Origin: an uncultured Gammaproteobacteria bacterium | GTDB taxonomy: Bacteria > Patescibacteriota > Patescibacteriia > UBA1558 > S5-K13 | Length of the DNA stretch: 44,786 nucleotides | Direction of reading: 5' to 3' | Assembly (NCBI GenBank): GCA_964634645.1 | Contig: CAZWKI010000004.1 | Span: 1 to 44,786, forward strand | Part shown: positions 1 to 44,786 of the stretch, piece after piece | Numbering within the stretch: the stretch's first letter is position 1 | Layout: each line of letters begins with the position of its first letter | Translations under genes and position numbers: made by a program | Notes under the pieces: model-generated | Told to the model about the DNA's origin: nothing | The model's input: the letters and a program-made list of their open reading frames with translations, nothing else | The model's database searches: none

Positions 1-79
1 ACCTGACTCTTCCCAGGTCTTATATATTTCATTTTCAAATTTTTTGGCTTCGTACGCTTTATCAAGCTCTATTTTCATA

Positions 80-541
80 TTAATATTCTATTATTCTTTC
101 ATTTTCATTATTCCCTAACTTAAAGTTTACATAAATTGTGCGTTTTGGTAAATAGTCACTTATTTTATCGGCCCATTCTATAATTATAAGATTTTTTTCA
201 TCATTTATATAGTCCATAATTCCAATATCAAGTAGCGCATCATAAGTTTCAAGTCGATAACAATCAATATGCACTAAGTTTTTAACTTTGGAATTATTTT
301 TCAGAGTTTTATAAATTTTCATTACTACAAAAGTAGGACTTGTGATGTTTTTAATTCCATAATAATTTCCAATTCCTTTTGTAATAGCAGTTTTTCCTGC
401 ACCTAAATCACCATTTAATCCAATTACATTAAAATCAAAACTTTCAGCAAGTTTTTCGCCAAGAGATAAGGTTTCTTCTAATGACTGTGTTTTAATTGAT
501 TTCATACAATAAAGCATAACAAAAATGGGAGTTTTGGGCAA
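80..541 (-). CDS. tsaE: tRNA t6A37 biosynthesis ATPase TsaE (YjeE family)
   Basis: Walker A GDLGAGKT followed by SPTF and a C-terminal IEW block typical of TsaE. About 150 aa. tsaD is 0.8 kb away. The true start may be an internal Met. Confidence 0.85.
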   Translation of the reverse strand: MPKTPIFVMLYCMKSIKTQSLEETLSLGEKLAESFDFNVIGLNGDLGAGKTAITKGIGNYYGIKNITSPTFVVMKIYKTLKNNSKVKNLVHIDCYRLETYDALLDIGIMDYINDEKNLIIIEWADKISDYLPKRTIYVNFKLGNNENERIIEY

Positions 542-608
542 TTCTCGAAATTTATGTTTAATACTTAATTGGTATTTTTACAATTTTTAAATAATGTTAT
601 AATAAAGG

Positions 609-760
609 TGCGAAACAGTAAAATAAGTTTGTAAAGATTTTTTTAGAAAACTCTATTGTTTTCCTATTTGCGACAATGCTCGGGCATTCCGACCAAAACG
701 CAAGTAGAATCTTCACGGACACCTTTTGCTGTTTCGCAGGTCGGGTGTTCGTTTTTGTTT
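609..760 (+). ncRNA. Candidate structured leader RNA/sRNA, copy 1, ending in an intrinsic terminator
   Basis: A TATAAT box lies at 598-603. Helices are tgcgaaacag(609-618)/ctgtttcgca(729-738) and ctatttgcg(664-672)/cgcaagtag(699-707). The terminator stem acggacacc(715-723)/ggtgttcgt(744-752) is followed by a T-run at 753-760. The same architecture, with compensatory changes, recurs at 37114-37273. Confidence 0.55.
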
Positions 761-799
761 CATCCGGACATTGACCATTTATAATTAATAAAAAAGAAA

Positions 800-1300
800 A
801 TGGACAATCAAGAAAAGACAAAAAAGAAATTTTATAAAAAATGGTGGTTCTGGGTAATTGTAGTAATTGTATTATTTGCTATTGGTAATTCTGGTGATAA
901 AAAAATTGAAAAGGTAGAAAATAATAATCAAAACCCTGTAAGCGATCAAAAAGCTAATAATCAGGTAGCACCACAAGAAGTTGAATATGTAATAGTTAGC
1001 GCCGTTGATTTAAGTAAAGCATATAATGATAATAAAGTTGCTGCCGATGCTAAATACGAGAATAAAGATATTAAAGTAAATGGAGTGATTAGTAGTATTG
1101 GAAAAGATATTACAGACACGCCCTATGTTTCATTGAAAGGACCAGAAAGTTCATTTTTTGGTATTCAGTGCATGTTCTCTAAAGACGACGAAAGTAAGTT
1201 GGTAGATCTTTCAAAAGGACAAAGCATTACTTTGACCGGTAAATTGTCGGGCGAAATGATTGGTAATGTAATACTAAGAGATTGTAGTATAGTTGAATAG
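800..1300 (+). CDS. Membrane-anchored OB-fold protein (tRNA_anti-like family)
   Basis: N-terminal TM segment (WWFWVIVVIVLFAIG). The C-terminal part, KAYNDNKVAADAKYENKDIKVNGVISSI...QSITLTGKL, matches my recollection of the tRNA_anti-like OB-fold family. Confidence 0.55.
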   Translation: MDNQEKTKKKFYKKWWFWVIVVIVLFAIGNSGDKKIEKVENNNQNPVSDQKANNQVAPQEVEYVIVSAVDLSKAYNDNKVAADAKYENKDIKVNGVISSIGKDITDTPYVSLKGPESSFFGIQCMFSKDDESKLVDLSKGQSITLTGKLSGEMIGNVILRDCSIVE

Positions 1301-1312
1301 TTTTTTAATAAA

Positions 1313-1345
1313 AGAGCGTTATGTTTTTCACTAACGCTTTTTTTA
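1313..1345. terminator. Bidirectional intrinsic terminator between convergent genes
   Basis: Stem agcgtta(1315-1321)/taacgct(1332-1338), flanked by an A-run upstream and a T-run at 1339-1344. Confidence 0.6.
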
Positions 1346-1361
1346 TTACCATGTCTATTTT

Positions 1362-2414
1362 TTATAAATTTAAATTTGGATCAGCAGTTATTTTGAAATT
1401 ATTTTTCTTTGCTTTATTTCTACCTGCCAGCCGTAGCCATAGCGAAGGCTGGTTAAAGTAACCAGTAATTGCAATCATTGCAGCATTATCCCCCGTGTGT
1501 TTTAGTTCTGGGAAATATGTTTTTATATTAAGTTTTTTAGCATCAAGTTTAATTCTATTTTTTATAGAACTATTTGCGCTTACTCCACCCCCAAAAATTA
1601 TTGTTTTTACATTATAATCTTTTGCAGAATTAATAATTTTTTTTGAAAGCACATTACAAACAGCAGATTCAAAAGCAAAACAATATTCTTTTATTAATTT
1701 CTGATTTTTTTCTCTTTGTTCATCTCTCCATTTATAAAGCACAGAAGTTTTGAGTCCTGAGAAAGAAAAATTATAATCTTTTGTATTTAACATTGGGCGA
1801 GGGAATTCAAATGTTGCTTTGCCACTAAATTCATTTGCGAGCTTGTTTATTATTGGACCACCAGGATAGCCAAGTCCAAGAATTTTTGCAACTTTGTCAA
1901 ATGCTTCACCAACCGCGTCATCAATTGTGGTTCCTAATAATTTATATTTTCCGTAATTTTTCATGAGGAATATTTGTGTATGCCCGCCTGAGATTACTAC
2001 CGCAAGAGCTGGAAAAATATTTTTTTTATCAAATAGTTCAGGGTAAGTGAGCCAGTTGCTATAAATATGAGCCTCTATATGATTTATAGGAATTAATGGT
2101 TTTTTGTAAATAAATGATAATGTTTTTCCAAGTTCTAATCCTATGACTAAAGACGTAATAAGTCCTGGACCATATGTGACTGCAATTAAATCAACATCAG
2201 AAGCAATATCAACATCTAATTCCTTTAACAATGGAAAAAAATTCTCAGCATGGTGTCTTGCTGCGATCTCAGGAACTATTCCACCATATTGTTTATGAAT
2301 TTCTACTTGTGAAGAGATAAGATTTTTTAGAATTTTTATTTCATTATTCTTATTTATCTCAATAAGTGATAATGCGCTTTCATCACAAGAGGACTCTATG
2401 CCTAAAATTCTCAT
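1362..2414 (-). CDS. tsaD: tRNA N6-adenosine threonylcarbamoyltransferase TsaD (Kae1/Gcp)
   Basis: MRILGIESSCDESA N-terminus, HIEAHI metal-binding block and GGVSAN motif. About 350 aa. Confidence 0.9.
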   Translation of the reverse strand: MRILGIESSCDESALSLIEINKNNEIKILKNLISSQVEIHKQYGGIVPEIAARHHAENFFPLLKELDVDIASDVDLIAVTYGPGLITSLVIGLELGKTLSFIYKKPLIPINHIEAHIYSNWLTYPELFDKKNIFPALAVVISGGHTQIFLMKNYGKYKLLGTTIDDAVGEAFDKVAKILGLGYPGGPIINKLANEFSGKATFEFPRPMLNTKDYNFSFSGLKTSVLYKWRDEQREKNQKLIKEYCFAFESAVCNVLSKKIINSAKDYNVKTIIFGGGVSANSSIKNRIKLDAKKLNIKTYFPELKHTGDNAAMIAITGYFNQPSLWLRLAGRNKAKKNNFKITADPNLNL

Positions 2415-2530
2415 TATTTTTTATTTATTATTTATAATTTTCAATTTATTTATTATTTATTTATTTTGTTATTTAAATAATTAAATAGTAAATTGAAAAT
2501 CAATTGAAATTTGAAAATTGAAAATAGTAA

Positions 2531-3967
2531 TTATTCCGAAAACACCTCTGCTTGGTATGTTAAAAATTTAGTTTCTTTATCTTTGTAACAATCCCACTCT
2601 AGTCCCGCTTTTTGACAAAGTGAGCCAAAAAAATCATCTTCATTTTTTATTCCTTCCCAGACTTGTGGTAAATAAGTTGCTCCGTATCTACCACTTTTTA
2701 AAACAACGCCGTCAATATTTTTTTTAATATTTTTAAATTCGCAACTTTGTGGAATTGTTAATATGGATATTTCTATTTTTATATTTTTTAATTCGTTTTG
2801 AGATAGAGGAGAAAATCTTGTGTCTTCAAATGAAGCTGATAATGCATTTAATTGTATGGCTTTATATAATTTTTCAATTGGTTCTATGTAACCAATACAG
2901 CCACGAAGTTTATTGTCTTTATTTAGTGTTACAAAAACACCTCTTTTTTCTTTTAAATTTTCTGGAATTTCAGATTCTTCAATTGGCAATAATTTACCAT
3001 CGTTTAAAAGTGCATATTCAATTGTATTCCTTGCAAGATTTAGTAAAAAGTCTTTATCCGCTTTCGCTAAAGCTTCAGCGGATAAATTTTCTTTGAAAAT
3101 TACAGACATATATCCAACAACAGAGGAATTGTCATGAGTTATATCTCCACTATCACCATATTTTATTAATTCACCCTTCCAATTATTTAGCCTTGCAATT
3201 TCAAACAGTAATTTTATTCCGATTTCTCCACAAGCCTCACATTCGCTATTAAATTCTAATGTATTTATTGAGTCAATACATTTTTGATCAAGTTCACTTG
3301 CTTTTTCTTTTTCGTAATAATGAGATAAATCAGAGCTTATTACAATTAGAGTTTTATCATCAATTATTTCATTAAGATTTTTTGCAGCACTTTTTATTTT
3401 TTCATCATTTATAGCTCCAGCAATAATAGGAACAAACTGCCACTTATTTTTTAAAATGTTTTGTAAAAATGGAATTTGTACCTCTACAGAGTGCTCTTCA
3501 GTCATTGCATCATCATTGTATTTGAATTCATCAAACGATTCTAGTTTATTTATAAAATCAATATCAAGCTCAACTTGACCAAGGGGTGTTTGCCATGCGT
3601 CAGCATGCGATAGACCAAAATTATTTAAATATTCTTGATGAGATGGACCAATTACAACAACGCGTGCTATGTTATTATAGTTTTCAATTTGTCGGAATGC
3701 ATTTGCAGCTATTTGGCCACTATAAACATAACCCGCGTGGGGAACTATTAGGGCTTTGATATCAGAAATATTTTTATTTTCTGAATTTTCAAAAAAATCA
3801 CTAAGTGTCCACAATAGTTTTTCGCGTTCTTCTGGATAAAAAGCCCCAGCAACGGCTGGAAGTCGAATAATTTTTTCTTGACTCATATTTTTTATATAAA
3901 AAATTGTTCCAAGTGAGAAGCTTATTAGAATAATTGTAACAACAATTATTATAATTTTATTTCTCAT
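2531..3967 (-). CDS. Fusion of Memo-like (AmmeMemoRadiSam system protein B) and AMMECR1 domains with an N-terminal TM anchor
   Basis: The N-terminal half carries AGAFYP...VPHAGYVYSG (Memo/MEMO1 family). The C-terminal half carries RGVFVTL...LRGCIGY (AMMECR1). The N-terminus IIIIVVTIILISFSLGTIFYI is a hydrophobic anchor. Confidence 0.8.
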   Translation of the reverse strand: MRNKIIIIVVTIILISFSLGTIFYIKNMSQEKIIRLPAVAGAFYPEEREKLLWTLSDFFENSENKNISDIKALIVPHAGYVYSGQIAANAFRQIENYNNIARVVVIGPSHQEYLNNFGLSHADAWQTPLGQVELDIDFINKLESFDEFKYNDDAMTEEHSVEVQIPFLQNILKNKWQFVPIIAGAINDEKIKSAAKNLNEIIDDKTLIVISSDLSHYYEKEKASELDQKCIDSINTLEFNSECEACGEIGIKLLFEIARLNNWKGELIKYGDSGDITHDNSSVVGYMSVIFKENLSAEALAKADKDFLLNLARNTIEYALLNDGKLLPIEESEIPENLKEKRGVFVTLNKDNKLRGCIGYIEPIEKLYKAIQLNALSASFEDTRFSPLSQNELKNIKIEISILTIPQSCEFKNIKKNIDGVVLKSGRYGATYLPQVWEGIKNEDDFFGSLCQKAGLEWDCYKDKETKFLTYQAEVFSE

Positions 3968-5246
3968 CGACTATTAATTTTTCTTTCAAATAATCAACAG
4001 CCTTTTTGCTATTTATTTGATTTTCTATATGCTCTCTATACTCATTTGTCTCTATTTGTTTTTTTATCTCTGGATTGTCTTTATATGTTTCAAGCATGTG
4101 CTTTATTTCATGGTCTATCTCGTCTTTACTGGTTTTTATATTTTGAAGTTTTATCACTTCTCTTATAATAAGAGAAGATTGTAATCTTTTTTCAGCTTGA
4201 GGCTCAAATTCTTTTTCTAAGGTTTCGAGATTTTTTCCGCTGTGTTTTAAGTAATCTTCAAATTGCATTCCCTGATAAGCAATATTTTGACGAAATTCTT
4301 CTGATATTTTTTTGACCTCTTCTTTTATAACATCTTCTGACCAAGCATCTATTTCTGATTTTTCTATTATCTCCTCAATCATTTCCATTTCCTGTTTTTG
4401 GTCTAATTCTCTTTGTTTTTCATGTTCATAGTTTTCTCTTAATTTCTCTTCCAAGTCTTTTAGATTATCAAGTTTGAAAAATGTTTTTGCCCACTCATCA
4501 TTTGTCTCTGGTAATGTTCTTTCATAAATAGAATTTAATTTTACTTCAAATTCTGCTTCTTTTCCTGCTAAATTTTTGTGGTAATCTTTTGGAAATTTAA
4601 GATTGAATTTTATTTCGTCGTTTTTTTTGTGTCCTATTATTTGATCTTCAAAACCAGGAATCATTTGGCCTTTTCCAAGAACAAGAGGATAGTTTTTTTC
4701 ATTTCCACCTTCAATTACAACTCCATCAACACTAGCTTTAAAATCTATTTCAACTTTATCATCATTTTTTGCTTCTCTTTCAACAAGAACTTCCTTTGCT
4801 TGATGTTCTCGGAGCGTTTCAATTGCTTTTTTTATTTCTTCATCATCAACGGTTGCTTTTCCTTTTTTTATGCTTATTTTATCCAAGTCAGCGAGTTTTA
4901 TTTTTGGTAGTAAACTTATTACAATCTTTAAAACAAGAGGATTACCAACCGCCATTTTTTCTACATCTATTTTTGGAAAACCAATTGGTTCTAAATTTTC
5001 TTTTTTTACTAATTCAAAATAAAAGTGTTTTAAAATATCGTCAAGAGCTGATTCAAAAATAGCCATCTCACCAAAATTTTGTTTTATAATATCATAAGGC
5101 GCTTTCCCTGCTCGAAAACCAGGAATGTGTTTGTTTTTTGATATATTACTAGCTTCTTTTATCAAAAATGGTTGATATTCAGCTTCTGTTATTTCAACTT
5201 TTAGTTCCAATTGATTTTTTTCTAATTCTTTTTTGTCAATTTTCAT
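3957..5246 (-). CDS. tig: Trigger factor
   Basis: IPGFRAGKAP ribosome-binding signature, a central FKBP-like block (GKGQMIPGFEDQIIGHK), and a length of 429 aa. Confidence 0.9.
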   Translation of the reverse strand: MKIDKKELEKNQLELKVEITEAEYQPFLIKEASNISKNKHIPGFRAGKAPYDIIKQNFGEMAIFESALDDILKHFYFELVKKENLEPIGFPKIDVEKMAVGNPLVLKIVISLLPKIKLADLDKISIKKGKATVDDEEIKKAIETLREHQAKEVLVEREAKNDDKVEIDFKASVDGVVIEGGNEKNYPLVLGKGQMIPGFEDQIIGHKKNDEIKFNLKFPKDYHKNLAGKEAEFEVKLNSIYERTLPETNDEWAKTFFKLDNLKDLEEKLRENYEHEKQRELDQKQEMEMIEEIIEKSEIDAWSEDVIKEEVKKISEEFRQNIAYQGMQFEDYLKHSGKNLETLEKEFEPQAEKRLQSSLIIREVIKLQNIKTSKDEIDHEIKHMLETYKDNPEIKKQIETNEYREHIENQINSKKAVDYLKEKLIVDEK

Positions 5247-5490
5247 AAGATTAGTTATAAGGTTTATAAAGTTGTAAAGCTATAAAGTATTGAGTTTTGT
5301 TTATCTTTATAACTTTAAAACTCAACACTTTATAACTTATTTAATTTAGCAGATAATTCGTCTTATTTCAATGGACGGAGGATATTCAAATATTGGCATT
5401 ATTTTATTTCGATATTGTAATTTTTCTTCTAAGTTTTAGTGGAGCCTGTGCATAACTTCTAAAATATTGATTTTTAGGCATCTTTTCCAA

Positions 5491-5539
5491 ACACTACTAA
5501 TTGTGATATAATGTAATAAGTGAACACAATATGTAGTGT
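5491..5539 (+). promoter_or_regulatory. Two NrdR-box-like palindromes overlapping an extended -10 promoter upstream of nrdD
   Basis: Box 2, acacaatatgtagtgt (5524-5539), fits the NrdR consensus acaCwAtATaTwGtgt at 15 of 16 positions. Box 1, acactactaattgtga (5491-5506), is weaker. The starts are 33 bp apart. TGaTATAAT lies at 5503-5511. Confidence 0.55.
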
Positions 5540-5608
5540 TTTTTAAAACTCTCAGATTTTAAAAAAATATAAAATAATTTATTCCACTAAGCGGAAAAAT
5601 ATCTTTTT

Positions 5609-7687
5609 ATGACAAAAACAAAAGAAAAAAAGAAAAAAATTATATCACTTATAAAACAAGTAAAGAAAAGATCGGGTAAGATAGTTGCTTTTAATAGAAA
5701 CAATGTTTATAAGGCAATTTTTAAAGCAGCAAAATCAGTTGGTGGACGTGATAGCAAAAGAGCAAACGAGATTACAGATGCAATTGTAGAAGAATTAAAC
5801 AAAAGATTCGGTAGTGATATTGTTCCAGACGTAGAACAAATTCAAGATATCGTAGAAAAAGTGCTTATTGAAAGAGGGCATGCAAAAACAGCAAAATCAT
5901 ATATCTTATATAGAGATTTGCACAATAGAATAAGAGACATCAAATCAATCATTGACGCAGAGGAACTAATTTCAAATTATATTGGAGAACTTGATTGGGA
6001 GGTAAGAGAAAATGCAAATATGGCTTTTTCACTTCAAGGATTAAATAGCTATATTGCTTCGACTGTTCAAAAAAATTATTGGCTTAACAAAATTTATTCA
6101 AAACCAGCTCGTGATGCAGAAAAATCAGGAGAACTTCATATTCATGATTTGGATTTACTTGCCGTTTATTGTTGTGGTTGGGATTTGAAGGACTTGCTTA
6201 TGGTCGGTTTTCAGGGCGTGGCTGGAAAAATTGCTTGCAAGCCGGCAAAACACCTAAGAACAGCACTGGGACAAGCTGTAAATTTTTTTTATACACTTCA
6301 GGGAGAAGCAAATGGTGCACAAGCATTTGCTGATTTTGATACATACTTAGCACCATTTATTAGATATGACAAGCTTGATTACAAACAAGTAAAACAATGT
6401 ATTCAGGAATTTATGTTTAACATGAGCGTTCCTACAAGGGTTGGCTTTCAGAATCCCTTTACAAATATTACACTCGACTTGAAAGTTCCAAAGACAATGA
6501 AAGATGAGCCAGTGATAATTGGTGGCGAACTTCAAAAAGAAACATATGGAGATTTTCAAAAAGAAATGGATGTTTTTAACGAAGCATTTGCAGAAGTTAT
6601 GATGGAGGGAGATGCAAATGGGCGTGTTTTTTCATTTCCAATTCCAACCTATAATGTTACAAAAGATTTTGATTGGGACAATCCAAAATACAAGAAGATT
6701 TGGGAAATGACTGCAAAATATGGAATTCCTTATTTTGCTAATTTTGTTAATTCAGATATGTCACCAGATGATGCAAGAAGTATGTGCTGTCGTTTGCGAT
6801 TAGACAACAGAGTGCTTAGAAGACGAGGCGGAGGACTTTTCGGTTCAAATCCGCTTACTGGAAGTATTGGGGTGGTCACAATAAATATGCCAAGAATTGG
6901 TTATCAATCAAAAACAAAAAGAGAATATTTTGAAAAATTAGGAGAATTAATGGATATTGCAAAAGATACGCTAGAGACAAAAAGAAAAATATTAGAGCAA
7001 CTCACAGAGCGTGGACTTTATCCGTATTCAAAGTTTTATCTTCGGGATGTTTACAAAAGATTTGGTGCTTATTGGAAAAATCATTTTAACACAATAGGGC
7101 TTCTTGGAATGAATGAGTCACTTCTTAATTTTATGAAAAAAGACATAGGAAGCGAAGAAGGAAAGAAGTTTGCCCTTGAAGTAATGAACTTCATGAGAGA
7201 AAAACTTCAGAAATATCAAGAAGAAACAGACGATATGTTTAATTTAGAAGCAACCCCAGGAGAAGGAACAAGCCATAGATTTGCACTGCTTGATAAAAAA
7301 CAATTTCCCGATATTGTAATTGCAAACGAAGAGGCACATAAAAATGGCGCGCCAGCATTTTATACAAATTCAACTCATTTACCAGTAAATTATACCGATG
7401 ACATATTTACAATTTTAGACAAACAAGACGAACTCCAAGCGCTTTATACAGGAGGAACCGTAATTCATTTATTTATTGGTGAGCGTATTGAAGATCCAGA
7501 GGTTTGTAAAAAATTAGTAAAAAAAGTTGCAAAAAACTACAAACTTCCATATTTTTCAATCACCCCAACATTTTCTATTTGTCCAAAACACGGATATATT
7601 TCAGGTGAGCATAATTTTTGTCCTTATTGTGATGAAGAAATTGGTTATAGTGCCGCTGAATCAAGCGACCATAAGACTTTTTACTAA
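5609..7687 (+). CDS. nrdD: Anaerobic (class III) ribonucleoside-triphosphate reductase, large body with ATP-cone but no glycyl-radical tail
   Basis: N-terminal ATP-cone (VKKRSGKIVAFNRNNVYKAI). Core NrdD blocks are present (MCCRLRLD, NLEATPGE, FSITPTFSICPKHGY...CPYC). The ORF stops before the RVxGY glycyl-radical motif. Confidence 0.9.
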   Translation: MTKTKEKKKKIISLIKQVKKRSGKIVAFNRNNVYKAIFKAAKSVGGRDSKRANEITDAIVEELNKRFGSDIVPDVEQIQDIVEKVLIERGHAKTAKSYILYRDLHNRIRDIKSIIDAEELISNYIGELDWEVRENANMAFSLQGLNSYIASTVQKNYWLNKIYSKPARDAEKSGELHIHDLDLLAVYCCGWDLKDLLMVGFQGVAGKIACKPAKHLRTALGQAVNFFYTLQGEANGAQAFADFDTYLAPFIRYDKLDYKQVKQCIQEFMFNMSVPTRVGFQNPFTNITLDLKVPKTMKDEPVIIGGELQKETYGDFQKEMDVFNEAFAEVMMEGDANGRVFSFPIPTYNVTKDFDWDNPKYKKIWEMTAKYGIPYFANFVNSDMSPDDARSMCCRLRLDNRVLRRRGGGLFGSNPLTGSIGVVTINMPRIGYQSKTKREYFEKLGELMDIAKDTLETKRKILEQLTERGLYPYSKFYLRDVYKRFGAYWKNHFNTIGLLGMNESLLNFMKKDIGSEEGKKFALEVMNFMREKLQKYQEETDDMFNLEATPGEGTSHRFALLDKKQFPDIVIANEEAHKNGAPAFYTNSTHLPVNYTDDIFTILDKQDELQALYTGGTVIHLFIGERIEDPEVCKKLVKKVAKNYKLPYFSITPTFSICPKHGYISGEHNFCPYCDEEIGYSAAESSDHKTFY

Positions 7688-7753
7688 TATTTTAAAAAGA
7701 GCTATAATATAATTAAGAATTAATTATTCCGCCCTGGGCGGAAAAACAATCAT

Positions 7754-7906
7754 ATGAGCGAAAACAAAAACAAAATTTTGAATGAGACCCCAAAAAGACA
7801 AAAATGTGAGGTCTACTCGAGAGTTGTAGGGTATTTAAGGCCAGTCTCTCAATGGAATGATGGCAAACAAGCAGAATTCACAGAGAGAAAATGTGCCAAG
7901 GTGTAA
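7754..7906 (+). CDS. Stand-alone NrdD C-terminal glycyl-radical peptide (50 aa)
   Basis: My own translation is MSENKNKILNETPKRQKCEVYSRVVGYLRPVSQWNDGKQAEFTERKCAKV. It contains the class III RNR glycyl-radical signature RVVGY and the WNxGKxxEF block. It is in the same frame as nrdD but separated from it by two in-frame TAA codons (7685-7687 and 7721-7723). Confidence 0.7.
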   Translation: MSENKNKILNETPKRQKCEVYSRVVGYLRPVSQWNDGKQAEFTERKCAKV

Positions 7907-7960
7907 TCACTTTATCTAATCCCCCTACCTTGTAAGCAAGGTGGGGGGATTATCATTAAC

Positions 7961-8683
7961 ATGGAAGACTTAAACAACAATTTTAAGATTTCTGGATGGC
8001 AAAAGACATCTCTTATCGATTATCCAAAGAAAATTTCAACTATTATTTTTACACAGGGTTGTAATTTTAGGTGTCGCTATTGCCATAATCCAGAGCTTAT
8101 TCCACTCAATCAGGAAATAATTTTTAATATTAGCGAAGAGGAGGTATTTGATTTTTTAAAAAAAAGAAAAAAGAAAATAGAAGCGGTCTGCATTACCGGT
8201 GGAGAGCCACTTTTACAATCCGGGCTAAGGGTTTTTTTAGAAAAAGTAAAAAAAATGAAATTCAAAGTAAAGCTTGATACAAATGGAAGCAATTTTGAAT
8301 TATTGAAAAACCTGATAGAAGAAAAATTGATTGATTATATTGCAATGGATTACAAAGCAAACGAGGACATTTTTCAAAATATTACAGGGATGAAAAAAGC
8401 TATGTTTAAAGAAATGTCTCGTACAAAAGATTATCTTATTAATTCTAATTTAAAGTATGAATTTCGCATTACAATACTTCCAAAGCTTTTTACAGATAAT
8501 GATATTTTGAAATTAGCCCAAGAATTAAAAGGTGCAAAACAAGTCTATTTGCAAAATTTTCAAGATAAAGGAAAATTATTAGACGAGTCATTGTACGGTG
8601 AATTTGGTTTTTCAGTGTCTAAGCTAAAAGAATTTAAAACCATAATGGAAAAATATGTGAAAAAATGTGGAATCCGGAATTAA
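7961..8683 (+). CDS. nrdG: Anaerobic ribonucleotide reductase activating radical-SAM protein
   Basis: The block SLIDYPKKISTIIFTQGCNFRCRYCHN contains the CxxxCxxC radical-SAM cluster in NrdG-type context. The gene is adjacent to nrdD. Confidence 0.85.
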   Translation: MEDLNNNFKISGWQKTSLIDYPKKISTIIFTQGCNFRCRYCHNPELIPLNQEIIFNISEEEVFDFLKKRKKKIEAVCITGGEPLLQSGLRVFLEKVKKMKFKVKLDTNGSNFELLKNLIEEKLIDYIAMDYKANEDIFQNITGMKKAMFKEMSRTKDYLINSNLKYEFRITILPKLFTDNDILKLAQELKGAKQVYLQNFQDKGKLLDESLYGEFGFSVSKLKEFKTIMEKYVKKCGIRN

Positions 8684-8725
8684 TAACCAATAAACAATAA
8701 CCAATAACCAAGATATGTAATTTTT

Positions 8726-9286
8726 ATGAAATATGAGCTTTATAAAATATCAGAAAAATATAAAAAAGAAGCTGATCAAATTTTGAGCAGAACTAATTTG
8801 ATTAAATTTTTAAGCCACTATGGAAAGGCTTTTATTCGTGGTAGCTAAGAACTAGATTTGATGATTAAGGGAGATATTGATATATATGTAATCAATAAAA
8901 AGTTAAACAAAAATTTATCTATTAGGGTTTTGAATAAATTAATTATATTGAATCAATTTAGAGGATTTTTATTTTATGATTTTGTAAAAAGAAGAAAGAT
9001 GGGTTTTCCAAAAGGATATTATATAGGACTGAAAACCAATATTCATAATGAAAAGTGGAAAATTGATATATGGTTTATGAAATCGATGGATGTTTATAGT
9101 GATAGATTTATGAAGAAAATAAAATCTAAATTAAACAAAAAAAATAAAGAAATAATTATAAAACTCAAAAAACAAGTAAAAGATAAAAAAATAGAAATTC
9201 CAAGTTATTTAATATATAAAGTGGTAATTGAGAAAAACATAAAAACTCTATCTGATTTAAAATTATATATAAAAAGTGCCAATTAA
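8726..9286 (+). pseudogene. Nucleotidyltransferase-fold gene interrupted by an in-frame TAA
   Basis: An ATG at 8726 opens MKYELYKISEKYKKEADQILSRTNLIKFLSHYGKAFIRGS, followed by TAA at 8846-8848. The same frame continues ELDLMIKGDIDIYV..., giving a GS...DxD pattern like minimal nucleotidyltransferases. The supplied ORF (8858-9286) is the downstream part. Confidence 0.4.
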
Positions 9287-9329
9287 GGATTGACTTTTTA
9301 TTTTAAAAATGATTAAATTATTGTTGCAA

Positions 9330-9402
9330 GCGGGTGTCGTATAGTGGCTAATTATGTCAGCCTTCCAAGCTGAAGAGGGCGGTTCGATTCCGCTCACCCG
9401 CT
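9330..9402 (+). tRNA. tRNA-Gly (anticodon UCC), CCA encoded at 9403-9405
   Basis: Hand-folded cloverleaf. Acceptor gcgggtg/cacccgc, anticodon arm tcagc-cttccaa-gctga, T arm ggcgg-ttcgatt-ccgct. Length 73 nt. Confidence 0.85.
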
Positions 9403-9404
9403 CC

Positions 9405-9454
9405 ATTCTACGCGCTAGCGTAGAATGCCTTCCGAAACTTTAGTGAAGGAAGGC
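9405..9454. repeat. REP-like GC-rich double hairpin
   Basis: Hairpin attctacgc(9405-9413)/gcgtagaat(9418-9426) contains CTAC and GTAG. The second hairpin is gccttcc(9427-9433)/ggaaggc(9448-9454). Both are GC-rich islands in an AT-rich spacer. Confidence 0.45.
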
Positions 9455-9521
9455 AAACAGCCGTAATTTTATTATTTTTATATATTGGCGCTTCGAATGG
9501 CAAGCCATACATATAAATATC

Positions 9522-9556
9522 AAAAAACTCTTTTTATCAGAGAGTTTTTTGTTTTG
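9522..9556. terminator. Bidirectional intrinsic terminator between tRNA-Gly and the HMA gene
   Basis: Stem aaaaactct/agagtttttt with a T-run on the + strand and an A-run that reads as a T-run on the - strand. Confidence 0.55.
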
Positions 9557-9580
9557 AATAAATTTAATAGTGCGATAGTT

Positions 9581-9841
9581 TTATTTCTTATTTACTCTTC
9601 CTATCATGCACGATACATATGACTGTGCTTTTTTGAGAAAATCCTTTGCTTGTTTGCTTCCCTCTTCTGGATACCCAATTTTTAATAAGGTTTTCTTTGC
9701 CGTTTCTTTATCACCATCAAAACCCACTGTTTGATTTTCTACGTCAACCATTATATTTTTTAATCCCTGTTTTTCTAATGAATTTATTATCATAAAAGAA
9801 CATCCGCCACATTTTATATTAACTACTTTTAGTGTTTGCAT
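9581..9841 (-). CDS. Heavy-metal-associated (HMA) domain metallochaperone-like protein
   Basis: VVNIKCGGCSFMIINSLEK gives a CxxC metal-binding loop at the expected position of a ~70-aa ferredoxin-like HMA domain. Confidence 0.65.
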   Translation of the reverse strand: MQTLKVVNIKCGGCSFMIINSLEKQGLKNIMVDVENQTVGFDGDKETAKKTLLKIGYPEEGSKQAKDFLKKAQSYVSCMIGRVNKK

Positions 9842-10057
9842 ATTTTTATTGATTTATTTGTTATTTATATAATACATTTATTGGTGCGTGTTTATTTCAA
9901 ATTTATTTCTTTGCCATTTTCCAAAGAACATGAAAATGATCTAAATACGACTCATAAAATTCTTTGTTTTTTATTCTTATTGCAAATGGCTCTTTTCCGA
10001 CTGATACAAATAGAACGCAATTATCATATACAGTTGCGCAAGGCTAAGAAGGTTATA

Positions 10058-10128
10058 AGCGTCGAACAATACAATTCGGCGCTTTTTTAATCCGTTTGAT
10101 AGAAAATTTATCAAACGGATTTTTGTTT
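10058..10128 (+). terminator. Two tandem intrinsic-terminator-like hairpins with no upstream ORF
   Basis: Hairpin 1 is agcgtcgaa(10058-10066)/ttcggcgct(10075-10083) followed by a T-run. Hairpin 2 is a 13-bp perfect stem, 10089-10101/10109-10121, followed by tttgtttg. Confidence 0.5.
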
Positions 10129-10190
10129 GTAATTTGAGAGTATTGATTTTTTTATTGAAAAGAATAATATAAAAATAGAAAAGCAAATTT

Positions 10191-10760
10191 ATGAGAAGTG
10201 GCCTTATTTTATTTAAAAATAAATATAAAATTGAATCTACCAGATTGAAGCACTGGGATTATTCTGATCCTGGTTTTTGTTTTGTCACAATTTGCACAAA
10301 GAATAGAGAATGTATATTTGGTGAAATTATTAATAATAAAATGATATTAAATAAATTGGGGATTATCATAGAACATTGTTGGCGCGATTTACCAAATCAT
10401 TATAAAAATTGTATTCTGGATTCATTTGTTATAATGCCGAATCATTTCCATGGAATTATTCAAATAAAAGAGAAGATTCACGCCGCATCCGTAGAGATGA
10501 TTCATGAATCATCTCTACGTGAATCGTCTCGCAATGAATACCGAAAACAACGTCGTAAAATGTTATTATCAAAAATAATTGGACGATTCAAAATGCAATT
10601 CTCTAAAAAAATTAATTTGGTAAATCGCGCAATATATTTCAATTGGCAAAAATCATATTATGATCATATTATTAGAAATGAACAAGATTTATTTCATATT
10701 CGTGTATATATAAAAAATAATCCCAATAAATGGGAAAATGACAAAAATTTTAGACAATAA
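10191..10760 (+). CDS. IS200/IS605-type Y1 (HUH) transposase, RayT-like (REP-associated tyrosine transposase)
   Basis: HUH motif in VIMPNHFHGII and the catalytic-Tyr block WQKSYYDHIIRNE. The size and a solitary gene without tnpB fit the RayT/COG1943 group. Confidence 0.8.
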   Translation: MRSGLILFKNKYKIESTRLKHWDYSDPGFCFVTICTKNRECIFGEIINNKMILNKLGIIIEHCWRDLPNHYKNCILDSFVIMPNHFHGIIQIKEKIHAASVEMIHESSLRESSRNEYRKQRRKMLLSKIIGRFKMQFSKKINLVNRAIYFNWQKSYYDHIIRNEQDLFHIRVYIKNNPNKWENDKNFRQ

Positions 10761-10774
10761 TTTTTATAGAAATT

Positions 10775-11290
10775 TTATCTTAATTGATATTTACAAGTTA
10801 GTGCTATTGCAAGAGCATCTGATGTATCGTCTTTTTTTGGAATAGATTTTAATTTTAGAATTATTTTTACCATTTCAGCAATTTGACGCTTGTCAGCTTT
10901 TCCATAAGATGTTATAGCTTGCTTTACCTGAAGAGGTGTGAACTCGTATATTGGAAGTTTGTTTTCTGATAATGTAAGAATTATTACACCCCGAGCATGT
11001 CCTACGTCCATTGCTGTTTTTACATTTTTACAAAAATATAATTTTTCAACGCCAACATATGACGGTTTGTATTTTTTTATTAAGAAATCCAATTCTTTGT
11101 GTATTGTGTTAAGTCTATTATTAAATTCAACGCCCGCTTTTGTTTCAATACAACCACAACTTATTAATTTTGCTTCTTTTTCATGTGTTATAAAAGCATA
11201 GCCAATTGTGGCTAAGCCGGGATCAATGCCCATTATGATCTTTGATTTATTTATAGTTTTTTGCATCTTTTTGTAATAACCAATAATCAA
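10775..11290 (-). CDS. ruvC: Holliday junction resolvase RuvC
   Basis: Motifs IMGIDPGLATIGYA, EKLYFCKN and DTSDALAIAL. The true start is probably an internal Met near MGIDPG. Confidence 0.9.
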   Translation of the reverse strand: MIIGYYKKMQKTINKSKIIMGIDPGLATIGYAFITHEKEAKLISCGCIETKAGVEFNNRLNTIHKELDFLIKKYKPSYVGVEKLYFCKNVKTAMDVGHARGVIILTLSENKLPIYEFTPLQVKQAITSYGKADKRQIAEMVKIILKLKSIPKKDDTSDALAIALTCKYQLR

Positions 11291-11378
11291 TAATCAAGTT
11301 CCAAACAATAATCAATAATCAATTATCAAATTTTCGATTATTAGTTATTGGAATTTGGTTATTATTTGATTATTGGTG
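11275..11378. repeat. Long AT-rich word-repetitive palindrome (hairpin) between yebC and ruvC
   Basis: Arms are built from aataatcaa / ttgattatt words. Pairings include 11300-11304 with 11353-11357, 11305-11310 with 11344-11349, and 11313-11319 with 11335-11341, plus outer arms. Confidence 0.6.
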
Positions 11379-11399
11379 CTTGGGTATTGGTTATTCTCA

Positions 11400-12101
11400 T
11401 TAATCAGCATTAGAATAATAATTAGCTACATCATCATCTTCTTCAAGTGCTTCAAAAAGTTTGTCCAATTTATCTGAGTTTTCAATATTTACTTTTGTTT
11501 TTGCAATATATTCTAATTCTGCATTATCAATTTCAATTAGATCTTTTATTTTGTCCTGAATTTTTTGCAAATTTTCCATTTGTGTAATAATTCTTATCCC
11601 GTCAACGGACTTTTCAATGTCATTTGCTCCAGCATCTATTATTGCAAGTTCTTGTTCGTCAGAAAGTTCTGTGTCTTTTAGATAAATAGCTCCAACTCTT
11701 TCAAATTGCCAAAGCACAGAATTTGATGCGCCAAGTGATCCGCCATGTTTTGATAAAATATGCCTTAAATCAGGAGCAGTTCTATTTTTGTTATCAGTTA
11801 CAACTTCTATTATAATGGCAACGCCATCTGGCCCATATCCTTCATAAGTAATTTCTTCAAGAGCATTTGCCTCTCCAGTACCAGATCCACGTGCAATAGC
11901 CTTTTCAATGTTATCTTTTGGAACAGAAAAGCTCCTAGCCTTATCAATTGCCATTCGAAGTTTGAAATTCATTTCAGGATCAGCACCACCACGGGCTGCA
12001 ATTTGTACGTTCTTTGTAAGTTTTGTAAAAACAGAAGATTTTTTTGAATCAACAAGAGCTTTTCTGTGTTTTGTTGTTGCCCATTTTGAGTGCCCAGACA
12101 T
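11400..12101 (-). CDS. yebC: YebC/PmpR family DNA-binding regulator
   Basis: The MSGHSKWATTKHRKA N-terminus is diagnostic. Length 233 aa. Confidence 0.9.
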   Translation of the reverse strand: MSGHSKWATTKHRKALVDSKKSSVFTKLTKNVQIAARGGADPEMNFKLRMAIDKARSFSVPKDNIEKAIARGSGTGEANALEEITYEGYGPDGVAIIIEVVTDNKNRTAPDLRHILSKHGGSLGASNSVLWQFERVGAIYLKDTELSDEQELAIIDAGANDIEKSVDGIRIITQMENLQKIQDKIKDLIEIDNAELEYIAKTKVNIENSDKLDKLFEALEEDDDVANYYSNAD

Positions 12102-12214
12102 ATTATTAGCTTTCAGCTTTTAGATTTCAGCTTTCAGCTCATTATTATTAAAACTTAGCTCTATTTTAGCAATATAATGTTGCAGTGTAAAGACATAAAC
12201 TATACAATATATAT

Positions 12215-13585
12215 ATGAAAAAAGACCAATTTAAAAATTTTGTATATGTTTTAATATTAGTAGCTGTAATTATTTTTGCTGTTTTTATAAGAATTCACAA
12301 TGTTTTAAAATATAATACTTATTGGGCTGATGATGGAGGAGCACACATTGATTATGTATATCAAATAGAAAAAAATCATAGACTGCCAGATTTTAAGACA
12401 AATTATTTGGCGTGGCATGAGCCAGGTTTTTATTTTTTGGGAGCTGCATGGAATATTTTTGGTTCTAAAATAGGATTTTATATTGGTCCAGACAATTATA
12501 ATTTTACAGAGCTTTTGAATGTAGGTATTTATTTAATTTTCCTTGCACTGGTTTGGATTTTTGCTTTTATTATATCTAATAAAAAAAAGTGGTTTGCACT
12601 TCTAATTACATTTCTTTTTTCAACACTATTTATAGGTGTAAAATTATCCAATTATATAAATAACGAATTGTTAAATCAGACAATGATATTGTTTTTAATA
12701 ATTTTATTTTTATATTGGAAATTACTAGACGACAAAAAATATTTAAAAGTTTTTTTGTTTTCAATTCTATTGGCAATTGCCTTTATTATAAAAATGACGG
12801 CATTTATAGCTCTTTTATCTGTGGCAATGATTTGGTTTATAAGTTTTTTATATAAAAGAAAAAAATATTTTATTTTTTATATTTTGATAGTTATATTTGT
12901 TTCTTTGGGGCTAAATGCTCCGTGGCTTATTCACAAAAAAAATACCTATGGAAGCGCTATCACAATAAATGCATTTGAAAAAGAGTCTCAGAGAATAATA
13001 AATAGTGATGGATGGAAATATTTTTTTAATTTTAATGACGATATATTTTTTGATAATCCATATTGGAGTGGCAATTTAAACTCATATTTTTCAATTCTTT
13101 TAAGTGATACTTTTGGAGATCATTATAATTTATTTAACAATCCGGATACTATATTTCAAGAAGAAAATAAAATTTTGCTTGATACAGGGAAGTATACAAA
13201 TCCTTATTTGTGGAATAAAATGATAAATGTAAATAGAATCGGATTATTTATATTTTTAATTTGGTTTTTTGGATTTCTATTGTTTTTAAAAGATTTATTT
13301 ATAAGGTTTTTTAAATATAAAAAAATAGATTTCTATGAATTGTTTTTATTGATTATACTTTTTGGGGGATGGGTTGCGCTTTTGTATAACAATTTAAAGT
13401 ATCCATATCTAGCAAGGGGAGTGCTTAAGGGTCACTTTATTTATTTTACATATCCGATTTTTGTGATTCTCTCTTATAAGACGCTTTATATACACATAAA
13501 AAATAAATTAATATTTTATTTAGTCTTAACTTTGCCAATAATTATTTATGTAATTATTGCGTGGCCAATTTTGTATGTTAAATAA
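12215..13585 (+). CDS. Polytopic GT-C type glycosyltransferase (ArnT/PMT, GT39/83-like)
   Basis: More than 10 predicted TM segments. An acidic DD motif (YWADDGGAH) sits in the first loop after TM1, as in ArnT/PMT-type enzymes. Confidence 0.45.
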   Translation: MKKDQFKNFVYVLILVAVIIFAVFIRIHNVLKYNTYWADDGGAHIDYVYQIEKNHRLPDFKTNYLAWHEPGFYFLGAAWNIFGSKIGFYIGPDNYNFTELLNVGIYLIFLALVWIFAFIISNKKKWFALLITFLFSTLFIGVKLSNYINNELLNQTMILFLIILFLYWKLLDDKKYLKVFLFSILLAIAFIIKMTAFIALLSVAMIWFISFLYKRKKYFIFYILIVIFVSLGLNAPWLIHKKNTYGSAITINAFEKESQRIINSDGWKYFFNFNDDIFFDNPYWSGNLNSYFSILLSDTFGDHYNLFNNPDTIFQEENKILLDTGKYTNPYLWNKMINVNRIGLFIFLIWFFGFLLFLKDLFIRFFKYKKIDFYELFLLIILFGGWVALLYNNLKYPYLARGVLKGHFIYFTYPIFVILSYKTLYIHIKNKLIFYLVLTLPIIIYVIIAWPILYVK

Positions 13586-15203
13586 TTTTTTTAAAAATTC
13601 TAAATATGGTATTTTTGTAATTTTCGTCATATTGTTTTGTTTACAAGTTATTTTACTGGGCCCTAAATTTGATTTTCCACTAAATGATGATTGGTCGCAT
13701 ACTCTTAGTATATATCATTTTAATTTTGATAAAGAGCTTTTTTACGCGCCATGGCTTTCTGCGTTTAATTATGTGCCAATATTTTTTGGTATTTTTTTGA
13801 CAGGTATTTTTGGTTTTTCTTTTTCTATTTTAAGGTTTGGAAATTTGATTATATCTTTTTCAACGGTATATTTATTTTTTGTATTTTTGAGATACAATAA
13901 AATTCCAAAACTACATGCTTTTTTGTTGTCACTTCTTTTGTGGTTTAATCCAATATTTTTTTATCTCTCATATACTTTCATGGGGGATCAAATAGCTCTT
14001 CTTCTAGTTCTTTTGTCAATTTTTTTATATAAACTAGCAATTGATAAGAGAAAATATAATTATATCTTTTTTGCAAGCATTGCGTCTGTTTTTGCAATAT
14101 TTACAAGGCAATTTGTAGCCATTTTGCCATTTGTTGCATTTGTATATTTCTTTTTTTCAAAACAATTCAACAAAAAAAGAACATTATTATCTTTTTTACC
14201 AAGCCTTTTTTTGTTAATAATTTTTTATTATATATCTTTGAAATTAAATTTTATTCCCGGAGAAGTTTCGGCTAGATTTGTTCCAAGAAGCATTTTGTTT
14301 AGAACCATTGTTTTTAATTTTGTAAATTATATTTTGCTATTATCGTTATTTTTTATTCCAATAACACTAAGCACTATAAAAAAAGACGTTATTAAAAAAA
14401 TGTTTTCAAAAAGAAATTTGATTTTAATTTTGCTGATGTCATTATTTTTTATTCTCACCGTATTTTATAAAAAATTTCAATTTCCTGGATTAGGAAATAT
14501 TATAAATCTATATGGAATAGGTCCAAATACTACTATAATGCAAGGGGATATTGATTTTAATATTAATTATGTATTTATATTTATTGTAAATATATTACTT
14601 GTAACACTCTCTATTTTTAATATATTTTATTTTTTTGAAAATAGAGAAATTATTTTAAATAAAGTAAAAAATGATTTTTTCTGGATCGTTTTTTTATTTT
14701 TATATCTATTTTTGATTTTGCCAATAATGTCTTTTGATAGATATTTGCTAATTTTTGTTCCATTCATATTGTTATTTTTTGGAATGATTATGAAAGAGAA
14801 AGGTTTTTCAAAAACAATATTAATACTATTAATATTTATACAGGCAACGCTTGTTTTTGTTGGAACAAGAGATTATTTATTTTGGAATAAAGCTAGATGG
14901 AATATTGCTAGAGAATTATCAAAAGTGGTAGAGACAAAAAATATTGAAGCTGGATATGAGTGGGATGGTTGGAATTTTTACAAAAAGCAATTATTTGAAG
15001 AATATTACCTTGGAAAGTTTACGCCAACTTGGGCGCCTTGGTATGTAAAACAAGTATCAAAGAATCATCAAATGGAATACATAGTTTCTTTTTCAGAGCT
15101 GGGTGGATATGAAGTAATAAAAAAACAAGAAACAAAAACAATTTTGTCTCCAATAGAACATATTTATTTAAATAAGGTTTCGCCAAATAGTATAAATCTT
15201 TAA
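13557..15203 (+). CDS. Second polytopic GT-C type glycosyltransferase (ArnT/PMT-like)
   Basis: Many TM segments, with PLNDDWSH in the first loop. It overlaps the upstream gene by 29 nt. The real start is probably MLNNFF at 13573. Confidence 0.45.
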   Translation: MRGQFCMLNNFFKNSKYGIFVIFVILFCLQVILLGPKFDFPLNDDWSHTLSIYHFNFDKELFYAPWLSAFNYVPIFFGIFLTGIFGFSFSILRFGNLIISFSTVYLFFVFLRYNKIPKLHAFLLSLLLWFNPIFFYLSYTFMGDQIALLLVLLSIFLYKLAIDKRKYNYIFFASIASVFAIFTRQFVAILPFVAFVYFFFSKQFNKKRTLLSFLPSLFLLIIFYYISLKLNFIPGEVSARFVPRSILFRTIVFNFVNYILLLSLFFIPITLSTIKKDVIKKMFSKRNLILILLMSLFFILTVFYKKFQFPGLGNIINLYGIGPNTTIMQGDIDFNINYVFIFIVNILLVTLSIFNIFYFFENREIILNKVKNDFFWIVFLFLYLFLILPIMSFDRYLLIFVPFILLFFGMIMKEKGFSKTILILLIFIQATLVFVGTRDYLFWNKARWNIARELSKVVETKNIEAGYEWDGWNFYKKQLFEEYYLGKFTPTWAPWYVKQVSKNHQMEYIVSFSELGGYEVIKKQETKTILSPIEHIYLNKVSPNSINL

Positions 15204-15346
15204 TTTGTTGAGCCCTAATTTTGCTATTTAATATTTGAAATTTAAATCAATATGTTGATTTTAAAGTTTAATATTAATGATTATTTATATTTTTGTAAAG
15301 TAAAAATAATGGTATAATACAATAGAGGTTATTAATATATAAAATC

Positions 15347-16045
15347 ATGTATTTATCAATAGTAATTCCTTTATATAATGAGGAAAAAAGAATAATTCCA
15401 ACAGTTCAAAAAACTCTTAATTATTTAAAGGAACAAAATTTTGATTTTGAATTAATTTTTGTTGATGATGGAAGTAAAGATAAGACAATAGATGTTTTGA
15501 GGGGTTATGAAAATGGAGAGAATATTAAAATTATAAAACACCAAATAAATAGAGGTAAGGGCGCTTCTGTAAAATCAGGAGTTCTTGCATCAAAAGGAGA
15601 AATTGTGCTTTTTTCTGATGCTGATTTGTCAACACCAATAGAGGAGTTGGATAAATTAATAAAAGAAATTGAAGAATACGATGTTGTTATTGGGTCTAGG
15701 TCTATTGATGAAAATTTATTACTCAAGAAACAACCAATTCATAGAATATTAATAGGTAAAATCGCTAAACTATTAATAAGGCTAGTTTTGAATATAAATT
15801 ACAAAGACACTCAGTGCGGATTTAAATTATTTAAACGAGATGTTGCTTTCAAGCTTTTTTATAAAATGAGAATGAAAAGGTGGAGCTTTGATTATGAATT
15901 ATTATTTTTGGCAAAGAGATTCAAGTTTAAAGTAAGGGAAGTTCCGGTTATATGGATAAATAATGAAGATTCTAGGGTAAATTCATTTATAGATCCAATA
16001 AAATCGTTTATTGATTTGATAAAAATAAGATTTAATAAATATTAA
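15347..16045 (+). CDS. GT2 polyprenyl-phosphate sugar synthase (dolichyl-phosphate beta-glucosyltransferase/Dpm1-like)
   Basis: Motifs LSIVIPLYNEE, VDDGSKD and DADLSTP (DxD), plus the QCGFKLF acceptor loop. Confidence 0.8.
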   Translation: MYLSIVIPLYNEEKRIIPTVQKTLNYLKEQNFDFELIFVDDGSKDKTIDVLRGYENGENIKIIKHQINRGKGASVKSGVLASKGEIVLFSDADLSTPIEELDKLIKEIEEYDVVIGSRSIDENLLLKKQPIHRILIGKIAKLLIRLVLNINYKDTQCGFKLFKRDVAFKLFYKMRMKRWSFDYELLFLAKRFKFKVREVPVIWINNEDSRVNSFIDPIKSFIDLIKIRFNKY

Positions 16046-16087
16046 AAGAAGTAAAGAGTTTATAAAATTTTTAGAATATTTTTATAA

Positions 16088-16933
16088 TTGGAACCAGAAA
16101 TGATTTTTTTTAAAAAAAAATTAATACTATTATCAATTTTTTGTGCATTATTAGTATTATTTATTTATTTTATTTCAAAAAGTAAAATATTTATAGAAAA
16201 TTTTGATTTATTAAGTGGTTCATTTATAAATAAAAAAAATTTAACAGAAATTGATAAAAATTTCAAATTTGACAATCTAATAGCTCACGCAGGAGGAGGA
16301 ATAAACGGATTAACATATACGAATTCCCTAGAGGCTCTAGAGGAAAATTATAAAAAAGGTTTTCGTTTTTTTGAAATAGACTTAGATATAAGTAGTGATG
16401 ATGTAATTATTTTATATCATTGCAGCGAATGTTATAAGAAACCAAGTTTAAAGGAGTTTAAATTGTTATTGTCAAAACAAAATCTAACAGGAATGACCTT
16501 GAATGATTTGCGTATTTGGATGTTTAATAAAAAAGACGCTTATATAATTATCAACGTGAAGACGCCCAATAAGAATATAGAAATTTTATCATTAATTAAG
16601 AATAGTTTTGTTGATATTAATAGACTAATACCCCAAGTATATGATTTTAGAGAATATTTTCACGTTAGAAAATTAGGATTTAACAAAATTATTATTACTC
16701 TGTATTTAAAAAATTATTCTGATAAAACAATTCTTAGATTTATAACAAATAATAGGGTTTCCGCCTTGACAATGCCAATCTCTAGATTCAAGAAAGATTT
16801 TATAAAAAAAATTAACGATTTAAATGTCCCAGTATTTTTACATACAATAAATGATTTAGATGTAGCTAATGATTTGAGTTTAATGGGCGTGTATGGGTTT
16901 TATACGGATTTTTTACAAATAGACAATAATTAA
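16088..16933 (+). CDS. Membrane-anchored glycerophosphodiester phosphodiesterase (GDPD/PI-PLC-like) family protein
   Basis: N-terminal TM segment. IAHAGGG...NSLEAL...GFRFFEIDL...ILYH resembles the GDPD HR...E.D...H pattern. Confidence 0.45.
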   Translation: MEPEMIFFKKKLILLSIFCALLVLFIYFISKSKIFIENFDLLSGSFINKKNLTEIDKNFKFDNLIAHAGGGINGLTYTNSLEALEENYKKGFRFFEIDLDISSDDVIILYHCSECYKKPSLKEFKLLLSKQNLTGMTLNDLRIWMFNKKDAYIIINVKTPNKNIEILSLIKNSFVDINRLIPQVYDFREYFHVRKLGFNKIIITLYLKNYSDKTILRFITNNRVSALTMPISRFKKDFIKKINDLNVPVFLHTINDLDVANDLSLMGVYGFYTDFLQIDNN

Positions 16934-16945
16934 TAATTAATAATT

Positions 16946-17980
16946 ATGAAATTAAAAAAAAATAATAAACACAACAAAGTTAAGTTTGATGACAATTATA
17001 ATGTTTTTAAAACATTTGAAAATTCTGACAAACAATTTAAGCAAGTATTTAAAGAGTTTAAAAATGTTAATTTAAAAAAAAGATTTAAGAGTATTAACAA
17101 AATTATTATTTGTGGAATGGGTGGTTCAGCGCTTGGTCCACATTTTGTAAGAAGTGTTTTTTCTAATAAAATTAATATTCCAATAATAATTTCAAATGAA
17201 TATAATTTACCAAAATGGGTTGATAAAAATACTTTAGTTGTAATTTCTAGTTTTTCGGGAACAACAGAAGAGCCTATAAATTGTTTTAAGCAAGCAAAAA
17301 AAAGAAATTTAAAAATTTTCATAATATGTACTGGTGGAGATTTATCAAAAATAGAATCAGAAAAATTTGTTTATAATCCAAAGTATAATTATGCAAAAAA
17401 TCCAAGATTTGCAATTGGATATTCTATAGCAAGTTTTATTGTTTTATTGAATAAATTGGGTTTTTTAAAATACAATACAAAAGATATTTTAAAACAAATC
17501 AAAATTTTTTCAAGAGGAAAATTACAATCTCAAAAAATTGCCAAAGAAATTACAAATAAAGCTCCAATTATTGTTTCGTCAGAACATTTAATTGGTAATG
17601 CTCACATTTTTCAAAATCAAATAAATGAAACTGGTAAAAATTTCGCATCATATTTTACAATTCCCGAAATTTGCCACCACCAATTAGAGGGTTTAACTTT
17701 TCCAAAAAATTTAGAAAAGAATTTAGTTTATGTTTTACTAAATTCAAAGCTATATATTAAAAGAAATCAAAAAAGATATGAGATAATAAAACAAATATTA
17801 AAGAAAAAGAAAATAAATTTTGTAGAAATTAAAACAACTGGTAATAATTTTTTTGAAGAAGCAATGTATATTCTTGGATTATCTTCTTATACTTCGTTTT
17901 ATCTTGCACATTTTAATAAAATTGATCCACAGCCAAACCCTTGGGTTGATTATTTAAAATTAAAAATGAATAATTCTTAA
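16946..17980 (+). CDS. Bifunctional phosphoglucose/phosphomannose isomerase (SIS domain)
   Basis: IIICGMGGSALGPHF and SFSGTTEE SIS-domain motifs. The length fits the PGI/PMI family. Confidence 0.7.
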   Translation: MKLKKNNKHNKVKFDDNYNVFKTFENSDKQFKQVFKEFKNVNLKKRFKSINKIIICGMGGSALGPHFVRSVFSNKINIPIIISNEYNLPKWVDKNTLVVISSFSGTTEEPINCFKQAKKRNLKIFIICTGGDLSKIESEKFVYNPKYNYAKNPRFAIGYSIASFIVLLNKLGFLKYNTKDILKQIKIFSRGKLQSQKIAKEITNKAPIIVSSEHLIGNAHIFQNQINETGKNFASYFTIPEICHHQLEGLTFPKNLEKNLVYVLLNSKLYIKRNQKRYEIIKQILKKKKINFVEIKTTGNNFFEEAMYILGLSSYTSFYLAHFNKIDPQPNPWVDYLKLKMNNS

Positions 17981-17981
17981 A

Positions 17982-19802
17982 ATGAAGTTAATGTTTAAAA
18001 ATATTTTCAGAATTATATGTTTTGTTTTTTTTATTTCGAGTATTTTGACTCTATTTATTTATGAGACCCTATCTTTACAGTTGGTTTTTCCAGTAAGCGG
18101 TCTCGAGTATTTTTTAAGGATTACCACAAGCTTCATTTTGTGTATAGTTCCAGCTATAGCTGTCTTGTATTTTAGAAGTAATTATAAGAATAAATATGTT
18201 TATTCTTTTTTGTTAACTATATTCTGCGTGTATTATTTTGTATTATTTCTTCTATTTATATATTTTAATACAACCACAAATTTTTTTGGAATTAATTTTT
18301 TGTTAGATAATTTTGAGGAGGCCATTTTTACTGTAAAATCAATTTTTGGAACAGCCAGGCTATTTTTTATACTATCTTTGTTTTTGTTTTTTGTAATCTC
18401 CTTTATTATAACTGCAAATTTTATAAAGCTTAGTGATTCTAAAATTCTTAACATTTTTAAAAAAATAATTGCTAATTTATTTATACTATTTATTATTTTT
18501 GCCAGCCTAGAATTTTATTTTCATTATGAAAAACCACTTTTATTAGATTTTATGGATAATATTTTTATAAACAAAGATGTTGTTTATCAAGAATATCAAA
18601 CAGATTATTCTACAATAGTTGACAGGTATTTCAATTTTAAATTAGAAGAGTTTAATTTAGAAAAAGTACAAGAAAATTTACCAGATATATATTTTATACA
18701 TTTAGAAAGTGTGAGCGGAGATTTTATGGATAAATACATTATTCCTAATTTTGATAAATACTCAAAAGAAAATGGTGTTGTTTTTGATAATTTTTATAGT
18801 AATTCAATACAGACCTTGAGGTCCCAAGAATCTATTTTATGTGCACTTCCACCGTCTTTGGGTGGATATTTTCAAAACAAATTTGATTCAAAAAGATTAC
18901 TGTGTATACCAAAAATTCTCTCTCATTATGGATATAAAACATTGTTTTTCAAAGACCATGATTTGAATTTTTCTAAGACAGGTAAATTTATGTCTGACAT
19001 TGGATTTGGTGAATTACACAGTTCGGATATAATGAAAGAAGGAGACCCATATTATAAATGGGGATTTAGAGAAGATGTTTTTTATAGGAGAGTTTATGAG
19101 TATCTAGAAAATTATAGAGAGCATAGGAAATTTGTTTATATAGCTATATCAGCTACAAATCACCTCCCATTTAACGTGCAAGAAGAATTTAATGATTTAC
19201 CCATTAAGCAGGTCAAAACTTTTACAGATAAATTAAAAAATACAACATATGTTCAGGATAAATATCTTAAGGTGATTTTAGATGAATTAAAAAATGATAA
19301 AAAAGAAAAATATATCTTTATTTTTGGCGACCACCCGTGGCCAACAAACTATCATAAGAATAATTATTTTAATGAAAAATTTGCGTATAGAGAAAATTTT
19401 CATACGGTTTTTTCTGTTTTACATTTTGGAGAAGGTGAAAGTCTTCTTAATTTTGGAGACAAAATAGAAGATTCTTATAACCAAATAGATTTTTTAAAAT
19501 CAATATTAGATCTGCTTAAAATAAAAAACTCAAACAAGTATTTGGGAAACTCCTTTTTTGAGGATTTATTAAAAGAAAATGAAACACAAACAATGCAAAA
19601 TTGTTCTATTTCTGTTCAACCATATTCAAATAGATATATAAGTCTTTTTTATGCAAATAAACACTATATTTATGATATAAAAAATAAAGAATCTTATTAC
19701 TTTGATATTTTAAAAAACAAATACGAAACACAACAACACAATATTTCTCAAAACGATTTTTTAGGCTTTTATAACAAGTGCAAAAAATTAATAGGGTATT
19801 AA
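17982..19802 (+). CDS. LtaS-like sulfatase/phosphoglycerol transferase family membrane protein
   Basis: Five or more N-terminal TM segments are followed by an extracytoplasmic alkaline-phosphatase-superfamily domain (IYFIHLESVSGDF, NSIQTLRSQES, SATNHLPF). Confidence 0.7.
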   Translation: MKLMFKNIFRIICFVFFISSILTLFIYETLSLQLVFPVSGLEYFLRITTSFILCIVPAIAVLYFRSNYKNKYVYSFLLTIFCVYYFVLFLLFIYFNTTTNFFGINFLLDNFEEAIFTVKSIFGTARLFFILSLFLFFVISFIITANFIKLSDSKILNIFKKIIANLFILFIIFASLEFYFHYEKPLLLDFMDNIFINKDVVYQEYQTDYSTIVDRYFNFKLEEFNLEKVQENLPDIYFIHLESVSGDFMDKYIIPNFDKYSKENGVVFDNFYSNSIQTLRSQESILCALPPSLGGYFQNKFDSKRLLCIPKILSHYGYKTLFFKDHDLNFSKTGKFMSDIGFGELHSSDIMKEGDPYYKWGFREDVFYRRVYEYLENYREHRKFVYIAISATNHLPFNVQEEFNDLPIKQVKTFTDKLKNTTYVQDKYLKVILDELKNDKKEKYIFIFGDHPWPTNYHKNNYFNEKFAYRENFHTVFSVLHFGEGESLLNFGDKIEDSYNQIDFLKSILDLLKIKNSNKYLGNSFFEDLLKENETQTMQNCSISVQPYSNRYISLFYANKHYIYDIKNKESYYFDILKNKYETQQHNISQNDFLGFYNKCKKLIGY

Positions 19803-19834
19803 TATTTTAAAAATAACTAAAATAAGTAATTTTT

Positions 19835-20514
19835 ATGAAGTATATAATAATTCCAACATATAATGAGAAAGAAAATATAGAAAAATTAATAAAAGCTATT
19901 TTTGATCTAAAAATTTTGGATTTAAGGGTCCTTATTGTAGACGACAATTCGCCAGACAAGACAGGTGACATAGTAGATAATTTAAAAAAAGATTATCCGG
20001 TTGAGATTATAAAAAGATCCGGAAAATTAGGTCTTGGAAGCGCCTATGTAGAGGGATTTAAATACGCTATTAATAGGGGGGCAAACATCGTAATGGAAAT
20101 GGACGCAGATTTTTCTCATGATCCAAATGATATTCCAAGATTAATACGAGAAATAGAAGATGGATTTGATATGTCAATAGGCTCTCGCAAAATTAAAGGA
20201 GGAGGGGTTGTGGGTTGGAATTTTAAGAGAAAATTTATGTCTGATATGGCAATGAGCGCATCAAGACAAGGGATGTGACGGCTGGTTTTAGATGTTACAA
20301 CACAAAAATTTTTGAAAAAGTTGACTTAGATAAAATAAAATGCAATGGATATGCGTTTCAGGAGGAGCTTCTTTATTTTGTTGAAAAAAATGGTTTTAAA
20401 GTCAAAGAAGTACCCGTTATTTTTGTTGACAGAAAATTAGGAAAATCAAAGTTGGGTATAAAAGATATTTTAGGATTTTTTATTACTATGATTAGGCTAA
20501 GATTTAGAATATAA
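19835..20514 (+). pseudogene. Polyprenol monophosphomannose synthase (Dpm1-like GT2) broken by a frameshift near 20260-20278
   Basis: ORF 19835-20278 carries IIPTYNEKENI, VDDNSPD, MDADFSHDP and GSRKIKGGG. Homology (DVTAGFRCY...) continues in another frame in ORF 20275-20514. The segment between the WNFKRKF and DVTAGF blocks is shorter than I expect for this family. Confidence 0.7.
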
Positions 20515-20515
20515 T

Positions 20516-20544
20516 AAAAAAGGCTCAATCAAGAGCCATTTTTA
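20516..20544. terminator. Bidirectional terminator between convergent gene blocks
   Basis: Sequence aaaaaggctc-aatcaa-gagccattttt, with stem 20522-20526/20533-20537 and flanking A and T runs. Confidence 0.5.
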
Positions 20545-20561
20545 TTATTGTATCAAAATTT

Positions 20562-21014
20562 TTATGTAGAGCTTGCTGCTGAGCCATACCCTCCTACACC
20601 ACCAATGAGACTAAAAACAAGAGATACAAGTATATATGAAAAAACAATTATAATAATACCAATAACAGCATTTTTTATTCTAGATCTAGCTTTTTTTATT
20701 TTTTCACTGTCACCGCCAGACATCATCCATTCGAAACCACTGATTATGATTAATATTAGAAATATTACACCTATAAGACCAAGTATTATTTTTATTATGT
20801 CGGATATTAGATTGCTGGGAGGAGCGTTTTTTAATCCAGCCCACGCAGCAAACGTATCCGTTTTAAATTCTCGAGAACTTGCATCTATATTAATAATTGG
20901 TTCTGGCAAATCTGGTTCTTCTAATTGTGCAAATACATTGAAATAATATAAAAAATTTATGATTATTAAAGAAAGTATAAGTATGGGTATTTTTTTTGTA
21001 TATTTTTGTGTCAT
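20562..21014 (-). CDS. VirB2/TrbC-like two-TM pilin paralogue 1
   Basis: Signal peptide ending VFA-Q. Conserved module ILGLIGVIFLILIIISGFEWMMSGGDSEKIKKARSRIKNAVIGIIIIVFSY. The + strand ORF 20548-20946 is a shadow. Confidence 0.65.
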   Translation of the reverse strand: MTQKYTKKIPILILSLIIINFLYYFNVFAQLEEPDLPEPIINIDASSREFKTDTFAAWAGLKNAPPSNLISDIIKIILGLIGVIFLILIIISGFEWMMSGGDSEKIKKARSRIKNAVIGIIIIVFSYILVSLVFSLIGGVGGYGSAASST

Positions 21015-21028
21015 ATATTTTTATTAAA

Positions 21029-21445
21029 TTATTGACTGCTATACTTAAATATATTTTCAATAAATACTACCAGCGTATAAGAAAAAACAACTATTGCAAG
21101 TCCAAAAATAGCATTTTTTATCCTTGCCTTTGATTTTTTTACCGTATCTTCATTTCCCCCAGCAGTCATCCATTGAATACCAGAAACTATTATTAAAATT
21201 AGGAATAATATCCCCAGAAAAGAGATAATTACTTGTACAATATTCGCTATTGTGTTAAATAGTGTATTTGGTCCAGTAGTTTCCGAAAAACGAGCTGCTT
21301 TTGCGGCCTCGTCTGTCTTTCCCTGAATTAAATTTTGTAGGGACTGTGTTGTCGTTTCTTCAGCATGAATATTTATTTTGACCATGGGAATTAGAATAAA
21401 CCCACAAACCATTAGAAAATAAATTATTTTTTTTACCTTATTCAT
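21029..21445 (-). CDS. VirB2/TrbC-like two-TM pilin paralogue 2
   Basis: Signal peptide ending IHA-E. Module FLGILFLILIIVSGIQWMTAGGNEDTVKKSKARIKNAIFGLAI. Confidence 0.65.
   Translation of the reverse strand: MNKVKKIIYFLMVCGFILIPMVKINIHAEETTTQSLQNLIQGKTDEAAKAARFSETTGPNTLFNTIANIVQVIISFLGILFLILIIVSGIQWMTAGGNEDTVKKSKARIKNAIFGLAIVVFSYTLVVFIENIFKYSSQ
21092..21211. repeat. 120-bp perfect direct repeat, copy A (C-terminal module of pilin 2)
   Basis: By my base-by-base comparison, the sequence tattgcaagtcc...aggaataatat is identical to 21550-21669. Confidence 0.85.
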
Positions 21446-21486
21446 ATTTTTAATTATTGATTTTACGATTTTAAATATTTTTATAT

Positions 21487-22095
21487 TTAGATCTGACTTT
21501 CAAAAAATAAGTCTATTATAAAGTATGTTATAGCGTATGCAAAAATAGTTATTGCAAGTCCAAAAATAGCATTTTTTATCCTTGCCTTTGATTTTTTTAC
21601 CGTATCTTCATTTCCCCCAGCAGTCATCCATTGAATACCAGAAACTATTATTAAAATTAGGAATAATATACCTATAAAGGATAATATAGTTTTTATTATA
21701 TTACCAATTACTGTTGGTAAATCAACGTTTCCAGATCCATAACCTATTCCTCCCGCAACAGCGCCCATTATAGACCCAGCATTATTGATACCCGTAGGGA
21801 TAATATTGCCCCCACCACCTCCGTTTCCTGTTGGTGGACAGCATCTAGTATACTCATATTGATCGCTATCTGGAGCACCTGAAGCACCTAAACATTTGTT
21901 TGATACACAGCCTTGACAGTTAGTTTCTTTACAAAATCTACAGCTCCAGCCCTCAGTGCCAGGTGCTTGAGGTGTTCCGCAGGTATTTTCCGCGCCAAAA
22001 CAAATTGTCGCAAAACCAAACAAGAGAAAAAGATTTGTTATAATAATTATTTTTTTAAAAAAATATTTTTTGTTTTTTGTATTTAGACCCACCAT
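21487..22095 (-). CDS. VirB2/TrbC-like pilin paralogue 3 with an N-terminal 8-Cys module and a Gly-rich spacer
   Basis: After the signal peptide comes the 8-Cys segment CGTPQAPGTEGWSCRFCKETNCQGCVSNKCLG...RCCPP. This is followed by GNGGGGGN and a module identical to that of paralogue 2. Confidence 0.65.
   Translation of the reverse strand: MVGLNTKNKKYFFKKIIIITNLFLLFGFATICFGAENTCGTPQAPGTEGWSCRFCKETNCQGCVSNKCLGASGAPDSDQYEYTRCCPPTGNGGGGGNIIPTGINNAGSIMGAVAGGIGYGSGNVDLPTVIGNIIKTILSFIGILFLILIIVSGIQWMTAGGNEDTVKKSKARIKNAIFGLAITIFAYAITYFIIDLFFESQI
21550..21669. repeat. 120-bp perfect direct repeat, copy B (C-terminal module of pilin 3)
   Basis: Identical to 21092-21211. Confidence 0.85.
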
Positions 22096-22112
22096 AAATT
22101 TATTTATAATAT

Positions 22113-22487
22113 TTATATTAGTTGATTTACCAAAAGAGGAAATATTGTATTTGCTATTATGTAGGCACCAAGAGTAATTACAAGTCCATAAACAGCATTT
22201 TTTATTCTATCCCTTGCTTTTTTCACGGTATCCTCATTTCCTCCAGCAGTCATCCATTGAAAGCCAGCAATAATTGTAAGAACAAGAAACAAAACACCTA
22301 TTAGACCAAGAATATATTGAATTATTATAACTATGATTATTAAAATATGTGGGCTTTCGCCATATCCAAGATCACCAGCAGTTTGTGTAAGGTCAGATGT
22401 CACATAACTCGGAACTTGCGCTTGAGCAATTGATAAAAACAAAAAAGATAATAAGCTAAAAATTAATATTTTTTTTATGGATTTCAT
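22113..22487 (-). CDS. VirB2/TrbC-like two-TM pilin paralogue 4
   Basis: Signal peptide ending AQA-Q. Module ILGLIGVLFLVLTIIAGFQWMTAGGNEDTVKKARDRIKNAVYGL. Confidence 0.65.
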   Translation of the reverse strand: MKSIKKILIFSLLSFLFLSIAQAQVPSYVTSDLTQTAGDLGYGESPHILIIIVIIIQYILGLIGVLFLVLTIIAGFQWMTAGGNEDTVKKARDRIKNAVYGLVITLGAYIIANTIFPLLVNQLI

Positions 22488-22493
22488 TAAAGT

Positions 22494-22853
22494 TTAAAAA
22501 GATATAAGTTCAAACACTGTATTTGCTATTATATAGGCGCCTGCAATTATAATAATGCCTATTATCGAATTGAATATTTGTTCTTTTGCCTTTTTTATGA
22601 CTTCTGTATTTCCCCCAGCAGTCATCCATTTTATTCCTGCAAAAATGATTTGTATTAAAAATATTACACCAACAAAAGATAGAACATAGCCTACCACGCG
22701 TACTATTATAACGTCAATATTCGATCCACCAGTTGTTAGGTTAGCCTTTTTAGCCGTTTCATCTAAACCATAATTATCAGCAAAAGCAATATGAGAATTG
22801 ATTAATATGATAGATATTGACAAAATAATTAATGCAAAAATTATTTTTTTCAT
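22494..22853 (-). CDS. VirB2/TrbC-like two-TM pilin paralogue 5
   Basis: Signal peptide ending AFA-D. Module VLSFVGVIFLIQIIFAGIKWMTAGGNTEVIKKAKEQIFNSIIG. Confidence 0.65.
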   Translation of the reverse strand: MKKIIFALIILSISIILINSHIAFADNYGLDETAKKANLTTGGSNIDVIIVRVVGYVLSFVGVIFLIQIIFAGIKWMTAGGNTEVIKKAKEQIFNSIIGIIIIAGAYIIANTVFELISF

Positions 22854-22947
22854 AATGTTTTATTTTTGAAGAGATAAATCGTGTAAATAATTCAGACTAT
22901 TACCCCCCACAAAATTGTGAGGAGTAAGGTGTCTAACATATTTACTA

Positions 22948-23355
22948 TTATATTGTGTCGGTTACTCCCTCTCCTGTTGCAGCGCCAAATATTAAATCAA
23001 CTACAAATTGTTGTATGATGTATGCGAAAAGAACTATTATCATACCGACAATTCCAGCTCCCATTAATTTTTTTGCAGCACCAATTTTTTCACTATCACC
23101 ACCTGATGTCATCCATTTAAACCCACCTATAATAATTATAAGTAAAGCAACAACACCCAACAATGCTAATATAAGTCTTATTACATTTGAAATTGCGCCA
23201 CCAGGAGTTACTTCGTTATTTAACCCAGCTTCATTTGCAATTACATCTACATTGAATTCCTCTAAGTTTATTTGAGCAAATGCTCCTGAAACAATGAAGC
23301 AAGAAACAATTGCTACTAGCGCAAAGGAAACAATTTTTGTTAGTTTTTTTGACAT
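22948..23355 (-). CDS. VirB2/TrbC-like two-TM pilin paralogue 6
   Basis: Signal peptide ending AFA-Q. Module ILALLGVVALLIIIIGGFKWMTSGGDSEKIGAAKKLMGAGIVG. Confidence 0.6.
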   Translation of the reverse strand: MSKKLTKIVSFALVAIVSCFIVSGAFAQINLEEFNVDVIANEAGLNNEVTPGGAISNVIRLILALLGVVALLIIIIGGFKWMTSGGDSEKIGAAKKLMGAGIVGMIIVLFAYIIQQFVVDLIFGAATGEGVTDTI

Positions 23356-23536
23356 TTAGTTATTTGTCCTTTCTTTTCCCATTATTGGGAAATTAATTAT
23401 TTTTTATATTAATTATATTAATTAAAGTTAAATAATATAAACATTAAAATTTTATATTTTAATAATTATGTCTAAACTTATAATATAATCCTATAATAAT
23501 TATACAATTTAATTGAAAAATATAAAAGAGGGCATG

Positions 23537-23857
23537 TTATTTTGCTAATGTTGTAAATATCTGATTTAAAATAGTGTAGGCTGAAAAAATTAAGACAAGC
23601 CCCAACACAGCCCAAATTATTGTTTGTTTTCCATTTTTTATTTTTTCTGAATTACCACCAGATGTGAGCCACAAAAATCCTCCATAAATAAACATTAGCA
23701 AAGCAATTGAACCGACAACTCCCAAAAGCGCTTTTATTACAATTCCTATTAAATCGGGAACATTGTTTACTTTAAGTGGATTTGTTATTCCATCAGCACT
23801 TATTACATTGGGTACAAGTAAAAACAAATATATTGATACAAGAATTTTTTTTATCAT
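23537..23857 (-). CDS. VirB2/TrbC-like two-TM pilin paralogue 7
   Basis: Signal peptide ending ISA-D. Module LLGVVGSIALLMFIYGGFLWLTSGGNSEKIKNGKQTIIWAVLG. Confidence 0.6.
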   Translation of the reverse strand: MIKKILVSIYLFLLVPNVISADGITNPLKVNNVPDLIGIVIKALLGVVGSIALLMFIYGGFLWLTSGGNSEKIKNGKQTIIWAVLGLVLIFSAYTILNQIFTTLAK

Positions 23858-23893
23858 ATTATTTGTATAGCAATTAAAATGGTAATTTATTGA

Positions 23894-24604
23894 TTATAAT
23901 TTATAAGAATCATTTAACAATGTTTCATTGTATACTGTACCTTTTAATAGTGTTTTTCTTACAAAATCTACTATTAAAAAAGCACATAAGCATATTATTA
24001 TTCCTATTATTGTCTGAACCATCATTGTTTTAGCGCTAGATATTTGGCTAGAATTACCATGAGAGGTAAGCATTTTTATTCCCGCTATTATGAAAAATAA
24101 AAGCGCAATACTTCCTATGAGCCCCATCAAATATTTAGCAATAATTATAGCTACATTTACTATGTCTGTCACGCTACAGTTTCCATCTTTAATACAGCTA
24201 ACAGGTTGATTAAATAATGTACCCGCACTAGTACCCGTACTATCATCTTCATCTTCTGCATTTGTAGTAGTAGGACAACATTTATTTGTTGTTCCGCTAC
24301 CACAAAGACCAGAAACACAACCCCATTTCGCACAATTAGAGCCACATTCTTTGCAAGAGTATGTTGGATATGAATGTTGACATTTAGCATTGGGTGGGCA
24401 ACATTGTTTAGTTGCTCCTCCACTACAAAGATTAGGGAAACAATCCCACGCTTCACAATTAGAGCCACATTCTGTGCAAAAATAATTTGGATGCTCATTT
24501 GAGCAAGTAGAGCCTTGTACATCAAAACAAAAACTAAACGAGACAATAAACAAAAGTAATGATGTACAAAAAATTATAATCTTTTTTAATTTAGAGAATT
24601 TCAT
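23894..24604 (-). CDS. VirB2/TrbC-like pilin paralogue 8 with a tandem-duplicated 8-Cys module
   Basis: Two consecutive 8-Cys units are present (CSNEHPNYFCTECGSNCEAWDCFPNLCSGGATKQCCP and CQHSYPTYSCKECGSNCAKWGCVSGLCGSGTTNKCCP). A divergent module follows: LMGLIGSIALLFFIIAGIKMLTSHGNSSQISSAK. Confidence 0.6.
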   Translation of the reverse strand: MKFSKLKKIIIFCTSLLLFIVSFSFCFDVQGSTCSNEHPNYFCTECGSNCEAWDCFPNLCSGGATKQCCPPNAKCQHSYPTYSCKECGSNCAKWGCVSGLCGSGTTNKCCPTTTNAEDEDDSTGTSAGTLFNQPVSCIKDGNCSVTDIVNVAIIIAKYLMGLIGSIALLFFIIAGIKMLTSHGNSSQISSAKTMMVQTIIGIIICLCAFLIVDFVRKTLLKGTVYNETLLNDSYKL

Positions 24605-24607
24605 TTT

Positions 24608-26104
24608 TTATTTTATATCTTGATTAATATTTGTAGCAGTATCATTTAGTAATTTTATTAGAGATTTTGAATCTAAGCTATTTGTACGAAATGTTTCTAT
24701 CATATTTTGTATCTTATTTTTGGCCGAGCTATAATTTGTTCCATGATACCAGGATGTGGCAGATTTTATTTGTTGTGCAAAAACGCTTACGGCGGGATTA
24801 TTTTCAATTTGTTTATTGAAGTAACTTGTCAAAGCCGTTGGCCTATTTGTTTGATCTAGATATAGTTTAACATTTTTTTCACGTGTGGCAAAATCTATAA
24901 ATCCCCAAGCAACATCTTTATTTTTTGTTTTGTGTGAGACCGTCATAACCCAGTAATCCGCAAAATTGATTGGTGTTCTTGCTACTTCAATAGTGTTTCC
25001 GGAAGCATCAGTTGTCTTTGTTGTAATTTGTGGCATTGGGGCTATGTCAAACCAAACAGCATCAGGACTTGGGTTTGATTTTTTCTTTTCATACCATTTA
25101 CTATCTATTTTTTCTATGTCATATGGATAGCCAAAGAAAAAGGCAACACTTTTTTCACGAAATCTTGATAGGGCGTTGATTTCTTCGGGGTTAATGGTAT
25201 CAGTCCAAGAATATGTTTCTTTTATAGGATTTGCGAAATCTGTATAAAAAGTTAATGCGCTTAGCGCTGTTGCTTTTTGTTCTTCATTTGAGCCGAAATT
25301 TATAAGATTATTATTATTATTAACTTGAATTCCGCTTTGTTTCATAAGTAATATTAAAATATCAACTGCATTTGCAATATTTGCTGTCGTGCCCATTGCT
25401 GTTCCTGATTGTATAAAATCAGTTTTATCTTCGTTTAGTAGCGTTAATTCTTTTACATATTTTGCAAAATCATTCCAGTTTTTTGGTGGCGTATCTACAT
25501 TTAAATAATCAAACATTTTTTTATTATAAAATAGAGCCATTGTATTAAGGCTTAGAGGAAGACCATATATTTTATTGTTTATTACAACATCATTATATAC
25601 AACGGGGGCAAAAGAATTTGATAGTTGGTTTAAAGTGAGGGTTTTTACTTCTTTTGTATAATGACTTATATCTGTTTTTTGAAATGATCCAAATCCAGTT
25701 TTTTTTACTTCTGTATATGGAAGTTTTATTTTTTCTGGAAGAGGGCTAATTCTATTTTTATATTGATTTATCAAAGAGTTTTGTAGAAAATATATGTCTG
25801 GCGCAAGATTGTTTTCATCGGTTGAATCAACCCAAGCATTTATAAGTTTTTGTTCATATTCTTGGGGTTCAAATTTCCTATATTCAAAACTTACAGTAGG
25901 ATAAAGTTTTTTAAATTCTTTAAAAAGTAATTCTAAACTTTTTGAGTCTTCATATACGCCCCAAACTACAAGCTTTACGGGTTTTACGATTCCACCACTT
26001 CCAGGAGTTTTCGTACAGCTAAATCCAGATGTTAATATAAAGATAAACATTAAAAATAAAATTAGTTTTTTTGTTTTTAACCTGCTCGATGGGTTTTTTT
26101 TCAT
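24608..26104 (-). CDS. ABC-transporter extracellular solute-binding lipoprotein (family 1, sugar-type)
   Basis: Lipobox-like LTSGFS-C after an N-terminal hydrophobic segment. Size and composition fit family 1 SBPs. It lies 3 nt upstream of pilin 8 on the same strand. Confidence 0.7.
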   Translation of the reverse strand: MKKNPSSRLKTKKLILFLMFIFILTSGFSCTKTPGSGGIVKPVKLVVWGVYEDSKSLELLFKEFKKLYPTVSFEYRKFEPQEYEQKLINAWVDSTDENNLAPDIYFLQNSLINQYKNRISPLPEKIKLPYTEVKKTGFGSFQKTDISHYTKEVKTLTLNQLSNSFAPVVYNDVVINNKIYGLPLSLNTMALFYNKKMFDYLNVDTPPKNWNDFAKYVKELTLLNEDKTDFIQSGTAMGTTANIANAVDILILLMKQSGIQVNNNNNLINFGSNEEQKATALSALTFYTDFANPIKETYSWTDTINPEEINALSRFREKSVAFFFGYPYDIEKIDSKWYEKKKSNPSPDAVWFDIAPMPQITTKTTDASGNTIEVARTPINFADYWVMTVSHKTKNKDVAWGFIDFATREKNVKLYLDQTNRPTALTSYFNKQIENNPAVSVFAQQIKSATSWYHGTNYSSAKNKIQNMIETFRTNSLDSKSLIKLLNDTATNINQDIK

Positions 26105-26210
26105 ATTATTGTGTTTTATTTTGATTTTATTTTTATTGATTGAAATTAGATATAAAATATTATATCTAGCTAGTAGGTTTTACGTTGTTTAACTTTTTTA
26201 GCGAGATAAG

Positions 26211-27074
26211 TTATTTTAAAATTTGTTTTAAGTATTTTTTGAAATTATTTGCTAGGTCTGGTCTATCTAATGCGTATTCAACGGTTGCTTGTAAATAATT
26301 CAAAGGATCCCCAGTTGTGAGCCATCTTCCATTTTCTACCTCTTTTATATATGCTTTTCCACCATCTCTAATATATTGTTCTACTGCATCGACAAGCCAC
26401 AATTCATTTCCTTTTCCAAGTTTTTGATTTTCCAGAATTTTTAATATTTCTGGGACTATAATAAACCTTCCGAAATCCGCCCATTGTGACGGAGCCTCTT
26501 GTAAGCTTGGTTTTTCTATTATTGTTTCTACTTCATTTTTTGTGCCCTTTTTTATTTTTGCTATTCCATATTTTATAACATCTTTTTTTGGAACTTTTTG
26601 TACACCAAATATTACGCCAGGATTTTTTTGATATTCATTTATTAATTGTTTTGTAAAAGAAATTTTTGATTTTACTAGATCATCTCCAAAAGCATATACG
26701 AATGCTTCATTTCCAATAACAGCTTTCGCACAAAGCGCTGGTGTCCCGTTTCCATATGGACCTTTTTGTCTTATATAAATAAAATTTGCCAGTTCAGAAA
26801 TTTTTTTCATTTGTTTTAATTTGTCTAATTTTCCACTCTTTTCAAGACTATATTCTAACTCAAAATTTCTATCAAAATGATCCTCAAGTGTTTTTTTGTC
26901 CCATCTTGTTACTAGCACTATATCTGTTATTCCAGCTTCAACCATTTCTTCTACAACATATTGAACAATTGGTTTGTCTACTATTGGAAGCATTTCTTTT
27001 GGTTGAGACTTTGTTGCTGGTAAAAACCTAGTTCCACTTCCAGCCACAGCTATAACTGCTTTTGTAATTTTCAT
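26211..27074 (-). CDS. galU: UTP--glucose-1-phosphate uridylyltransferase
   Basis: The AVIAVAGSGTRFLPATKSQPKEMLPIVDKP N-terminal signature is diagnostic. Confidence 0.9.
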   Translation of the reverse strand: MKITKAVIAVAGSGTRFLPATKSQPKEMLPIVDKPIVQYVVEEMVEAGITDIVLVTRWDKKTLEDHFDRNFELEYSLEKSGKLDKLKQMKKISELANFIYIRQKGPYGNGTPALCAKAVIGNEAFVYAFGDDLVKSKISFTKQLINEYQKNPGVIFGVQKVPKKDVIKYGIAKIKKGTKNEVETIIEKPSLQEAPSQWADFGRFIIVPEILKILENQKLGKGNELWLVDAVEQYIRDGGKAYIKEVENGRWLTTGDPLNYLQATVEYALDRPDLANNFKKYLKQILK

Positions 27075-27252
27075 AATAATTATAAGGTTTTAAAGTTTGT
27101 AAAGTTAAATAGTTTATAAAGTTAAAATGTACTTTATAACTTAGTACTTTTAACTTCATTACCTACATTGTTATTATACTATAATTTTTACTACTAATGA
27201 ATACTTATAATTTAAGATTGTCAAAATAAATATATTGTGTTAGTTTATAATT

Positions 27253-28182
27253 ATGCAAAAAGAATTTGAATGTGAAGAAAGCAAAACAAGATTAGATAAA
27301 TTTTTGGTTCTAAATTTGTCCGGTTTGTCTCGTTCAAAAATTCAACACCTAATAGAAAATGGAAATATAAAAGTTAATAATAATATTGTAAACATTAAAC
27401 ATTTTTGGCTTTCAAAAAATGATAAAATAGAAGTTAAAAGTTTGAATATAAAAAATCCAAAAGAAGAGGTTATGGATAAATCAGATTTAGTGAAAAAAAT
27501 AAAAATAATTGATGATTGTGATGATTATGTTGTCTTAGAAAAACCAGCAGGACTTATAGTACATGCCACAAAAGATATAAAAGAATATTCACTTGTTGAT
27601 TTTTTGATAAGCAAATATCCAGAAATAAAGCGCGTTGGAGAGGAAAAAAAATATAGACCAGGAATTGTTCACAGATTAGACAAAAATGTTTCAGGGCTTA
27701 TGATTGTGGCAAAAAGTCAAAAAATGTTCAAACACTTAAAGAGTCAATTTCAAAACAGAGAAATTACAAAAAAATACAAGTGTCTTGTTTATGGTATTTT
27801 TGAAAAAAATGAAGGAATTATAGATTTTCCCATTATTAGATCAAGGCGAAGCGGTAAAATGGTTGCAATGCCAAAAGGTGAATCAGATAGAGACGCTCTT
27901 ACATATTTTTTTGTAGAGAAAAAATTCAATCACTATACTTTTTTAGATGTACAAATAAAAACAGGAAGAAGTCATCAGATAAGAGCCCATATGCACGCAA
28001 TAGACCATCCAATAATAGGAGATGATTTATATAAAAGCAAAAAATATAAAGATAAATTTAATTTAGATAGAATCTTTCTCCATTCATATTATTTAGAATT
28101 TGTAGACCTAGGTGCTGAGAGAAAAAAGTTCAAAATAAAATTACCCAAAGAGCTACAAAATGTAATAGATGATTTGAAGTAG
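27253..28182 (+). CDS. rluD: RluA-family 23S rRNA pseudouridine synthase (RluD-like) with S4 domain
   Basis: N-terminal S4-like segment, HRLDKNVSGLMIVAK catalytic-Asp motif and KTGRSHQIRAHM. Confidence 0.85.
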   Translation: MQKEFECEESKTRLDKFLVLNLSGLSRSKIQHLIENGNIKVNNNIVNIKHFWLSKNDKIEVKSLNIKNPKEEVMDKSDLVKKIKIIDDCDDYVVLEKPAGLIVHATKDIKEYSLVDFLISKYPEIKRVGEEKKYRPGIVHRLDKNVSGLMIVAKSQKMFKHLKSQFQNREITKKYKCLVYGIFEKNEGIIDFPIIRSRRSGKMVAMPKGESDRDALTYFFVEKKFNHYTFLDVQIKTGRSHQIRAHMHAIDHPIIGDDLYKSKKYKDKFNLDRIFLHSYYLEFVDLGAERKKFKIKLPKELQNVIDDLK

Positions 28183-28250
28183 GTTTCAGGTTTTAGATTT
28201 CCCCGCTTCGCCTAAGGCTACGCCGGGGCGAGTAGGTTTCAGATTTTAGA
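28178..28250. repeat. 33-nt GC-rich REP-like palindrome flanked by a 20-bp direct repeat
   Basis: The direct repeats agtaggtttcaggttttaga (28178-28197) and agtaggtttcagattttaga (28231-28250) match at 19 of 20 positions. They flank tttccccgcttcgcctaaggctacgccggggcg (28198-28230). The left repeat overlaps the rluD stop codon. Confidence 0.7.
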
Positions 28251-28303
28251 AAAAATCAGATTATAAATTATTAAATATAATATACTAAAAATAATTAAAA
28301 TAT

Positions 28304-28867
28304 ATGAAAAAATGTTTTTTAATTTCCGGACTTTCTGGTGTTGGGAAAACAACAATCGCTTATGAGATTATAAGAAGAAATCCAAAAATAGAAAAAGTAA
28401 TTACATCAACCACAAGAAATATGAGACCCAATGAGAAAGATGGGAAAGATTATTATTTTTATTTAAAAGAAGAATTTGAAAATATGATAAAAAATGTAGA
28501 GTTTTTTGAATATGCAGAAGTTTATGGAAATTTGTATGGATCAGAAAAAAAAGAAGTTGAAAGAATTTTTGATTCCGGACATATACCATTTTTTGTATGT
28601 GATACGCAGGGTATAAAAAATTTATCAAATGTTGTTGATAATTTAGTTACAATATTTATAGTTCCTGATTCATTTTCAAACTTGGAAAAAAGAATATGGG
28701 GACGCATTGGCTCCAGTGGAGATGACACAGAAAAGAGATTAAAAGAAGCTAGAGAAGAAATGAAATATGCAGATATTTGCGATTATAAGGTTGTTAATGA
28801 AGAGGGGAAATTAGACAAAGCAGTTGATGAGGTTTTGGGCATAATAGAAAAAGAATTGATAAATTGA
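28304..28867 (+). CDS. gmk: Guanylate kinase
   Basis: GLSGVGKTT P-loop and TTRNMRPNEKDGKDYYF guanylate-kinase signature. Confidence 0.9.
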   Translation: MKKCFLISGLSGVGKTTIAYEIIRRNPKIEKVITSTTRNMRPNEKDGKDYYFYLKEEFENMIKNVEFFEYAEVYGNLYGSEKKEVERIFDSGHIPFFVCDTQGIKNLSNVVDNLVTIFIVPDSFSNLEKRIWGRIGSSGDDTEKRLKEAREEMKYADICDYKVVNEEGKLDKAVDEVLGIIEKELIN

Positions 28868-28896
28868 TATTTATAAAATAGTATAGTTTTTTATTG

Positions 28897-28970
28897 GCAC
28901 TCGTAGCTTAATTGGATAAAGCACCTGGCTTCGGACCAGGGGACTGTGGGTTCGACTCCTACCGAGTGCG
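28897..28970 (+). tRNA. tRNA-Arg (anticodon UCG), CCA encoded at 28971-28973
   Basis: Hand-folded. Acceptor gcactcg/cgagtgc, anticodon arm cctgg-cttcgga-ccagg, T arm gtggg-ttcgact-cctac. Length 74 nt. Confidence 0.85.
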
Positions 28971-29107
28971 CCAAAATAATTGATTTTTTTACAATTTGTG
29001 ATAATCTTATATTAATTTCAATTTACAATTTTGTAATTTTTAATTTATTTATTATTTGTTTCTATAAATTGAAAATTGCAAAATAGTGAATTAAAAATAT
29101 TTTATGC

Positions 29108-29146
29108 GTCGTTTCCGCTTTCGCTAAAGCTTCAGCGGACGAGTAG
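29108..29146. repeat. REP-like GC-rich hairpin with 3' GTAG flank
   Basis: The 26-mer tccgctttcgctaaagcttcagcgga (29114-29139) is followed by cgagtagagg. The same 26-mer occurs at 3057-3082, and a related element with the flank cgagtaggtt occurs at 28198-28236. Confidence 0.55.
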
Positions 29147-29208
29147 AGGTTTTATTTAATTTTGTTATGTTTTTTGAGAATTATGGTATTGTTTACGTAT
29201 ATTAATGT

Positions 29209-29281
29209 GCGCCGTTAGCTCAGTTGGTAGAGCAGTTGCCTCTTAAGCAAACGGTCGCAGGTTCGAATCCTGCACGGCGTA
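29209..29281 (+). tRNA. tRNA-Lys (anticodon CUU), CCA encoded at 29282-29284
   Basis: Hand-folded. Acceptor gcgccgt/acggcgt (G-U first pair), D arm gctc-agttggta-gagc, anticodon loop ctcttaa, T arm gcagg-ttcgaat-cctgc. Confidence 0.85.
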
Positions 29282-29338
29282 CCACCCTTTGAGAGGTTCG
29301 AGAGACCTCAACACCTTGTCGTGGCAAGAACCATGAAA

Positions 29339-29366
29339 TACCTAGAAATAGGTGTTTTTTTGTTTT
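29339..29366 (+). terminator. Intrinsic terminator after tRNA-Lys
   Basis: Stem tacct(29339-29343)/aggtg(29050+300=29350-29354) followed by tttttttgttttt. A longer alternative stem acacct/aggtgt is also possible. Confidence 0.45.
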
Positions 29367-29416
29367 TGAAAATGTTAATATAAATATATTAAATAAATTA
29401 TATGTGATTATTCGTT

Positions 29417-30427
29417 ATGGATAATATGATTATCAAAAGAAAAGACTTAATGAAAAAAATAGAGATTGGAAGGCCACATCTGGTACTACTTGGTGCTGGT
29501 GCAAGTAGAGCAGCATTTCCAAACGGAGATAAAAATGGAATTCAATTACCCCTAATGAATGATCTGTTTAATATTATTGATTTAGAATTTTTAATAGAAA
29601 AATATAACATCGACGTTCAAAATGATAATTTTGAAGAGTTCTTTAGTAATTTATATGAGCGTGAAGATAATAAAATAATTGCTAATGAGGTAGAAAAGGA
29701 AATTTTTAATTTTTTTAAAAAATTGGAGCTGCCAGAAGAACCAACTATATATGATTATTTAGTATTATCTCTAAGGAAAAAAGATGTTATAGCGACTTTT
29801 AATTGGGATCCATTTTTATGGTTAGCTGCTAGAAGAAATTATGGCGTTGTTGATTTGCCGCACCTAATTTTTTTACATGGGAATGTAGTGGTTGGATATT
29901 GCCATAATTGTAAAATAAAGGGCCAAATCAATTATGAATGCCCACAATGTGGTCAATTATATACCCCATCTCATCTTTTGTATCCGGTTAAGAAAAAAGA
30001 CTATGACTCTGATCCGGCTATCGCTGGAGAGTGGACTATGATAAAAGAATATATGAAACATGCATATATATTTTCAATCTTTGGTTATAGTGCTCCAACA
30101 ACAGATATAGAAGCAATGAATATTTTTAAAACTGCATGGGGAGGAACGGGCAATAGAAATTTTGAACAGATAGAATTTATCCATAAACCCAATAGTAGCG
30201 AAGATGATGTTATTAATCCCTGGAAAGATTTTATTCATTCTCATCATTATGATATTACAGATGATTTCTTTAAATCTATAATGAGTAGATATCCAAGAAG
30301 AACTTGCGATGCTTTTTGGGCAGCCACTATGGAAGTAAGATTCGTTGAAAATAATTACCCACCAAAAAATGTTGATTTAATAACTTTGCAAAATTGGTTT
30401 AGAAAATTTAAAGAATACGAGAATTAA
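29417..30427 (+). CDS. SIR2-family (sirtuin-like) NAD-binding protein with Cys4 zinc ribbon
   Basis: The motifs LLGAGASRAAF (GAGxS), ATFNWDP (TxNxD-like), FLHGN (catalytic His) and CHNC-x14-CPQC (Zn ribbon) are followed by IFGYSAPTTD. Their order and spacing match the sirtuin/SIR2_2 fold. Confidence 0.7.
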   Translation: MDNMIIKRKDLMKKIEIGRPHLVLLGAGASRAAFPNGDKNGIQLPLMNDLFNIIDLEFLIEKYNIDVQNDNFEEFFSNLYEREDNKIIANEVEKEIFNFFKKLELPEEPTIYDYLVLSLRKKDVIATFNWDPFLWLAARRNYGVVDLPHLIFLHGNVVVGYCHNCKIKGQINYECPQCGQLYTPSHLLYPVKKKDYDSDPAIAGEWTMIKEYMKHAYIFSIFGYSAPTTDIEAMNIFKTAWGGTGNRNFEQIEFIHKPNSSEDDVINPWKDFIHSHHYDITDDFFKSIMSRYPRRTCDAFWAATMEVRFVENNYPPKNVDLITLQNWFRKFKEYEN

Positions 30428-31000
30428 ATGATTAATAATGACATAAAATATAAATTTTTTTTGATTAGTCATCATGATAATAAACCCCATTTAATTTTTA
30501 CTATTAAGTTTGATAAAGATAATGTTTATTTTATTAATTCGGGATTCATAAAAAATTTTAAAACTAAGATTAGTTATCATACGCCTAGACTACCTAGCAA
30601 CAAATCTCAAGTACATTTCAAAGTAAACGATAGACGTATTAATGACGCTGATTTATGTTGTCCAGCGAATGAAATAAAGGGTGTGCGATATTTTGGTGGT
30701 AGTGGTACCCCATTAGATCAATTGATAAACTTACCAATTTTTAAAAAAGAAAAGAGGGGCGAAAAATGTTTTATCTTTGATAGTAGAAAATTACGCATGA
30801 GTCATTTATCAAGCATACAATGGTCATGGTTCTTTGTAGAGCCAGATCAAGAAGAATCATTATATAAACACCCTATTATAGATAATGGTGACAGTGAATT
30901 TTCAGAAAGTATGCATATTCAACTTATCAAAGAAACCATCCCCTGGGTTGGTATAGAATATATTAGAATAAGAGAAGAAAACCCCATATGGTATAAGTAA
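30428..31000 (+). CDS. Hypothetical protein translationally coupled to the SIR2-like gene
   Basis: The ATG directly abuts the SIR2 stop codon (TAAATG at 30425-30430). The protein is 190 aa with no TM segment and no motif I recognise. The pair shares the terminator at 31035-31066. Confidence 0.5.
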   Translation: MINNDIKYKFFLISHHDNKPHLIFTIKFDKDNVYFINSGFIKNFKTKISYHTPRLPSNKSQVHFKVNDRRINDADLCCPANEIKGVRYFGGSGTPLDQLINLPIFKKEKRGEKCFIFDSRKLRMSHLSSIQWSWFFVEPDQEESLYKHPIIDNGDSEFSESMHIQLIKETIPWVGIEYIRIREENPIWYK

Positions 31001-31034
31001 TTATTTTGTCGAGGCATTGTTATAATTTAAAATT

Positions 31035-31066
31035 TAAAACTCTCGGAAATGAGTTTTTTTTGTTTT
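31035..31066 (+). terminator. Intrinsic terminator closing the SIR2 two-gene operon
   Basis: Stem aaaactc(31036-31042)/gagtttt(31051-31057) followed by a long T-run. Confidence 0.55.
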
Positions 31067-31132
31067 AATCTTAAATTGATTTTTGAGTTTAAATGTGAGA
31101 TTATTAAAATATAAAGATTTGAATTTAAAATA

Positions 31133-31549
31133 ATGGAAAAACGGATCACAGAAGATTTTGTAAAAAATGCAATAATAAAATGGCTTTCTGCAAATGGTTG
31201 GGGATATTTTCATTTTGGTGGTTTACATGACCATGGAGTTGATATCAAGGCGAAGCGTCATGGATATTCTAGATATTTTTTTATAGAAACAAAGGGAGAT
31301 GGAAGTAGGAGAGAAATGAATGAAAATTATTTTATTTATTCTCTTGGCCAGATTATTACAAGAATTAAAGATTCTAAAACAACAAGAAATTATTATGCTC
31401 TTGGATTACCAGAAAGTATATCAAAAATAGCAATTAGAAGAATTCCATGGCAAGTATCAAAAAAACTTTTACTTTTTATTCTTTCAGTAAATAAACAAGG
31501 TAAGGTTCAACAATATAGTTGGCAAGATCTAAAAAATTTACAAGAATAG
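31133..31549 (+). CDS. Small PD-(D/E)xK-fold nuclease-like protein
   Basis: HGVDIKAKRHGYSRYFFIETKG gives a D...ExK arrangement after an alpha-helical N-terminus, like Hjc, Mrr and YraN-type restriction-endonuclease folds. Confidence 0.45.
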   Translation: MEKRITEDFVKNAIIKWLSANGWGYFHFGGLHDHGVDIKAKRHGYSRYFFIETKGDGSRREMNENYFIYSLGQIITRIKDSKTTRNYYALGLPESISKIAIRRIPWQVSKKLLLFILSVNKQGKVQQYSWQDLKNLQE

Positions 31550-31576
31550 ATTAGTTTTTTATAAATATTATATATA

Positions 31577-33205
31577 ATGTCTATCTCTAAAGAATTATCT
31601 TATTTATTAGGTTTAATGGTTGGTAGGGGCCATATCTTTTCTAATAGCAACATATTAGCTATTGAGTTTTCTCACACAAATGAATTTTCTTATGGTATCG
31701 CTCATTGCCCAACATGTGGTTATTTAGCTACTAAACAGGGTGATGGTTTAATATGTAAAAATAAAAATTGTAAAAAATCAGTTAATTCAAATAATAGAAA
31801 AATTTATAACCAACCCTTGTCAACAGTATCATCTTTAAAGAATGTAATTATACCCTTTTTATCTAATTCTATTGAGGCAGACTATGACATTTCCGGTAAT
31901 AATGCTTTAACGCTTTTGATAATAGATTTTCATAAAAATAAAAAGGATTTCGACAATATAAAAACTTATTTAAACAATGAGTCTAGTTTTGACAGTTTTC
32001 ACATTCCAGACATTATTAAAAAATCTGACGAGTATTTAAAAATAGAATTTATCAATGGCTTATTAGATACAGCCGGGTTTCCATCTCCTGGTGGTTGGTT
32101 AAATCGTGACGGTAAAAATGGTCATGGTCGTATGAGAGTTTATTTTCAATTTGTAAGAAATTGGTATTTGCCCGTTGAAGTAGACAATTTTCTTAGAAAA
32201 GAATTTTCTTTACCTATTCATACTATTGATTGGGGTCATCCAAATATTCGAGATGCAAACATGGAAGATTATTTTAATGCTAGGCCAACTAGCTGGAGCA
32301 GAGAACATCAGGTAAAATTTTTTCCAGAGTATTATAAAACATTTCATTTTAGAATTTCTTATAAACAAGAATTATTTAAAGAACTAATTACTCATAATGA
32401 AAAAGTGATTTTTACATCCCGAGATGATTGGTTTCCTCCTAGCTCTATTGGAATTAAAAAAATTAAGGCATATCATCCAGGAGAAGAAGATGTAAGAATC
32501 CCAGAACCTGCAAGGAAACACTTTAATGCGTTTTGGCAGATTAATTTAGCCATGGGTTGTGAATATATAACTGGTCTAGTTGATAAAGCAAAAAATAAAG
32601 AGGCTTTTATGCTGACGGGAGAAGATAAAAAGATTGATATTGAAAAGATCAAGAAGTTATTTGATATACAAAGTACGAAAATGCAGAAAGAAATTTTTGC
32701 AAAATATGAATCTGTGGAGAAAAAACAATCATTGAAACAATGTTTTGTAAAAAATGAAAAGGAAAAACAGCTATATCTACCATTAACAGAGTATTTAAAA
32801 ATATATATAAAAGAACACTATGATGAGGAATCTGACGTTTTTGATACGTCAGCTAATAACTTAAACTTATTTTTAAAAAACAAAAATAAAGAACTCTTTG
32901 GTGTATTTGATTATTGTGAAAAATTTAGAATTAAACCAGATGTAGTAGGTTTTTTAGTTAACTCCAAAAAAATTATTTTCGTTGAGGCAAAAATAATTGC
33001 GCTTGATTTAAAGTCTCTTGGGCAATTAATAGGCTATTGTTTTGTAGCTAAGCCCGAAGAAGCAATTCTTGTTTCATCTCAGCGACCGTCAATCTCACTG
33101 ATTAAAATTTTGAAAGCAAGACCAGATTTATTGGAATATGATGATGGTAAGAAAATTAAGCTAGGTGTCTGGGAGAACAACAAGATTTCTTTAATAGAAT
33201 TATAA
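31577..33205 (+). CDS. Multidomain protein: LAGLIDADG-like double motif with inserted zinc ribbon, plus C-terminal NucS/RecB-like PD-(D/E)xK nuclease domain
   Basis: YLLGLMVGRGHI (degenerate first LAGLIDADG motif; compare I-DmoI YLLGLIIGDGG) and FINGLLDTAGF (second motif). Zinc ribbon CPTCG...CKNKNC. The C-terminal KPDVVGF...IFVEAK...GQLIGY gives D, ExK and QxxxY motifs. Confidence 0.5.
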   Translation: MSISKELSYLLGLMVGRGHIFSNSNILAIEFSHTNEFSYGIAHCPTCGYLATKQGDGLICKNKNCKKSVNSNNRKIYNQPLSTVSSLKNVIIPFLSNSIEADYDISGNNALTLLIIDFHKNKKDFDNIKTYLNNESSFDSFHIPDIIKKSDEYLKIEFINGLLDTAGFPSPGGWLNRDGKNGHGRMRVYFQFVRNWYLPVEVDNFLRKEFSLPIHTIDWGHPNIRDANMEDYFNARPTSWSREHQVKFFPEYYKTFHFRISYKQELFKELITHNEKVIFTSRDDWFPPSSIGIKKIKAYHPGEEDVRIPEPARKHFNAFWQINLAMGCEYITGLVDKAKNKEAFMLTGEDKKIDIEKIKKLFDIQSTKMQKEIFAKYESVEKKQSLKQCFVKNEKEKQLYLPLTEYLKIYIKEHYDEESDVFDTSANNLNLFLKNKNKELFGVFDYCEKFRIKPDVVGFLVNSKKIIFVEAKIIALDLKSLGQLIGYCFVAKPEEAILVSSQRPSISLIKILKARPDLLEYDDGKKIKLGVWENNKISLIEL

Positions 33206-33209
33206 AAAT

Positions 33210-33713
33210 ATGGATAAAAAAATGTTATCTTTATCGATTAAAAAATGGCTTGGGAAATTTTTAGAACAAAAATATTCCCAAGACTATGATATTATCGATG
33301 TCATTATCCCAGAATCTAATTTATCTAAACTTCCAATATCATCAATTAAATCTTGTGAAAATTATTCATCTTGGGAATTTAAACCAGATGTTCTTGGGAT
33401 ATTAAAAAATAAAAATAACTCAAAAATAGAGTTAGTTTTAGTAAATAGGTCTACTAGTTCTTTGAGCCTTAAGGAAATAGGTGAAATATATTGTTATTCA
33501 AAACTAGTAAATGCAAAGATATCATTTTTGATATCAGCAAATGGTGTGTCCAATGAAGTTAATATTTTATTAGTTGATGAAAAAATAAGAAATAAACTAC
33601 TTAACTATTCCTTGGACAATGAAATTATAATTTGTTCATGGGATAAAAATAAAGAAGGTATAAATGAAGATTTAGTCATTCCTCTAGATAAAAAAGGATT
33701 TATATCTTTGTGA
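33210..33713 (+). CDS. Paralogue of the C-terminal nuclease domain of the preceding gene with a degenerate active site
   Basis: KKWLGKFLEQKYSQDYDIIDV...FKPDVLGIL...LVLVNRS...GEIYCY aligns by eye with EYLKIYIKEHYDEESDVFDT...IKPDVVGFL...IFVEAKI...GQLIGY. The ExK residues are replaced (N-R-S). Confidence 0.45.
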   Translation: MDKKMLSLSIKKWLGKFLEQKYSQDYDIIDVIIPESNLSKLPISSIKSCENYSSWEFKPDVLGILKNKNNSKIELVLVNRSTSSLSLKEIGEIYCYSKLVNAKISFLISANGVSNEVNILLVDEKIRNKLLNYSLDNEIIICSWDKNKEGINEDLVIPLDKKGFISL

Positions 33714-33714
33714 T

Positions 33715-34524
33715 TTATTTTCGTTTCCAATATATACAAATATATTCGTGAACTTTATTAAATCTGAATACATAAGGATAGCCCAATGTTTTCATATTGT
33801 TGTATTCTTTTTGTCTATCCCAAATTACATACTCTTCTAATTCAAATCCGATTTCTCTCATTATTCTTGTTTGATCTTCATGAAAAGGATAAAACTTATC
33901 TTTTTTTCTTATATCCATTACAACACTGCAGCATCTTTTATTTGGTTTTAATGCTCTATATACCCCCCTATAAATATTTTTTAAATCTTCTAAAAAATCT
34001 TCGTAACTAACCGTATTACCAATGTCCTTTTTTGAACCAGAATAATTTTTTTTATTTTTATTGTCCGCGGTTCTTTTCATATTTAATATATCCCAATATG
34101 GTGGAGACGTAACGACCAAATCAACTGAGTTGTCTTTAATATATTTATTTAAATTTCTAGCATCGTCATTATATATTTCTGGCTGAAAAAAATCTTTCCT
34201 TTTTTTACTAAAGAGATCTTCTTGTATTATTTCAACTCTTTTTTTTGCTATTTTACAATATTCTTTGTTTAAGTCTATTCCAATGCCTCTCTTGCCTAAT
34301 TTATAGGCAGCTTTAAGTGTTGACCCTATTCCTAAAAAAGGATCTAATATTATTTCACCAGGATTTTTTGTATATATGTTGATCAATTTTTCCGCTAATT
34401 GCTCTGGGAACATTGCCGGATGTTTAAGCTTCCTCTCTTCTGAAGTTTTATTTATTTCTCTCCAAATAGTAAACGAGTTTTGCAACCATTCTTTCCCAGA
34501 AAAATTATTCATTCTTTCTGCCAT
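33715..34524 (-). CDS. N4/N6 DNA methyltransferase (N6_N4_Mtase family) with SAM-binding block before the SPPY block
   Basis: HPAMFPEQLAEKLI and LDPFLGIGST (SAM-binding) are in the N-terminal half. DLVVTSPPY (catalytic motif IV) is in the C-terminal half. Confidence 0.8.
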   Translation of the reverse strand: MAERMNNFSGKEWLQNSFTIWREINKTSEERKLKHPAMFPEQLAEKLINIYTKNPGEIILDPFLGIGSTLKAAYKLGKRGIGIDLNKEYCKIAKKRVEIIQEDLFSKKRKDFFQPEIYNDDARNLNKYIKDNSVDLVVTSPPYWDILNMKRTADNKNKKNYSGSKKDIGNTVSYEDFLEDLKNIYRGVYRALKPNKRCCSVVMDIRKKDKFYPFHEDQTRIMREIGFELEEYVIWDRQKEYNNMKTLGYPYVFRFNKVHEYICIYWKRK

Positions 34525-34528
34525 AAAG

Positions 34529-35566
34529 TTATTTTGTTACTTTTACTAAAAATAATATTTCATTTGTTTTTGTTTTAGATCCGTCTTGATTTATCGCTCT
34601 ATATCTTTTATGTTCTTTATTAAAAATTATAACCTTGCCCCTCTTTGATAAGATTTTTTTTATTTTTTCTAATGGTATTATACCCTCATTATTATAACTT
34701 AGAATAATAAATTTAGTTTTTGCTTTTTGGATTAGGTTATCAAGTGCATTACACGCTTCATTTTTCATTGAGTATTTTGATTTTTGATGTTCATATGGTC
34801 TCATACCAGACAATCCATAAATACTTGGTTTTTTGTCAAACCACCCTTCGGCAATTAACTCCAAAAAGAAGTAATTTGACGCAAACTGTCTAGAATTATA
34901 TGGTGGATCTAAATACAATATATCAGATTTAACTTTCGTAATTATATCGTTAGCATCACACTTGAAAGATTTATTTTTATTTCTACTAGAAATAATTTCT
35001 GGAACGCTAAGTCTCATTTTTTTAAGAGCTCTGTCGTCCCATTTTTTTAAAAAAGCTGCATAAGTTCCAGTTACATTACTTACTAGATTAATAGCCTCTA
35101 ATAATGATGTCAATAAATAATAATATTCTCCATCACTTATCAATTCATTTCTTTTCCACATGTGAATTTGTTTTCTTATAGAGTCCACTTTCTGAGCATT
35201 TTCTATAGATAAGTATTTACGTTTGTTATTGTTTATTGGAGAATAATTTTTTGTTATAAATCCTATTGACGGTTTTATGCTATTTAAAAATTGTATGATA
35301 TCATCCGTTGTTTTTACGTTAATAGTCTTTTTTAATTTTGTAAATTTAGGTTTATGATTCAATTGAATGCTACAGTGAGCAATTGCATGCGCAAATTCTA
35401 AGAAATCATTAGAATAAACTGTATACCCCAATCTTTTAAAGTGTTTTCCAACTGCTGACGTTCCACTAAAAATATCAAAAAAAATAGACCCAGATTTTAG
35501 ATTCAGGGTATTAACGGCATCTTCTATATAATTTAAGAGTTTGGTTTTGCATCCGTAATATCGCAT
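34529..35566 (-). CDS. D12-class (Dam-like) N6-adenine DNA methyltransferase
   Basis: MRYYGCKTKLL N-terminus, FFDIFSGTSAVG (motif I) and LYLDPPYNSRQF (motif IV DPPY). Confidence 0.75.
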   Translation of the reverse strand: MRYYGCKTKLLNYIEDAVNTLNLKSGSIFFDIFSGTSAVGKHFKRLGYTVYSNDFLEFAHAIAHCSIQLNHKPKFTKLKKTINVKTTDDIIQFLNSIKPSIGFITKNYSPINNNKRKYLSIENAQKVDSIRKQIHMWKRNELISDGEYYYLLTSLLEAINLVSNVTGTYAAFLKKWDDRALKKMRLSVPEIISSRNKNKSFKCDANDIITKVKSDILYLDPPYNSRQFASNYFFLELIAEGWFDKKPSIYGLSGMRPYEHQKSKYSMKNEACNALDNLIQKAKTKFIILSYNNEGIIPLEKIKKILSKRGKVIIFNKEHKRYRAINQDGSKTKTNEILFLVKVTK

Positions 35567-35668
35567 ATATGTTATTTTACATTAGTTTTTGCTTTTCTCA
35601 AAGTTTTATTTTATGGCCTTTTATTAAATTTTTCTAGCTTATTTCACTATATTTTTTTTGATTAATCA

Positions 35669-36988
35669 TTAATTATCTAATGTTATCCTTCTATCTCTCA
35701 ACACCAGCCTATTTTTCAAATTACTCATTAATTCTCTCTTCTCAAGTATTGTTCCTTGTTGAAGAATGTATTTAGCATAATCTTTCATGTTAATTTGTTT
35801 TTGATTTTCATGGTCATTTATTTTTACTCCAAGCACTCCAGTTCTAAAGCTATGATATCTTTCAACTTCATGTTGTACTTTTTCTTTCATTCCTAATTTA
35901 TCTAAGTCTAGTGTATCTATCATTTCGGTTATTTGTTCTATTAACCTATCTTCTCTAATGCTTTCTGATTTACAATTTAAATCTTTACCTCTTGTACAAT
36001 TGTAATAAATATAACGGTGAGTATTACCGTTTTTTTGTTTCTTAAATTTTTCAACTGCTGTAATACCACTTCCACATAATCCACAGGTCATTAGCTTAGT
36101 GAATGCAAATTCTCTATCTTGTGTTTTACCAACATACGCATCAGTAATTTTTTCTTGTACTTTATCAAATAGCTCTTTTGATATTATTGGTTCATGATTT
36201 CCTTTATACCATGTACCACTACTTCTTGGATATTCAAATGTTCCGGTATAGAAACTATTATGAAGTATCATATAAATATGACTTAGTGTTACATAATATC
36301 CATTTTTTGATTTAAATTTTAAATTATCCTTTAACCATCTATATAGTTTCCTACCACTATAACTTTCATAAGCAACTTTTTCAAACATTTGTTTTATTAT
36401 GGGTGCTCTTATTGGATCTACAAGTATCTGACATTTTTTATCAACTCTATTTTGGTTCAAGTATCCTATTGGAGCGGGTCCTGGCCACAATCCCATTTCT
36501 ACTCTTGTCTTAAGACCACGTTTTACATTTACTCCTTTATTATCGTTTTCTAGTTTTGCTTGTGATCCTAAAATCATAAGAAGAAACTTTTCATTTGGAT
36601 TGTTAGTAAATTTCTGACTGTATGTCCTTATCTCTACTAACTTACCTTGATCCATTAAATCTACTAGTGCTCCAAGATCTCCTGCATTTCTACTTAACCT
36701 ATCAGGTGCCCAACAAAGTATTCCTTGAAACAATCCATTTCTTAGATCATTTATTAGTGTATTAAATACATTTCTCTGCCCAGTGTCTTTAGCACTGTGT
36801 GATTCACGTCTAATTTCTACAATGTTTAGATTTTCTTTTCTTGCTAGTTCTAGCATTTCTTTGATTTGGCTATCTATGGATAGAACCTGCTTTTCTTCTG
36901 ACTCTGTTGATTTTCTTGCATAGAGGCAATACTTCAGAGGAATGGTCTCTAATGCCTCTGAAACACCCTCATTTTGTTCTATTTTCAT
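35669..36988 (-). CDS. Large serine recombinase
   Basis: YCLYARKSTESEEKQ contains the catalytic Ser. It is followed by the resolvase domain, the recombinase domain and the zinc ribbon CGLCGSGITAV...YYNCTRG. Confidence 0.9.
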   Translation of the reverse strand: MKIEQNEGVSEALETIPLKYCLYARKSTESEEKQVLSIDSQIKEMLELARKENLNIVEIRRESHSAKDTGQRNVFNTLINDLRNGLFQGILCWAPDRLSRNAGDLGALVDLMDQGKLVEIRTYSQKFTNNPNEKFLLMILGSQAKLENDNKGVNVKRGLKTRVEMGLWPGPAPIGYLNQNRVDKKCQILVDPIRAPIIKQMFEKVAYESYSGRKLYRWLKDNLKFKSKNGYYVTLSHIYMILHNSFYTGTFEYPRSSGTWYKGNHEPIISKELFDKVQEKITDAYVGKTQDREFAFTKLMTCGLCGSGITAVEKFKKQKNGNTHRYIYYNCTRGKDLNCKSESIREDRLIEQITEMIDTLDLDKLGMKEKVQHEVERYHSFRTGVLGVKINDHENQKQINMKDYAKYILQQGTILEKRELMSNLKNRLVLRDRRITLDN

Positions 36989-37113
36989 ATTGTGTTGTTA
37001 CTTGTTACAACATAATTGATGACGCAATATTTAGAGGAAGTCCAGCTCTTTGAAGTAGGTAAACTGTTGGTAACTCGACTTCATTAATCGTTATTTTTAA
37101 GTTATAATAAAAA

Positions 37114-37273
37114 TGCGAAACAATAAAGGTGAATATGAGGAATTTTGAACAAAAATAATACTTTTTGTATTTTGTTCCATTTGTGACAAGGTTCGGACAT
37201 TCCGATCAAAACACAAATGGGACTCCTCACGGATACCTTTGTTGTTTCGCAGGTCGGGTGTCCGTTTTTGTTT
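37114..37273 (+). ncRNA. Candidate structured leader RNA/sRNA, copy 2
   Basis: TATAAT at 37103-37108. Helices are tgcgaaacaa(37114-37123)/ttgtttcgca(37242-37251) and ccatttgtg(37177-37185)/cacaaatgg(37212-37220). Terminator acggatacc(37229-37237)/ggtgtccgt(37257-37265) is followed by a T-run at 37266-37273. Confidence 0.55.
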
Positions 37274-37288
37274 ATATAAAATTTAGAT

Positions 37289-38020
37289 ATGAAGATAAAA
37301 ATTGCAAACTGGAATATGGCTTATTGGCAACACAAACAATTGCATGATGAATCATGGGATTTTTTCTTAAATAGAATAGACGCAGATATTTTTCTTTTTC
37401 AGGAAGCAAAACCAAATAAAGTCATAAAACATGAAAAAGATAATTTAGTTTGGGATGAGATAGGGGGTAAGCGTGATTGGGGTTCCGGAATATATAGTCC
37501 AAAATGTAAGTTAGTGGAAGAAAAAATAGAAACAAAATTTAATGGGGTATTTTCTATTGCTAATACAGAAATTGGAAATAAAAAATTAACGCTAATTTCA
37601 TTATATGGACTTATGACAAGTAGTGGTCCAGAAAAAGGATATTCAATTCCAAACCTTCATAGAATGTTATCAGACCTAACTCCACTTTTTAATGGTCGTA
37701 TTGATGGCAAAAGAAATATTATTATGTCTGGAGATTTAAATGCTAGTACTCAGTTTGATAAAATACAAAATAATAATTCTCATAAGATTCTCTTTGATAG
37801 AATTGATGACTTTGGATTAAAAGACGTCTATCAACTTTCGGGAAATAAAAGCCACATTCAAACTCTACGTTATGCTCGCAGTGAAACGCCTTGGCAAAAT
37901 GATTATTTTTTTATAAGCAAACCTATTTCAAATAAGTTTATAAAATATGAAATTATTGATAACGAAGAAGTAAGAAAATATAGTGATCATAATATTGTCA
38001 CAATTGAAGTAGATTTATAA
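37289..38020 (+). CDS. Endonuclease/exonuclease/phosphatase (EEP, DNase I-like) family protein
   Basis: IANWNM (N-terminal Asn), LFQEA (catalytic Glu), SGDLNAS (DxN) and YSDHNIV (DH), in the canonical EEP order. Confidence 0.8.
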   Translation: MKIKIANWNMAYWQHKQLHDESWDFFLNRIDADIFLFQEAKPNKVIKHEKDNLVWDEIGGKRDWGSGIYSPKCKLVEEKIETKFNGVFSIANTEIGNKKLTLISLYGLMTSSGPEKGYSIPNLHRMLSDLTPLFNGRIDGKRNIIMSGDLNASTQFDKIQNNNSHKILFDRIDDFGLKDVYQLSGNKSHIQTLRYARSETPWQNDYFFISKPISNKFIKYEIIDNEEVRKYSDHNIVTIEVDL

Positions 38021-38039
38021 TTTTTATTTTATTATATTT

Positions 38040-38507
38040 TTAATTACTAATATCTTCTATATTAGTTTTTTTATTTACAGAATAGTTGATTTTAGATTCT
38101 CTAGCTATTCTTAGAAGTTCTTCTAATTTTTCTATGGCTCTATCTGATTTTTCATCTTCTTTTCTTTTTCTTTCTCTTTCTGCTTCCCTCTCTAATTCTC
38201 TTATTTTAGAACTTTGCATGCTATTCTTTCTATATTTGAGATAATTATTCTCTAACCAAAATTTAATAGATTTAAAATCACTATTTTTAATATTATTGAT
38301 TAAACCAGACTCAGCTAAATCGTTTATTATGGGTATACTTATTTTTCTTGCTACATTACATCTTTTAGAAAAGTTTTTATCATATTGTTTCCACCTGTAA
38401 TAAGTACTTCTTTGTATAGCTAGTTTTGTACACGCCACTTGAACAATTGGATTTGATTCTAGTTCCTCTATAAACTTTTTTTTAATTTGAGCTTGATTGG
38501 GAATCAT
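38040..38507 (-). CDS. HTH-domain protein of phage/plasmid type (possible small-terminase-like or directionality factor)
   Basis: VACTKLAIQRSTYYRWKQ is a helix-turn-helix-like segment, and the C-terminus is a charged coiled coil. The gene overlaps the ParB-methylase gene end by 26 nt. Confidence 0.35.
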   Translation of the reverse strand: MIPNQAQIKKKFIEELESNPIVQVACTKLAIQRSTYYRWKQYDKNFSKRCNVARKISIPIINDLAESGLINNIKNSDFKSIKFWLENNYLKYRKNSMQSSKIRELEREAERERKRKEDEKSDRAIEKLEELLRIARESKINYSVNKKTNIEDISN

Positions 38508-39849
38508 ATAATTTTACCCTTCTCCCACAGAATGCCTTTTCCCATCTATTAATTATTACTTCTGTATAAATAGGAGATTTTTCCATTATGAAACATCTCC
38601 TACCTAACTTATTTGCAGCAATCAATGTACTACCGCTCCCACCGAATGGCTCAAGAACTAGTTGATCTCTTTTGGTAAGCACTTTAATATATGGAATTAA
38701 TATTTCTATTGGTTTTGTTCCAAATATTATTCCTTGTCCAGATGACTTCTCATCGGATGCGTGGTACTCAATAAAGTCCGTGGGGCAGTACTTCTTTCCC
38801 TTTTCGTAGCTTTCCCATTGAGGTTTCCCTGCAATTGCAAAAAGTGCTGTTTCATATTCATTTTGAAGACCCTCACCCTCATCTTCTAAATTATATTCAA
38901 TGTCAGTATCAGAAGAACCAACCATCGCTATGTCATACTTATTAAAGAATTTATACTTAGAAGAAAATCCTTGCATCCTATTGTTTAAATGCCATACTAA
39001 CATATTCTTTATTTTCCAGTATTTTGCCATCTCATTCCATATTGTCATAATGTTTTTCCAATTCTCATAAACTATAATGCTAAAGTTTTCATTAGCAACT
39101 TTACTGACATTTGCCATCCATAATTCTGTAAAGTTTTCAGGTAATGATTCTGTTTCAAGGTATCTTCTATTTTTCTTCGCTCCGAATCCAACAGTTGCCT
39201 CTCCGTGCCTAGTCTTACCTTGAAGGTAGTTTAAAATATAAGGTGGATCTGTTAGACAAAAATCTGCTTTTTCATTTCCCATTAGTTTCATCATATCTTC
39301 TTCAATAGTGGAATCTCCACACATAATTTTTGATCCACCCAGATCATATATATCTCCTTTTTGAACAGTTATTTCTGTTATATTTAATTTAGCTAATTCT
39401 TTTTTTAAATCAAATATTTCTTCTTGACTAGTATCTATGTCAAATATTTTATCCATGTCGATACTATCAAATCCTATGTTTGTAAGAAGACTTTTATCAA
39501 ACTTAGACAACAGGTCAAAATCAAATTCACCTTGATTCTTGTTTAATCTAATATTTAACTCCATTTCTTTTTCTATGTCTGGGATATTAACGTATACAAC
39601 TGGAACAGTTTTAATTCCCAATTCCAGCGCTACAGCGTGGCGAAAATGTCCACCGATCAAGACATTGTGCCTTTCAGGAGAGGAGTTGGCTATGAATGGA
39701 TCTACTAGCCCGAATCTAGTAATACTTTCCTTTAGTTGATCAAATTGAGTCTTGTCCCACTTACGTGGGTTTTCTGTATTGAGTTTTAGTTCTTCAATAG
39801 GAACTTGTGTTATCTGGATTTTATCCAGAATATTTTTGTCTTCCGACAT
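38482..39849 (-). CDS. ParB-like nuclease domain fused to an N4/N6 DNA methyltransferase
   Basis: N-terminal NPRKWD...LIGGHFRH (ParB/Srx fold). This is followed by FCLTDPPY (motif IV) and LEPFGGSGSTLIAA (motif I), in classical beta-class order. Confidence 0.85.
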   Translation of the reverse strand: MSEDKNILDKIQITQVPIEELKLNTENPRKWDKTQFDQLKESITRFGLVDPFIANSSPERHNVLIGGHFRHAVALELGIKTVPVVYVNIPDIEKEMELNIRLNKNQGEFDFDLLSKFDKSLLTNIGFDSIDMDKIFDIDTSQEEIFDLKKELAKLNITEITVQKGDIYDLGGSKIMCGDSTIEEDMMKLMGNEKADFCLTDPPYILNYLQGKTRHGEATVGFGAKKNRRYLETESLPENFTELWMANVSKVANENFSIIVYENWKNIMTIWNEMAKYWKIKNMLVWHLNNRMQGFSSKYKFFNKYDIAMVGSSDTDIEYNLEDEGEGLQNEYETALFAIAGKPQWESYEKGKKYCPTDFIEYHASDEKSSGQGIIFGTKPIEILIPYIKVLTKRDQLVLEPFGGSGSTLIAANKLGRRCFIMEKSPIYTEVIINRWEKAFCGRRVKLYDSQSSSN

Positions 39850-39865
39850 ATTGTTTTTCTCCTTT

Positions 39866-39887
39866 GGTTCAATATTTCTATTGAACC
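39866..39887. promoter_or_regulatory. Perfect 9-bp-arm palindrome just upstream of the ParB-methylase RBS
   Basis: Sequence ggttcaata-tttc-tattgaacc. On the - strand it sits immediately 5' of AAGGAG (complement of 39859-39864) and the start at 39849. Confidence 0.35.
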
Positions 39888-40164
39888 TTAATTGTTAAAT
39901 AAAAAACACCCATTTTATAAAAACAAAAAAACAAAAGATTATATCTTCGTTTTCCATAGTTTTTATAAAACAGGTGTCTTTGCTATCTTCTATATAGCAA
40001 TCCTATTTTATTGTATTCTTTTTAAAAAACTTTTTTCCATTCGCTATATATATTTTACCTCTACAGTATCTATTGTCAATTAAAGTAATAAACATATTGT
40101 CCACACGGCTTGATTTGGTGGTTTTTGGGGTGTAAGATTAGGTTATAATTATTCAAAAAATAAT

Positions 40165-41049
40165 ATGAATCATAACATTTCTAATTCTTTTATAGATCAA
40201 GTGTCAAGGGGACCATCTTCTACAAAGACATCTCAGGTTTCTAATATTCAAACACATATTCAGAGTATTTTTGGATCAGGTTATCATACATTTCTTCAAG
40301 GATCTTATAAAAATGATACAGCGATATTGGATATTAATGATGTCGATATTGTGGTTATAAGGCTAAATACTTATAGTGGCTTATATTCTCCTTTTGCACA
40401 GGGCAATCCCTTAGTTCATTGGAATATTATATTTTCAGAAATAGAAGAAAAACTAAAACATCAAAATCTCTATGATTGGAGTATAGAGAGAGGAAATAAA
40501 TGTATAACAGTAACGACTTCTAATTTTAAAGCCGACATTGTCCCATCCGTTCAAATAGACAATGATTATAGTGTTGATCCTATAGCGATTTTTTCATTTA
40601 AAGATGGTATGGAAAAGATTAATTATCCGCGAACTCATTACAATAATGGAGTAAATAAAAATCAGCTAACAAACGGGAATTATAAATTTATAGTTAGAAT
40701 GTTAAAAAGCTGGGCAAAGAATTATTTTAATGATAAAAATATTATATCTTCTTATCAAATCGAATCACTTGTGTATGGGGTAGAAAATAATAGGTTCAAT
40801 AATAATTTAGTTCTCTCATTTATTGATGTATCTAGTCAAATATATAATAAACTTAAGCAAAGAGAATCTATTCCAATTAAAATTTTAAGTGTTTGTGGGT
40901 ATGAAGATATTACAACTAATTGGCCATTAGAATATAGAAAAACAGTAGTCAATCAATTAGAAAACTCTATTGCTTTGACAGTCAAGGCATATAAAGCAAC
41001 TGATTCAACAATTGCAAACGATTTATTTAAAAAAGCATTTAATTTATAA
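40165..41049 (+). CDS. SMODS/CD-NTase-like nucleotidyltransferase (CBASS cyclase candidate)
   Basis: LQGSYKNDTAILDINDVDIVV gives the GS...DxD motif, and FKADIVPS supplies the third acidic residue. The following helical region (FIVRMLKSW) fits minimal SMODS-type nucleotidyltransferases. Confidence 0.6.
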   Translation: MNHNISNSFIDQVSRGPSSTKTSQVSNIQTHIQSIFGSGYHTFLQGSYKNDTAILDINDVDIVVIRLNTYSGLYSPFAQGNPLVHWNIIFSEIEEKLKHQNLYDWSIERGNKCITVTTSNFKADIVPSVQIDNDYSVDPIAIFSFKDGMEKINYPRTHYNNGVNKNQLTNGNYKFIVRMLKSWAKNYFNDKNIISSYQIESLVYGVENNRFNNNLVLSFIDVSSQIYNKLKQRESIPIKILSVCGYEDITTNWPLEYRKTVVNQLENSIALTVKAYKATDSTIANDLFKKAFNL

Positions 41050-41051
41050 AT

Positions 41052-41675
41052 ATGAAGAGCCACAATCTCTCTATAAAATTTTATATCTTTTTTATTTTAG
41101 TTTTCTTATACCCAGCTATTTATTTATCAGGCGTGACCTTAAGTTTAATGAATCTTATGTCTATAAAAAACGCCTATATTAATAATTTAATAAATTTAGG
41201 TGTTTTAGAATTTTTAACTCCAGTAGCATTATTATTATTGTTTTTTTATATAACCAATCATTGGCTTTGGAAATTAATTAATAAAATACTCGGCATCCCG
41301 ATAATTTCAGGAAGATATAAAGGTGTTTTAAAAAGCACTTATGCTGAAAATAGCTCTCATGATATTATTTTAGAAATAGATCAAACATTAACTCAAATTG
41401 AAGTTTATTTTTATACAGAAAAATCTAAATCGCATAGTATAGTTAGCGGTCTATTTAAAAATGATCAGGGCGCTTGGTCTATGTATTATATATATGAAAA
41501 TAAAACTCGTGTAATGGATGATAATTCTGACATGAAAGATCATGAGGGAGTCTCTGTAGTTGATATTAATGAGAGATCTTTAAGTGGGTATTATTTTAAT
41601 GATTTAAGAAATAGGGGCCGATGTGGAAATTTTAACGTAGAATTTGTCAGCAAGAGATTGCTTAAAAGATATTAA
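41052..41675 (+). CDS. Two-TM, beta-strand-rich effector (S-2TMBeta / Cap15-like)
   Basis: Two N-terminal TM helices are followed by a beta-rich C-terminal domain (ISGRYKGVLKSTY...ILEIDQTLTQIEVYFY...SGYYFND...GNFNVEFV). The start is 2 nt after the cyclase stop. Confidence 0.5.
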   Translation: MKSHNLSIKFYIFFILVFLYPAIYLSGVTLSLMNLMSIKNAYINNLINLGVLEFLTPVALLLLFFYITNHWLWKLINKILGIPIISGRYKGVLKSTYAENSSHDIILEIDQTLTQIEVYFYTEKSKSHSIVSGLFKNDQGAWSMYYIYENKTRVMDDNSDMKDHEGVSVVDINERSLSGYYFNDLRNRGRCGNFNVEFVSKRLLKRY

Positions 41676-41770
41676 TGTTAATATTTATAAATATAAAAAT
41701 AACATAAATGATGTATATAAGGTTAGCAATTATCATCTAAATAATATCAGGATTAATAGAAATTAATTTA

Positions 41771-42814
41771 ATGCCAAGAATAAAAGAAAATGTAAAAAAA
41801 TTATTACTTAAATCTAAGGATTCTGCTTTGTTGGCTGTTGAAATTTATAATAAACCCAGAACGTCATTTCGTTCTTATGGCTACATAGTTTTAATGCAAA
41901 TTGCATGGACATCTTTATTTCATGCAATTTTTGAAAAACAAAACATAAAGTATTTTTATAAAAAGAATAGCGTTAGATATGAAAGAATATCGGGCGATAA
42001 AAAAAGTTGGGATATAACTAAGTGTATCAAAGAGTATTATAAAAAAAGTAATATACCCGAAAGAAAAAATTTAGAATTTTTTATCGAAATTAGAAATAAA
42101 ATAGAGCATCGTTTTTTGCCAGAAATTGATAAAGATATCTTTGGTGAATGCCAAGCTATGCTAATGAATTACGAAGAATTATTAGCAAAAGAATTCGGAG
42201 AAAGTGAATCTATTAATGAAAATTTAGTTTTTGCTTTACAGTTTTCTAAAATTCTTCATGATACTCAGGAAGAAATTGTTAAAAGAAAAACAACAAAAGA
42301 ATATAGAGATATTTCTAGTTTTGTATCTCAATACAGGAAGGGCTTGAAAAGAGATGTTCTTTCAAGTTTGAAATATAATTTTAGAGTTTATTTAATACCA
42401 AAAATAGCAAATCACAAAAGCTCTTCAGATTTCACTTTAGAATTTATAAAACTTGATCCATTGAATCCACAAAAGACACAACAATTTAGTCATCTTATCG
42501 CTGCAATGAAAGAGGTGCGTGTACCTATGAATGGTATTAAGGCTGGTGAAGTAGCAAAAAAAGTTTATGATGCATTAAAAGATAAGATGCCATCTGGATG
42601 GAAATTTAATCCATCCAGTCATCACGTACGTTGTTATAAGTATTACAAAGTAAGACCTCCAAAAGGAAGTGTGAGTCCAGAAAAAACCAATTTAAAATAT
42701 TGTTTCTACGACTCAACCTTTGATCAATATGGATACACAGACGAGTGGGTAAAGTTTTTAATCAAGAAACTTTCAGATCAATCTGAGTATAAAAAGGTTA
42801 TGGCAGTAAAATAA
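41771..42814 (+). CDS. DUF3644-like protein
   Basis: The N-terminal DSALLAVEIYNKPRTSFRSYGYIVLMQIAWTSLFHAI resembles the DUF3644 signature as I remember it. No catalytic motif recognised. Confidence 0.35.
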   Translation: MPRIKENVKKLLLKSKDSALLAVEIYNKPRTSFRSYGYIVLMQIAWTSLFHAIFEKQNIKYFYKKNSVRYERISGDKKSWDITKCIKEYYKKSNIPERKNLEFFIEIRNKIEHRFLPEIDKDIFGECQAMLMNYEELLAKEFGESESINENLVFALQFSKILHDTQEEIVKRKTTKEYRDISSFVSQYRKGLKRDVLSSLKYNFRVYLIPKIANHKSSSDFTLEFIKLDPLNPQKTQQFSHLIAAMKEVRVPMNGIKAGEVAKKVYDALKDKMPSGWKFNPSSHHVRCYKYYKVRPPKGSVSPEKTNLKYCFYDSTFDQYGYTDEWVKFLIKKLSDQSEYKKVMAVK

Positions 42815-42869
42815 GTGATTATTTACAATACTCATTTGTTACCAGTTTGTCAACTATTCTGAAAAGCTG

Positions 42870-44507
42870 TTATCGTGTCTCGTTTGTCTCATTCTGCATT
42901 TTAGACCCGACCGATGTGCCTAATTTATAATGCCAAAAAGATCTCAAGAAAGCCCATGGACATTGTATACACATAGTTGCGAGAGCACGCCAGTGTACCA
43001 GAATTAAACTTTCAGGAATTTTGCCGACCGAATTGGCAGCGCGAAGCGCGGAAAGGTATGGAAACACTGGCTCGCCGCGCACGGCGCGGCTCGCCAAGCG
43101 CAGGTTCGAGTCAAAGATTTCTTTGGCAGCAACCTTCTTTTGAAGAAGGTTGTTATCCCTTGTGATTTTGACGAGGTTTGAAGCGACTTTTATCCATTCT
43201 TTCATCGGTTCGAGCCAATCATTCTGCTTTTGTTCAATCCGCGCCATTTTCTCTTCCAGCGACTTCTTTTCGGAGAGTAAGACGGCTTTCTGTTCTCGAT
43301 AGTCCTCACTCTCAATATCTTGTTCTAAATAGCCGTCCAGAAGTCGCTGGAGTTTGATTTGTATAGCGCGGATTTTGTTTTGGCTTTCCTGAACAAAAGC
43401 AGAAACGGATTGGGCGGACTTTTCTTTGTCAGCTTCTGCCATTTTCAAAAGTTTTTCCGCCCAATCCGCACGCAAAGAAAATTTTTGAAGCAGAGAGGAA
43501 ATTTGCTTGTCCAATTCCTCTTGGCGAATACAGGGTTCGGGACATTTGATTGCTTTGTTCTTTTTCGTGCAGTGGTAATAAATATAATCGTGAGTATTGC
43601 CATTCTTTTGCTTTTTAACCCTGTATTCGCCAGTAATGGACATTCCGCAAGTGCCACATTTCAATAGTCCGCAAAAATCTCGCGGTTCATACTTTGTTTT
43701 GTGGTGAGGCCGTCCTCTCTGCTTCAAAACCTCTTGGACTTTGTCAAAAATTTTCTTTGCGATGATTGGCTCGTGCTTGCCTTCGTGCAATTCTTTGGAA
43801 TAGCGAAATAATCCTGTGTAAAACGGATTTGAAAGGATAAAAGTCGCCCTCGTCTTGTGGATTCTCTTTCCGCCACGGGACATAATCCCGCGTTGCGCCA
43901 AAAAGTCGGAAATATCCTCAAGCCGCGAATTGCCCTCTGCGTATAACTCAAAGGCCCCGCGAATGATTTTTGCTTTCTTCCTATCCACCACTACTGATTT
44001 TGTGCGGCTGTCATTTATGTAGCCGATTGGCGCGGGGCCAGGATATTCTCCGCGCTTCACTTTTTGGCGCAAGCCACGCTTCGTGTTTTCGGAAAGAGAA
44101 TCAACATAGTATTTGCTTTGCCCAAATACAATGTTCAACATAAATTTTCCTTGCGGGGTATTTTCGAACCACAAAGTTGGAAATTTCAAACTGGCTAATT
44201 TACCAATGTCCAAAAGATAAATAATACGCCCGCCGTCCACGGAATTGCGCGCCAATCTGTCTGCGTGCCAAGCCAAAATTCCGTTGGCCTCGCCTTGCTC
44301 AATTTTGTTCAGCATTTCGCTAAATATCGGTCTGCCCGAAATTTTGGCGGATTGCTTCTCTATCAAAACATCTATCACATTCAGATTTTCTTGCTTGGCA
44401 AAGGCGCGCAATTCTGCGATCTGGTCTTCAATAGACCTAACTTGCTTATCTTCCACATCAGTGGACTTGCGGGCGTAAAGGAAAAATTTATGTTGTTCCA
44501 TATTCAT
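42870..44507 (-). CDS. Large serine recombinase (GC-richer paralogue); the annotated C-terminal tail is probably not native
   Basis: FFLYARKSTDVEDKQ contains the catalytic Ser, and the zinc ribbon is CGTCGMSITGE...YYHCTKK. The protein is colinear with the 35669-36988 protein up to ...SNLRL. The last ~80 residues are read through the inverted repeat and its flank. Confidence 0.85.
   Translation of the reverse strand: MNMEQHKFFLYARKSTDVEDKQVRSIEDQIAELRAFAKQENLNVIDVLIEKQSAKISGRPIFSEMLNKIEQGEANGILAWHADRLARNSVDGGRIIYLLDIGKLASLKFPTLWFENTPQGKFMLNIVFGQSKYYVDSLSENTKRGLRQKVKRGEYPGPAPIGYINDSRTKSVVVDRKKAKIIRGAFELYAEGNSRLEDISDFLAQRGIMSRGGKRIHKTRATFILSNPFYTGLFRYSKELHEGKHEPIIAKKIFDKVQEVLKQRGRPHHKTKYEPRDFCGLLKCGTCGMSITGEYRVKKQKNGNTHDYIYYHCTKKNKAIKCPEPCIRQEELDKQISSLLQKFSLRADWAEKLLKMAEADKEKSAQSVSAFVQESQNKIRAIQIKLQRLLDGYLEQDIESEDYREQKAVLLSEKKSLEEKMARIEQKQNDWLEPMKEWIKVASNLVKITRDNNLLQKKVAAKEIFDSNLRLASRAVRGEPVFPYLSALRAANSVGKIPESLILVHWRALATMCIQCPWAFLRSFWHYKLGTSVGSKMQNETNETR
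42997..43109. repeat. 113-bp perfect inverted repeat, arm A (inside the recombinase 3' end)
   Basis: By my manual base-by-base comparison, the reverse complement of 44552-44664 is identical to 42997-43109. Confidence 0.9.
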
Positions 44508-44551
44508 ATTATTTTATTAGGCAAAGCAAATACTTAAAATCGCAAGGGATT

Positions 44552-44664
44552 TCGAACCTGCGCTTGGCGAGCCGCGCCGTGCGCGGCGAGCCAGTGTTTC
44601 CATACCTTTCCGCGCTTCGCGCTGCCAATTCGGTCGGCAAAATTCCTGAAAGTTTAATTCTGGT
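44552..44664. repeat. 113-bp perfect inverted repeat, arm B (upstream of the recombinase start)
   Basis: See arm A. The interior between the arms is 43110-44551. Confidence 0.9.
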
Positions 44665-44786
44665 GCGTTTGTTTGACGAAATCCGAACCTTTTTTGAACG
44701 GAACTGACGGCGCGCTTCGCGCACCGAACTGAACGCTCGGGCGGGCAAAAAGGAAGGGGGTTGGGGGGAAGGAATTTTTGCCCGCC

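What the first reader, a model, noticed from the sequence alone, without database searches (positions are those of the whole stretch)
596..760. Duplicated ~150-nt structured RNA leader with compensatory base changes (copy 1, upstream of an OB-fold surface protein)
Regions 596-760 and 37101-37273 are alignable on the + strand. Both begin with gttataataaa, which contains a TATAAT -10 box.

Three helices are maintained by paired substitutions:
- A long-range helix: tgcgaaacaG(609-618)/Ctgtttcgca(729-738) versus tgcgaaacaA(37114-37123)/Ttgtttcgca(37242-37251).
- A 9-bp hairpin: ctatttgcg/cgcaagtag versus ccatttgtg/cacaaatgg, with three positions changed and pairing preserved at all three.
- A terminator stem: acggacacc/ggtgttcgt versus acggatacc/ggtgtccgt, each followed by ttttgttt.

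The inner loop tcgg-Rcatt-ccga and the segment caaaac are invariant. The ~45-53 nt between helix 1 and helix 2 is unrelated in the two copies. The 3' strand of the long-range helix sits inside the terminator loop, which allows a pseudoknot or mutually exclusive folds, as in riboswitch expression platforms.

The track ORFs over these regions (597-821 on -, 37165-37347 on +) are on opposite strands, so protein coding does not explain the conservation. I do not recognise this as any riboswitch or sRNA family I know.
Basis: seen in the sequence. Interest (0 to 1): 0.7.

Follow-up and report, generated by a model that had tools for sequence, protein, structure and literature searches.

The report
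New structured RNA in CPR prophages
The duplicated 155-165-nt segment is a real, previously uncatalogued structured RNA with its own promoter and a built-in terminator; it sits in front of variable "cargo" genes in integrase-bearing mobile elements of ultra-small (CPR) bacteria and most likely gates read-through into them, so it is not a metabolite riboswitch.

Summary
Window 606-760 and 37111-37273 (+) are two copies of one RNA. I found 13 more distinct members in CPR genomes, metagenomes and one predicted viral contig.

All 15 fold into the same shape: a long 5'/3' closing helix (P1+P1b), a variable hairpin (P2) and a conserved hairpin (P3). On the 15-sequence alignment 95.8% of pair cells are paired, and 17 pairs show compensatory double changes (0 of 500 shuffles reach this). 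G·U outnumbers A·C 40 to 4 on the 13-sequence alignment, so the + strand RNA is what folds. No Rfam 15 family matches.

The downstream genes fall into about 10 unrelated families. The usual slot is: large serine recombinase (-), promoter, RNA (+), cargo (+), then HTH/terminase and ParB-methylase (-). In homologous slots of other elements the RNA is replaced by Rfam LOOT RNA.

The invariant 3' block (GGUCGGGUGUCCG plus U5GU3) can pair with three partners.

Best reading: a multi-state terminator/antiterminator leader. The trigger is unknown. The main rival is a stand-alone sRNA.

The parts
598..603 (+). -10 box (TATAAT) of copy 1; the RNA 5' end is inferred about 7 nt downstream
   Evidence: A -10-like hexamer lies at the same distance before P1 in all 15 members
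606..760 (+). RNA copy 1 (155 nt): P1, P1b, P2, P3, 3' block and U-tract
   Evidence: CM R1 142.6 bits; MFE -51.1 kcal/mol, z = -4.9
609..623 (+). P1 5' strand of copy 1; pairs with 724-738
   Evidence: 7 of 11 modelled P1 pairs show double compensatory changes; 99.4% of cells paired
646..663 (+). P2, the variable hairpin of copy 1
   Evidence: A hairpin is predicted at this position in 13 of 15 members and is absent in L003 and L035; the sequence is not conserved
664..707 (+). P3 hairpin of copy 1 (stem 664-672 / 699-707) with internal loop and tip
   Evidence: 10 of 10 P3 pairs show double compensatory changes; 97.3% of cells paired
680..694 (+). Box A, the P3 tip UCGGGCAUUCCGACC. It forms a weak local hairpin and is also complementary to the 3' block
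   Evidence: A:C gives 13 bp, paired in 100% of cells on 13 sequences; the same 13 pairs are never unpaired on 15 sequences; it extends to 20-22 bp through CA(A)GG and the U-tract
715..723 (+). It lies in or next to P1b in the closed fold
   Evidence: T5:T3 is 93.3% paired, with only wobble-compatible one-sided changes
724..738 (+). P1 3' strand of copy 1. It lies inside the loop of the T5:T3 hairpin
739..760 (+). Invariant 3' block C (GGUCGGGUGUUCG) plus U5GU3 tract of copy 1
   Evidence: Invariant also in the two members found by covariance model in loci fetched through a protein
764..776 (+). Box D (CCGGACAUUGACC) after the U-tract; complementary to block C
   Evidence: C:D duplex -14.8 kcal/mol, z = -4.3; a D box is present in 9 of 15 loci
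800..1300 (+). Cargo gene of copy 1: membrane-anchored OB-fold protein (tRNA_anti-like)
   Evidence: Pfam PF12869, E = 4e-29; homologues elsewhere are preceded by this RNA or by LOOT RNA
35669..36988 (-). Large serine recombinase, divergent from copy 2
   Evidence: Resolvase + Recombinase + Zn_ribbon_recom domains; the same arrangement occurs in L035, L123, L124, L127 and L171
37061..37108 (+). Promoter module of copy 2: conserved block AAACTGTTGGTAACT (37061-37075), -35-like TTCATT (37080-37085), -10 TATAAT (37103-37108)
   Evidence: A full or near-full version of the block lies upstream of 9 of 15 RNA copies (win_c2, L035, L123, L124, L127, L155, L161, L171, L172), and it also precedes the recombinase in L129 and L139, which lack this RNA
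37111..37273 (+). RNA copy 2 (163 nt). P1 37114-37130 / 37235-37251; P3 37177-37185 / 37212-37220; box A 37193-37207; T5 37229-37237; block C 37252-37264; U-tract 37265-37273
   Evidence: CM R1 148.8 bits; MFE -61.0 kcal/mol, z = -7.0
37289..38020 (+). Cargo gene of copy 2: endonuclease/exonuclease/phosphatase-like protein
   Evidence: Weak Pfam PF03372 match, E = 1.2e-4, below the family cut-off
38040..39849 (-). Element backbone convergent on the cargo: HTH (small-terminase-like) and ParB-N + N6/N4 methylase
   Evidence: the same order occurs in L123, L143, L161, L164, L168 and L171

Best explanation
This is a promoter-proximal leader RNA of a self-contained 'cargo' (moron-like) transcription unit, carried by elements of Patescibacteria/CPR that encode a large serine recombinase and look like prophages.

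Transcription starts about 7 nt after a conserved -10 box. The nascent RNA can take one of two kinds of fold.

(I) A closed three-way junction. The extreme 5' end pairs with the 3' region (P1+P1b), which sequesters box T5. P3 holds box A at its tip. The invariant 3' block C is left unpaired, so RNA polymerase reads through into the cargo gene.

(II) A terminator. In the second case the invariant G of the U-tract pairs with the conserved C. Either hairpin would release a transcript of about 155 nt.

The choice between the folds sets how much of the often nuclease-like cargo is expressed.

Shown: the helices P1 and P3, the strand that folds, the complementarity of block C to its partners, the genomic context and the absence from Rfam. 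Inferred: transcription itself, termination at the U-tract, that the folds actually switch, and the trigger. The trigger is probably a protein or RNA factor of the element or host, not a metabolite.
For: Fifteen distinct members were collected. They come from pattern scans of the genome, metagenome and viral collections, and from covariance-model searches of loci fetched through neighbouring proteins.

- Structure. All 15 independently give the same MFE architecture. On alignment A4, 95.8% of pair cells are paired against 83.8% in shuffles and 35-46% in slid controls. Seventeen pairs have double changes and 0 of 500 shuffles reach this.
- Strand. G·U cells outnumber A·C cells 40 to 4 on the 13-sequence alignment, so the + strand RNA folds.
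- Transcription unit. A -10 box lies at a fixed distance in all 15, and U5GU3 (or U5GUAU) follows block C in all 15.
- Terminator options. T5:T3 is 93% paired. The 13 A:C pairs are paired in every sequence (on 13 sequences; per-pair table on 15). The U-to-A change at column 96, seen in 6 of 15, breaks the local tip hairpin but adds a pair to A:C.
- Energetics. Forced terminator folds lie 4-19 kcal/mol (T5:T3) and 5-28 kcal/mol (A:C) above the closed fold.
- T5 in the closed fold. T5 is paired with a 5' partner, and that partner changes with it: GUAUCC/GGAUAC in L003 and GUCCGC/GCGGAC in L028.
- Cargo coupling. Every RNA is co-oriented with the cargo, and the cargo start codon lies 13-88 nt after the end of block C in the 11 loci measured. 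This holds across about 10 unrelated cargo families.
- Conservation past the U-tract. Box D is complementary to block C in 9 of 15 loci, across four cargo families. This implies that read-through transcripts are under selection.
Against: - No expression data exist, so neither transcription nor termination is shown.
- The closed fold is both the thermodynamic minimum and the fold expected to form first during transcription. It is therefore unclear what ever lets a terminator form, and no trigger is identified.
- Neither terminator option has statistical covariation, because block C and box A barely vary. Part of that invariance is ascertainment: CATTCCGAYC and GCAGGTCGGGTG were my own search patterns.
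- A TATAAT-like box follows box D, so the cargo could have its own promoter. That would make the RNA an independent gene.
- The RNA in the equivalent slot of related elements (LOOT) is typed by Rfam as an sRNA.
Confidence: 0.45

Rival explanations
1. It is a stand-alone small RNA gene of the mobile element that acts in trans. It has its own promoter and terminator. The mature 155-nt RNA is the closed rod, with paired ends and an exposed 3' tail. The cargo gene is expressed from its own promoter. The RNA could act on the element's or a sibling copy's transcripts through block C and box A, as the P4 CI and P1 c4 immunity RNAs do, or it could bind a protein.
For: - The homologous slot in related elements holds LOOT RNA (RF03000, typed 'Gene; sRNA'), followed by a plain terminator and then cargo.
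- The rod with paired 5' and 3' ends is very stable (-51 to -73 kcal/mol).
- Block C is single-stranded in the rod. It is complementary to boxes A, T5 and D, with trans duplexes of -18 to -25 kcal/mol.
- Three sources carry two copies each, all with identical or near-identical A and C boxes: the window, Komeilibacteria S5_K13 and one IMG/VR contig.
- A TATAAT-like box lies between box D and the cargo start codon.
Against: - An sRNA gene gains nothing from an antiterminator that out-competes its own terminator.
- The RNA is always co-oriented with, and adjacent to, cargo of about 10 unrelated families. The RNA and the OB-fold gene also occur together outside the element, between tsaE and tsaD.
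- No target outside the unit itself is known.
Confidence: 0.33
2. It is a metabolite-sensing riboswitch. The three-way junction would be an aptamer, and ligand binding would shift the P1/terminator balance.
For: A three-way junction whose closing helix competes with a terminator is a common riboswitch layout. The P3 internal loop and tip are conserved.
Against: - The downstream genes are functionally heterogeneous mobile-element cargo, not one pathway.
- P1+P1b spans roughly 18-29 bp and dominates without any ligand.
- The junction strands are not conserved, and the conserved nucleotides are explained by alternative pairing.
- No Rfam riboswitch matches, even at E up to 10.
Confidence: 0.07
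3. It is a DNA-level element. Either it is a MITE-like inverted-repeat element, or it is an attachment or cassette-exchange site of the neighbouring serine recombinase. The candidate site is the imperfect 38-bp palindrome formed by blocks C and D, centred on the invariant G(T) of T5GT3.
For: - A recombinase gene lies next to the RNA in at least 6 loci.
- In 6 of 15 loci similarity to the other members ends at T5GT3.
- The C-N13-D dyad symmetry occurs in 9 of 15 loci.
- Inverted repeats bound by one protein can mimic covariation.
Against: - G·U outnumbers A·C 40 to 4 on the 13-sequence alignment, which indicates strand-specific RNA pairing.
- The nested internal hairpins P2 and P3 covary independently.
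- Recombinases closely related to the window's own frequently lack the RNA.
- There is no room for a second site at the distal end of the cargo. The gaps to the next gene are 19 nt in the window, 1 nt in L171 and 81 nt in L143.
- No further half-sites occur in the window.
Confidence: 0.05
4. It is a leader-peptide attenuator. A leaderless mini-ORF would start at the NUG that opens the P1 5' strand, and ribosome occupancy would decide the fold.
For: Thirteen of 15 members have AUG, GUG or UUG at the first P1 position. The four-strand 1:2 / 2:3 / 3:4 logic resembles the trp attenuator.
Against: - The U and G of that codon are P1 base-pair positions, and the first base merely avoids C, which is rare in these A+T-rich sequences anyway.
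- By my reading of the sequences, the ORFs run from 5 to more than 30 codons, with no conserved peptide or regulatory codons.
- There is no Shine-Dalgarno sequence, and the inferred 5' end lies 2-3 nt before the NUG.
- Substitutions in this stretch are compensated on the RNA partner strand rather than being synonymous.
Confidence: 0.03

Closest known systems
LOOT RNA (Rfam RF03000)
   Same: It occupies the same slot in homologous CPR elements: next to the large serine recombinase and its conserved promoter block, on the cargo strand, followed by a terminator and then cargo. In L164 and L166 the cargo is even the same OB-fold family. It is of similar size (about 120 nt) and its function is also unknown.
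   Different: There is no detectable homology: the LOOT model does not hit either window copy at E up to 10. LOOT is four consecutive hairpins, whereas this RNA is a closed three-way junction. LOOT's terminator is a separate plain hairpin; here the terminator strands are interwoven with the fold.
Terminator/antiterminator leaders (trp-type attenuators; protein-controlled leaders such as the bgl/sac RAT and pyr leaders). Compared from general knowledge.
   Same: Mutually exclusive helices share strands, and a G+C-rich stem abuts a U-tract. A weak hairpin (box A) overlaps the 5' strand of a long terminator, as RAT does. Four-strand swap logic applies.
   Different: No leader peptide is present and no cognate RNA-binding protein is identified. 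The antiterminator is the global energy minimum. One 3' strand has two upstream partners and one downstream partner.
Riboswitch expression platforms
   Same: A P1-like closing helix competes with an intrinsic terminator, and the RNA forms a three-way junction.
   Different: There is no coherent gene set and no conserved junction pocket. P1 is too long to need ligand stabilisation. No Rfam class matches.
Phage RNA immunity systems (P4 CI RNA with seqA/seqB/seqC; P1/P7 c4 RNA). Recalled from memory, not tested here.
   Same: A prophage-encoded, promoter-proximal RNA has one block complementary to boxes upstream and downstream in the same leader, with premature termination as the output. L161 carries a Phage_P4_cII-domain gene next to the RNA.
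   Different: No sequence or structure match exists: no Rfam family, including C4, appears. Processing of the RNA and any trans action are unknown.
Phage morons (autonomous promoter-gene-terminator units next to the integrase)
   Same: The position between the integrase and the packaging genes, its own promoter, and variable cargo that looks like defence or exclusion functions.
   Different: Morons are not known to share a conserved structured leader of about 155 nt across unrelated cargo genes.

Membership tests
Any Rfam 15 family | Covariance-model score at or above the family's gathering threshold | tested here: not met
   The whole window gives only 3 tRNAs. Both copies searched at E up to 10 give only chance hits of at most 18 bits. 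L155 and L161 give nothing at the RNA.
LOOT RNA (RF03000) | Match to the LOOT model (gathering score 46.4 bits); four-hairpin architecture with CCUAAAC...GCAUGG and an AAAAAA linker | tested here: not met
   LOOT scores 72-91 bits in L139, L164 and L166 but is absent from the hit lists for the window copies. The architectures differ.
Structured RNA (generic) | Helices maintained by compensatory substitutions on the transcribed strand | tested here: met
   17 pairs with double changes and 0 of 500 shuffles reaching this; P1 7 of 11 pairs, P3 10 of 10 pairs. G·U 40 versus A·C 4 on the 13-sequence alignment.
Intrinsic-terminator attenuator | G+C-rich stem immediately followed by a U-tract | tested here: met
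   T5:T3 is 6-9 bp in all members. A:C is 13 bp and ends at the U-tract in all 15. The simple terminator scanner misses both because their loops exceed 8 nt.
Intrinsic-terminator attenuator | An alternative structure that excludes the terminator | tested here: met
   The P1 3' strand is the loop of the T5:T3 hairpin, and T5 is paired in P1b. The closed fold is favoured by 4-19 kcal/mol.
Intrinsic-terminator attenuator | Regulated read-through in vivo or in vitro | not testable with these tools
   Needs Term-seq or in vitro transcription.
Leader-peptide attenuator | Conserved short ORF with regulatory codons overlapping strand 1 | tested here: not met
   By my reading of the sequences the ORF length runs from 5 to more than 30 codons, with no conserved peptide.
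Metabolite riboswitch | Association with a functionally coherent set of genes | tested here: not met
   About 10 unrelated cargo families: OB-fold, EEP, Zn-ribbon, EcoRI methylase, NucS-like, DUF4116 and unknowns.
Metabolite riboswitch | Specific ligand binding by the aptamer | not testable with these tools
   Needs in-line probing or ITC.
MITE / DNA palindromic repeat | Strand-symmetric inverted repeats, target-site duplications and many dispersed copies | tested here: not met
   Pairing is strand-asymmetric. Only 2 copies occur in 44.8 kb, and both lie at gene 5' ends.
Large-serine-recombinase att site | A 40-50-bp imperfect dyad with a central dinucleotide that marks the junction between element and flank | tested here: inconclusive
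   A C-N13-D dyad occurs in 9 of 15 loci. However, the RNA lies inside the element, which has a conserved backbone on both sides. No distal site exists.

The most novel reading that the evidence does not exclude
The terminated 155-nt RNA may be an RNA immunity or cross-talk factor. Its exposed invariant 3' block would pair in trans with boxes A, T5 and D on nascent leaders of the same element and of sibling copies. This would form 13-22-bp intermolecular helices, or homodimers, that force termination. All cargo units sharing this leader in a cell would then be co-regulated without any protein repressor. That would be a P4-CI-like logic, newly seen in CPR elements and non-homologous to any known immunity RNA.
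Probability: 0.12. Interest if true: 0.8.

Novelty: new variant of a known kind. Interest (0 to 1): 0.55.

Why it matters
CPR/Patescibacteria make up a large share of bacterial diversity, yet very little is known about how they or their mobile elements regulate genes.

This RNA family is well supported by covariation and is absent from Rfam. It marks a recurrent slot in CPR prophage-like elements: promoter, structured RNA, then swappable cargo. The cargo genes resemble defence or exclusion functions.

The RNA is interchangeable with LOOT RNA, an orphan Rfam motif. LOOT thereby gains a concrete genomic setting and a testable role.

The single G/U-rich 3' strand with three conserved alternative partners is an unusual attenuator design. 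It could be tested directly in vitro.

Tried and rejected
- Rfam, at gathering thresholds and at E up to 10: nothing.
- The first genome-collection pattern was too loose. 116 of 119 loci were chance hits in G+C-rich genomes, most of them apparently one Rhodobacterales gene (49 share the same continuation). Only L003, L028 and L035 were real.
- Of the 9 metagenome hits, L122, L125 and L126 were chance matches.
- The first two viral-collection patterns found nothing. A looser one found one contig.
- Loci fetched through recombinase homologues P0041, P0003, P0002 and P0004 hold no copy of the RNA. P0008 only re-found L035.
- OB-fold homologue P0122 is not preceded by the RNA. P0141 and P0156 are preceded by LOOT instead, and the P0139 locus (L168) holds no copy.
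- Rejected after consideration: a leaderless mini-ORF, a MITE, an att or integron-like site, and CsrA, RAT, hammerhead or retron ncRNA resemblances. Reasons are given under the rivals. The last four were judged by eye only and no consistent motif was seen.
- Literature searches found no description of this RNA or of LOOT's function. They covered CPR plus ncRNA or riboswitch terms, 'LOOT', the conserved sequence strings, and CPR prophage recombinases.

Full report
**1. Observation.**
Window 596-760 and 37101-37273 align on the + strand. Mean identity over the 250-column alignment, which includes the flanks, is 80%. The two conserved blocks occur exactly twice in the 44.8-kb window, where about 0.01 matches are expected. 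Each copy folds much better than its shuffles (-51.1 kcal/mol, z = -4.9; -61.0 kcal/mol, z = -7.0). The minimum-energy fold is a closed three-way junction:
- a long closing helix between the extreme 5' end and the 3' region (P1, continued after an internal loop by P1b);
- a variable hairpin (P2);
- a conserved hairpin (P3) with an internal loop and a small tip hairpin.

**2. Known families.**
Rfam 15 finds only three tRNAs in the window. At E up to 10 the two copies give only chance hits of at most 18 bits.

**3. Homologues.**
- A two-block pattern scan of the species-representative genomes returned mostly chance hits in G+C-rich genomes. It also gave three true homologues: two in Candidatus Komeilibacteria S5_K13 and one in a Saccharibacteria MAG.
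- A tighter pattern on the metagenomes gave six more.
- I built covariance model R1 from these 11 sequences.
- Searching loci fetched through the cargo protein's homologues found two more divergent members, L155 and L161. These loci were not selected by any nucleotide pattern.
- A scan of viral contigs found two copies on one IMG/VR contig.
- The total is 15 distinct sequences (alignment A4).

One caveat applies. CATTCCGAYC and GCAGGTCGGGTG were search patterns, so their invariance is partly ascertainment. L155 and L161, which were found by the model, still keep ACGGRCAYYCCGACC and AGGUCGGGUGUCCGUUUUUGU.

**4. Structure support.**
- All 15 sequences fold on their own into the same architecture.
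- On A4, 95.8% of 570 pair cells are standard pairs. Column shuffles give 83.8% and slid partners give 35-46%.
- Seventeen pairs have changes on both sides, in 67 cells. The covariation score is 0.433 against 0.181 in shuffles. No shuffle of 500 reaches any of these values.
- P1 has 7 of 11 modelled pairs with compensatory changes. Examples are GCGAAACA/UGUUUCGC, GCAUAACCACA/UGUGGUUAUGC and GCCAAACAA/UUGUUUGGC. P3 has 10 of 10.
- On the 13-sequence alignment A3, G·U cells outnumber A·C cells 40 to 4. The pairing is therefore specific to the + strand transcript and is not a DNA palindrome.
- A4 was fitted to the model, which leans towards the structure. The independent MAFFT alignment A2 gave the same picture: 93% paired and 15 pairs with double changes.

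**5. Transcription unit.**
A -10-like hexamer (TATAAT, TATATT or TATACT) lies about 7 nt before the P1 5' strand in every member. A -35-like hexamer usually lies 17 nt further upstream. In 9 of the 15 members a full or near-full version of the conserved block GTAGRTAAACTGTTGGTAACT lies just upstream of the -35. All members end with block C followed by U5GU3 (or U5GUAU). Transcription and termination are inferred, not shown.

**6. Context.**
Copy 2 precedes a weak EEP-nuclease match. Across the family the downstream gene is always co-oriented. In the 11 loci measured, the start codon lies 13-88 nt after the end of block C. The cargo belongs to about 10 unrelated families:
- OB-fold membrane protein;
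- EEP nuclease;
- Zn-ribbon membrane protein;
- EcoRI-type methylase, followed by a GmrSD/HNH protein;
- NucS-like protein;
- DUF4116 repeat protein;
- several unknowns.

The recurrent arrangement is: large serine recombinase (-), promoter block, RNA (+), cargo (+), then HTH/small-terminase-like, sometimes large terminase, and ParB-methylase (all -). In L164 a host NAPRTase gene flanks the recombinase, which places the recombinase at the edge of the element.

The window's copy 2 lies in such an element. It has two methylases (33715-35566) and recombinase 1 (35669-36988) on one side. On the other side it has HTH and ParB-methylase (38040-39849), a CBASS pair of SMODS and Cap15 (40165-41675), DUF3644 and a second recombinase (42870-44507). 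Copy 1 with its OB-fold gene sits alone between tsaE and tsaD. The same arrangement is found on two other assemblies. The RNA and its cargo therefore occur together outside the element as well.

Many closely related recombinases lack the RNA. The RNA belongs to the cargo unit, not to the recombinase.

**7. LOOT.**
In homologous slots of L139, L164 and L166 a different structured RNA is present. Rfam identifies it as LOOT (RF03000; 72-91 bits against a gathering score of 46.4). Each is followed by a plain terminator and then cargo, which in L164 and L166 is the same OB-fold family. LOOT and this RNA share neither sequence nor architecture. They are alternative occupants of one slot. I found nothing in the accessible literature on LOOT's function.

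**8. Alternative pairings of the 3' block.**
Block C (GGUCGGGUGUCCG) is directly followed by the U-tract. It has three possible partners.

- The stem is 6-9 bp and 93% paired. All changes are wobble-compatible. By eye, L128 has one A-U to G-C double change.
- The 20-27-nt loop is the P1 3' strand. In the closed fold T5 is partly paired in P1b, with a 5' partner that changes along with it. P1/P1b and T5:T3 therefore exclude each other.

(b) Box A at the P3 tip.
- It gives 13 bp with one bulge, paired in 100% of cells. Nine of the 13 pairs never vary, so the statistics are uninformative.
- The helix extends through the conserved CA(A)GG tract, which pairs with U5GU. The invariant G of the U-tract pairs with the conserved C. 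The total reaches 20-22 bp.
- The U-to-A change at column 96 (6 of 15 members) breaks the local tip hairpin but adds an A-U pair to A:C.
- Inside this long hairpin, the linker plus the P3 3' strand can pair with the P1 3' strand. That helix is 80% paired, and 3 of its 8 pairs show double changes.
- For the whole alternative fold the support is modest. It is 88.5% paired against 86.7% in shuffles and 34-54% in slid controls. Sixteen of 500 shuffles reach its count of pairs with double changes, and 3 of 500 reach its covariation score.

(c) Box D, directly after the U-tract, in 9 of 15 loci spanning four cargo families. The duplexes are -12 to -18 kcal/mol, with z from -2.7 to -5.8.

Forced T5:T3 folds lie 4-19 kcal/mol above the closed fold, and forced A:C folds 5-28 kcal/mol above it.

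**9. Mechanism.**
The most economical reading is a multi-state terminator/antiterminator leader. In the closed fold P1/P1b hold T5 and the P1 3' strand, and P3 holds box A at its tip. Block C has no partner and the polymerase reads through. If the closing helix or P3 fails to form, block C pairs with T5 or with box A next to the U-tract, and transcription stops after about 155 nt. Conservation of box D beyond the U-tract suggests that read-through RNAs matter.

The weak point is that the closed fold is both the energy minimum and the fold expected to form first. Termination therefore needs a trigger that I cannot identify. A metabolite is unlikely, given the heterogeneous cargo and a closing helix of roughly 18-29 bp. 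A leaderless mini-ORF is unsupported.

The main rival is a stand-alone sRNA whose mature form is the rod with an exposed 3' block. LOOT's Rfam type, the two copies per genome in three sources, and a TATAAT-like box after box D all fit that rival. DNA-level explanations (a MITE or a recombinase att site) are disfavoured. The reasons are the G·U asymmetry, the independent covariation of the inner hairpins, and the lack of room for a distal site.

**10. Verdict.**
This is a real RNA family, well supported by covariation and not in Rfam 15. It is restricted, so far, to Patescibacteria and their prophage-like elements. It works most like a transcription-attenuating leader of swappable cargo genes. 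It is a new variant of a known kind, not a riboswitch, and its trigger is unknown.

Noticed in passing
L139:3706-3824(-), L164:2827-2944(+), L166:2823-2936(+): Rfam LOOT RNA (RF03000, 72-91 bits) occupies the same slot as the RNA studied here: next to the recombinase and upstream of cargo, in related CPR elements. This gives the orphan LOOT motif a concrete context in mobile elements.
   Followed up: partly
window 37061-37075; also upstream of the RNA in L035, L123, L124, L127, L155, L161, L171, L172, and next to the recombinase in L129 and L139: A conserved block AAACTGTTGRTAACT (often preceded by GTAGRT) lies just upstream of the -35 of the cargo-directed promoter. It is present whether the leader is this RNA, LOOT or neither. 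It may be an operator or UP-like element.
   Followed up: partly
window 36995-37060 (- strand is the recombinase 5' region): A second conserved stretch, TGACGCAA...TAGRGRAGTCCA, lies between the recombinase start codon and the promoter block. It is shared with L129, L139, L124, L127 and L171. It could be the recombinase's own regulatory region or 5' UTR.
   Followed up: no
window 40165-41675: A CBASS-like pair, a SMODS/CD-NTase-like protein and a Cap15 cyclic-dinucleotide receptor effector, lies inside the same element. L139 carries the same pair.
   Followed up: partly
window 42870-44507 (-); L171:10074-11786 (-); L143:1-605: A second, larger serine recombinase (545-570 aa) bounds the far side of the module. 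The compact 6-8 kb unit is therefore flanked by two recombinase genes. It is unclear whether the elements are nested or the recombinases act as a pair.
   Followed up: no
window 606-760 and 37111-37273; L003 and L035; L171 and L172: Three independent sources each carry two copies of the RNA with different or duplicated cargo. The A and C boxes are identical or nearly identical between the copies of a pair, which would allow RNA-RNA cross-talk.
   Followed up: partly
L028:1-796(-), 1107-3414(+): In the Saccharibacteria MAG the RNA is flanked upstream by a divergent reverse-transcriptase gene (RVT_1, cut by the contig end). Downstream lie an EcoRI-type methylase and a GmrSD/HNH nuclease.
   Followed up: no
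window 29417-33713: Five consecutive + strand ORFs (138-542 aa) have no Pfam match. They lie between tRNA-Lys (29209-29284) and the methylases, and may be the rest of the integrated element next to a tRNA.
   Followed up: no
window 764-790; L035, L003, L124, L155, L161, L171, L172: After box D comes a conserved AUUUAUAAWU(AA) stretch 10-25 nt before the cargo start codon. It could be a second -10 box for the cargo or part of the read-through leader.
   Followed up: no

Follow-up and report, generated by a model that had tools for sequence, protein, structure and literature searches.

The window (the whole 44.8-kb stretch of DNA that was analysed, which is an entire contig) holds eight consecutive open reading frames (ORFs) on the minus strand that encode proteins of 106–236 aa and fill exactly positions 20562–24604, as the sequence-only reading of this DNA had reported. 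They form an uninterrupted same-strand run behind the genes for an SBP_bac_1 solute-binding lipoprotein (SBP) and a GalU-like enzyme, with a terminator-like hairpin after the last gene:

26211..27074, minus strand: galU-like UTP-glucose-1-phosphate uridylyltransferase gene (PF00483)
24608..26104, minus strand: SBP_bac_1 lipoprotein gene, 498 aa, immediately upstream of the array (PF01547, 77 bits)
23894..24604, minus strand: pilin 1 (W1), 236 aa, first gene behind the SBP gene; PF18895 33.2 bits; positional orthologues L8_1, L7_1
24275..24478, minus strand: tandem 8-Cys module in two copies (CxxCGxxCxxxxCxxxxCxGGxxxxCC), residues 43–69 and 84–110 of pilin 1; regex match
23537..23857, minus strand: pilin 2 (W2), 106 aa; PF18895 47.6 bits, PF04956 (TrbC) 33.0; orthologues L8_2, L7_2
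22948..23355, minus strand: pilin 3 (W3), 135 aa; PF18895 32.8 bits; orthologue L8_3 (pairwise-comparison score 381)
22494..22853, minus strand: pilin 4 (W4), 119 aa; PF18895 31.0 bits; orthologues L8_4, L7_4
22113..22487, minus strand: pilin 5 (W5), 124 aa; PF18895 35.3 bits; no clear one-to-one orthologue, scores tied
21487..22095, minus strand: pilin 6 (W6), 202 aa; PF18895 32.5 bits; orthologues L8_6, L7_6
21550..21669, minus strand: conversion tract in pilin 6, 120 nt identical to 21092–21211, spanning TM1, the loop and the start of TM2
21029..21445, minus strand: pilin 7 (W7), 138 aa; PF18895 38.9 bits; orthologues L8_7, L7_7
21092..21211, minus strand: conversion tract in pilin 7, partner of 21550–21669
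20562..21014, minus strand: pilin 8 (W8), 150 aa, last gene of the array; PF18895 43.8 bits, PF04956 32.1, NF045849 40.6; orthologues L8_8, L7_8
20522..20537, no strand assigned: GC-rich hairpin with a T-run on both strands (promoter/terminator scan)

The first pilin gene starts 3 nt after the end of the SBP gene, galU lies 106 nt upstream of the SBP gene, and intergenic gaps are mostly 3–41 nt, the two longer ones measuring 94 and 181 nt. A terminator scan found no terminator-like site on the minus strand inside the array, nor was any invertible or silent-cassette structure found there. The hairpin at 20522..20537 is likely a terminator common to the array and the convergent GT2 gene. No RNA run was found to contain this stretch.

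Family assignment and protein plan

A Pfam search placed all eight proteins above the curated cut-off of PF18895 (T4SS_pilin; 26.6 bits), with scores of 31–47.6 bits. Two of them, W8 and the shortest and most canonical pilin W2, also exceeded the gathering score of PF04956 (TrbC/VirB2; 27.9), and W8 alone reached the NCBIfam model NF045849 (Mbov_0395 pilin-like conjugal transfer; cut-off 40). The proposal that these are VirB2/TrbC-like pilins rather than type IV pilus prepilins thus passed the HMM test suggested along with it. A G-FTLIE-type prepilin leader, already said to be missing, was not found by regex in any of the eight proteins, and none gave an N_methyl Pfam match.

Kyte-Doolittle scanning revealed one layout throughout, namely a basic N-terminus, a hydrophobic stretch and two more hydrophobic helices. 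Signal peptides with AxA-type sites had been claimed for the whole set; the hydrophobic N-terminal stretch is present in 8/8, but an xA/x site was seen by eye in only seven (VISA/D, AFA/Q, AFA/D, AQA/Q, FGA/E, IHA/E and VFA/Q). Likewise, the hairpin module described earlier is supported by the alignment of the eight, which locates the W(M/L)T(A/S)GGN..KK motif in the inter-helix loop, but gene 1 diverges most (KMLTSHGN). The short loop is basic (GGN-E-x-x-KK-x-K). In the AlphaFold2 model of pilin 1 the hairpin helices span residues 145–180 and 185–223 (pLDDT ~85–93), and residues 27–126 score below 50.

One might suspect that the genes encode holins or other small two-TM proteins, or are spurious ORFs in AT-rich DNA. 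A helical hairpin is indeed a simple fold, and Foldseek matches to the predicted pilin structure are non-specific (best E-value only 2.7, with an archaeal conjugation pilus third at E=4); no VirB2 turned up when PDB sequences were searched with a profile. We nevertheless find this scarcely credible, as every protein exceeds a curated Pfam threshold, no holin family appears among the Pfam matches even at E up to 1 and no other family competes, and conserved synteny accompanies 34 database homologues besides the window's own proteins (33 of them with PF18895) and 411 pilin-HMM-positive ORFs in related loci. The eight paralogous genes encode PF18895/TrbC-VirB2-superfamily proteins that combine a predicted N-terminal signal peptide with an exposed, variable segment and a helical hairpin.

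VirB2, TrbC and TraA are single-copy genes inside the T4SS operons of diderm bacteria. Like the Agrobacterium T-pilin VirB2, TrbC of RP4 and TraA of F, the window pilins have two hydrophobic helices and a short basic loop in addition to a signal peptide, but N-terminal extensions that are long, variable and rich in Cys, as here, are not a typical feature of those proteins. The Mycoplasma ICE protein Mbov_0395/MMCAP2_0565, the subject of NF045849, is likewise a VirB2-like hairpin protein of a wall-less/monoderm organism; it differs in that a mobile element carries it as a single gene, and while W8 lies at the cut-off of its model the other seven pilins fall below.

Conserved cores, variable exposed segments and gene conversion

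Hypervariable exposed parts and Cys-rich inserts had been noted before, and our identity comparisons and Cys counts bear them out. Pilin 1 contains 22 Cys in total, and its two 8-Cys modules form a 97-nt direct repeat of 75% identity; among 1.8 billion representative proteins only three weak relatives of the module were found, two of which are pilins. In addition to these N-terminal modules and the hairpin, pilin 1 has a C-x5-C loop (SCIKDGNCSVTD). Pilin 6 has 9 Cys and an N-terminal part rich in Cys and Gly. In the W1-type protein P0009 a Cys-rich segment with CxxC and CC, recognized by eye and distinct from the regex-defined module, lies at the C-terminal end rather than the N-terminal end as in W1, consistent with both termini occupying one exposed face. 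Even between close relatives, both length and sequence are hypervariable in the exposed N-terminal parts, W6 and P0279 being 89% identical in the core and 36% in the N-terminal part.

Two other genomes, L007 (a 952-kb contig) and L008, share the gene order of the window (Gmk-RluD-GalU-SBP-8 pilins-GT2-PGI-YebC-RuvC), and the array counts eight genes in all three. Against each of them, seven of the eight pilins have one-to-one positional orthologues, with 47–71% identity in the hairpin cores versus 8–31% in the exposed N-terminal parts. The neighbouring SBPs are only ~50% identical to that of the window. Because positions keep one-to-one orthologues at such a distance, the array is, on these comparisons, an ancient set of distinct paralogues and not a fast-turnover repertoire.

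Pilins 6 and 7 share a tract of 40 codons without a synonymous difference; in other paralogue pairs, only ~30–60% of the positions with identical amino acids also agree in codon. An independent metagenome run (X2) assembles the tract as a 120-nt unitig at twice the depth. The perfect identity over 120 nt demonstrates conversion between these two genes, to which their core identity of 74% is due. The sequence-only reading was thus right about the conversion itself, but had taken it as a sign of a diversifying repertoire; the tract homogenises the conserved hairpin core and does not diversify the exposed part, and array positions are orthologous across distant genomes.

The repertoire idea holds that the eight are interchangeable major pilins, alternated or shuffled by conversion, which alter the pilus surface for different hosts or for host/phage escape. 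The same has been put forward for virB2 paralogues in Bartonella and Anaplasma, diderm intracellular pathogens (the latter A. phagocytophilum) whose virB2 arrays lie within or beside virB loci. Those arrays resemble the present one in their tandem, divergent VirB2 copies, which are thought to vary the exposed surface. The hypervariable N-terminal parts and the reality of the W6–W7 conversion speak for it, as do SNPs between metagenomes, six of which lie in the pilin genes while the SBP gene has none in run X2 (a small sample), and the published survey of such arrays offers the same speculation (PMC12102498). We consider it unlikely here, since the tract lies in the core, the mostly short gaps come with neither an internal terminator nor a cassette structure, and the positional orthology, at variance with the Bartonella and Anaplasma arrays, argues for a fixed set.

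The lipoprotein partner and the secretion machinery

The link of the array to the SBP gene and galU, first remarked on for the 3-nt gap, proved real and evolutionarily conserved. A pilin gene starts right after the SBP gene in 81/81 related loci with downstream sequence (median gap 8 nt), often with overlapping stop and start codons, and in Pfam's own scan the first downstream gene matches PF18895 in 76/82. The galU-like gene occupies the same upstream position and strand in 37 of 85 related loci, as well as in L002, L007 and L008. Judged from these loci, many CPR lineages have kept the SBP gene and a following pilin gene as a pair.

The window SBP passes the PF01547 threshold, and its N-terminus is of the lipoprotein type, with an invariant Cys30 after the hydrophobic segment. 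Its AlphaFold2 model (pLDDT 87) has a MalE-like fold, the top PDB matches being oligosaccharide-binding SBPs of ABC importers, among them C. thermocellum CbpB (7x0l) and a sophoro-oligosaccharide SBP (5yse), with Foldseek E ~1e-20 and a target-normalised TM-score of ~0.75 for the predicted model. It differs from these proteins in an extra beta-hairpin at residues 125–154 and in its surroundings, as ABC permease or ATPase genes were found near the SBP in none of the 85 loci and a VirB2-like pilin gene always follows. Most probably the SBP-like lipoprotein is a partner in function, placed on the outside of the membrane, with ligand or host-glycan binding, or pilin handling, as candidate roles.

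Absence of secretion machinery, reported earlier for VirB4, VirB6, VirD4 and relaxase within 20 kb, extends to the whole window: a Pfam scan of the 46 other ORFs (45 of those that reach 90 aa, together with the 79-aa ORF at 20275–20514; the omitted ones overlap longer ORFs) gave no match to a T4SS family, including VirB4, PrgI, VirB6, VirD4 and relaxase. In L007, the closest large contig, no VirB4, PrgI or VirB6 was found around the orthologous array, over ~21 kb on its upstream side and 10 kb on its downstream side. Such a neighbourhood is not unusual, however, because virB4 lies near a pilin gene in only 1135 of the 1948 Patescibacteria assemblies having both (PMC12102498). In one lineage (L084) the pair is contiguous with PrgI/VirB3 and VirB4, in the order SBP-pilin-pilin-PrgI-x-VirB4 on one strand, the VirB4 matching P-loop_TraG, AAA_10 and TraC_F_IV.

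These arrangements bear on two further explanations. In the first, the SBP lipoprotein and the two-helix proteins would form a new, T4SS-independent surface or uptake complex, their VirB2 homology reflecting hairpin ancestry only. The strict SBP–pilin pairing, the want of a recurrent ABC permease or ATPase and the lack of VirB4 within tens of kb in the window, L007 or L008 would fit. We think it improbable in view of L084, of a Southlakia pilin array that sits inside a T4SS cluster, both being essential (PMC10633639), and of VirB4 in 2417/3035 CPR assemblies, ~80% (PMC12102498). In the second, the array would simply belong to a conjugation locus of the ordinary kind, or be what is left of an integrated conjugative element with its other genes just beyond the window; VirB2/TrbC pilins are classically conjugation genes, and the window includes an integrated island with serine recombinases. 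This is very improbable: the array sits amid housekeeping genes whose order is conserved over a long evolutionary distance, the island, in which no T4SS or relaxase genes were found, is on the far side of tRNA-Lys at a distance of more than 4.8 kb, and relaxases are rare in Patescibacteria (109, in 103/3035 genomes; PMC12102498).

Relation to known arrays and proposed assembly

All SBP and pilin homologues whose source is named at lineage level bear CPR names, and some others are labelled only '[bacterium]'. We therefore regard the locus, with a probability of about 80%, as the VirB2-like pilin array on the chromosome of an ultra-small bacterium of the Patescibacteria (CPR), one that probably belongs to the ABY1/Paceibacteria part of the phylum. 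The array type itself is already known, patescibacterial arrays having been described in 2023–2025. A survey of 383 CPR assemblies reported 441 VirB2 arrays of 2–11 genes each (Quinonero-Coronel et al. 2025, Microb Genom, PMC12102498); like ours, they are tandem PF18895/PF04956 pilin genes in CPR chromosomes, often away from virB4 and without a relaxase, and their paralogues are highly divergent (mean 25% identity). That survey took virB4 neighbourhoods as its focus, neither its text nor its supplements mention an SBP, galU, positional orthology or gene conversion, and paralogue identity peaks there at 54%, compared with 74% for the W6–W7 core. Southlakia epibionticum ML1, a monoderm epibiont, has a six-gene pilin array (SEML1_0014-0019) that is essential by Tn-seq (Wang et al. 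2023, Cell, PMC10633639), all tandem PF18895 proteins (Table S2 there) of conserved structure and divergent sequence. It lies within the T4SS cluster, divergent from a VirB6-like gene and with no SBP gene upstream, whereas the window array has eight genes, SBP and galU upstream and no machinery nearby.

With no machinery found near the array, we infer that this organism has a T4SS from how common such systems are in the phylum. By analogy with VirB2/TraA pilins and patescibacterial T4SSs, we postulate that the pilins would be exported by Sec and their signal peptides removed, and that the processed proteins would be held in the membrane in hairpin form, their basic loop on the cytoplasmic side. 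They would then be extracted and polymerised into a pilus or tube by a monoderm-type T4SS, MPF-FATA-derived and powered by VirB4, whose genes would lie in another part of the genome. The basic loop may line the lumen of this structure, while the variable N-terminal (and C-terminal) segments, the disulfide-rich modules among them, would decorate its outside and there come into contact with the surface of the host cell. As the whole set of eight is conserved by position, its members would more likely be co-expressed subunits with non-redundant roles (major pilins together with minor or decorating ones) than interchangeable variants. What the present analysis adds to the published arrays is the positional conservation, the SBP partner and the W6/W7 gene conversion, and the link to the SBP is the lead most worth following.

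Eight tandem pilins of the VirB2/TrbC superfamily

ORF listing recovered eight consecutive − strand genes of 106–236 aa, exactly where the sequence-only reading had placed a tandem set of two-helix proteins, and hydropathy and alignment agree with that description. We refer to these genes as W1–W8 in transcription order, and to the solute-binding lipoprotein gene directly upstream of them as SBP.

Features of the array and its immediate surroundings
26211–27074: galU, upstream of SBP
24608–26104, − strand: SBP, a lipoprotein of the SBP_bac_1 family
20562–24604, − strand: the eight pilin genes, from W1 (23894–24604) to W8 (20562–21014)
24275–24478: two copies of an 8-Cys module within W1
21550–21669: part of W6, identical to 21092–21211 in W7
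20522–20537: GC-rich hairpin with T-runs on both strands, downstream of W8

Each protein carries a basic N-terminus and a hydrophobic stretch, followed by two more strongly hydrophobic 19-mers in the hydropathy scan. In our alignment (A1) the conserved module consists of a helix, the motif W(M/L)T(A/S)GGN..KK and a second helix, and the segment between the signal peptide and helix 1 is unalignable. A signal-peptidase site with cleavage after xA, read by eye only, is present in seven of the eight. The gap between the end of SBP and the start of W1 is 3 nt, and galU lies 106 nt farther upstream, in agreement with the linkage of both genes to the array that had been proposed. A terminator scan returned no − strand terminator-like site inside the array. 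The promoter scan gave 45 matches compared with 41 ± 6.5 in shuffled sequence, i.e. no excess.

All eight proteins scored above the gathering cut-off (26.6 bits) of PF18895, T4SS_pilin, at 31.0–47.6 bits. The TrbC/VirB2 model PF04956 (cut-off 27.9 bits) was passed by W2 (33.0 bits) and W8 (32.1 bits) only, with three of the remaining six at 10–21 bits and three without a match. The NCBIfam model Mbov_0395, ‘pilin-like conjugal transfer protein’, was reached by W8 and approached by the other seven. Eight contiguous genes also fall within the definition of a patescibacterial VirB2 array (at least two pilin genes with at most one intervening gene), and their products have the topology of the T4SS_pilin family, with a signal peptide, two hydrophobic helices and a short polar basic loop. 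As to type IV pilus prepilins, the class III leader G|F-T-L-I-E is absent from 8/8 sequences and PF07963 (N_methyl) has no match. The possibility of a holin or another small two-TM family was likewise checked, and no holin model was matched in Pfam at E up to 1 or in NCBIfam; a search of viral contigs for the pilins found none.

The AlphaFold2 model of W1, calculated from an alignment of 40 homologues, has as its core a helical hairpin (H145–180/H185–223, pLDDT about 85–93), and the Cys-rich N-terminal 100 residues are unmodelled. Foldseek comparison of this model with the PDB gave no match with E below 1, only non-specific helical hairpins, the archaeal conjugation pilus 8dfu ranking third (E=4); a lone hairpin is too simple a fold to be informative in such a comparison. 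A profile search against PDB sequences had no pilin among its matches. On the basis of family models and predicted topology, W1–W8 are VirB2/TrbC-superfamily pilins rather than prepilins, as the sequence-only reading had concluded.

The assignment of the host to Patescibacteria agrees with the origin of SBP and pilin homologues from CPR MAGs, with synteny to a 0.95-Mb contig, a length usual for CPR genomes, with a GC content of about 29% and with a reduced set of housekeeping genes. L011, L012, L014 and about 30 other loci with this CPR-specific SBP-pilin arrangement come from GTDB records also titled ‘uncultured Gammaproteobacteria bacterium’, with one Acutalibacteraceae and one Ignavibacteria; such titles look like placeholder or wrong organism labels.

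A 2025 survey applied both of these Pfam models, PF18895 and PF04956, to 3035 Patescibacteria genomes and found 441 VirB2 arrays (2–11 genes) in 383 assemblies, the mean identity within arrays being 25% (PMC12102498). Our locus is another such array and no new class. What is added here is positional orthology, gene conversion directed at the core and, above all, a conserved SBP partner.

Positional orthology and core-directed gene conversion

Using SBP homologues as anchors, we retrieved two syntenic loci with eight-gene arrays, L007 (952-kb contig, JGI Ga0233431_1000003 / Ga0257124_1000001, SBP identity 49%) and L008 (86-kb contig, SBP identity 52%). The gene order Gmk-RluD, GalU-SBP-eight pilins, GT2-PGI ... 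YebC-RuvC is common to all three. In all-against-all local alignments, each W gene is the best match of the pilin at the same position at 7/8 positions in each of L007 and L008, only W5 being ambiguous. Between positional orthologues the 70-residue core is 47–71% identical; the mature N-terminal part is 8–31% identical and differs in length by up to six-fold. The same holds for W6 and a closer relative, P0279, whose cores are 89% identical and whose N-terminal parts are 36% identical. Conserved cores, position-by-position orthology and divergent N-terminal parts together argue that the eight-gene set is old and maintained, and that its exposed ends are free to evolve. Synonymous sites are saturated between orthologues, which are about 50% identical, and close strains are just 6 SNPs apart.

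Gene conversion, suggested earlier as a sign of diversification, did occur. A stretch of 120 nt (40 codons, zero synonymous changes) is perfectly identical in W6 and W7 and lies between barely alignable flanks; in other pairs of paralogues, identical amino acids are encoded by the same codon at only 27–64% of positions. The tract is not an artefact of this assembly, since in an independent manure metagenome it comes out as its own 120-nt unitig, with a depth roughly twice that of the flanking sequence. The locus is present at high depth in run X2 (about 90x) and also in X1 and X3 (source SRR8925769), and a search for RNA runs containing the stretch returned none. The tract covers TM1, the loop and the beginning of TM2, so that gene conversion acts on the core and homogenises the part that must fit the polymer rather than diversifying the exposed part.

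The N-terminal parts include an 8-Cys module, CxxCGxxCxxxxCxxxxCxGGxxxxCC, with two copies in W1 and one copy each in two further pilins and one non-pilin protein; elsewhere it is nearly absent among 1.8 billion representative proteins. A C-x5-C-x3-D loop was considered as a signature of first-position pilins; it is enriched there (32/82 versus 29/338) but not defining.

A solute-binding lipoprotein paired with the pilins

Scanning GTDB species representatives with the SBP alignment returned 80 loci, for 323 relatives in all. The MAGs concerned are named Falkow-, Magasanik-, Uhr-, Komeili-, Kerfeld-, Yanofsky-, Portnoy-, Moranii- and Andersenbacteria, and some are named Saccharibacteria (lineages such as L073 and L079). 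SBP of these representatives is at most 39% identical to that of the window, and the SBP protein of the window itself occurs otherwise on only one other contig, of 4.5 kb. Downstream ORFs were called with a pilin HMM built in this analysis. A same-strand pilin ORF directly follows SBP in 81/81 loci having downstream sequence, at a median gap of 8 nt and often with overlapping genes, and Pfam's own scan assigns 76/82 first downstream genes to PF18895. The surroundings, meanwhile, are reshuffled, the upstream neighbour of SBP being GalU in 37 loci, ComM in 18, SMC in 15 and GyrA in 11.

Some of the first downstream genes are fused to SLT, Ig-like or CarboxypepD_reg domains, the Pfam matches being SLT transglycosylase, He_PIG, CarboxypepD_reg, SdrD_B and PG_binding_1. 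Pilin-hairpin proteins of 300–700 aa also occur first or early in arrays at L040 (11460–17237), L052, L061, L066, L069 and L073. From the domain matches, enzymatic or adhesin-like domains appear to be displayed on VirB2-like anchors.

SBP itself matches PF01547 at 77 bits and has an invariant lipobox-type Cys. Its model (pLDDT 87) is a bilobed MalE-like fold with an extra beta-hairpin, and its closest Foldseek matches are oligosaccharide-binding SBPs (E about 1e-20). HMM and fold are thus shared with the SBPs of ABC importers, but cognate permease and ATPase genes are absent nearby: there is no recurrent ABC permease/ATPase cluster beside SBP in 85 related loci, and none near SBP in the window.

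One locus, L084 (Candidatus Moraniibacteriota, JBBINP010000001.1, 9863–19238), carries on one strand SBP-pilin-pilin-PrgI/VirB3-x-VirB4-x-ComM-Rpf-like-KsgA. The two unnamed ORFs encode 226 aa (between PrgI/VirB3 and VirB4) and 219 aa (after VirB4), VirB4 matches P-loop_TraG and AAA_10, and the Rpf-like lytic enzyme has G5/DPBB domains. This same-strand run physically ties the SBP-pilin pair to a T4SS core. The pairing is not universal, SBP being absent from two Microgenomatia arrays and from the Southlakia epibionticum array. No mention of it was found in the text and available supplements of PMC12102498 or in full-text searches of the accessible literature, although such absence is not proof of novelty.

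Considering that the pair is kept in 81/81 loci amid reshuffled surroundings, that no ABC partner lies nearby and that the pair is joined to a PrgI-VirB4 operon in one lineage, we tentatively propose, at a probability of about 0.3, that SBP is a dedicated, previously unreported component of the VirB2 pilus in ABY1, Paceibacteria and some Saccharimonadia. Its role could be to bind oligosaccharides or glycans of the host surface as a pilus-associated receptor, to handle pilins outside the cytoplasm, or to capture host material for an import route derived from the T4SS.

Secretion machinery, neighbouring genes and a model of assembly

We scanned with Pfam 45 of the other ORFs of at least 90 aa, the rest being ORFs that overlap longer ones, together with a 79-aa ORF at 20275–20514. 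No family match to VirB4, VirB6, VirD4, VirB11, PrgI or relaxase was found in the whole 44,786-nt window, which is the complete contig, in line with the sequence-only reading, which had singled out the missing machinery. Such absence is ordinary for the phylum, because pilin genes lie near virB4 in only 1135/1948 assemblies (VirB4 itself being present in 2417/3035; PMC12102498). Around the orthologous array of L007, the closest large contig, the search covered about 21 kb on the upstream side and 10 kb on the downstream side without a VirB4 or other T4SS component, and walking outward leads to KsgA, a TSP3-repeat protein and a 3189-aa giant protein. That the organism has a T4SS is our inference from L084 and from how common the system is across the phylum (about 80%). 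By comparison, S. epibionticum carries six essential tandem pilins, all PF18895-annotated (SEML1_0014-0019), inside its T4SS cluster (PMC10633639); there the array lies with its machinery and without SBP, whereas here SBP is upstream and the machinery is absent from the window.

In the two syntenic genomes (L091, 10001–20807, and L092, 10001–20756), a TSP3-repeat membrane protein lies about 10 kb past the array region and is followed by a giant of about 3000–3200 aa and another of more than 970 aa; these are probably giant surface proteins. The window contig ends, or is broken by an island, before this region.

Housekeeping genes in the window are TsaE, TsaD, Tig, NrdD/G, RuvC, YebC, PGI, RluD and Gmk. 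Genes of the envelope and its glycans comprise two GT2, one PMT_2-type and one further polytopic GT-C-like protein, GDPD, an LtaS-like sulfatase and GalU.

Further features of the window
9406–10190, after tRNA-Gly: no ORF of at least 90 aa
10191–10760, + strand: 189-aa protein with a sub-threshold match to IS200-like Y1 transposase (19.9 bits versus 23)
12215–13585, + strand: polytopic protein with 9 TM-like segments, no Pfam family, WADDGG motif in its first loop
13557–15203, + strand: adjacent polytopic protein with 12 TM-like segments, matching PMT_2
19835–20514, + strand: GT2 (polyprenyl-phosphate sugar synthase-like) split into 147-aa and 79-aa ORFs
28897 and 29209: tRNA-Arg and tRNA-Lys
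29417 to at least 44507: island behind tRNA-Lys
35669–36988 and 42870–44507: two large serine recombinases of the island, the latter within a 45% GC stretch
40165–41675: CBASS-like SMODS and Cap15 pair of the island

The proteins at 12215–13585 and 13557–15203 are probably a pair of GT-C-type glycosyltransferases in an envelope-glycan cluster flanking the array. The L008 orthologue of the split GT2 is intact (75–77% identical), and contigs from two independent metagenome runs, X1 and X2, contain 19 extra nt, AATAATTTTGAATTTGAAA, after 20265 that restore the frame; the break is thus not a fixed pseudogene but a misassembly or a deletion allele present in a minority. A GT2 gene and/or a protein of about 530 aa with 10–12 TM segments and no Pfam family lies inside or convergent to the array in about 21 loci, including L095 (10434–12798), L013, L014, L017, L022, L024-L026, L031, L043, L046, L051, L054, L062, L078 and L079. 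With GalU upstream, this recurrence gives a hint that glycosylation outside the cytoplasm is linked to the pilins. The idea that GalU, GT2 and the polytopic GT-C-like proteins encoded beside the array add sugars to the exposed segments of the pilins is speculation, because the protein of about 530 aa has no Pfam family and no detectable relative in the window.

Besides its recombinases and CBASS-like pair, the island carries five ORFs without a Pfam or PHROG match, two DNA methylases, a ParB-methylase fusion and a DUF3644 protein. Its ORFs at 29417–33713 were considered as T4SS or phage parts; they showed no Pfam or PHROG match, TM segment or Walker A motif, and the one scanned against IMG/VR (31577–33205, 542 aa) had no relative there. 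A role for them as T4SS parts was accordingly rejected.

What is observed is family membership, the topology elements, the operon-like layout, ancient positional orthology, the SBP pairing and, in one locus, physical linkage to VirB3/VirB4; the following steps would accommodate these features. First, the pilins would be exported by Sec and their signal peptides cleaved. Second, the hairpins would form a membrane pool with the basic loop toward the cytoplasm. Lastly, VirB4-dependent extraction and polymerisation would yield a pilus or tube, in which the loop would line the lumen and both termini would lie outside. Such an arrangement of the termini would fit the N-terminal position of the 8-Cys module in W1, P0278 and P0279 as well as a W1-type pilin, P0009, in which another, looser Cys-rich segment with CxxC and CC motifs (by eye) is at the C-terminal end. 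Because the set of eight is fixed, co-assembly of non-redundant subunits would be favoured over switching one at a time, and free-running exposed ends would fit contact with variable host surfaces. A fixed, position-conserved pilin set suggests a filament that is hetero-oligomeric or decorated, and not simple antigenic switching.

The role of the patescibacterial T4SS is stated as unknown in reviews (PMC11665869, PMC12857230), and the T4SS with its pilin array is among the few systems that a cultivated Patescibacterium has been shown to need for its epibiotic life. Any model must accommodate a fixed set of pilins whose cores are conserved and whose exposed ends are free-running. Because the nearest T4SS ATPase gene may be tens of kb distant from the array, surveys built around virB4 overlook a good deal of the array's surroundings. 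Across much of the phylum the array is preceded, and often overlapped, by a gene for a lipoprotein of the oligosaccharide-binding type that has no ABC transporter partner nearby; this makes SBP a concrete and testable candidate for whatever makes contact with host or substrate.

Follow-up and report, generated by a model that had tools for sequence, protein, structure and literature searches.

Based on its predicted fold, sequence conservation, and genomic distribution, the 336-aa protein encoded just downstream of a tRNA-Lys gene (gene A) in the 44,786-nucleotide stretch of DNA analyzed here (the window) is best read, at a probability of about 0.6, as a SIR2-fold enzyme that is self-contained and horizontally mobile, probably consumes NAD+, and is probably conflict-related, with the 190-aa protein encoded directly behind it (gene B) being an independent orphan. 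The two genes had been proposed to form a module in which a SIR2-like protein works together with a sensor or regulator, or in which the two act as a toxin/antitoxin-like pair. Our comparisons instead indicate that A is very probably a standalone SIR2-fold gene and that A and B do not form a conserved pair. What remains of interest is a large, unannotated family of standalone SIR2-like proteins (family A) and, to a lesser extent, the orphan beta-rich protein B.

Locus layout and island context

The original prediction described two abutting plus-strand ORFs of 336 and 190 aa with a TAAATG junction, and the coordinates of both are exactly as claimed (Table 1), the TAA stop codon of A (30425-30427) being followed immediately by the ATG of B at 30428. 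In this genome, B is probably co-transcribed with A. That two genes abut does not, in a genome this compact and AT-rich, show that they function as a pair. The two genes had also been credited with a terminator of their own. A hairpin with a U-run is indeed present after B, consisting of a stem-loop (31036-31057) followed by UUUUGUUUU, with a folding energy (dG) of -9.2 kcal/mol and z = -2.6 compared to shuffled sequences, but it is weak, contains fewer than three GC pairs, and was not called by the consensus terminator scan. As a terminator, this element is plausible, if weak.

Table 1 Coordinates of the features at the A/B locus (positions in the window)
Feature	Coordinates	Strand	Description
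Gene A, SIR2-like, 336 aa	29417..30427	+	ORF; Rossmann core, helical insert, zinc ribbon, and conserved C-terminal HHY/PRR region
Gene B, 190 aa, beta-rich	30428..31000	+	ORF; start abuts the stop of A
AT-rich hairpin (7 bp, 8-nt loop) and U-run after B	31036..31066	+	Possible weak intrinsic terminator
tRNA-Lys(CTT)	29209..29284	+	ARAGORN and Rfam; core genes to the left, accessory genes to the right
tRNA-Arg	28897-28973		5' of tRNA-Lys

Gene A starts 133 bp past the tRNA-Lys gene and had been described as the first cargo after a tRNA-Lys hotspot. The accessory region does begin right after tRNA-Lys. Core genes (pseudouridine synthase, guanylate kinase, nucleotidyl transferase, NrdD, and pilin-like genes) lie to the left of the tRNAs, and to the right are A, B, three unannotated co-directional genes, and then two convergent DNA methyltransferases. 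Farther to the right, the window encodes a large serine recombinase, an EEP nuclease, a ParB-methylase, a CBASS SMODS+Cap15 pair, a DUF3644 gene, and a second serine recombinase. The two methyltransferases, the ParB-methylase, the CBASS pair, and the two large serine recombinases bear out the description of A and B as neighbors of other defense-type genes. No direct (att) repeat derived from tRNA-Lys was found downstream, the repeats there being AT-rich chance repeats alone, and the term hotspot therefore refers to the position of the region only. GC content in the window is uniform (~22-35%) up to ~42,800 and then jumps to 41-50%.

Sequence and predicted fold of gene A

The NAD-pocket motifs and the Cys4 zinc ribbon attributed to A were all located in its translation. 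These are GAGAS (residues 26-30), FNWD (128-131), LHG (153-155), CHNC (162-165), and CPQC (175-178), with the zinc ribbon cysteines (C162, C165, C175, and C178) positioned after the catalytic His. Compared to Pfam, NCBIfam, PADLOC, and PHROG models, A showed no match beyond zinc-ribbon noise. Pfam SIR2 (PF02146) and SIR2_2 (PF13289) were absent from the matches of A listed at E ≤ 1, and also from the 25 most-matched Pfam families when 36 relatives of A were scanned singly at E ≤ 1. The sole defense model with a signal was PADLOC Aga_SIR2, which gave a marginal match (E 0.0015) in 2 of these 36 relatives. A match to MetRS in a single-sequence PDB search was rejected as zinc-ribbon noise. Two alignments, neither of them significant (E 0.16 and 0.17), serve for residue register only. 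When the family A profile was compared to PDB sequences, the best match was Sir2Tm (1yc5; E 0.16), with LHGN aligned to the catalytic His and the first Cys to the first zinc Cys; hhalign against E. coli CobB (E 0.17, non-significant singly) placed FNWD on QNID and LHGN on HMHGE. No publication on this SIR2-like family turned up in the literature, whether searched by accession or by topic.

The AlphaFold2 model of A (mean pLDDT 89.6, pTM 0.90, built from a 36-sequence alignment) comprises one domain that spans the 336 aa. In a Foldseek search of the PDB, the top 17 matches to this model were all SIR2-fold proteins (probability 0.95-1.0, E 1.5e-5 to 7e-3), with Sir2-Af1 (1ici/1m2n), the SIR2 protein of SIR2-HerA, DSR2, ThsA, and SIRT6 among the matches of this fold, and the next fold class appeared from E ~0.03. 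At the level of the predicted fold, these matches support membership of A in the SIR2 superfamily, and because the Foldseek TM-scores are modest (0.3-0.5), A would belong to a divergent branch. The designation SIR2-like is thus upheld by fold comparison, and no curated sequence model supports it.

Conservation was analyzed in 120 listed relatives of A, which are single-domain proteins of 300-367 aa (median 338) with no Pfam annotation and show a mean pairwise identity of ~50% across phyla. This conservation is unusually high for a defense gene. A total of 30 positions are invariant in these relatives, and residues identical in 120/120 include G26, G28, S30, N129, D131, H154, C162, C175, F222, Y224, and D230. 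C178 is Cys in 119/120. Position 165 is occupied by Asp (58 relatives), Cys (32), or His (26), with 3 sequences as exceptions; Asp, Cys, and His are each able to ligate metal. Invariant positions are also found outside the pocket (Y112/D113, R120/K122/D123, K194/Y196, and PRR293-295), and HHY276-278 is nearly invariant. As far as can be judged from the alignment, this pattern points to a ligand or substrate that does not vary, or to self-regulation that is conserved, more than to a diversifying sensor of phage proteins.

Canonical sirtuins (Sir2-Af1, Sir2Tm, and CobB) share several features with A: they are its best fold matches, carry GAGxS, (Q/F)N(I/W)D, and the catalytic HG, have a zinc ribbon inserted right after the catalytic His, and are single-domain proteins of 250-340 aa. 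In contrast to these sirtuins, A has neither the FGE loop for the substrate nor the FR motif of the cofactor loop, both present in CobB, and contains an extra C-terminal region with conserved HHY and PRR. In family A, the second zinc ligand is mostly Asp or His in place of Cys, and an FGE string anywhere in the sequence was found in only 5/120 relatives. Furthermore, A is patchy, mobile, and island-borne instead of housekeeping. The FGE loop of sirtuins holds the acyl-lysine peptide, and because this loop is missing, canonical protein-lysine deacylation is an improbable activity for A.

Compared to the defense proteins ThsA, DSR2, and the SIR2 protein of SIR2-HerA, A has the SIR2 fold (TM ~0.4-0.5) and a defense-island context in common, whereas it differs in having a zinc ribbon and is matched by no PADLOC model of theirs. 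After its central strand, A carries GYS..D (not GTS), which we take to be the type found in defense SIR2_2 proteins. A had been described as having no TIR, HerA, pAgo/APAZ, or STAND partner and no DSR-type extension, in agreement with its single domain and the empty domain scans. Thoeris combines a ThsB TIR partner with the SLOG domain of ThsA, and neither is present in A, among its window neighbors, or among the listed recurrent neighbors of the family. Likewise, the adjacent HerA of SIR2-HerA (Nezha) is found neither in the window flanks nor among the listed recurrent neighbors. DSR1 and DSR2 are proteins of ~1000 aa with a C-terminal sensor region (~700 aa), whereas members of family A are only 300-367 aa long. 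The likeness to SPARSA (short pAgo with SIR2-APAZ) is marginal and rare, comprising the Aga_SIR2 signal in 2/36 relatives and a pAgo model that matched 2/127 immediate neighbors of family A genes; A itself contains no APAZ domain, and there is no pAgo in the window. Consistent with the original prediction, the PADLOC search of A and its relatives and the structure comparison placed A in no named defense system. In A, a sirtuin-type zinc ribbon, the GYS..D motif, and a unique conserved C-terminal region occur together.

Distribution of family A and its relation to gene B

Family A contains 4584 relatives at E ≤ 1e-3 (counted as 90%-identity clusters), and a pattern scan using one genome per species identified a family A locus in at least 579 species genomes. 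The best 80 of these loci are distributed over many bacterial phyla and also archaea (Methanolinea and an uncultured archaeon), and their identity to A ranges from 41-49%, with the single exception of a Saccharibacteria relative at 65%. The family is also present on 8 plasmids, and annotated copies are named "hypothetical protein". In the Legionella plasmid pLPL, umuDC lies on one side of the gene and a type I-F CRISPR-Cas locus on the other; in a Vibrio coralliilyticus plasmid, the gene is flanked by a SLATT-containing cluster and by McrBC. We found the family on 16 IMG/VR contigs, with occasional prophage-like carriage, and no homolog of A in sequenced phage genomes. The patchy distribution of family A is shaped by horizontal transfer. 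A housekeeping deacylase, which had been named as the alternative for A, is not supported, given this patchiness, the plasmid copies, and the variable neighborhoods.

To describe these neighborhoods, ORFs were called in the 80 genome loci and the four nearest genes per side were clustered. The 521 neighboring ORFs fell into 489 clusters, the largest of which was represented in 5/80 loci, and no conserved neighbor gene was found in the 80 loci. Genes on the same strand and within 20 bp of the family A gene were 12 of 74 downstream and 10 of 76 upstream neighbors. Recurrent neighbors are MmeI-type RM enzymes, integrases, Fic, reverse transcriptase, RhuM, S24 peptidases, and a UvrA-like ATPase. 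When 127 immediate neighbors were compared to Pfam and PADLOC models, we identified AbiEii-type ATPases, methylases, Mrr, HNH, MADS components, AriA, pAgo, and PDC candidates; ordinary housekeeping genes are numerous as well. Family A is thus a standalone gene that is often, though not always, located in defense or mobile islands, an apparent enrichment in qualitative terms.

The proposed two-gene module was examined by the co-occurrence test named in the original prediction, and the two partners did not co-occur. BLASTP and a family HMM turned up no homolog of B at the 80 genome loci of family A, and none is present in 8 closest-homolog, 16 viral, and 2 plasmid loci (0/106 A loci in all), and the family A HMM detected no member in the 9 loci encoding relatives of B (0/9). 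As positive controls in the same run, the A and B HMMs each recovered their own genes. Among close relatives of A, P0002 (67% identity) is located after a NERD-domain gene and before an unrelated 327-aa gene, P0003 (65%) has a sigma-70 gene next downstream, and P0005 (59%) is separated by 310 bp from a downstream gene of 433 aa. Because homologs of A and B did not co-occur at these loci, the proposed link of B to A as sensor, regulator, or toxin/antitoxin partner is not a property of either family. The relation between the two genes is at most a local, one-off arrangement, for which only adjacency speaks.

Gene B had been described as a beta-rich protein without a recognizable motif, a description that fits the AlphaFold2 model (pLDDT 82.5, pTM 0.81), which is nearly all strand (13 beta-strands), its helices being few and short. 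No match to B was found in Pfam, NCBIfam, PADLOC, or PHROG, and its fold matched nothing in the PDB (best E 0.024, TM ~0.2) or in BFVD. A word-indexed search with B returned B alone, and an exhaustive phmmer search of 1.84 billion representatives gave 9 matches, with E-values below 1e-10 for 5. The relatives that are full-length measure 185-215 aa and are 26-48% identical. A profile search added two further relatives, and a metagenome scan with a tighter alignment gave four loci; in total, about a dozen relatives are known. B is therefore a real gene and a very rare one. A HYR-repeat domain was considered for B and rejected, the weak repeated match to a giant protein spanning residues 45-81, which form one beta-hairpin. 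Genes upstream of B relatives are a GIY-YIG-like ORF, an Abi_alpha gene, or a DUF262/HNH-like gene with a small membrane ORF (the DUF262/HNH-like and small membrane labels were read from sequence, without a domain scan), and further relatives are solitary genes or are oriented divergently from hsdM. B is best read as a rare accessory gene, independent of A and without a known fold, that has here landed directly 3' of A.

Predicted function of gene A and alternative readings

SIR2-fold NADases are central effectors in several anti-phage systems. To our knowledge, every characterized SIR2 defense effector depends on a sensor that is either fused to it or supplied by a partner (SLOG/TIR, HerA, pAgo, or the DSR C-terminal region). 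Family A, with thousands of members of ~335 aa, lacks a partner, shows high conservation, and escapes current annotation and defense-finder models. Under the self-contained enzyme reading, A would bind NAD+ and consume it as an NADase or ADP-ribosyl transferase, and would probably act as a single-gene effector of the anti-phage or abortive-infection type. Control would presumably be intramolecular, involving Y112/D113, R120/K122/D123, K194/Y196, HHY276-278, and PRR293-295. That A is specifically an NAD+-consuming defense effector has, in our estimate, somewhat less than an even chance. A more tentative proposal, which we regard as rather doubtful, is that A represents a widespread, unannotated single-gene immune system, in which a minimal zinc-ribbon SIR2 protein would sense infection and deplete NAD+ or ADP-ribosylate a conserved target, with B separately representing a new beta-rich fold in defense islands. 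Family A would either be the smallest self-sufficient SIR2 defense module or point to an NAD+-dependent modification that is new and directed at a conserved target. Either outcome would clarify how SIR2 activity can be controlled without an accessory sensor and would close an annotation gap in many genomes and plasmids, Legionella pLPL included.

The high conservation bears on a non-immune role, in which A would be an accessory enzyme that uses NAD+ to modify a fixed target of the cell or plasmid and that mobile elements carry for regulation or maintenance instead of immunity. It could be a non-canonical deacylase or an ADP-ribosyltransferase, with protein, nucleic acid, or a small molecule as its substrate. 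This role retains some weight because conservation across phyla is very high and many invariant residues lie outside the NAD pocket; the sirtuin-like zinc ribbon in its canonical position, the mixed neighbors with housekeeping genes included, and the lack of a PADLOC model for the family are consistent with it. We nevertheless consider it unlikely, given that the peptide-binding FGE loop of canonical sirtuins is missing, that the gene is patchy and often flanked by RM, CRISPR, MADS, PARIS, or Abi genes, and that no conserved operon partner or target gene accompanies it. Less probable again is a lineage-specific two-gene system, with A as the NAD-depleting effector and B as a newly recruited sensor, regulator, or antitoxin. 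The TAAATG abutment, the shared strand, and the single hairpin with its U-run after both genes agree with such a system, as do the defense or mobile contexts of both families, relatives of B adjoining Abi_alpha, HsdM, and DUF262-HNH genes. However, gene abutment is common in compact genomes, neither family occurs at the loci of the other (0/106 and 0/9), the closest relatives of A (59-67% identity) have unrelated downstream genes, and relatives of B are found without a same-strand upstream gene, which together make the two-gene system improbable.

The self-contained enzyme reading presumes that A is catalytically active. Were A a scaffold or ligand binder with the SIR2 fold but no catalytic activity, its motifs would resemble those of SIR2 enzymes without NAD+ chemistry, in line with the modest Foldseek TM-scores (0.3-0.5) and with the finding that no curated SIR2 model detects any scanned member of the family. 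This we regard as very improbable, since GAGxS, the Asn, Asp, and His residues, and GYS..D are invariant in 120/120 relatives, a degree of constraint that is unexpected in a dead enzyme.

Neighbourhoods of the gene A and gene B families

Based on PADLOC matches to the 127 immediate neighbours of genes related to gene A (the 336-aa SIR2-fold protein; 80 genome loci, L012–L091), the pAgo model matched two neighbours, and the MADS components mad2, mad3, and mad8 gave 2–3 matches. At another locus (L008, positions 9429–13020; ENA contig ctg853975 of a 4.1 Mb genome), a family-A gene lies approximately 2.4 kb from a gene for a DSR-like protein of 1215 aa that carries the SIR2_2 domain of Pfam, thus placing two different SIR2-type genes in one neighbourhood.

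Residues 45–81 of gene B, which encodes the 190-aa protein next to gene A, form a 37-residue stretch (window ~30560–30670) with weak likeness to the final strands of Ig-like repeats of the HYR type; in P0127, a surface protein of 2628 aa, over 10 repeats match this stretch. Assignment of a HYR domain was rejected because the match is too short. A 181-aa homolog of gene B was found at another locus (L108, positions 5001–5902), where it overlaps a 119-aa cysteine-rich ORF by 4 bp and no SIR2-like gene is present. It is flanked by a DUF262/HNH-like gene on one side, and by a HigB/HigA-like pair and an ImmA/IrrE-type peptidase on the other (labels read from translations), a putative further defence or mobile context for the B family.

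CBASS-like and recombinase genes, and a possible restriction-like cluster

Three co-directional genes at 31133–33713 of the window encode proteins of 138, 542, and 167 aa that had no match in Pfam, PADLOC, NCBIfam, or PHROG. All three contain a D...E-x-K-like motif (VDIKAK..FIETKG, KPDVVGF..FVEAK, and KPDVLGI, respectively), and the 'KPDV.G' segment common to the 542- and 167-aa proteins is visible as DNA repeat D4. These genes, convergent with two DNA methyltransferases, may constitute an unannotated restriction-like cluster.

Features of the window outside the A/B pair
Feature	Position	Strand	Remarks
T4SS_pilin protein	21487–22095	minus	C-terminal PF18895; core region
T4SS_pilin protein	23894–24604	minus	C-terminal PF18895; core region
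Two DNA methyltransferases	33715–35566	minus	convergent with three-gene set
Large serine recombinase	35669–36988	minus	Resolvase + Recombinase + Zn_ribbon_recom
SMODS nucleotidyltransferase	40165–41049		CBASS-like pair, first gene
Cap15-type cyclic-dinucleotide receptor effector	41052–41675		CBASS-like pair, second gene
Large serine recombinase, second	42870–44507	minus	Resolvase + Recombinase + Zn_ribbon_recom

The segment with the ParB-methylase, CBASS, and DUF3644 genes is flanked on both sides by the two large serine recombinases. Such bracketing points to the integration of one element or two, in a nested arrangement on the right side of the A/B pair. Within the segment, the CBASS-like pair spans 40165–41675, with the Cap15-type gene directly after the SMODS gene. 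In the GC profile, values rise from about 26% to 41–50% at 42800–44786 and stay high through the window end; this stretch, which includes the second recombinase gene, may represent either a recent acquisition of DNA or a join made during assembly.

Pilin genes of the core region

Pilins of the T4SS_pilin type are linked to CPR. The two such proteins encoded in the core region, left of the tRNA-Lys gene, together with a GC content of about 28% and a Saccharibacteria protein as the closest relative of gene A among the matches listed, hint at a Patescibacteria/CPR-type host.

What the first reader, a model, noticed from the sequence alone, without database searches (positions are those of the whole stretch)
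31133..35566. Tightly packed five-gene cassette: three-gene nuclease operon convergent, with 1 nt between stops, on two DNA methyltransferases
The + strand genes 31133-31549, 31577-33205 and 33210-33713 have gaps of 27 and 4 nt. Their last stop (33711-33713) is separated by a single nucleotide from the stop of the - strand methylase pair (33715-34524 and 34529-35566, gap 4 nt). No terminator fits between them, which suggests a co-inherited unit.

A Dam-like D12 enzyme paired with an N4/N6-family enzyme recalls the DpnII/MboI-type and type IIS arrangements, which use two methylases. The nuclease side, however, is not a recognisable type II enzyme. It comprises three proteins carrying three PD-(D/E)xK-type domains (one inactivated) plus a LAGLIDADG-like module.

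This could be an atypical multi-subunit restriction system, or a methylation-linked defence system of a type I cannot name.
Basis: partly seen in the sequence, partly recalled or inferred. Interest (0 to 1): 0.75.

Follow-up and report, generated by a model that had tools for sequence, protein, structure and literature searches.

The report
Restriction system with a dead homing-endonuclease domain
The cassette is a previously unannotated, widely transferred four-gene restriction-modification module whose nuclease appears to read DNA with an inactivated homing-endonuclease (LAGLIDADG) domain; the fifth gene is a separate small nuclease that tags along with many kinds of restriction systems.

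Summary
In detail: all five ORFs, the 27/4/4-nt gaps and the single nucleotide between the convergent stops are as described.

The conserved unit has four genes, not five.
- **B (542 aa):** a double LAGLIDADG fold lacking both catalytic acids, with an inserted Cys4 ribbon, a helical linker and a canonical PD-ExK nuclease domain.
- **C (167 aa):** a paralogue of B's nuclease domain with ExK replaced by N-R-S.
- **M2:** a methyltransferase with an invariant SPPY motif (N4-cytosine type).
- **Second methyltransferase:** always adenine-type but interchangeable (D12 here; gamma-class or MT-A70 elsewhere).

In 24 non-redundant loci from many bacterial and archaeal phyla, C follows B in 24/24 and convergent M2 is present in 21/21. 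B and M2 co-diverge (r = 0.83). A split form also occurs on a Lactiplantibacillus plasmid and in phages: methyltransferase(s), then the N-domain protein, then one canonical small nuclease.

A (138 aa) is absent from all other B loci. It is a separate PD-(D/E)xK protein found at the end of Type I, II and III restriction operons.

No curated family or solved structure matches B or C by sequence.

Best reading: a heteromeric Type IIS-like restriction-modification system, organised like BspD6I or BtsI, with a new recognition module.

The parts
31577..33205 (+). B: large restriction subunit (542 aa). It has a degenerate double-LAGLIDADG domain, a helical linker and a PD-(D/E)xK nuclease domain.
   Evidence: Family of at least 330 homologues, all unannotated, and 462 representative clusters. 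AF2 model pLDDT 85.7. Foldseek top hits are LAGLIDADG enzymes plus NucS. No Pfam, NCBIfam, PADLOC, PHROG or PDB sequence hit.
31577..32416 (+). B residues ~1-280: single-chain double LAGLIDADG fold, the presumed DNA-recognition module. Motif 1 is YLLGLMVG-R17-GH and motif 2 is NGLLD164-T-A166-G. Both canonical catalytic acids are missing.
   Evidence: Foldseek probability 0.99-1.0 to E-DreI, PI-SceI, I-DmoI, I-SceI and WhiA. hhalign aligns R17 with I-DmoI D21. R17, D164 and G167 are invariant and position 166 is A or S.
31694..31792 (+). Cys4 zinc ribbon (C44, C47, C60, C65) inserted in the first LAGLIDADG half. It is absent from split-type relatives.
   Evidence: Weak PF14952 hit. Invariant cysteines. 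Profile hits to eL43 and Rpb9 ribbons. Absent in L030-L037.
32222..32335 (+). Invariant motifs TIDWGHPNIRD ... SREHQVKFFPEYY in the second LAGLIDADG half (residues 216-253). Their role is unknown.
   Evidence: Invariant in the 27-sequence alignment. Retained in split-type, plasmid and phage members at 26-37% identity.
32762..33202 (+). B residues 396-542: canonical PD-(D/E)xK nuclease domain (E396, P454-D455, E470-x-K472, G482-Q483).
   Evidence: Invariant residues. Foldseek hit to NucS 2vld. Weak profile hits to EndoMS and NucS.
33210..33713 (+). C: small subunit (167 aa). It is a paralogue of B's nuclease domain with a conserved but non-canonical motif set (PD ... N-R-S ... GE ... NEV) and a C-terminal tail shared with the split-type small subunits.
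   Evidence: BLASTP of B 396-536 against C 3-148 gives 25% identity, E 8e-9. Family alignment. Present directly after B in 24/24 non-redundant loci.
33715..34524 (-). M2: N6_N4-family DNA methyltransferase (269 aa) with the AdoMet motif (DPFLGIGS, residue 61) before the catalytic motif (SPPY, residue 140). It is predicted to be an N4-cytosine methyltransferase.
   Evidence: PF01555 6.5e-37. PADLOC MTase_II 1.5e-51. PDB relatives include N4C enzymes. SPPY is invariant in all full-length orthologues. Convergent on C in 21/21 loci, 61-81% identical, and co-diverges with B at r=0.83.
34529..35566 (-). M1: D12-class adenine-N6 DNA methyltransferase (345 aa, DPPY at residue 220). This is the interchangeable partner methyltransferase.
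   Evidence: PF02086 3.5e-32. PADLOC MTase_II 1e-97. Present in 15 loci. Replaced by gamma-class NPPY/F enzymes or MT-A70 (DPPW) in others.
31133..31549 (+). A: stand-alone PD-(D/E)xK protein (138 aa, XisH-like fold). It is probably co-transcribed here but is not part of the conserved module; it is a companion of many restriction-system types.
   Evidence: Own family of at least 308 homologues. Invariant E7, D37, E52, K54, Q73. AF2 pLDDT 86.7. Foldseek hits to XisH 2inb/2okf and the PaqCI nuclease domain. Absent from all other B loci. Contexts.
35669..36988 (-). Large serine recombinase (439 aa) abutting M1. This is context: a possible vehicle for the cassette.
   Evidence: PF00239, PF07508 and PF13408. 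NCBIfam CcrB/XisF-like. Serine recombinases also lie next to the module in L013 and L014.

Best explanation
The conserved functional unit is a four-gene Type II restriction-modification module (B, C, M2 and M1) of the heteromeric Type IIS kind.

Proposed mechanism:
1. B binds an asymmetric DNA site through a double LAGLIDADG domain that has lost both catalytic acids and so acts as a DNA-binding scaffold.
2. B's C-terminal canonical PD-(D/E)xK domain, tethered by a helical linker, cuts DNA.
3. C, a paralogue of that nuclease domain encoded 4 nt downstream, pairs with B as the second half of a nuclease dimer. It probably docks through a C-terminal tail that it shares with the free small subunits of split-type relatives.
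4. C lacks the canonical ExK. It is therefore either a non-catalytic partner or activator, or it uses a relocated acidic residue.
5. Host DNA is protected by hemimethylation of each strand. M2 (SPPY) places N4-methylcytosine on one strand and M1 (DPPY) places N6-methyladenine on the other.

Shown:
- gene content;
- folds, from confident models;
- motif conservation;
- strict co-occurrence and co-divergence;
- horizontal spread.

Inferred:
- DNA recognition by the LAGLIDADG domain;
- B-C pairing;
- the bases methylated;
- the restriction phenotype.

A is a separate PD-(D/E)xK gene that happens to sit in front of this module here, as its relatives sit at the ends of other restriction operons.
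For: - **Co-occurrence:** 24/24 non-redundant fused-type loci have C after B. 21/21 have convergent M2, with stops overlapping or within 34 nt in 19/21. B and M2 identities correlate at r=0.83.
- **Phyletic spread typical of mobile R-M:** Patescibacteria, Nanoarchaeota, Thermococci, Actinomycetota, Pseudomonadota, Bacteroidota, Planctomycetota, Elusimicrobiota and others. The split form occurs on a 6.5-kb plasmid next to only rep and TA genes, and in phages.
- **Methyltransferase pairing:** every variant pairs one cytosine-type with one adenine-type methyltransferase. The combinations are SPPY with DPPY, NPPY/F or DPPW, or an EcoRI_methylase-C5 fusion. This is the pattern of asymmetric-site Type IIS systems.
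- **B's structure:** the model is confident (pLDDT 85.7). Its top 40 Foldseek hits are LAGLIDADG proteins, followed by NucS. The catalytic acids are replaced by R17 and A166.
- **Nuclease domains:** B's nuclease domain keeps invariant E...PD...ExK...Q. C is a paralogue of it (E 8e-9).
- **Split relatives:** in them the N-domain protein and one canonical small nuclease are separate genes, which shows that the two parts work as partners.
- **Precedent:** the architecture parallels Class III heterodimeric Type IIS enzymes, where a large subunit pairs with a small subunit homologous to its catalytic domain (PMC3017599).
- **Genomic setting:** the cassette lies in a defence island with CBASS and other methyltransferases.
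Against: - No biochemical or methylome data exist. The recognition sequence, cleavage position and restriction phenotype are all unknown.
- C lacks four of the five canonical catalytic-site residues (the alpha-1 Glu, the E and K of ExK, and the Q) in all 22 orthologues aligned. A B-C pair has only one canonical active site, so double-strand cleavage is not explained without further assumptions.
- The motifs DWGHPNIRD and REHQxK in the LAGLIDADG domain stay invariant even where the methyltransferase chemistry differs. This fits poorly with a purely specificity-determining role and could mark an unrecognised active site.
- LAGLIDADG enzymes usually read 14-40 bp, far longer than typical methyltransferase sites.
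- Foldseek E-values are modest (about 2e-3), although probabilities are 0.99-1.0.
- REBASE could not be consulted.
Confidence: 0.72

Rival explanations
1. The module is a nicking restriction system, or one that needs two sites. C is a catalytically dead pseudo-nuclease that only scaffolds or gates B's single active site. The enzyme then either nicks one strand at its site or must bring two B molecules together, as FokI does, to make a double-strand break.
For: C orthologues uniformly replace ExK by N-R-(S/T) and GQL by GE, and they lack the alpha-1 Glu. The free small subunit of split-type relatives keeps the canonical D...ExK...Q, which suggests loss of catalysis after duplication. Large subunits of BtsI, BsrDI and BspD6I are natural nickases (PMC3017599).
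Against: C is strongly conserved, including C-specific acidic residues (the GE motif about 13 residues after N-R-S, and the NEV motif). These could form a relocated active site of the Cfr10I/NgoMIV type (from my own knowledge of those enzymes). [quoted passage not shown]
Confidence: 0.35
2. This is the first reader's reading: a five-gene unit in which A, B and C are three subunits of one multi-subunit nuclease.
For: In this window A is 27 nt upstream of B on the same strand with no terminator between them. A weak hairpin with a T-run separates A from the upstream gene, so A-B-C are probably co-transcribed here. A has a complete PD-(D/E)xK site.
Against: A has no homologue in 35 other B loci, even when searched with a nuclease-domain profile. 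None of 88 A loci contains B or C. A shows no profile similarity to the B/C/S nuclease domain (hhalign probability 0.2%). A sits at the end of Type I, II and III operons and next to GmrSD elsewhere.
Confidence: 0.06
3. B is an active homing-type endonuclease, or it has a remodelled active site in the LAGLIDADG domain around DWGHPNIRD/REHQxK or R17/H19/D164. The cassette would be mainly a selfish mobile element, with the PD-(D/E)xK domains in auxiliary roles.
For: B has a LAGLIDADG fold. Invariant His/Asp/Glu/Asn-rich motifs persist across the whole superfamily irrespective of methyltransferase type. The cassette is mobile, with plasmid, phage and serine-recombinase neighbours.
Against: Both canonical metal-binding acids of the LAGLIDADG motifs are replaced (R/K/N and A/S/T) in every member examined. 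The canonical PD-ExK sites are invariant, which argues that they are the catalytic centres. The obligatory methyltransferase linkage is the signature of R-M, not of homing.
Confidence: 0.07
4. B/C is a modification-dependent (Type IV-like) or repair-type nuclease (NucS-like), and its linkage to the methyltransferases is merely defence-island clustering.
For: The nuclease domain's nearest solved relative is NucS/EndoMS. The locus lies in a defence island.
Against: Linkage is strict (21/21), with a conserved overlapping convergent junction and co-divergence. It survives transfer to a 6.5-kb plasmid and to phages. A modification-dependent nuclease placed next to active methyltransferases would be self-toxic unless the specificities differed. 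The patchy phyletic distribution is unlike that of a repair gene.
Confidence: 0.04

Closest known systems
Class III heterodimeric Type IIS restriction enzymes: BstNBI/BspD6I (Nt.BspD6I plus ss.BspD6I), BtsI and BsrDI (PMC3017599)
   Same: A large subunit carries the DNA-recognition module and one PD-(D/E)xK site. An adjacent small subunit is homologous to the large subunit's catalytic domain. Methyltransferases cover an asymmetric target. In BtsI and BsrDI the small subunit has a non-canonical motif.
   Different: There is no sequence or fold match to them. The recognition module is a degenerate LAGLIDADG fold, not FokI-like winged helices. C's motif (PD...N-R-S...GE) differs from PD-Xn-E-X12-QR, and C's activity is unknown. 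A split form also exists in which the recognition protein has no nuclease domain at all.
FokI-type Type IIS enzymes
   Same: Modular architecture: an N-terminal recognition domain, a linker and a C-terminal non-specific PD-(D/E)xK cleavage domain that needs a dimer partner. M1 resembles half of a two-domain FokI-length methyltransferase profile (PADLOC PDLC03287).
   Different: The dimer partner is a dedicated paralogous protein, not a second copy of the enzyme. The recognition fold is different, and no homology is detectable.
LAGLIDADG homing endonucleases (I-DmoI, I-SceI, PI-SceI) and the degenerate LAGLIDADG protein WhiA
   Same: A single-chain double alpha-beta-beta-alpha-beta-beta-alpha fold with two LAGLIDADG-type helices. 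As in WhiA, the catalytic acids are missing, which implies a scaffold or DNA-binding role.
   Different: It is not an intron or intein homing enzyme. It is fused to, or partnered with, PD-(D/E)xK nuclease domains and is always linked to DNA methyltransferases. It does not pass the Pfam LAGLIDADG models. It carries extra invariant motifs and a zinc ribbon.
Engineered fusions of catalytically inactive I-SceI to the restriction enzyme PvuII (PMC3258161)
   Same: The same design principle: a dead LAGLIDADG protein serves as the DNA-binding module and is joined to a PD-(D/E)xK restriction nuclease.
   Different: Those fusions are artificial, use a complete Type IIP enzyme and have an 18-bp target. 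This one is natural and methyltransferase-linked, presumably has a short site, and has a paralogous partner subunit.
Type IIS systems with one adenine and one cytosine methyltransferase (MboII M1/M2; Alw26I/Eco31I/Esp3I fused m6A-m5C methylases)
   Same: One adenine-type and one cytosine-type methyltransferase act per asymmetric site. The plasmid and phage relatives even use a fused adenine-C5 enzyme.
   Different: The endonucleases of those systems are unrelated: single-chain, and HNH in the Eco31I group (from my own knowledge).
XisH family (for gene A only)
   Same: Best structural match (2inb, E 2e-4, TM 0.53-0.57). It is a small PD-(D/E)xK-fold protein, and a XisF-like large serine recombinase lies nearby in this window.
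   Different: No Pfam XisH hit. Only 5 of 58 A loci have a serine recombinase nearby, against 43 of 58 with restriction-modification genes.

Membership tests
Type II restriction-modification system (generic) | Endonuclease gene(s) adjacent to and co-inherited with cognate DNA methyltransferase gene(s) | tested here: met
   B and C occur with M2 in 21/21 loci and with a second methyltransferase in all loci with enough sequence. B and M2 co-diverge at r=0.83.
Type II restriction-modification system (generic) | Methyltransferases carry intact AdoMet-binding and catalytic motifs | tested here: met
   M2 has DPFLGIGS and SPPY. M1 has DPPY. Both pass Pfam thresholds.
Type II restriction-modification system (generic) | Endonuclease with a recognisable catalytic site | tested here: met
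   B's C-terminal domain has invariant E396, D455, E470, K472 and Q483.
Type II restriction-modification system (generic) | Site-specific cleavage that is blocked by the cognate methylation; a restriction phenotype | not testable with these tools
   Requires expression, cleavage assays and methylome sequencing.
Class III heterodimeric Type IIS enzymes (BspD6I/BstNBI, BtsI, BsrDI) | Large subunit contains a recognition module plus one catalytic domain | tested here: met
   AF2 model and Foldseek: LAGLIDADG-fold N-domain plus a NucS-like PD-(D/E)xK C-domain. That the N-domain recognises DNA is an inference.
Class III heterodimeric Type IIS enzymes (BspD6I/BstNBI, BtsI, BsrDI) | Adjacent small subunit is homologous to the large subunit's catalytic domain | tested here: met
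   BLASTP E 8e-9 over about 150 residues. The gene lies 4 nt downstream.
Class III heterodimeric Type IIS enzymes (BspD6I/BstNBI, BtsI, BsrDI) | Small subunit carries a functional second active site | tested here: inconclusive
   The canonical ExK, Q and alpha-1 Glu are lost in all C orthologues, but the PD and C-specific acidic residues are conserved.
Class III heterodimeric Type IIS enzymes (BspD6I/BstNBI, BtsI, BsrDI) | Sequence or structural homology to those enzymes (for example a FokI-like recognition domain) | tested here: not met
   No PDB sequence hit at E<=10 for B or C, although the BspD6I subunits are in PDB. They are absent from the top 50 Foldseek hits. No PADLOC, Pfam or NCBIfam endonuclease model matched.
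LAGLIDADG homing endonucleases | Double alpha-beta-beta-alpha-beta-beta-alpha fold with two LAGLIDADG helices | tested here: met
   Foldseek probability 0.99-1.0 to I-DmoI, E-DreI, PI-SceI, I-SceI and WhiA; TM normalised to target 0.45-0.59. Motifs YLLGLxxGRG and NGLLDTAG.
LAGLIDADG homing endonucleases | Acidic metal-binding residue at the end of each LAGLIDADG motif | tested here: not met
   R17 (K or N in distant members) aligns with I-DmoI D21. Position 166 is A, S or T.
LAGLIDADG homing endonucleases | Match to the Pfam LAGLIDADG models | tested here: not met
   No Pfam hit at E<=0.1 other than a weak zinc-ribbon match.
   No DpnII-family hit for A, B or C. M2 has SPPY and its closest solved relatives include N4-cytosine enzymes. 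The D12 partner is replaced by other classes in orthologous loci.
PD-(D/E)xK nuclease superfamily (gene A) | Core fold with E...D...ExK catalytic residues | tested here: met
   Invariant E7, D37, E52, K54 and Q73. Foldseek hits to XisH, the PaqCI nuclease domain, tRNA-splicing endonucleases and Hjc.
XisH family (gene A) | Pfam XisH match and functional link to XisF-type recombinases | tested here: not met
   No Pfam hit. A serine recombinase is within 4 kb in only 5 of 58 A loci. The similarity is in fold only.

The most novel reading that the evidence does not exclude
This is the first natural restriction-enzyme family whose sequence recognition is done by a domesticated, catalytically dead LAGLIDADG homing-endonuclease scaffold. 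Cleavage is outsourced to a modular PD-(D/E)xK subunit that exists free (split form), fused (B) and as a degenerate paralogue (C). In the strongest version of this reading, C is a pseudo-nuclease that gates a natural strand-specific nickase, and the invariant DWGHPNIRD/REHQxK motifs form a docking or catalytic site not seen in any LAGLIDADG protein. Independently, A-type proteins would be a general accessory layer attached to Type I, II and III restriction operons in Patescibacteria and DPANN archaea.
Probability: 0.45. Interest if true: 0.75.

Novelty: new variant of a known kind. Interest (0 to 1): 0.58.

Why it matters
Restriction endonucleases are known to use PD-(D/E)xK, HNH, GIY-YIG, PLD and half-pipe folds. 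To my knowledge, and in the literature searches run here, no natural restriction enzyme built on a LAGLIDADG scaffold has been described.

If confirmed, this family would matter in four ways:
- It would show that homing-endonuclease scaffolds have been recruited into restriction-modification.
- It would be a natural counterpart of engineered fusions of dead meganucleases to restriction nucleases.
- It would offer a naturally modular recognition-plus-cleavage system, in split and fused forms, for making new specificities or nickases.
- It would put names on hundreds of "hypothetical" genes in Patescibacteria, DPANN archaea, small plasmids and gut phages.

The interchangeable adenine methyltransferase next to a constant cytosine methyltransferase is a clean natural experiment in how the methylation half of an asymmetric-site system can be replaced. 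The separate finding that A-type nucleases trail restriction operons of every type points to an unstudied accessory function.

Tried and rejected
- **Family scans.** Pfam, NCBIfam, PADLOC and PHROGs scans of A, B and C gave nothing beyond a weak zinc-ribbon hit.
- **PDB sequence searches.** Single-sequence and profile searches found only ribosomal and Rpb9 zinc ribbons, repeat artefacts (designed PPR proteins) and non-significant NucS/EndoMS hits.
- **A as a distant copy of the B/C nuclease domain.** Rejected: not found by a domain HMM at E<=10, and hhalign probability is 0.2%.
- **A as an XisH-like recombination factor for the neighbouring serine recombinase.** The fold is similar, but only 5 of 58 A loci have such a recombinase, so this is kept only as a minor possibility.
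- **Other conserved flanking genes.** None recurs. The occasional neighbours are LexA, an amidase and DUF5655 proteins.
- **att-like direct repeats of the tRNA-Lys 3' end.** None found around the cassette.
- **Promoter scan.** Uninformative in this AT-rich DNA: 47 sites found against 52.6 expected.
- **M1 against PDB sequences.** No hit.
- **Long B-N fusions.** Their N-terminal 800-1000 residues have no Pfam match, and the one contig found is too short for context.
- **hhalign of B against I-DmoI.** Only motif 1 aligned (probability 23%).
- **Recognition sequence.** Not attempted: 45 kb is too little for motif-avoidance statistics, and REBASE and DefenseFinder were not available.

Full report
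**1. The observation.**
- A: 31133-31549 (+, 138 aa)
- B: 31577-33205 (+, 542 aa)
- C: 33210-33713 (+, 167 aa)
- M2: 33715-34524 (-, 269 aa)
- M1: 34529-35566 (-, 345 aa)

The raw sequence at the junction reads TTG TGA t TTA TTT. One nucleotide therefore separates C's stop from the complement of M2's stop. No terminator-like hairpin is predicted there. Base composition does not set the cassette apart from its flanks.

**2. The methyltransferases.** M2 passes PF01555 (6.5e-37) and M1 passes PF02086 (3.5e-32). Both hit PADLOC Type II methyltransferase models, at 1.5e-51 and 1e-97.
- M2 has its AdoMet motif (DPFLGIGS, residue 61) before its catalytic motif (SPPY, residue 140). This is the reverse of the order in the Pfam model.
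- M2's solved relatives include N4-cytosine enzymes.
- M1 has DPPY.
- By the established motif rule (SPP[Y/F] for N4-cytosine; [D/N]PP[Y/F/W] for N6-adenine), M2 is predicted to make m4C and M1 to make m6A. This is an inference.

**3. The three + strand proteins are unannotated.** A, B and C hit nothing in Pfam, NCBIfam, PADLOC, PHROGs or PDB sequences, apart from a weak zinc-ribbon match in B.
- B's C-terminal ~150 residues are paralogous to C (25% identity, E 8e-9).
- B has at least 330 homologues of about 545 aa, all called hypothetical. They come from Patescibacteria, Nanoarchaeota, Polynucleobacter, Empedobacter, Firestonebacteria and others.
- An exhaustive profile search finds 462 representative clusters.

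**4. What travels together.** I fetched 37 B-containing loci and analysed them in the sandbox. Among 24 non-redundant loci with a full-length B:
- C follows B in 24/24.
- A convergent M2 orthologue is present in 21/21 loci that have room for it.
- The C and M2 stops overlap or lie within 34 nt in 19/21. The two exceptions have an extra gene inserted between them, which in L001 is an MT-A70 methyltransferase.
- M2 is the best-conserved component (61-81% identity to the window's copy). Its divergence tracks B's (r = 0.83).

The second methyltransferase is always present but is not always homologous:
- D12 in 15 loci;
- gamma-class N6_Mtase/Eco57I-type (NPPY/NPPF) in about 11;
- MT-A70 (DPPW) in L001.

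No other flanking gene recurs. A has no homologue in any of these loci, nor do the two genes upstream of A.

**5. A split form.**
- In six distant loci (L030-L037) the order is methyltransferase(s), then a ~310-aa protein equal to B's N-terminal part, then a single ~163-aa protein related to both B's C-domain and C. All are on one strand.
- The same trio occurs on the 6.5-kb Lactiplantibacillus plantarum plasmid p9, beside only replication and toxin-antitoxin genes. It also occurs in two gut phages.
- On the plasmid and in the one phage record examined (PV036447.1), the methyltransferase is a 700-aa fusion of an EcoRI_methylase-type adenine domain and a C5-cytosine domain.
- Across the whole superfamily, therefore, the nuclease pair is always linked to one adenine-type and one cytosine-type methyltransferase activity. 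That is what an asymmetric, Type IIS-like target requires.

**6. Structure of B.** The AlphaFold2 model built on a 27-sequence alignment is confident (pLDDT 85.7, pTM 0.72).
- Foldseek against PDB returns almost only LAGLIDADG proteins for the first ~280 residues: E-DreI, PI-SceI, I-DmoI, I-SceI and WhiA. Probabilities are 0.99-1.0, E-values are about 2e-3, and TM normalised to target is 0.45-0.59.
- For the C-domain it returns the NucS nuclease.
- The two LAGLIDADG-type motifs are visible in the sequence: YLLGLxxG-R17-GH and NGLL-D164-T-A166-G.
Position 166, the equivalent of E117, is A or S.
- In distant members these positions are K or N, and T or A.
- With both metal-binding acids gone, LAGLIDADG-type catalysis is excluded on established mechanism. 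WhiA is the precedent for a degenerate LAGLIDADG scaffold.
- A Cys4 ribbon (C44, C47, C60, C65) is inserted in the first half. It is absent from the split form.

**7. The nuclease domains.** An alignment of 44 domains shows three states:
- B's C-domain: invariant E...PD...(I/V)ExK...GQLxGY.
- The free small subunit of the split form: canonical D...VExK...QLxGY.
- C: PD is usually kept, but ExK is replaced by N-R-(S/T), GQL by GE(I/M), and the alpha-1 Glu is lost. C also has C-specific conserved acidic residues (GE, NEV).

C and the free small subunits share a C-terminal tail ending in (I/V/L)xP that B's fused domain lacks. I infer that this tail docks the free subunit on the N-domain. On this view C still occupies the ancestral docking site, while a duplicated copy became fused to B.

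**8. Mechanism proposed.**
- The degenerate LAGLIDADG domain recognises an asymmetric site.
- B's tethered PD-ExK domain and C form the nuclease dimer.
- M2 and M1 each methylate one strand.

This is the organisation of the Class III heterodimeric Type IIS enzymes BspD6I/BstNBI, BtsI and BsrDI. In those enzymes the small subunit is homologous to the large subunit's catalytic domain, and in BtsI and BsrDI it has a non-canonical motif (PMC3017599). Membership of that family is not claimed, because no sequence or fold match to those proteins exists.

Whether C is catalytic is open. If it is not, the enzyme nicks, or it needs two B molecules to make a double-strand break.

The invariance of DWGHPNIRD and REHQxK across members with different methyltransferase chemistry is unexplained.

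**9. Gene A.**
- A belongs to a separate family of at least 308 proteins of about 140 aa in Patescibacteria and Nanoarchaeota, 57-77% identical to it. Some members have an N-terminal HARE-HTH domain.
- Its catalytic set E7/D37/E52-x-K54/Q73 is invariant.
- Its model (pLDDT 86.7) best matches XisH-family proteins and the PaqCI nuclease domain.
- In 88 A loci none has B or C.
- A is typically the last gene, on the same strand, of Type III Mod-Res operons, Type I hsd operons, an EcoRV-like system, or D12/GmrSD/N6_N4 clusters.
- 43 of 58 non-redundant loci have a restriction-modification gene within 4 kb, against 5 of 58 with a serine recombinase.
- HARE-HTH domains are proposed readers of modified DNA (PMC11037411).
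- A is therefore a general satellite of restriction systems. It is probably co-transcribed with B and C in this window, but it is not a subunit specific to them.

**10. Context.**
- Upstream lie housekeeping genes and then tRNA-Arg and tRNA-Lys.
- From 29417 onward the window is a defence island. In order it holds an unannotated gene pair, this cassette, a large serine recombinase, an EEP-family nuclease, an HTH gene plus a ParB-N6_N4 methyltransferase, a CBASS pair (SMODS and Cap15), DUF3644, and a second large serine recombinase.
- Serine recombinases also lie beside the module in two other loci.

**11. Novelty and verdict.**
- The kind of system (Type II restriction-modification) is known. 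The endonuclease family is unannotated, and its recognition module is a fold not reported for restriction enzymes in the literature I could search.
- The nearest thing described is an engineered fusion of inactive I-SceI to PvuII (PMC3258161).
- I rate it a new variant of a known kind, of moderate-to-good interest.
- The main uncertainties are the absence of any experimental data and my inability to consult REBASE.

Noticed in passing
window 31133-31549; loci L038-L125: A-type proteins are ~140-aa PD-(D/E)xK proteins with an XisH-like fold, sometimes fused to HARE-HTH. They sit as the last same-strand gene of Type I, Type II (EcoRV-like), Type III and GmrSD-containing clusters in Patescibacteria and Nanoarchaeota. 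43 of 58 non-redundant loci have a restriction-modification gene within 4 kb. This may be an unstudied accessory layer of restriction systems.
   Followed up: yes
window 29417-30427 and 30428-31000: Two abutting + strand genes (336 aa with an LLGAGASRAAFP motif reminiscent of SIR2-like proteins; 190 aa) lie between tRNA-Lys and the cassette. Neither has a Pfam, NCBIfam, PADLOC or PHROG hit or a homologue in the other loci. They may be another uncharacterised defence pair.
   Followed up: no
window 40165-41049 and 41052-41675: A CBASS-like pair: a SMODS-domain cyclase (PF18144) followed 2 nt later by a Cap15 cyclic-dinucleotide-receptor effector (PF18153).
   Followed up: partly
window 38040-38507 and 38482-39849 (- strand): An HTH protein overlaps a ParB_N-N6_N4 DNA methyltransferase (455 aa). 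The same ParB-methyltransferase type is a frequent neighbour of A-family genes in other loci (cluster c3).
   Followed up: partly
window 37289-38020: A stand-alone endonuclease/exonuclease/phosphatase-family protein (243 aa; weak PF03372 and Xth-like hits) lies just beyond the serine recombinase.
   Followed up: no
window 42870-44507, and 35669-36988: Two large serine recombinases lie about 6 kb apart and are related to each other (phmmer 3.5e-75). GC rises to 0.448 at 43-44 kb against about 0.28 elsewhere. The defence island may be a composite of serine-recombinase elements. No att sites were identified.
   Followed up: partly
window 37114-37141 / 37224-37251: A 28-nt inverted repeat (79% complementary, arms 82 nt apart) lies in the intergenic region between the serine recombinase and the EEP nuclease gene. 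It could be a recombination or regulatory site.
   Followed up: no
P0295, P0297, P0299, P0300; L126 275-3424: Proteins of 991-1299 aa carry a complete split-type B N-domain (YALGLVVARG ... IIWGHPNIRD ... KEHQLKVF ... HPEE) at their C-terminus, after 800-1000 residues with no Pfam match. This is a third architecture of the family with unknown partners.
   Followed up: partly
L127 (NZ_CP060181.1) 690-4316; L128 (PV036447.1) 622-4165: A minimal three-gene version of the system occurs on a 6.5-kb L. plantarum plasmid and in gut phage genomes: a fused EcoRI_methylase-type and C5 methyltransferase, a 290-aa N-domain protein and a 165-aa canonical small nuclease. The plasmid host is culturable and would suit experiments.
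   Followed up: yes
L003/L016 6914-7936; L034 9430-10440; L001 14840-15748; L008 6822-7697: DUF5655-containing proteins (about 290-340 aa, one with a faint NucS_C hit) lie next to or near B modules in several unrelated loci. In L003 one occupies the position immediately upstream of B that A occupies in this window. This may be another class of restriction-system satellite.
   Followed up: partly
window 32222-32335 (B residues 216-253): The motifs D(W/F)GHPN(I/F)R(D/N) and (R/K)EHQxK are invariant from the fused CPR members to the plasmid and phage split members, whose methyltransferases differ. They are too conserved to be simple specificity determinants, and their role (structural, subunit docking or catalytic) is unexplained.
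   Followed up: partly
window 31037-31065: A weak hairpin (AAACTC...GAGTTT) followed by a T-run lies after the 190-aa gene and before A. This suggests that A-B-C form their own transcription unit.
   Followed up: no
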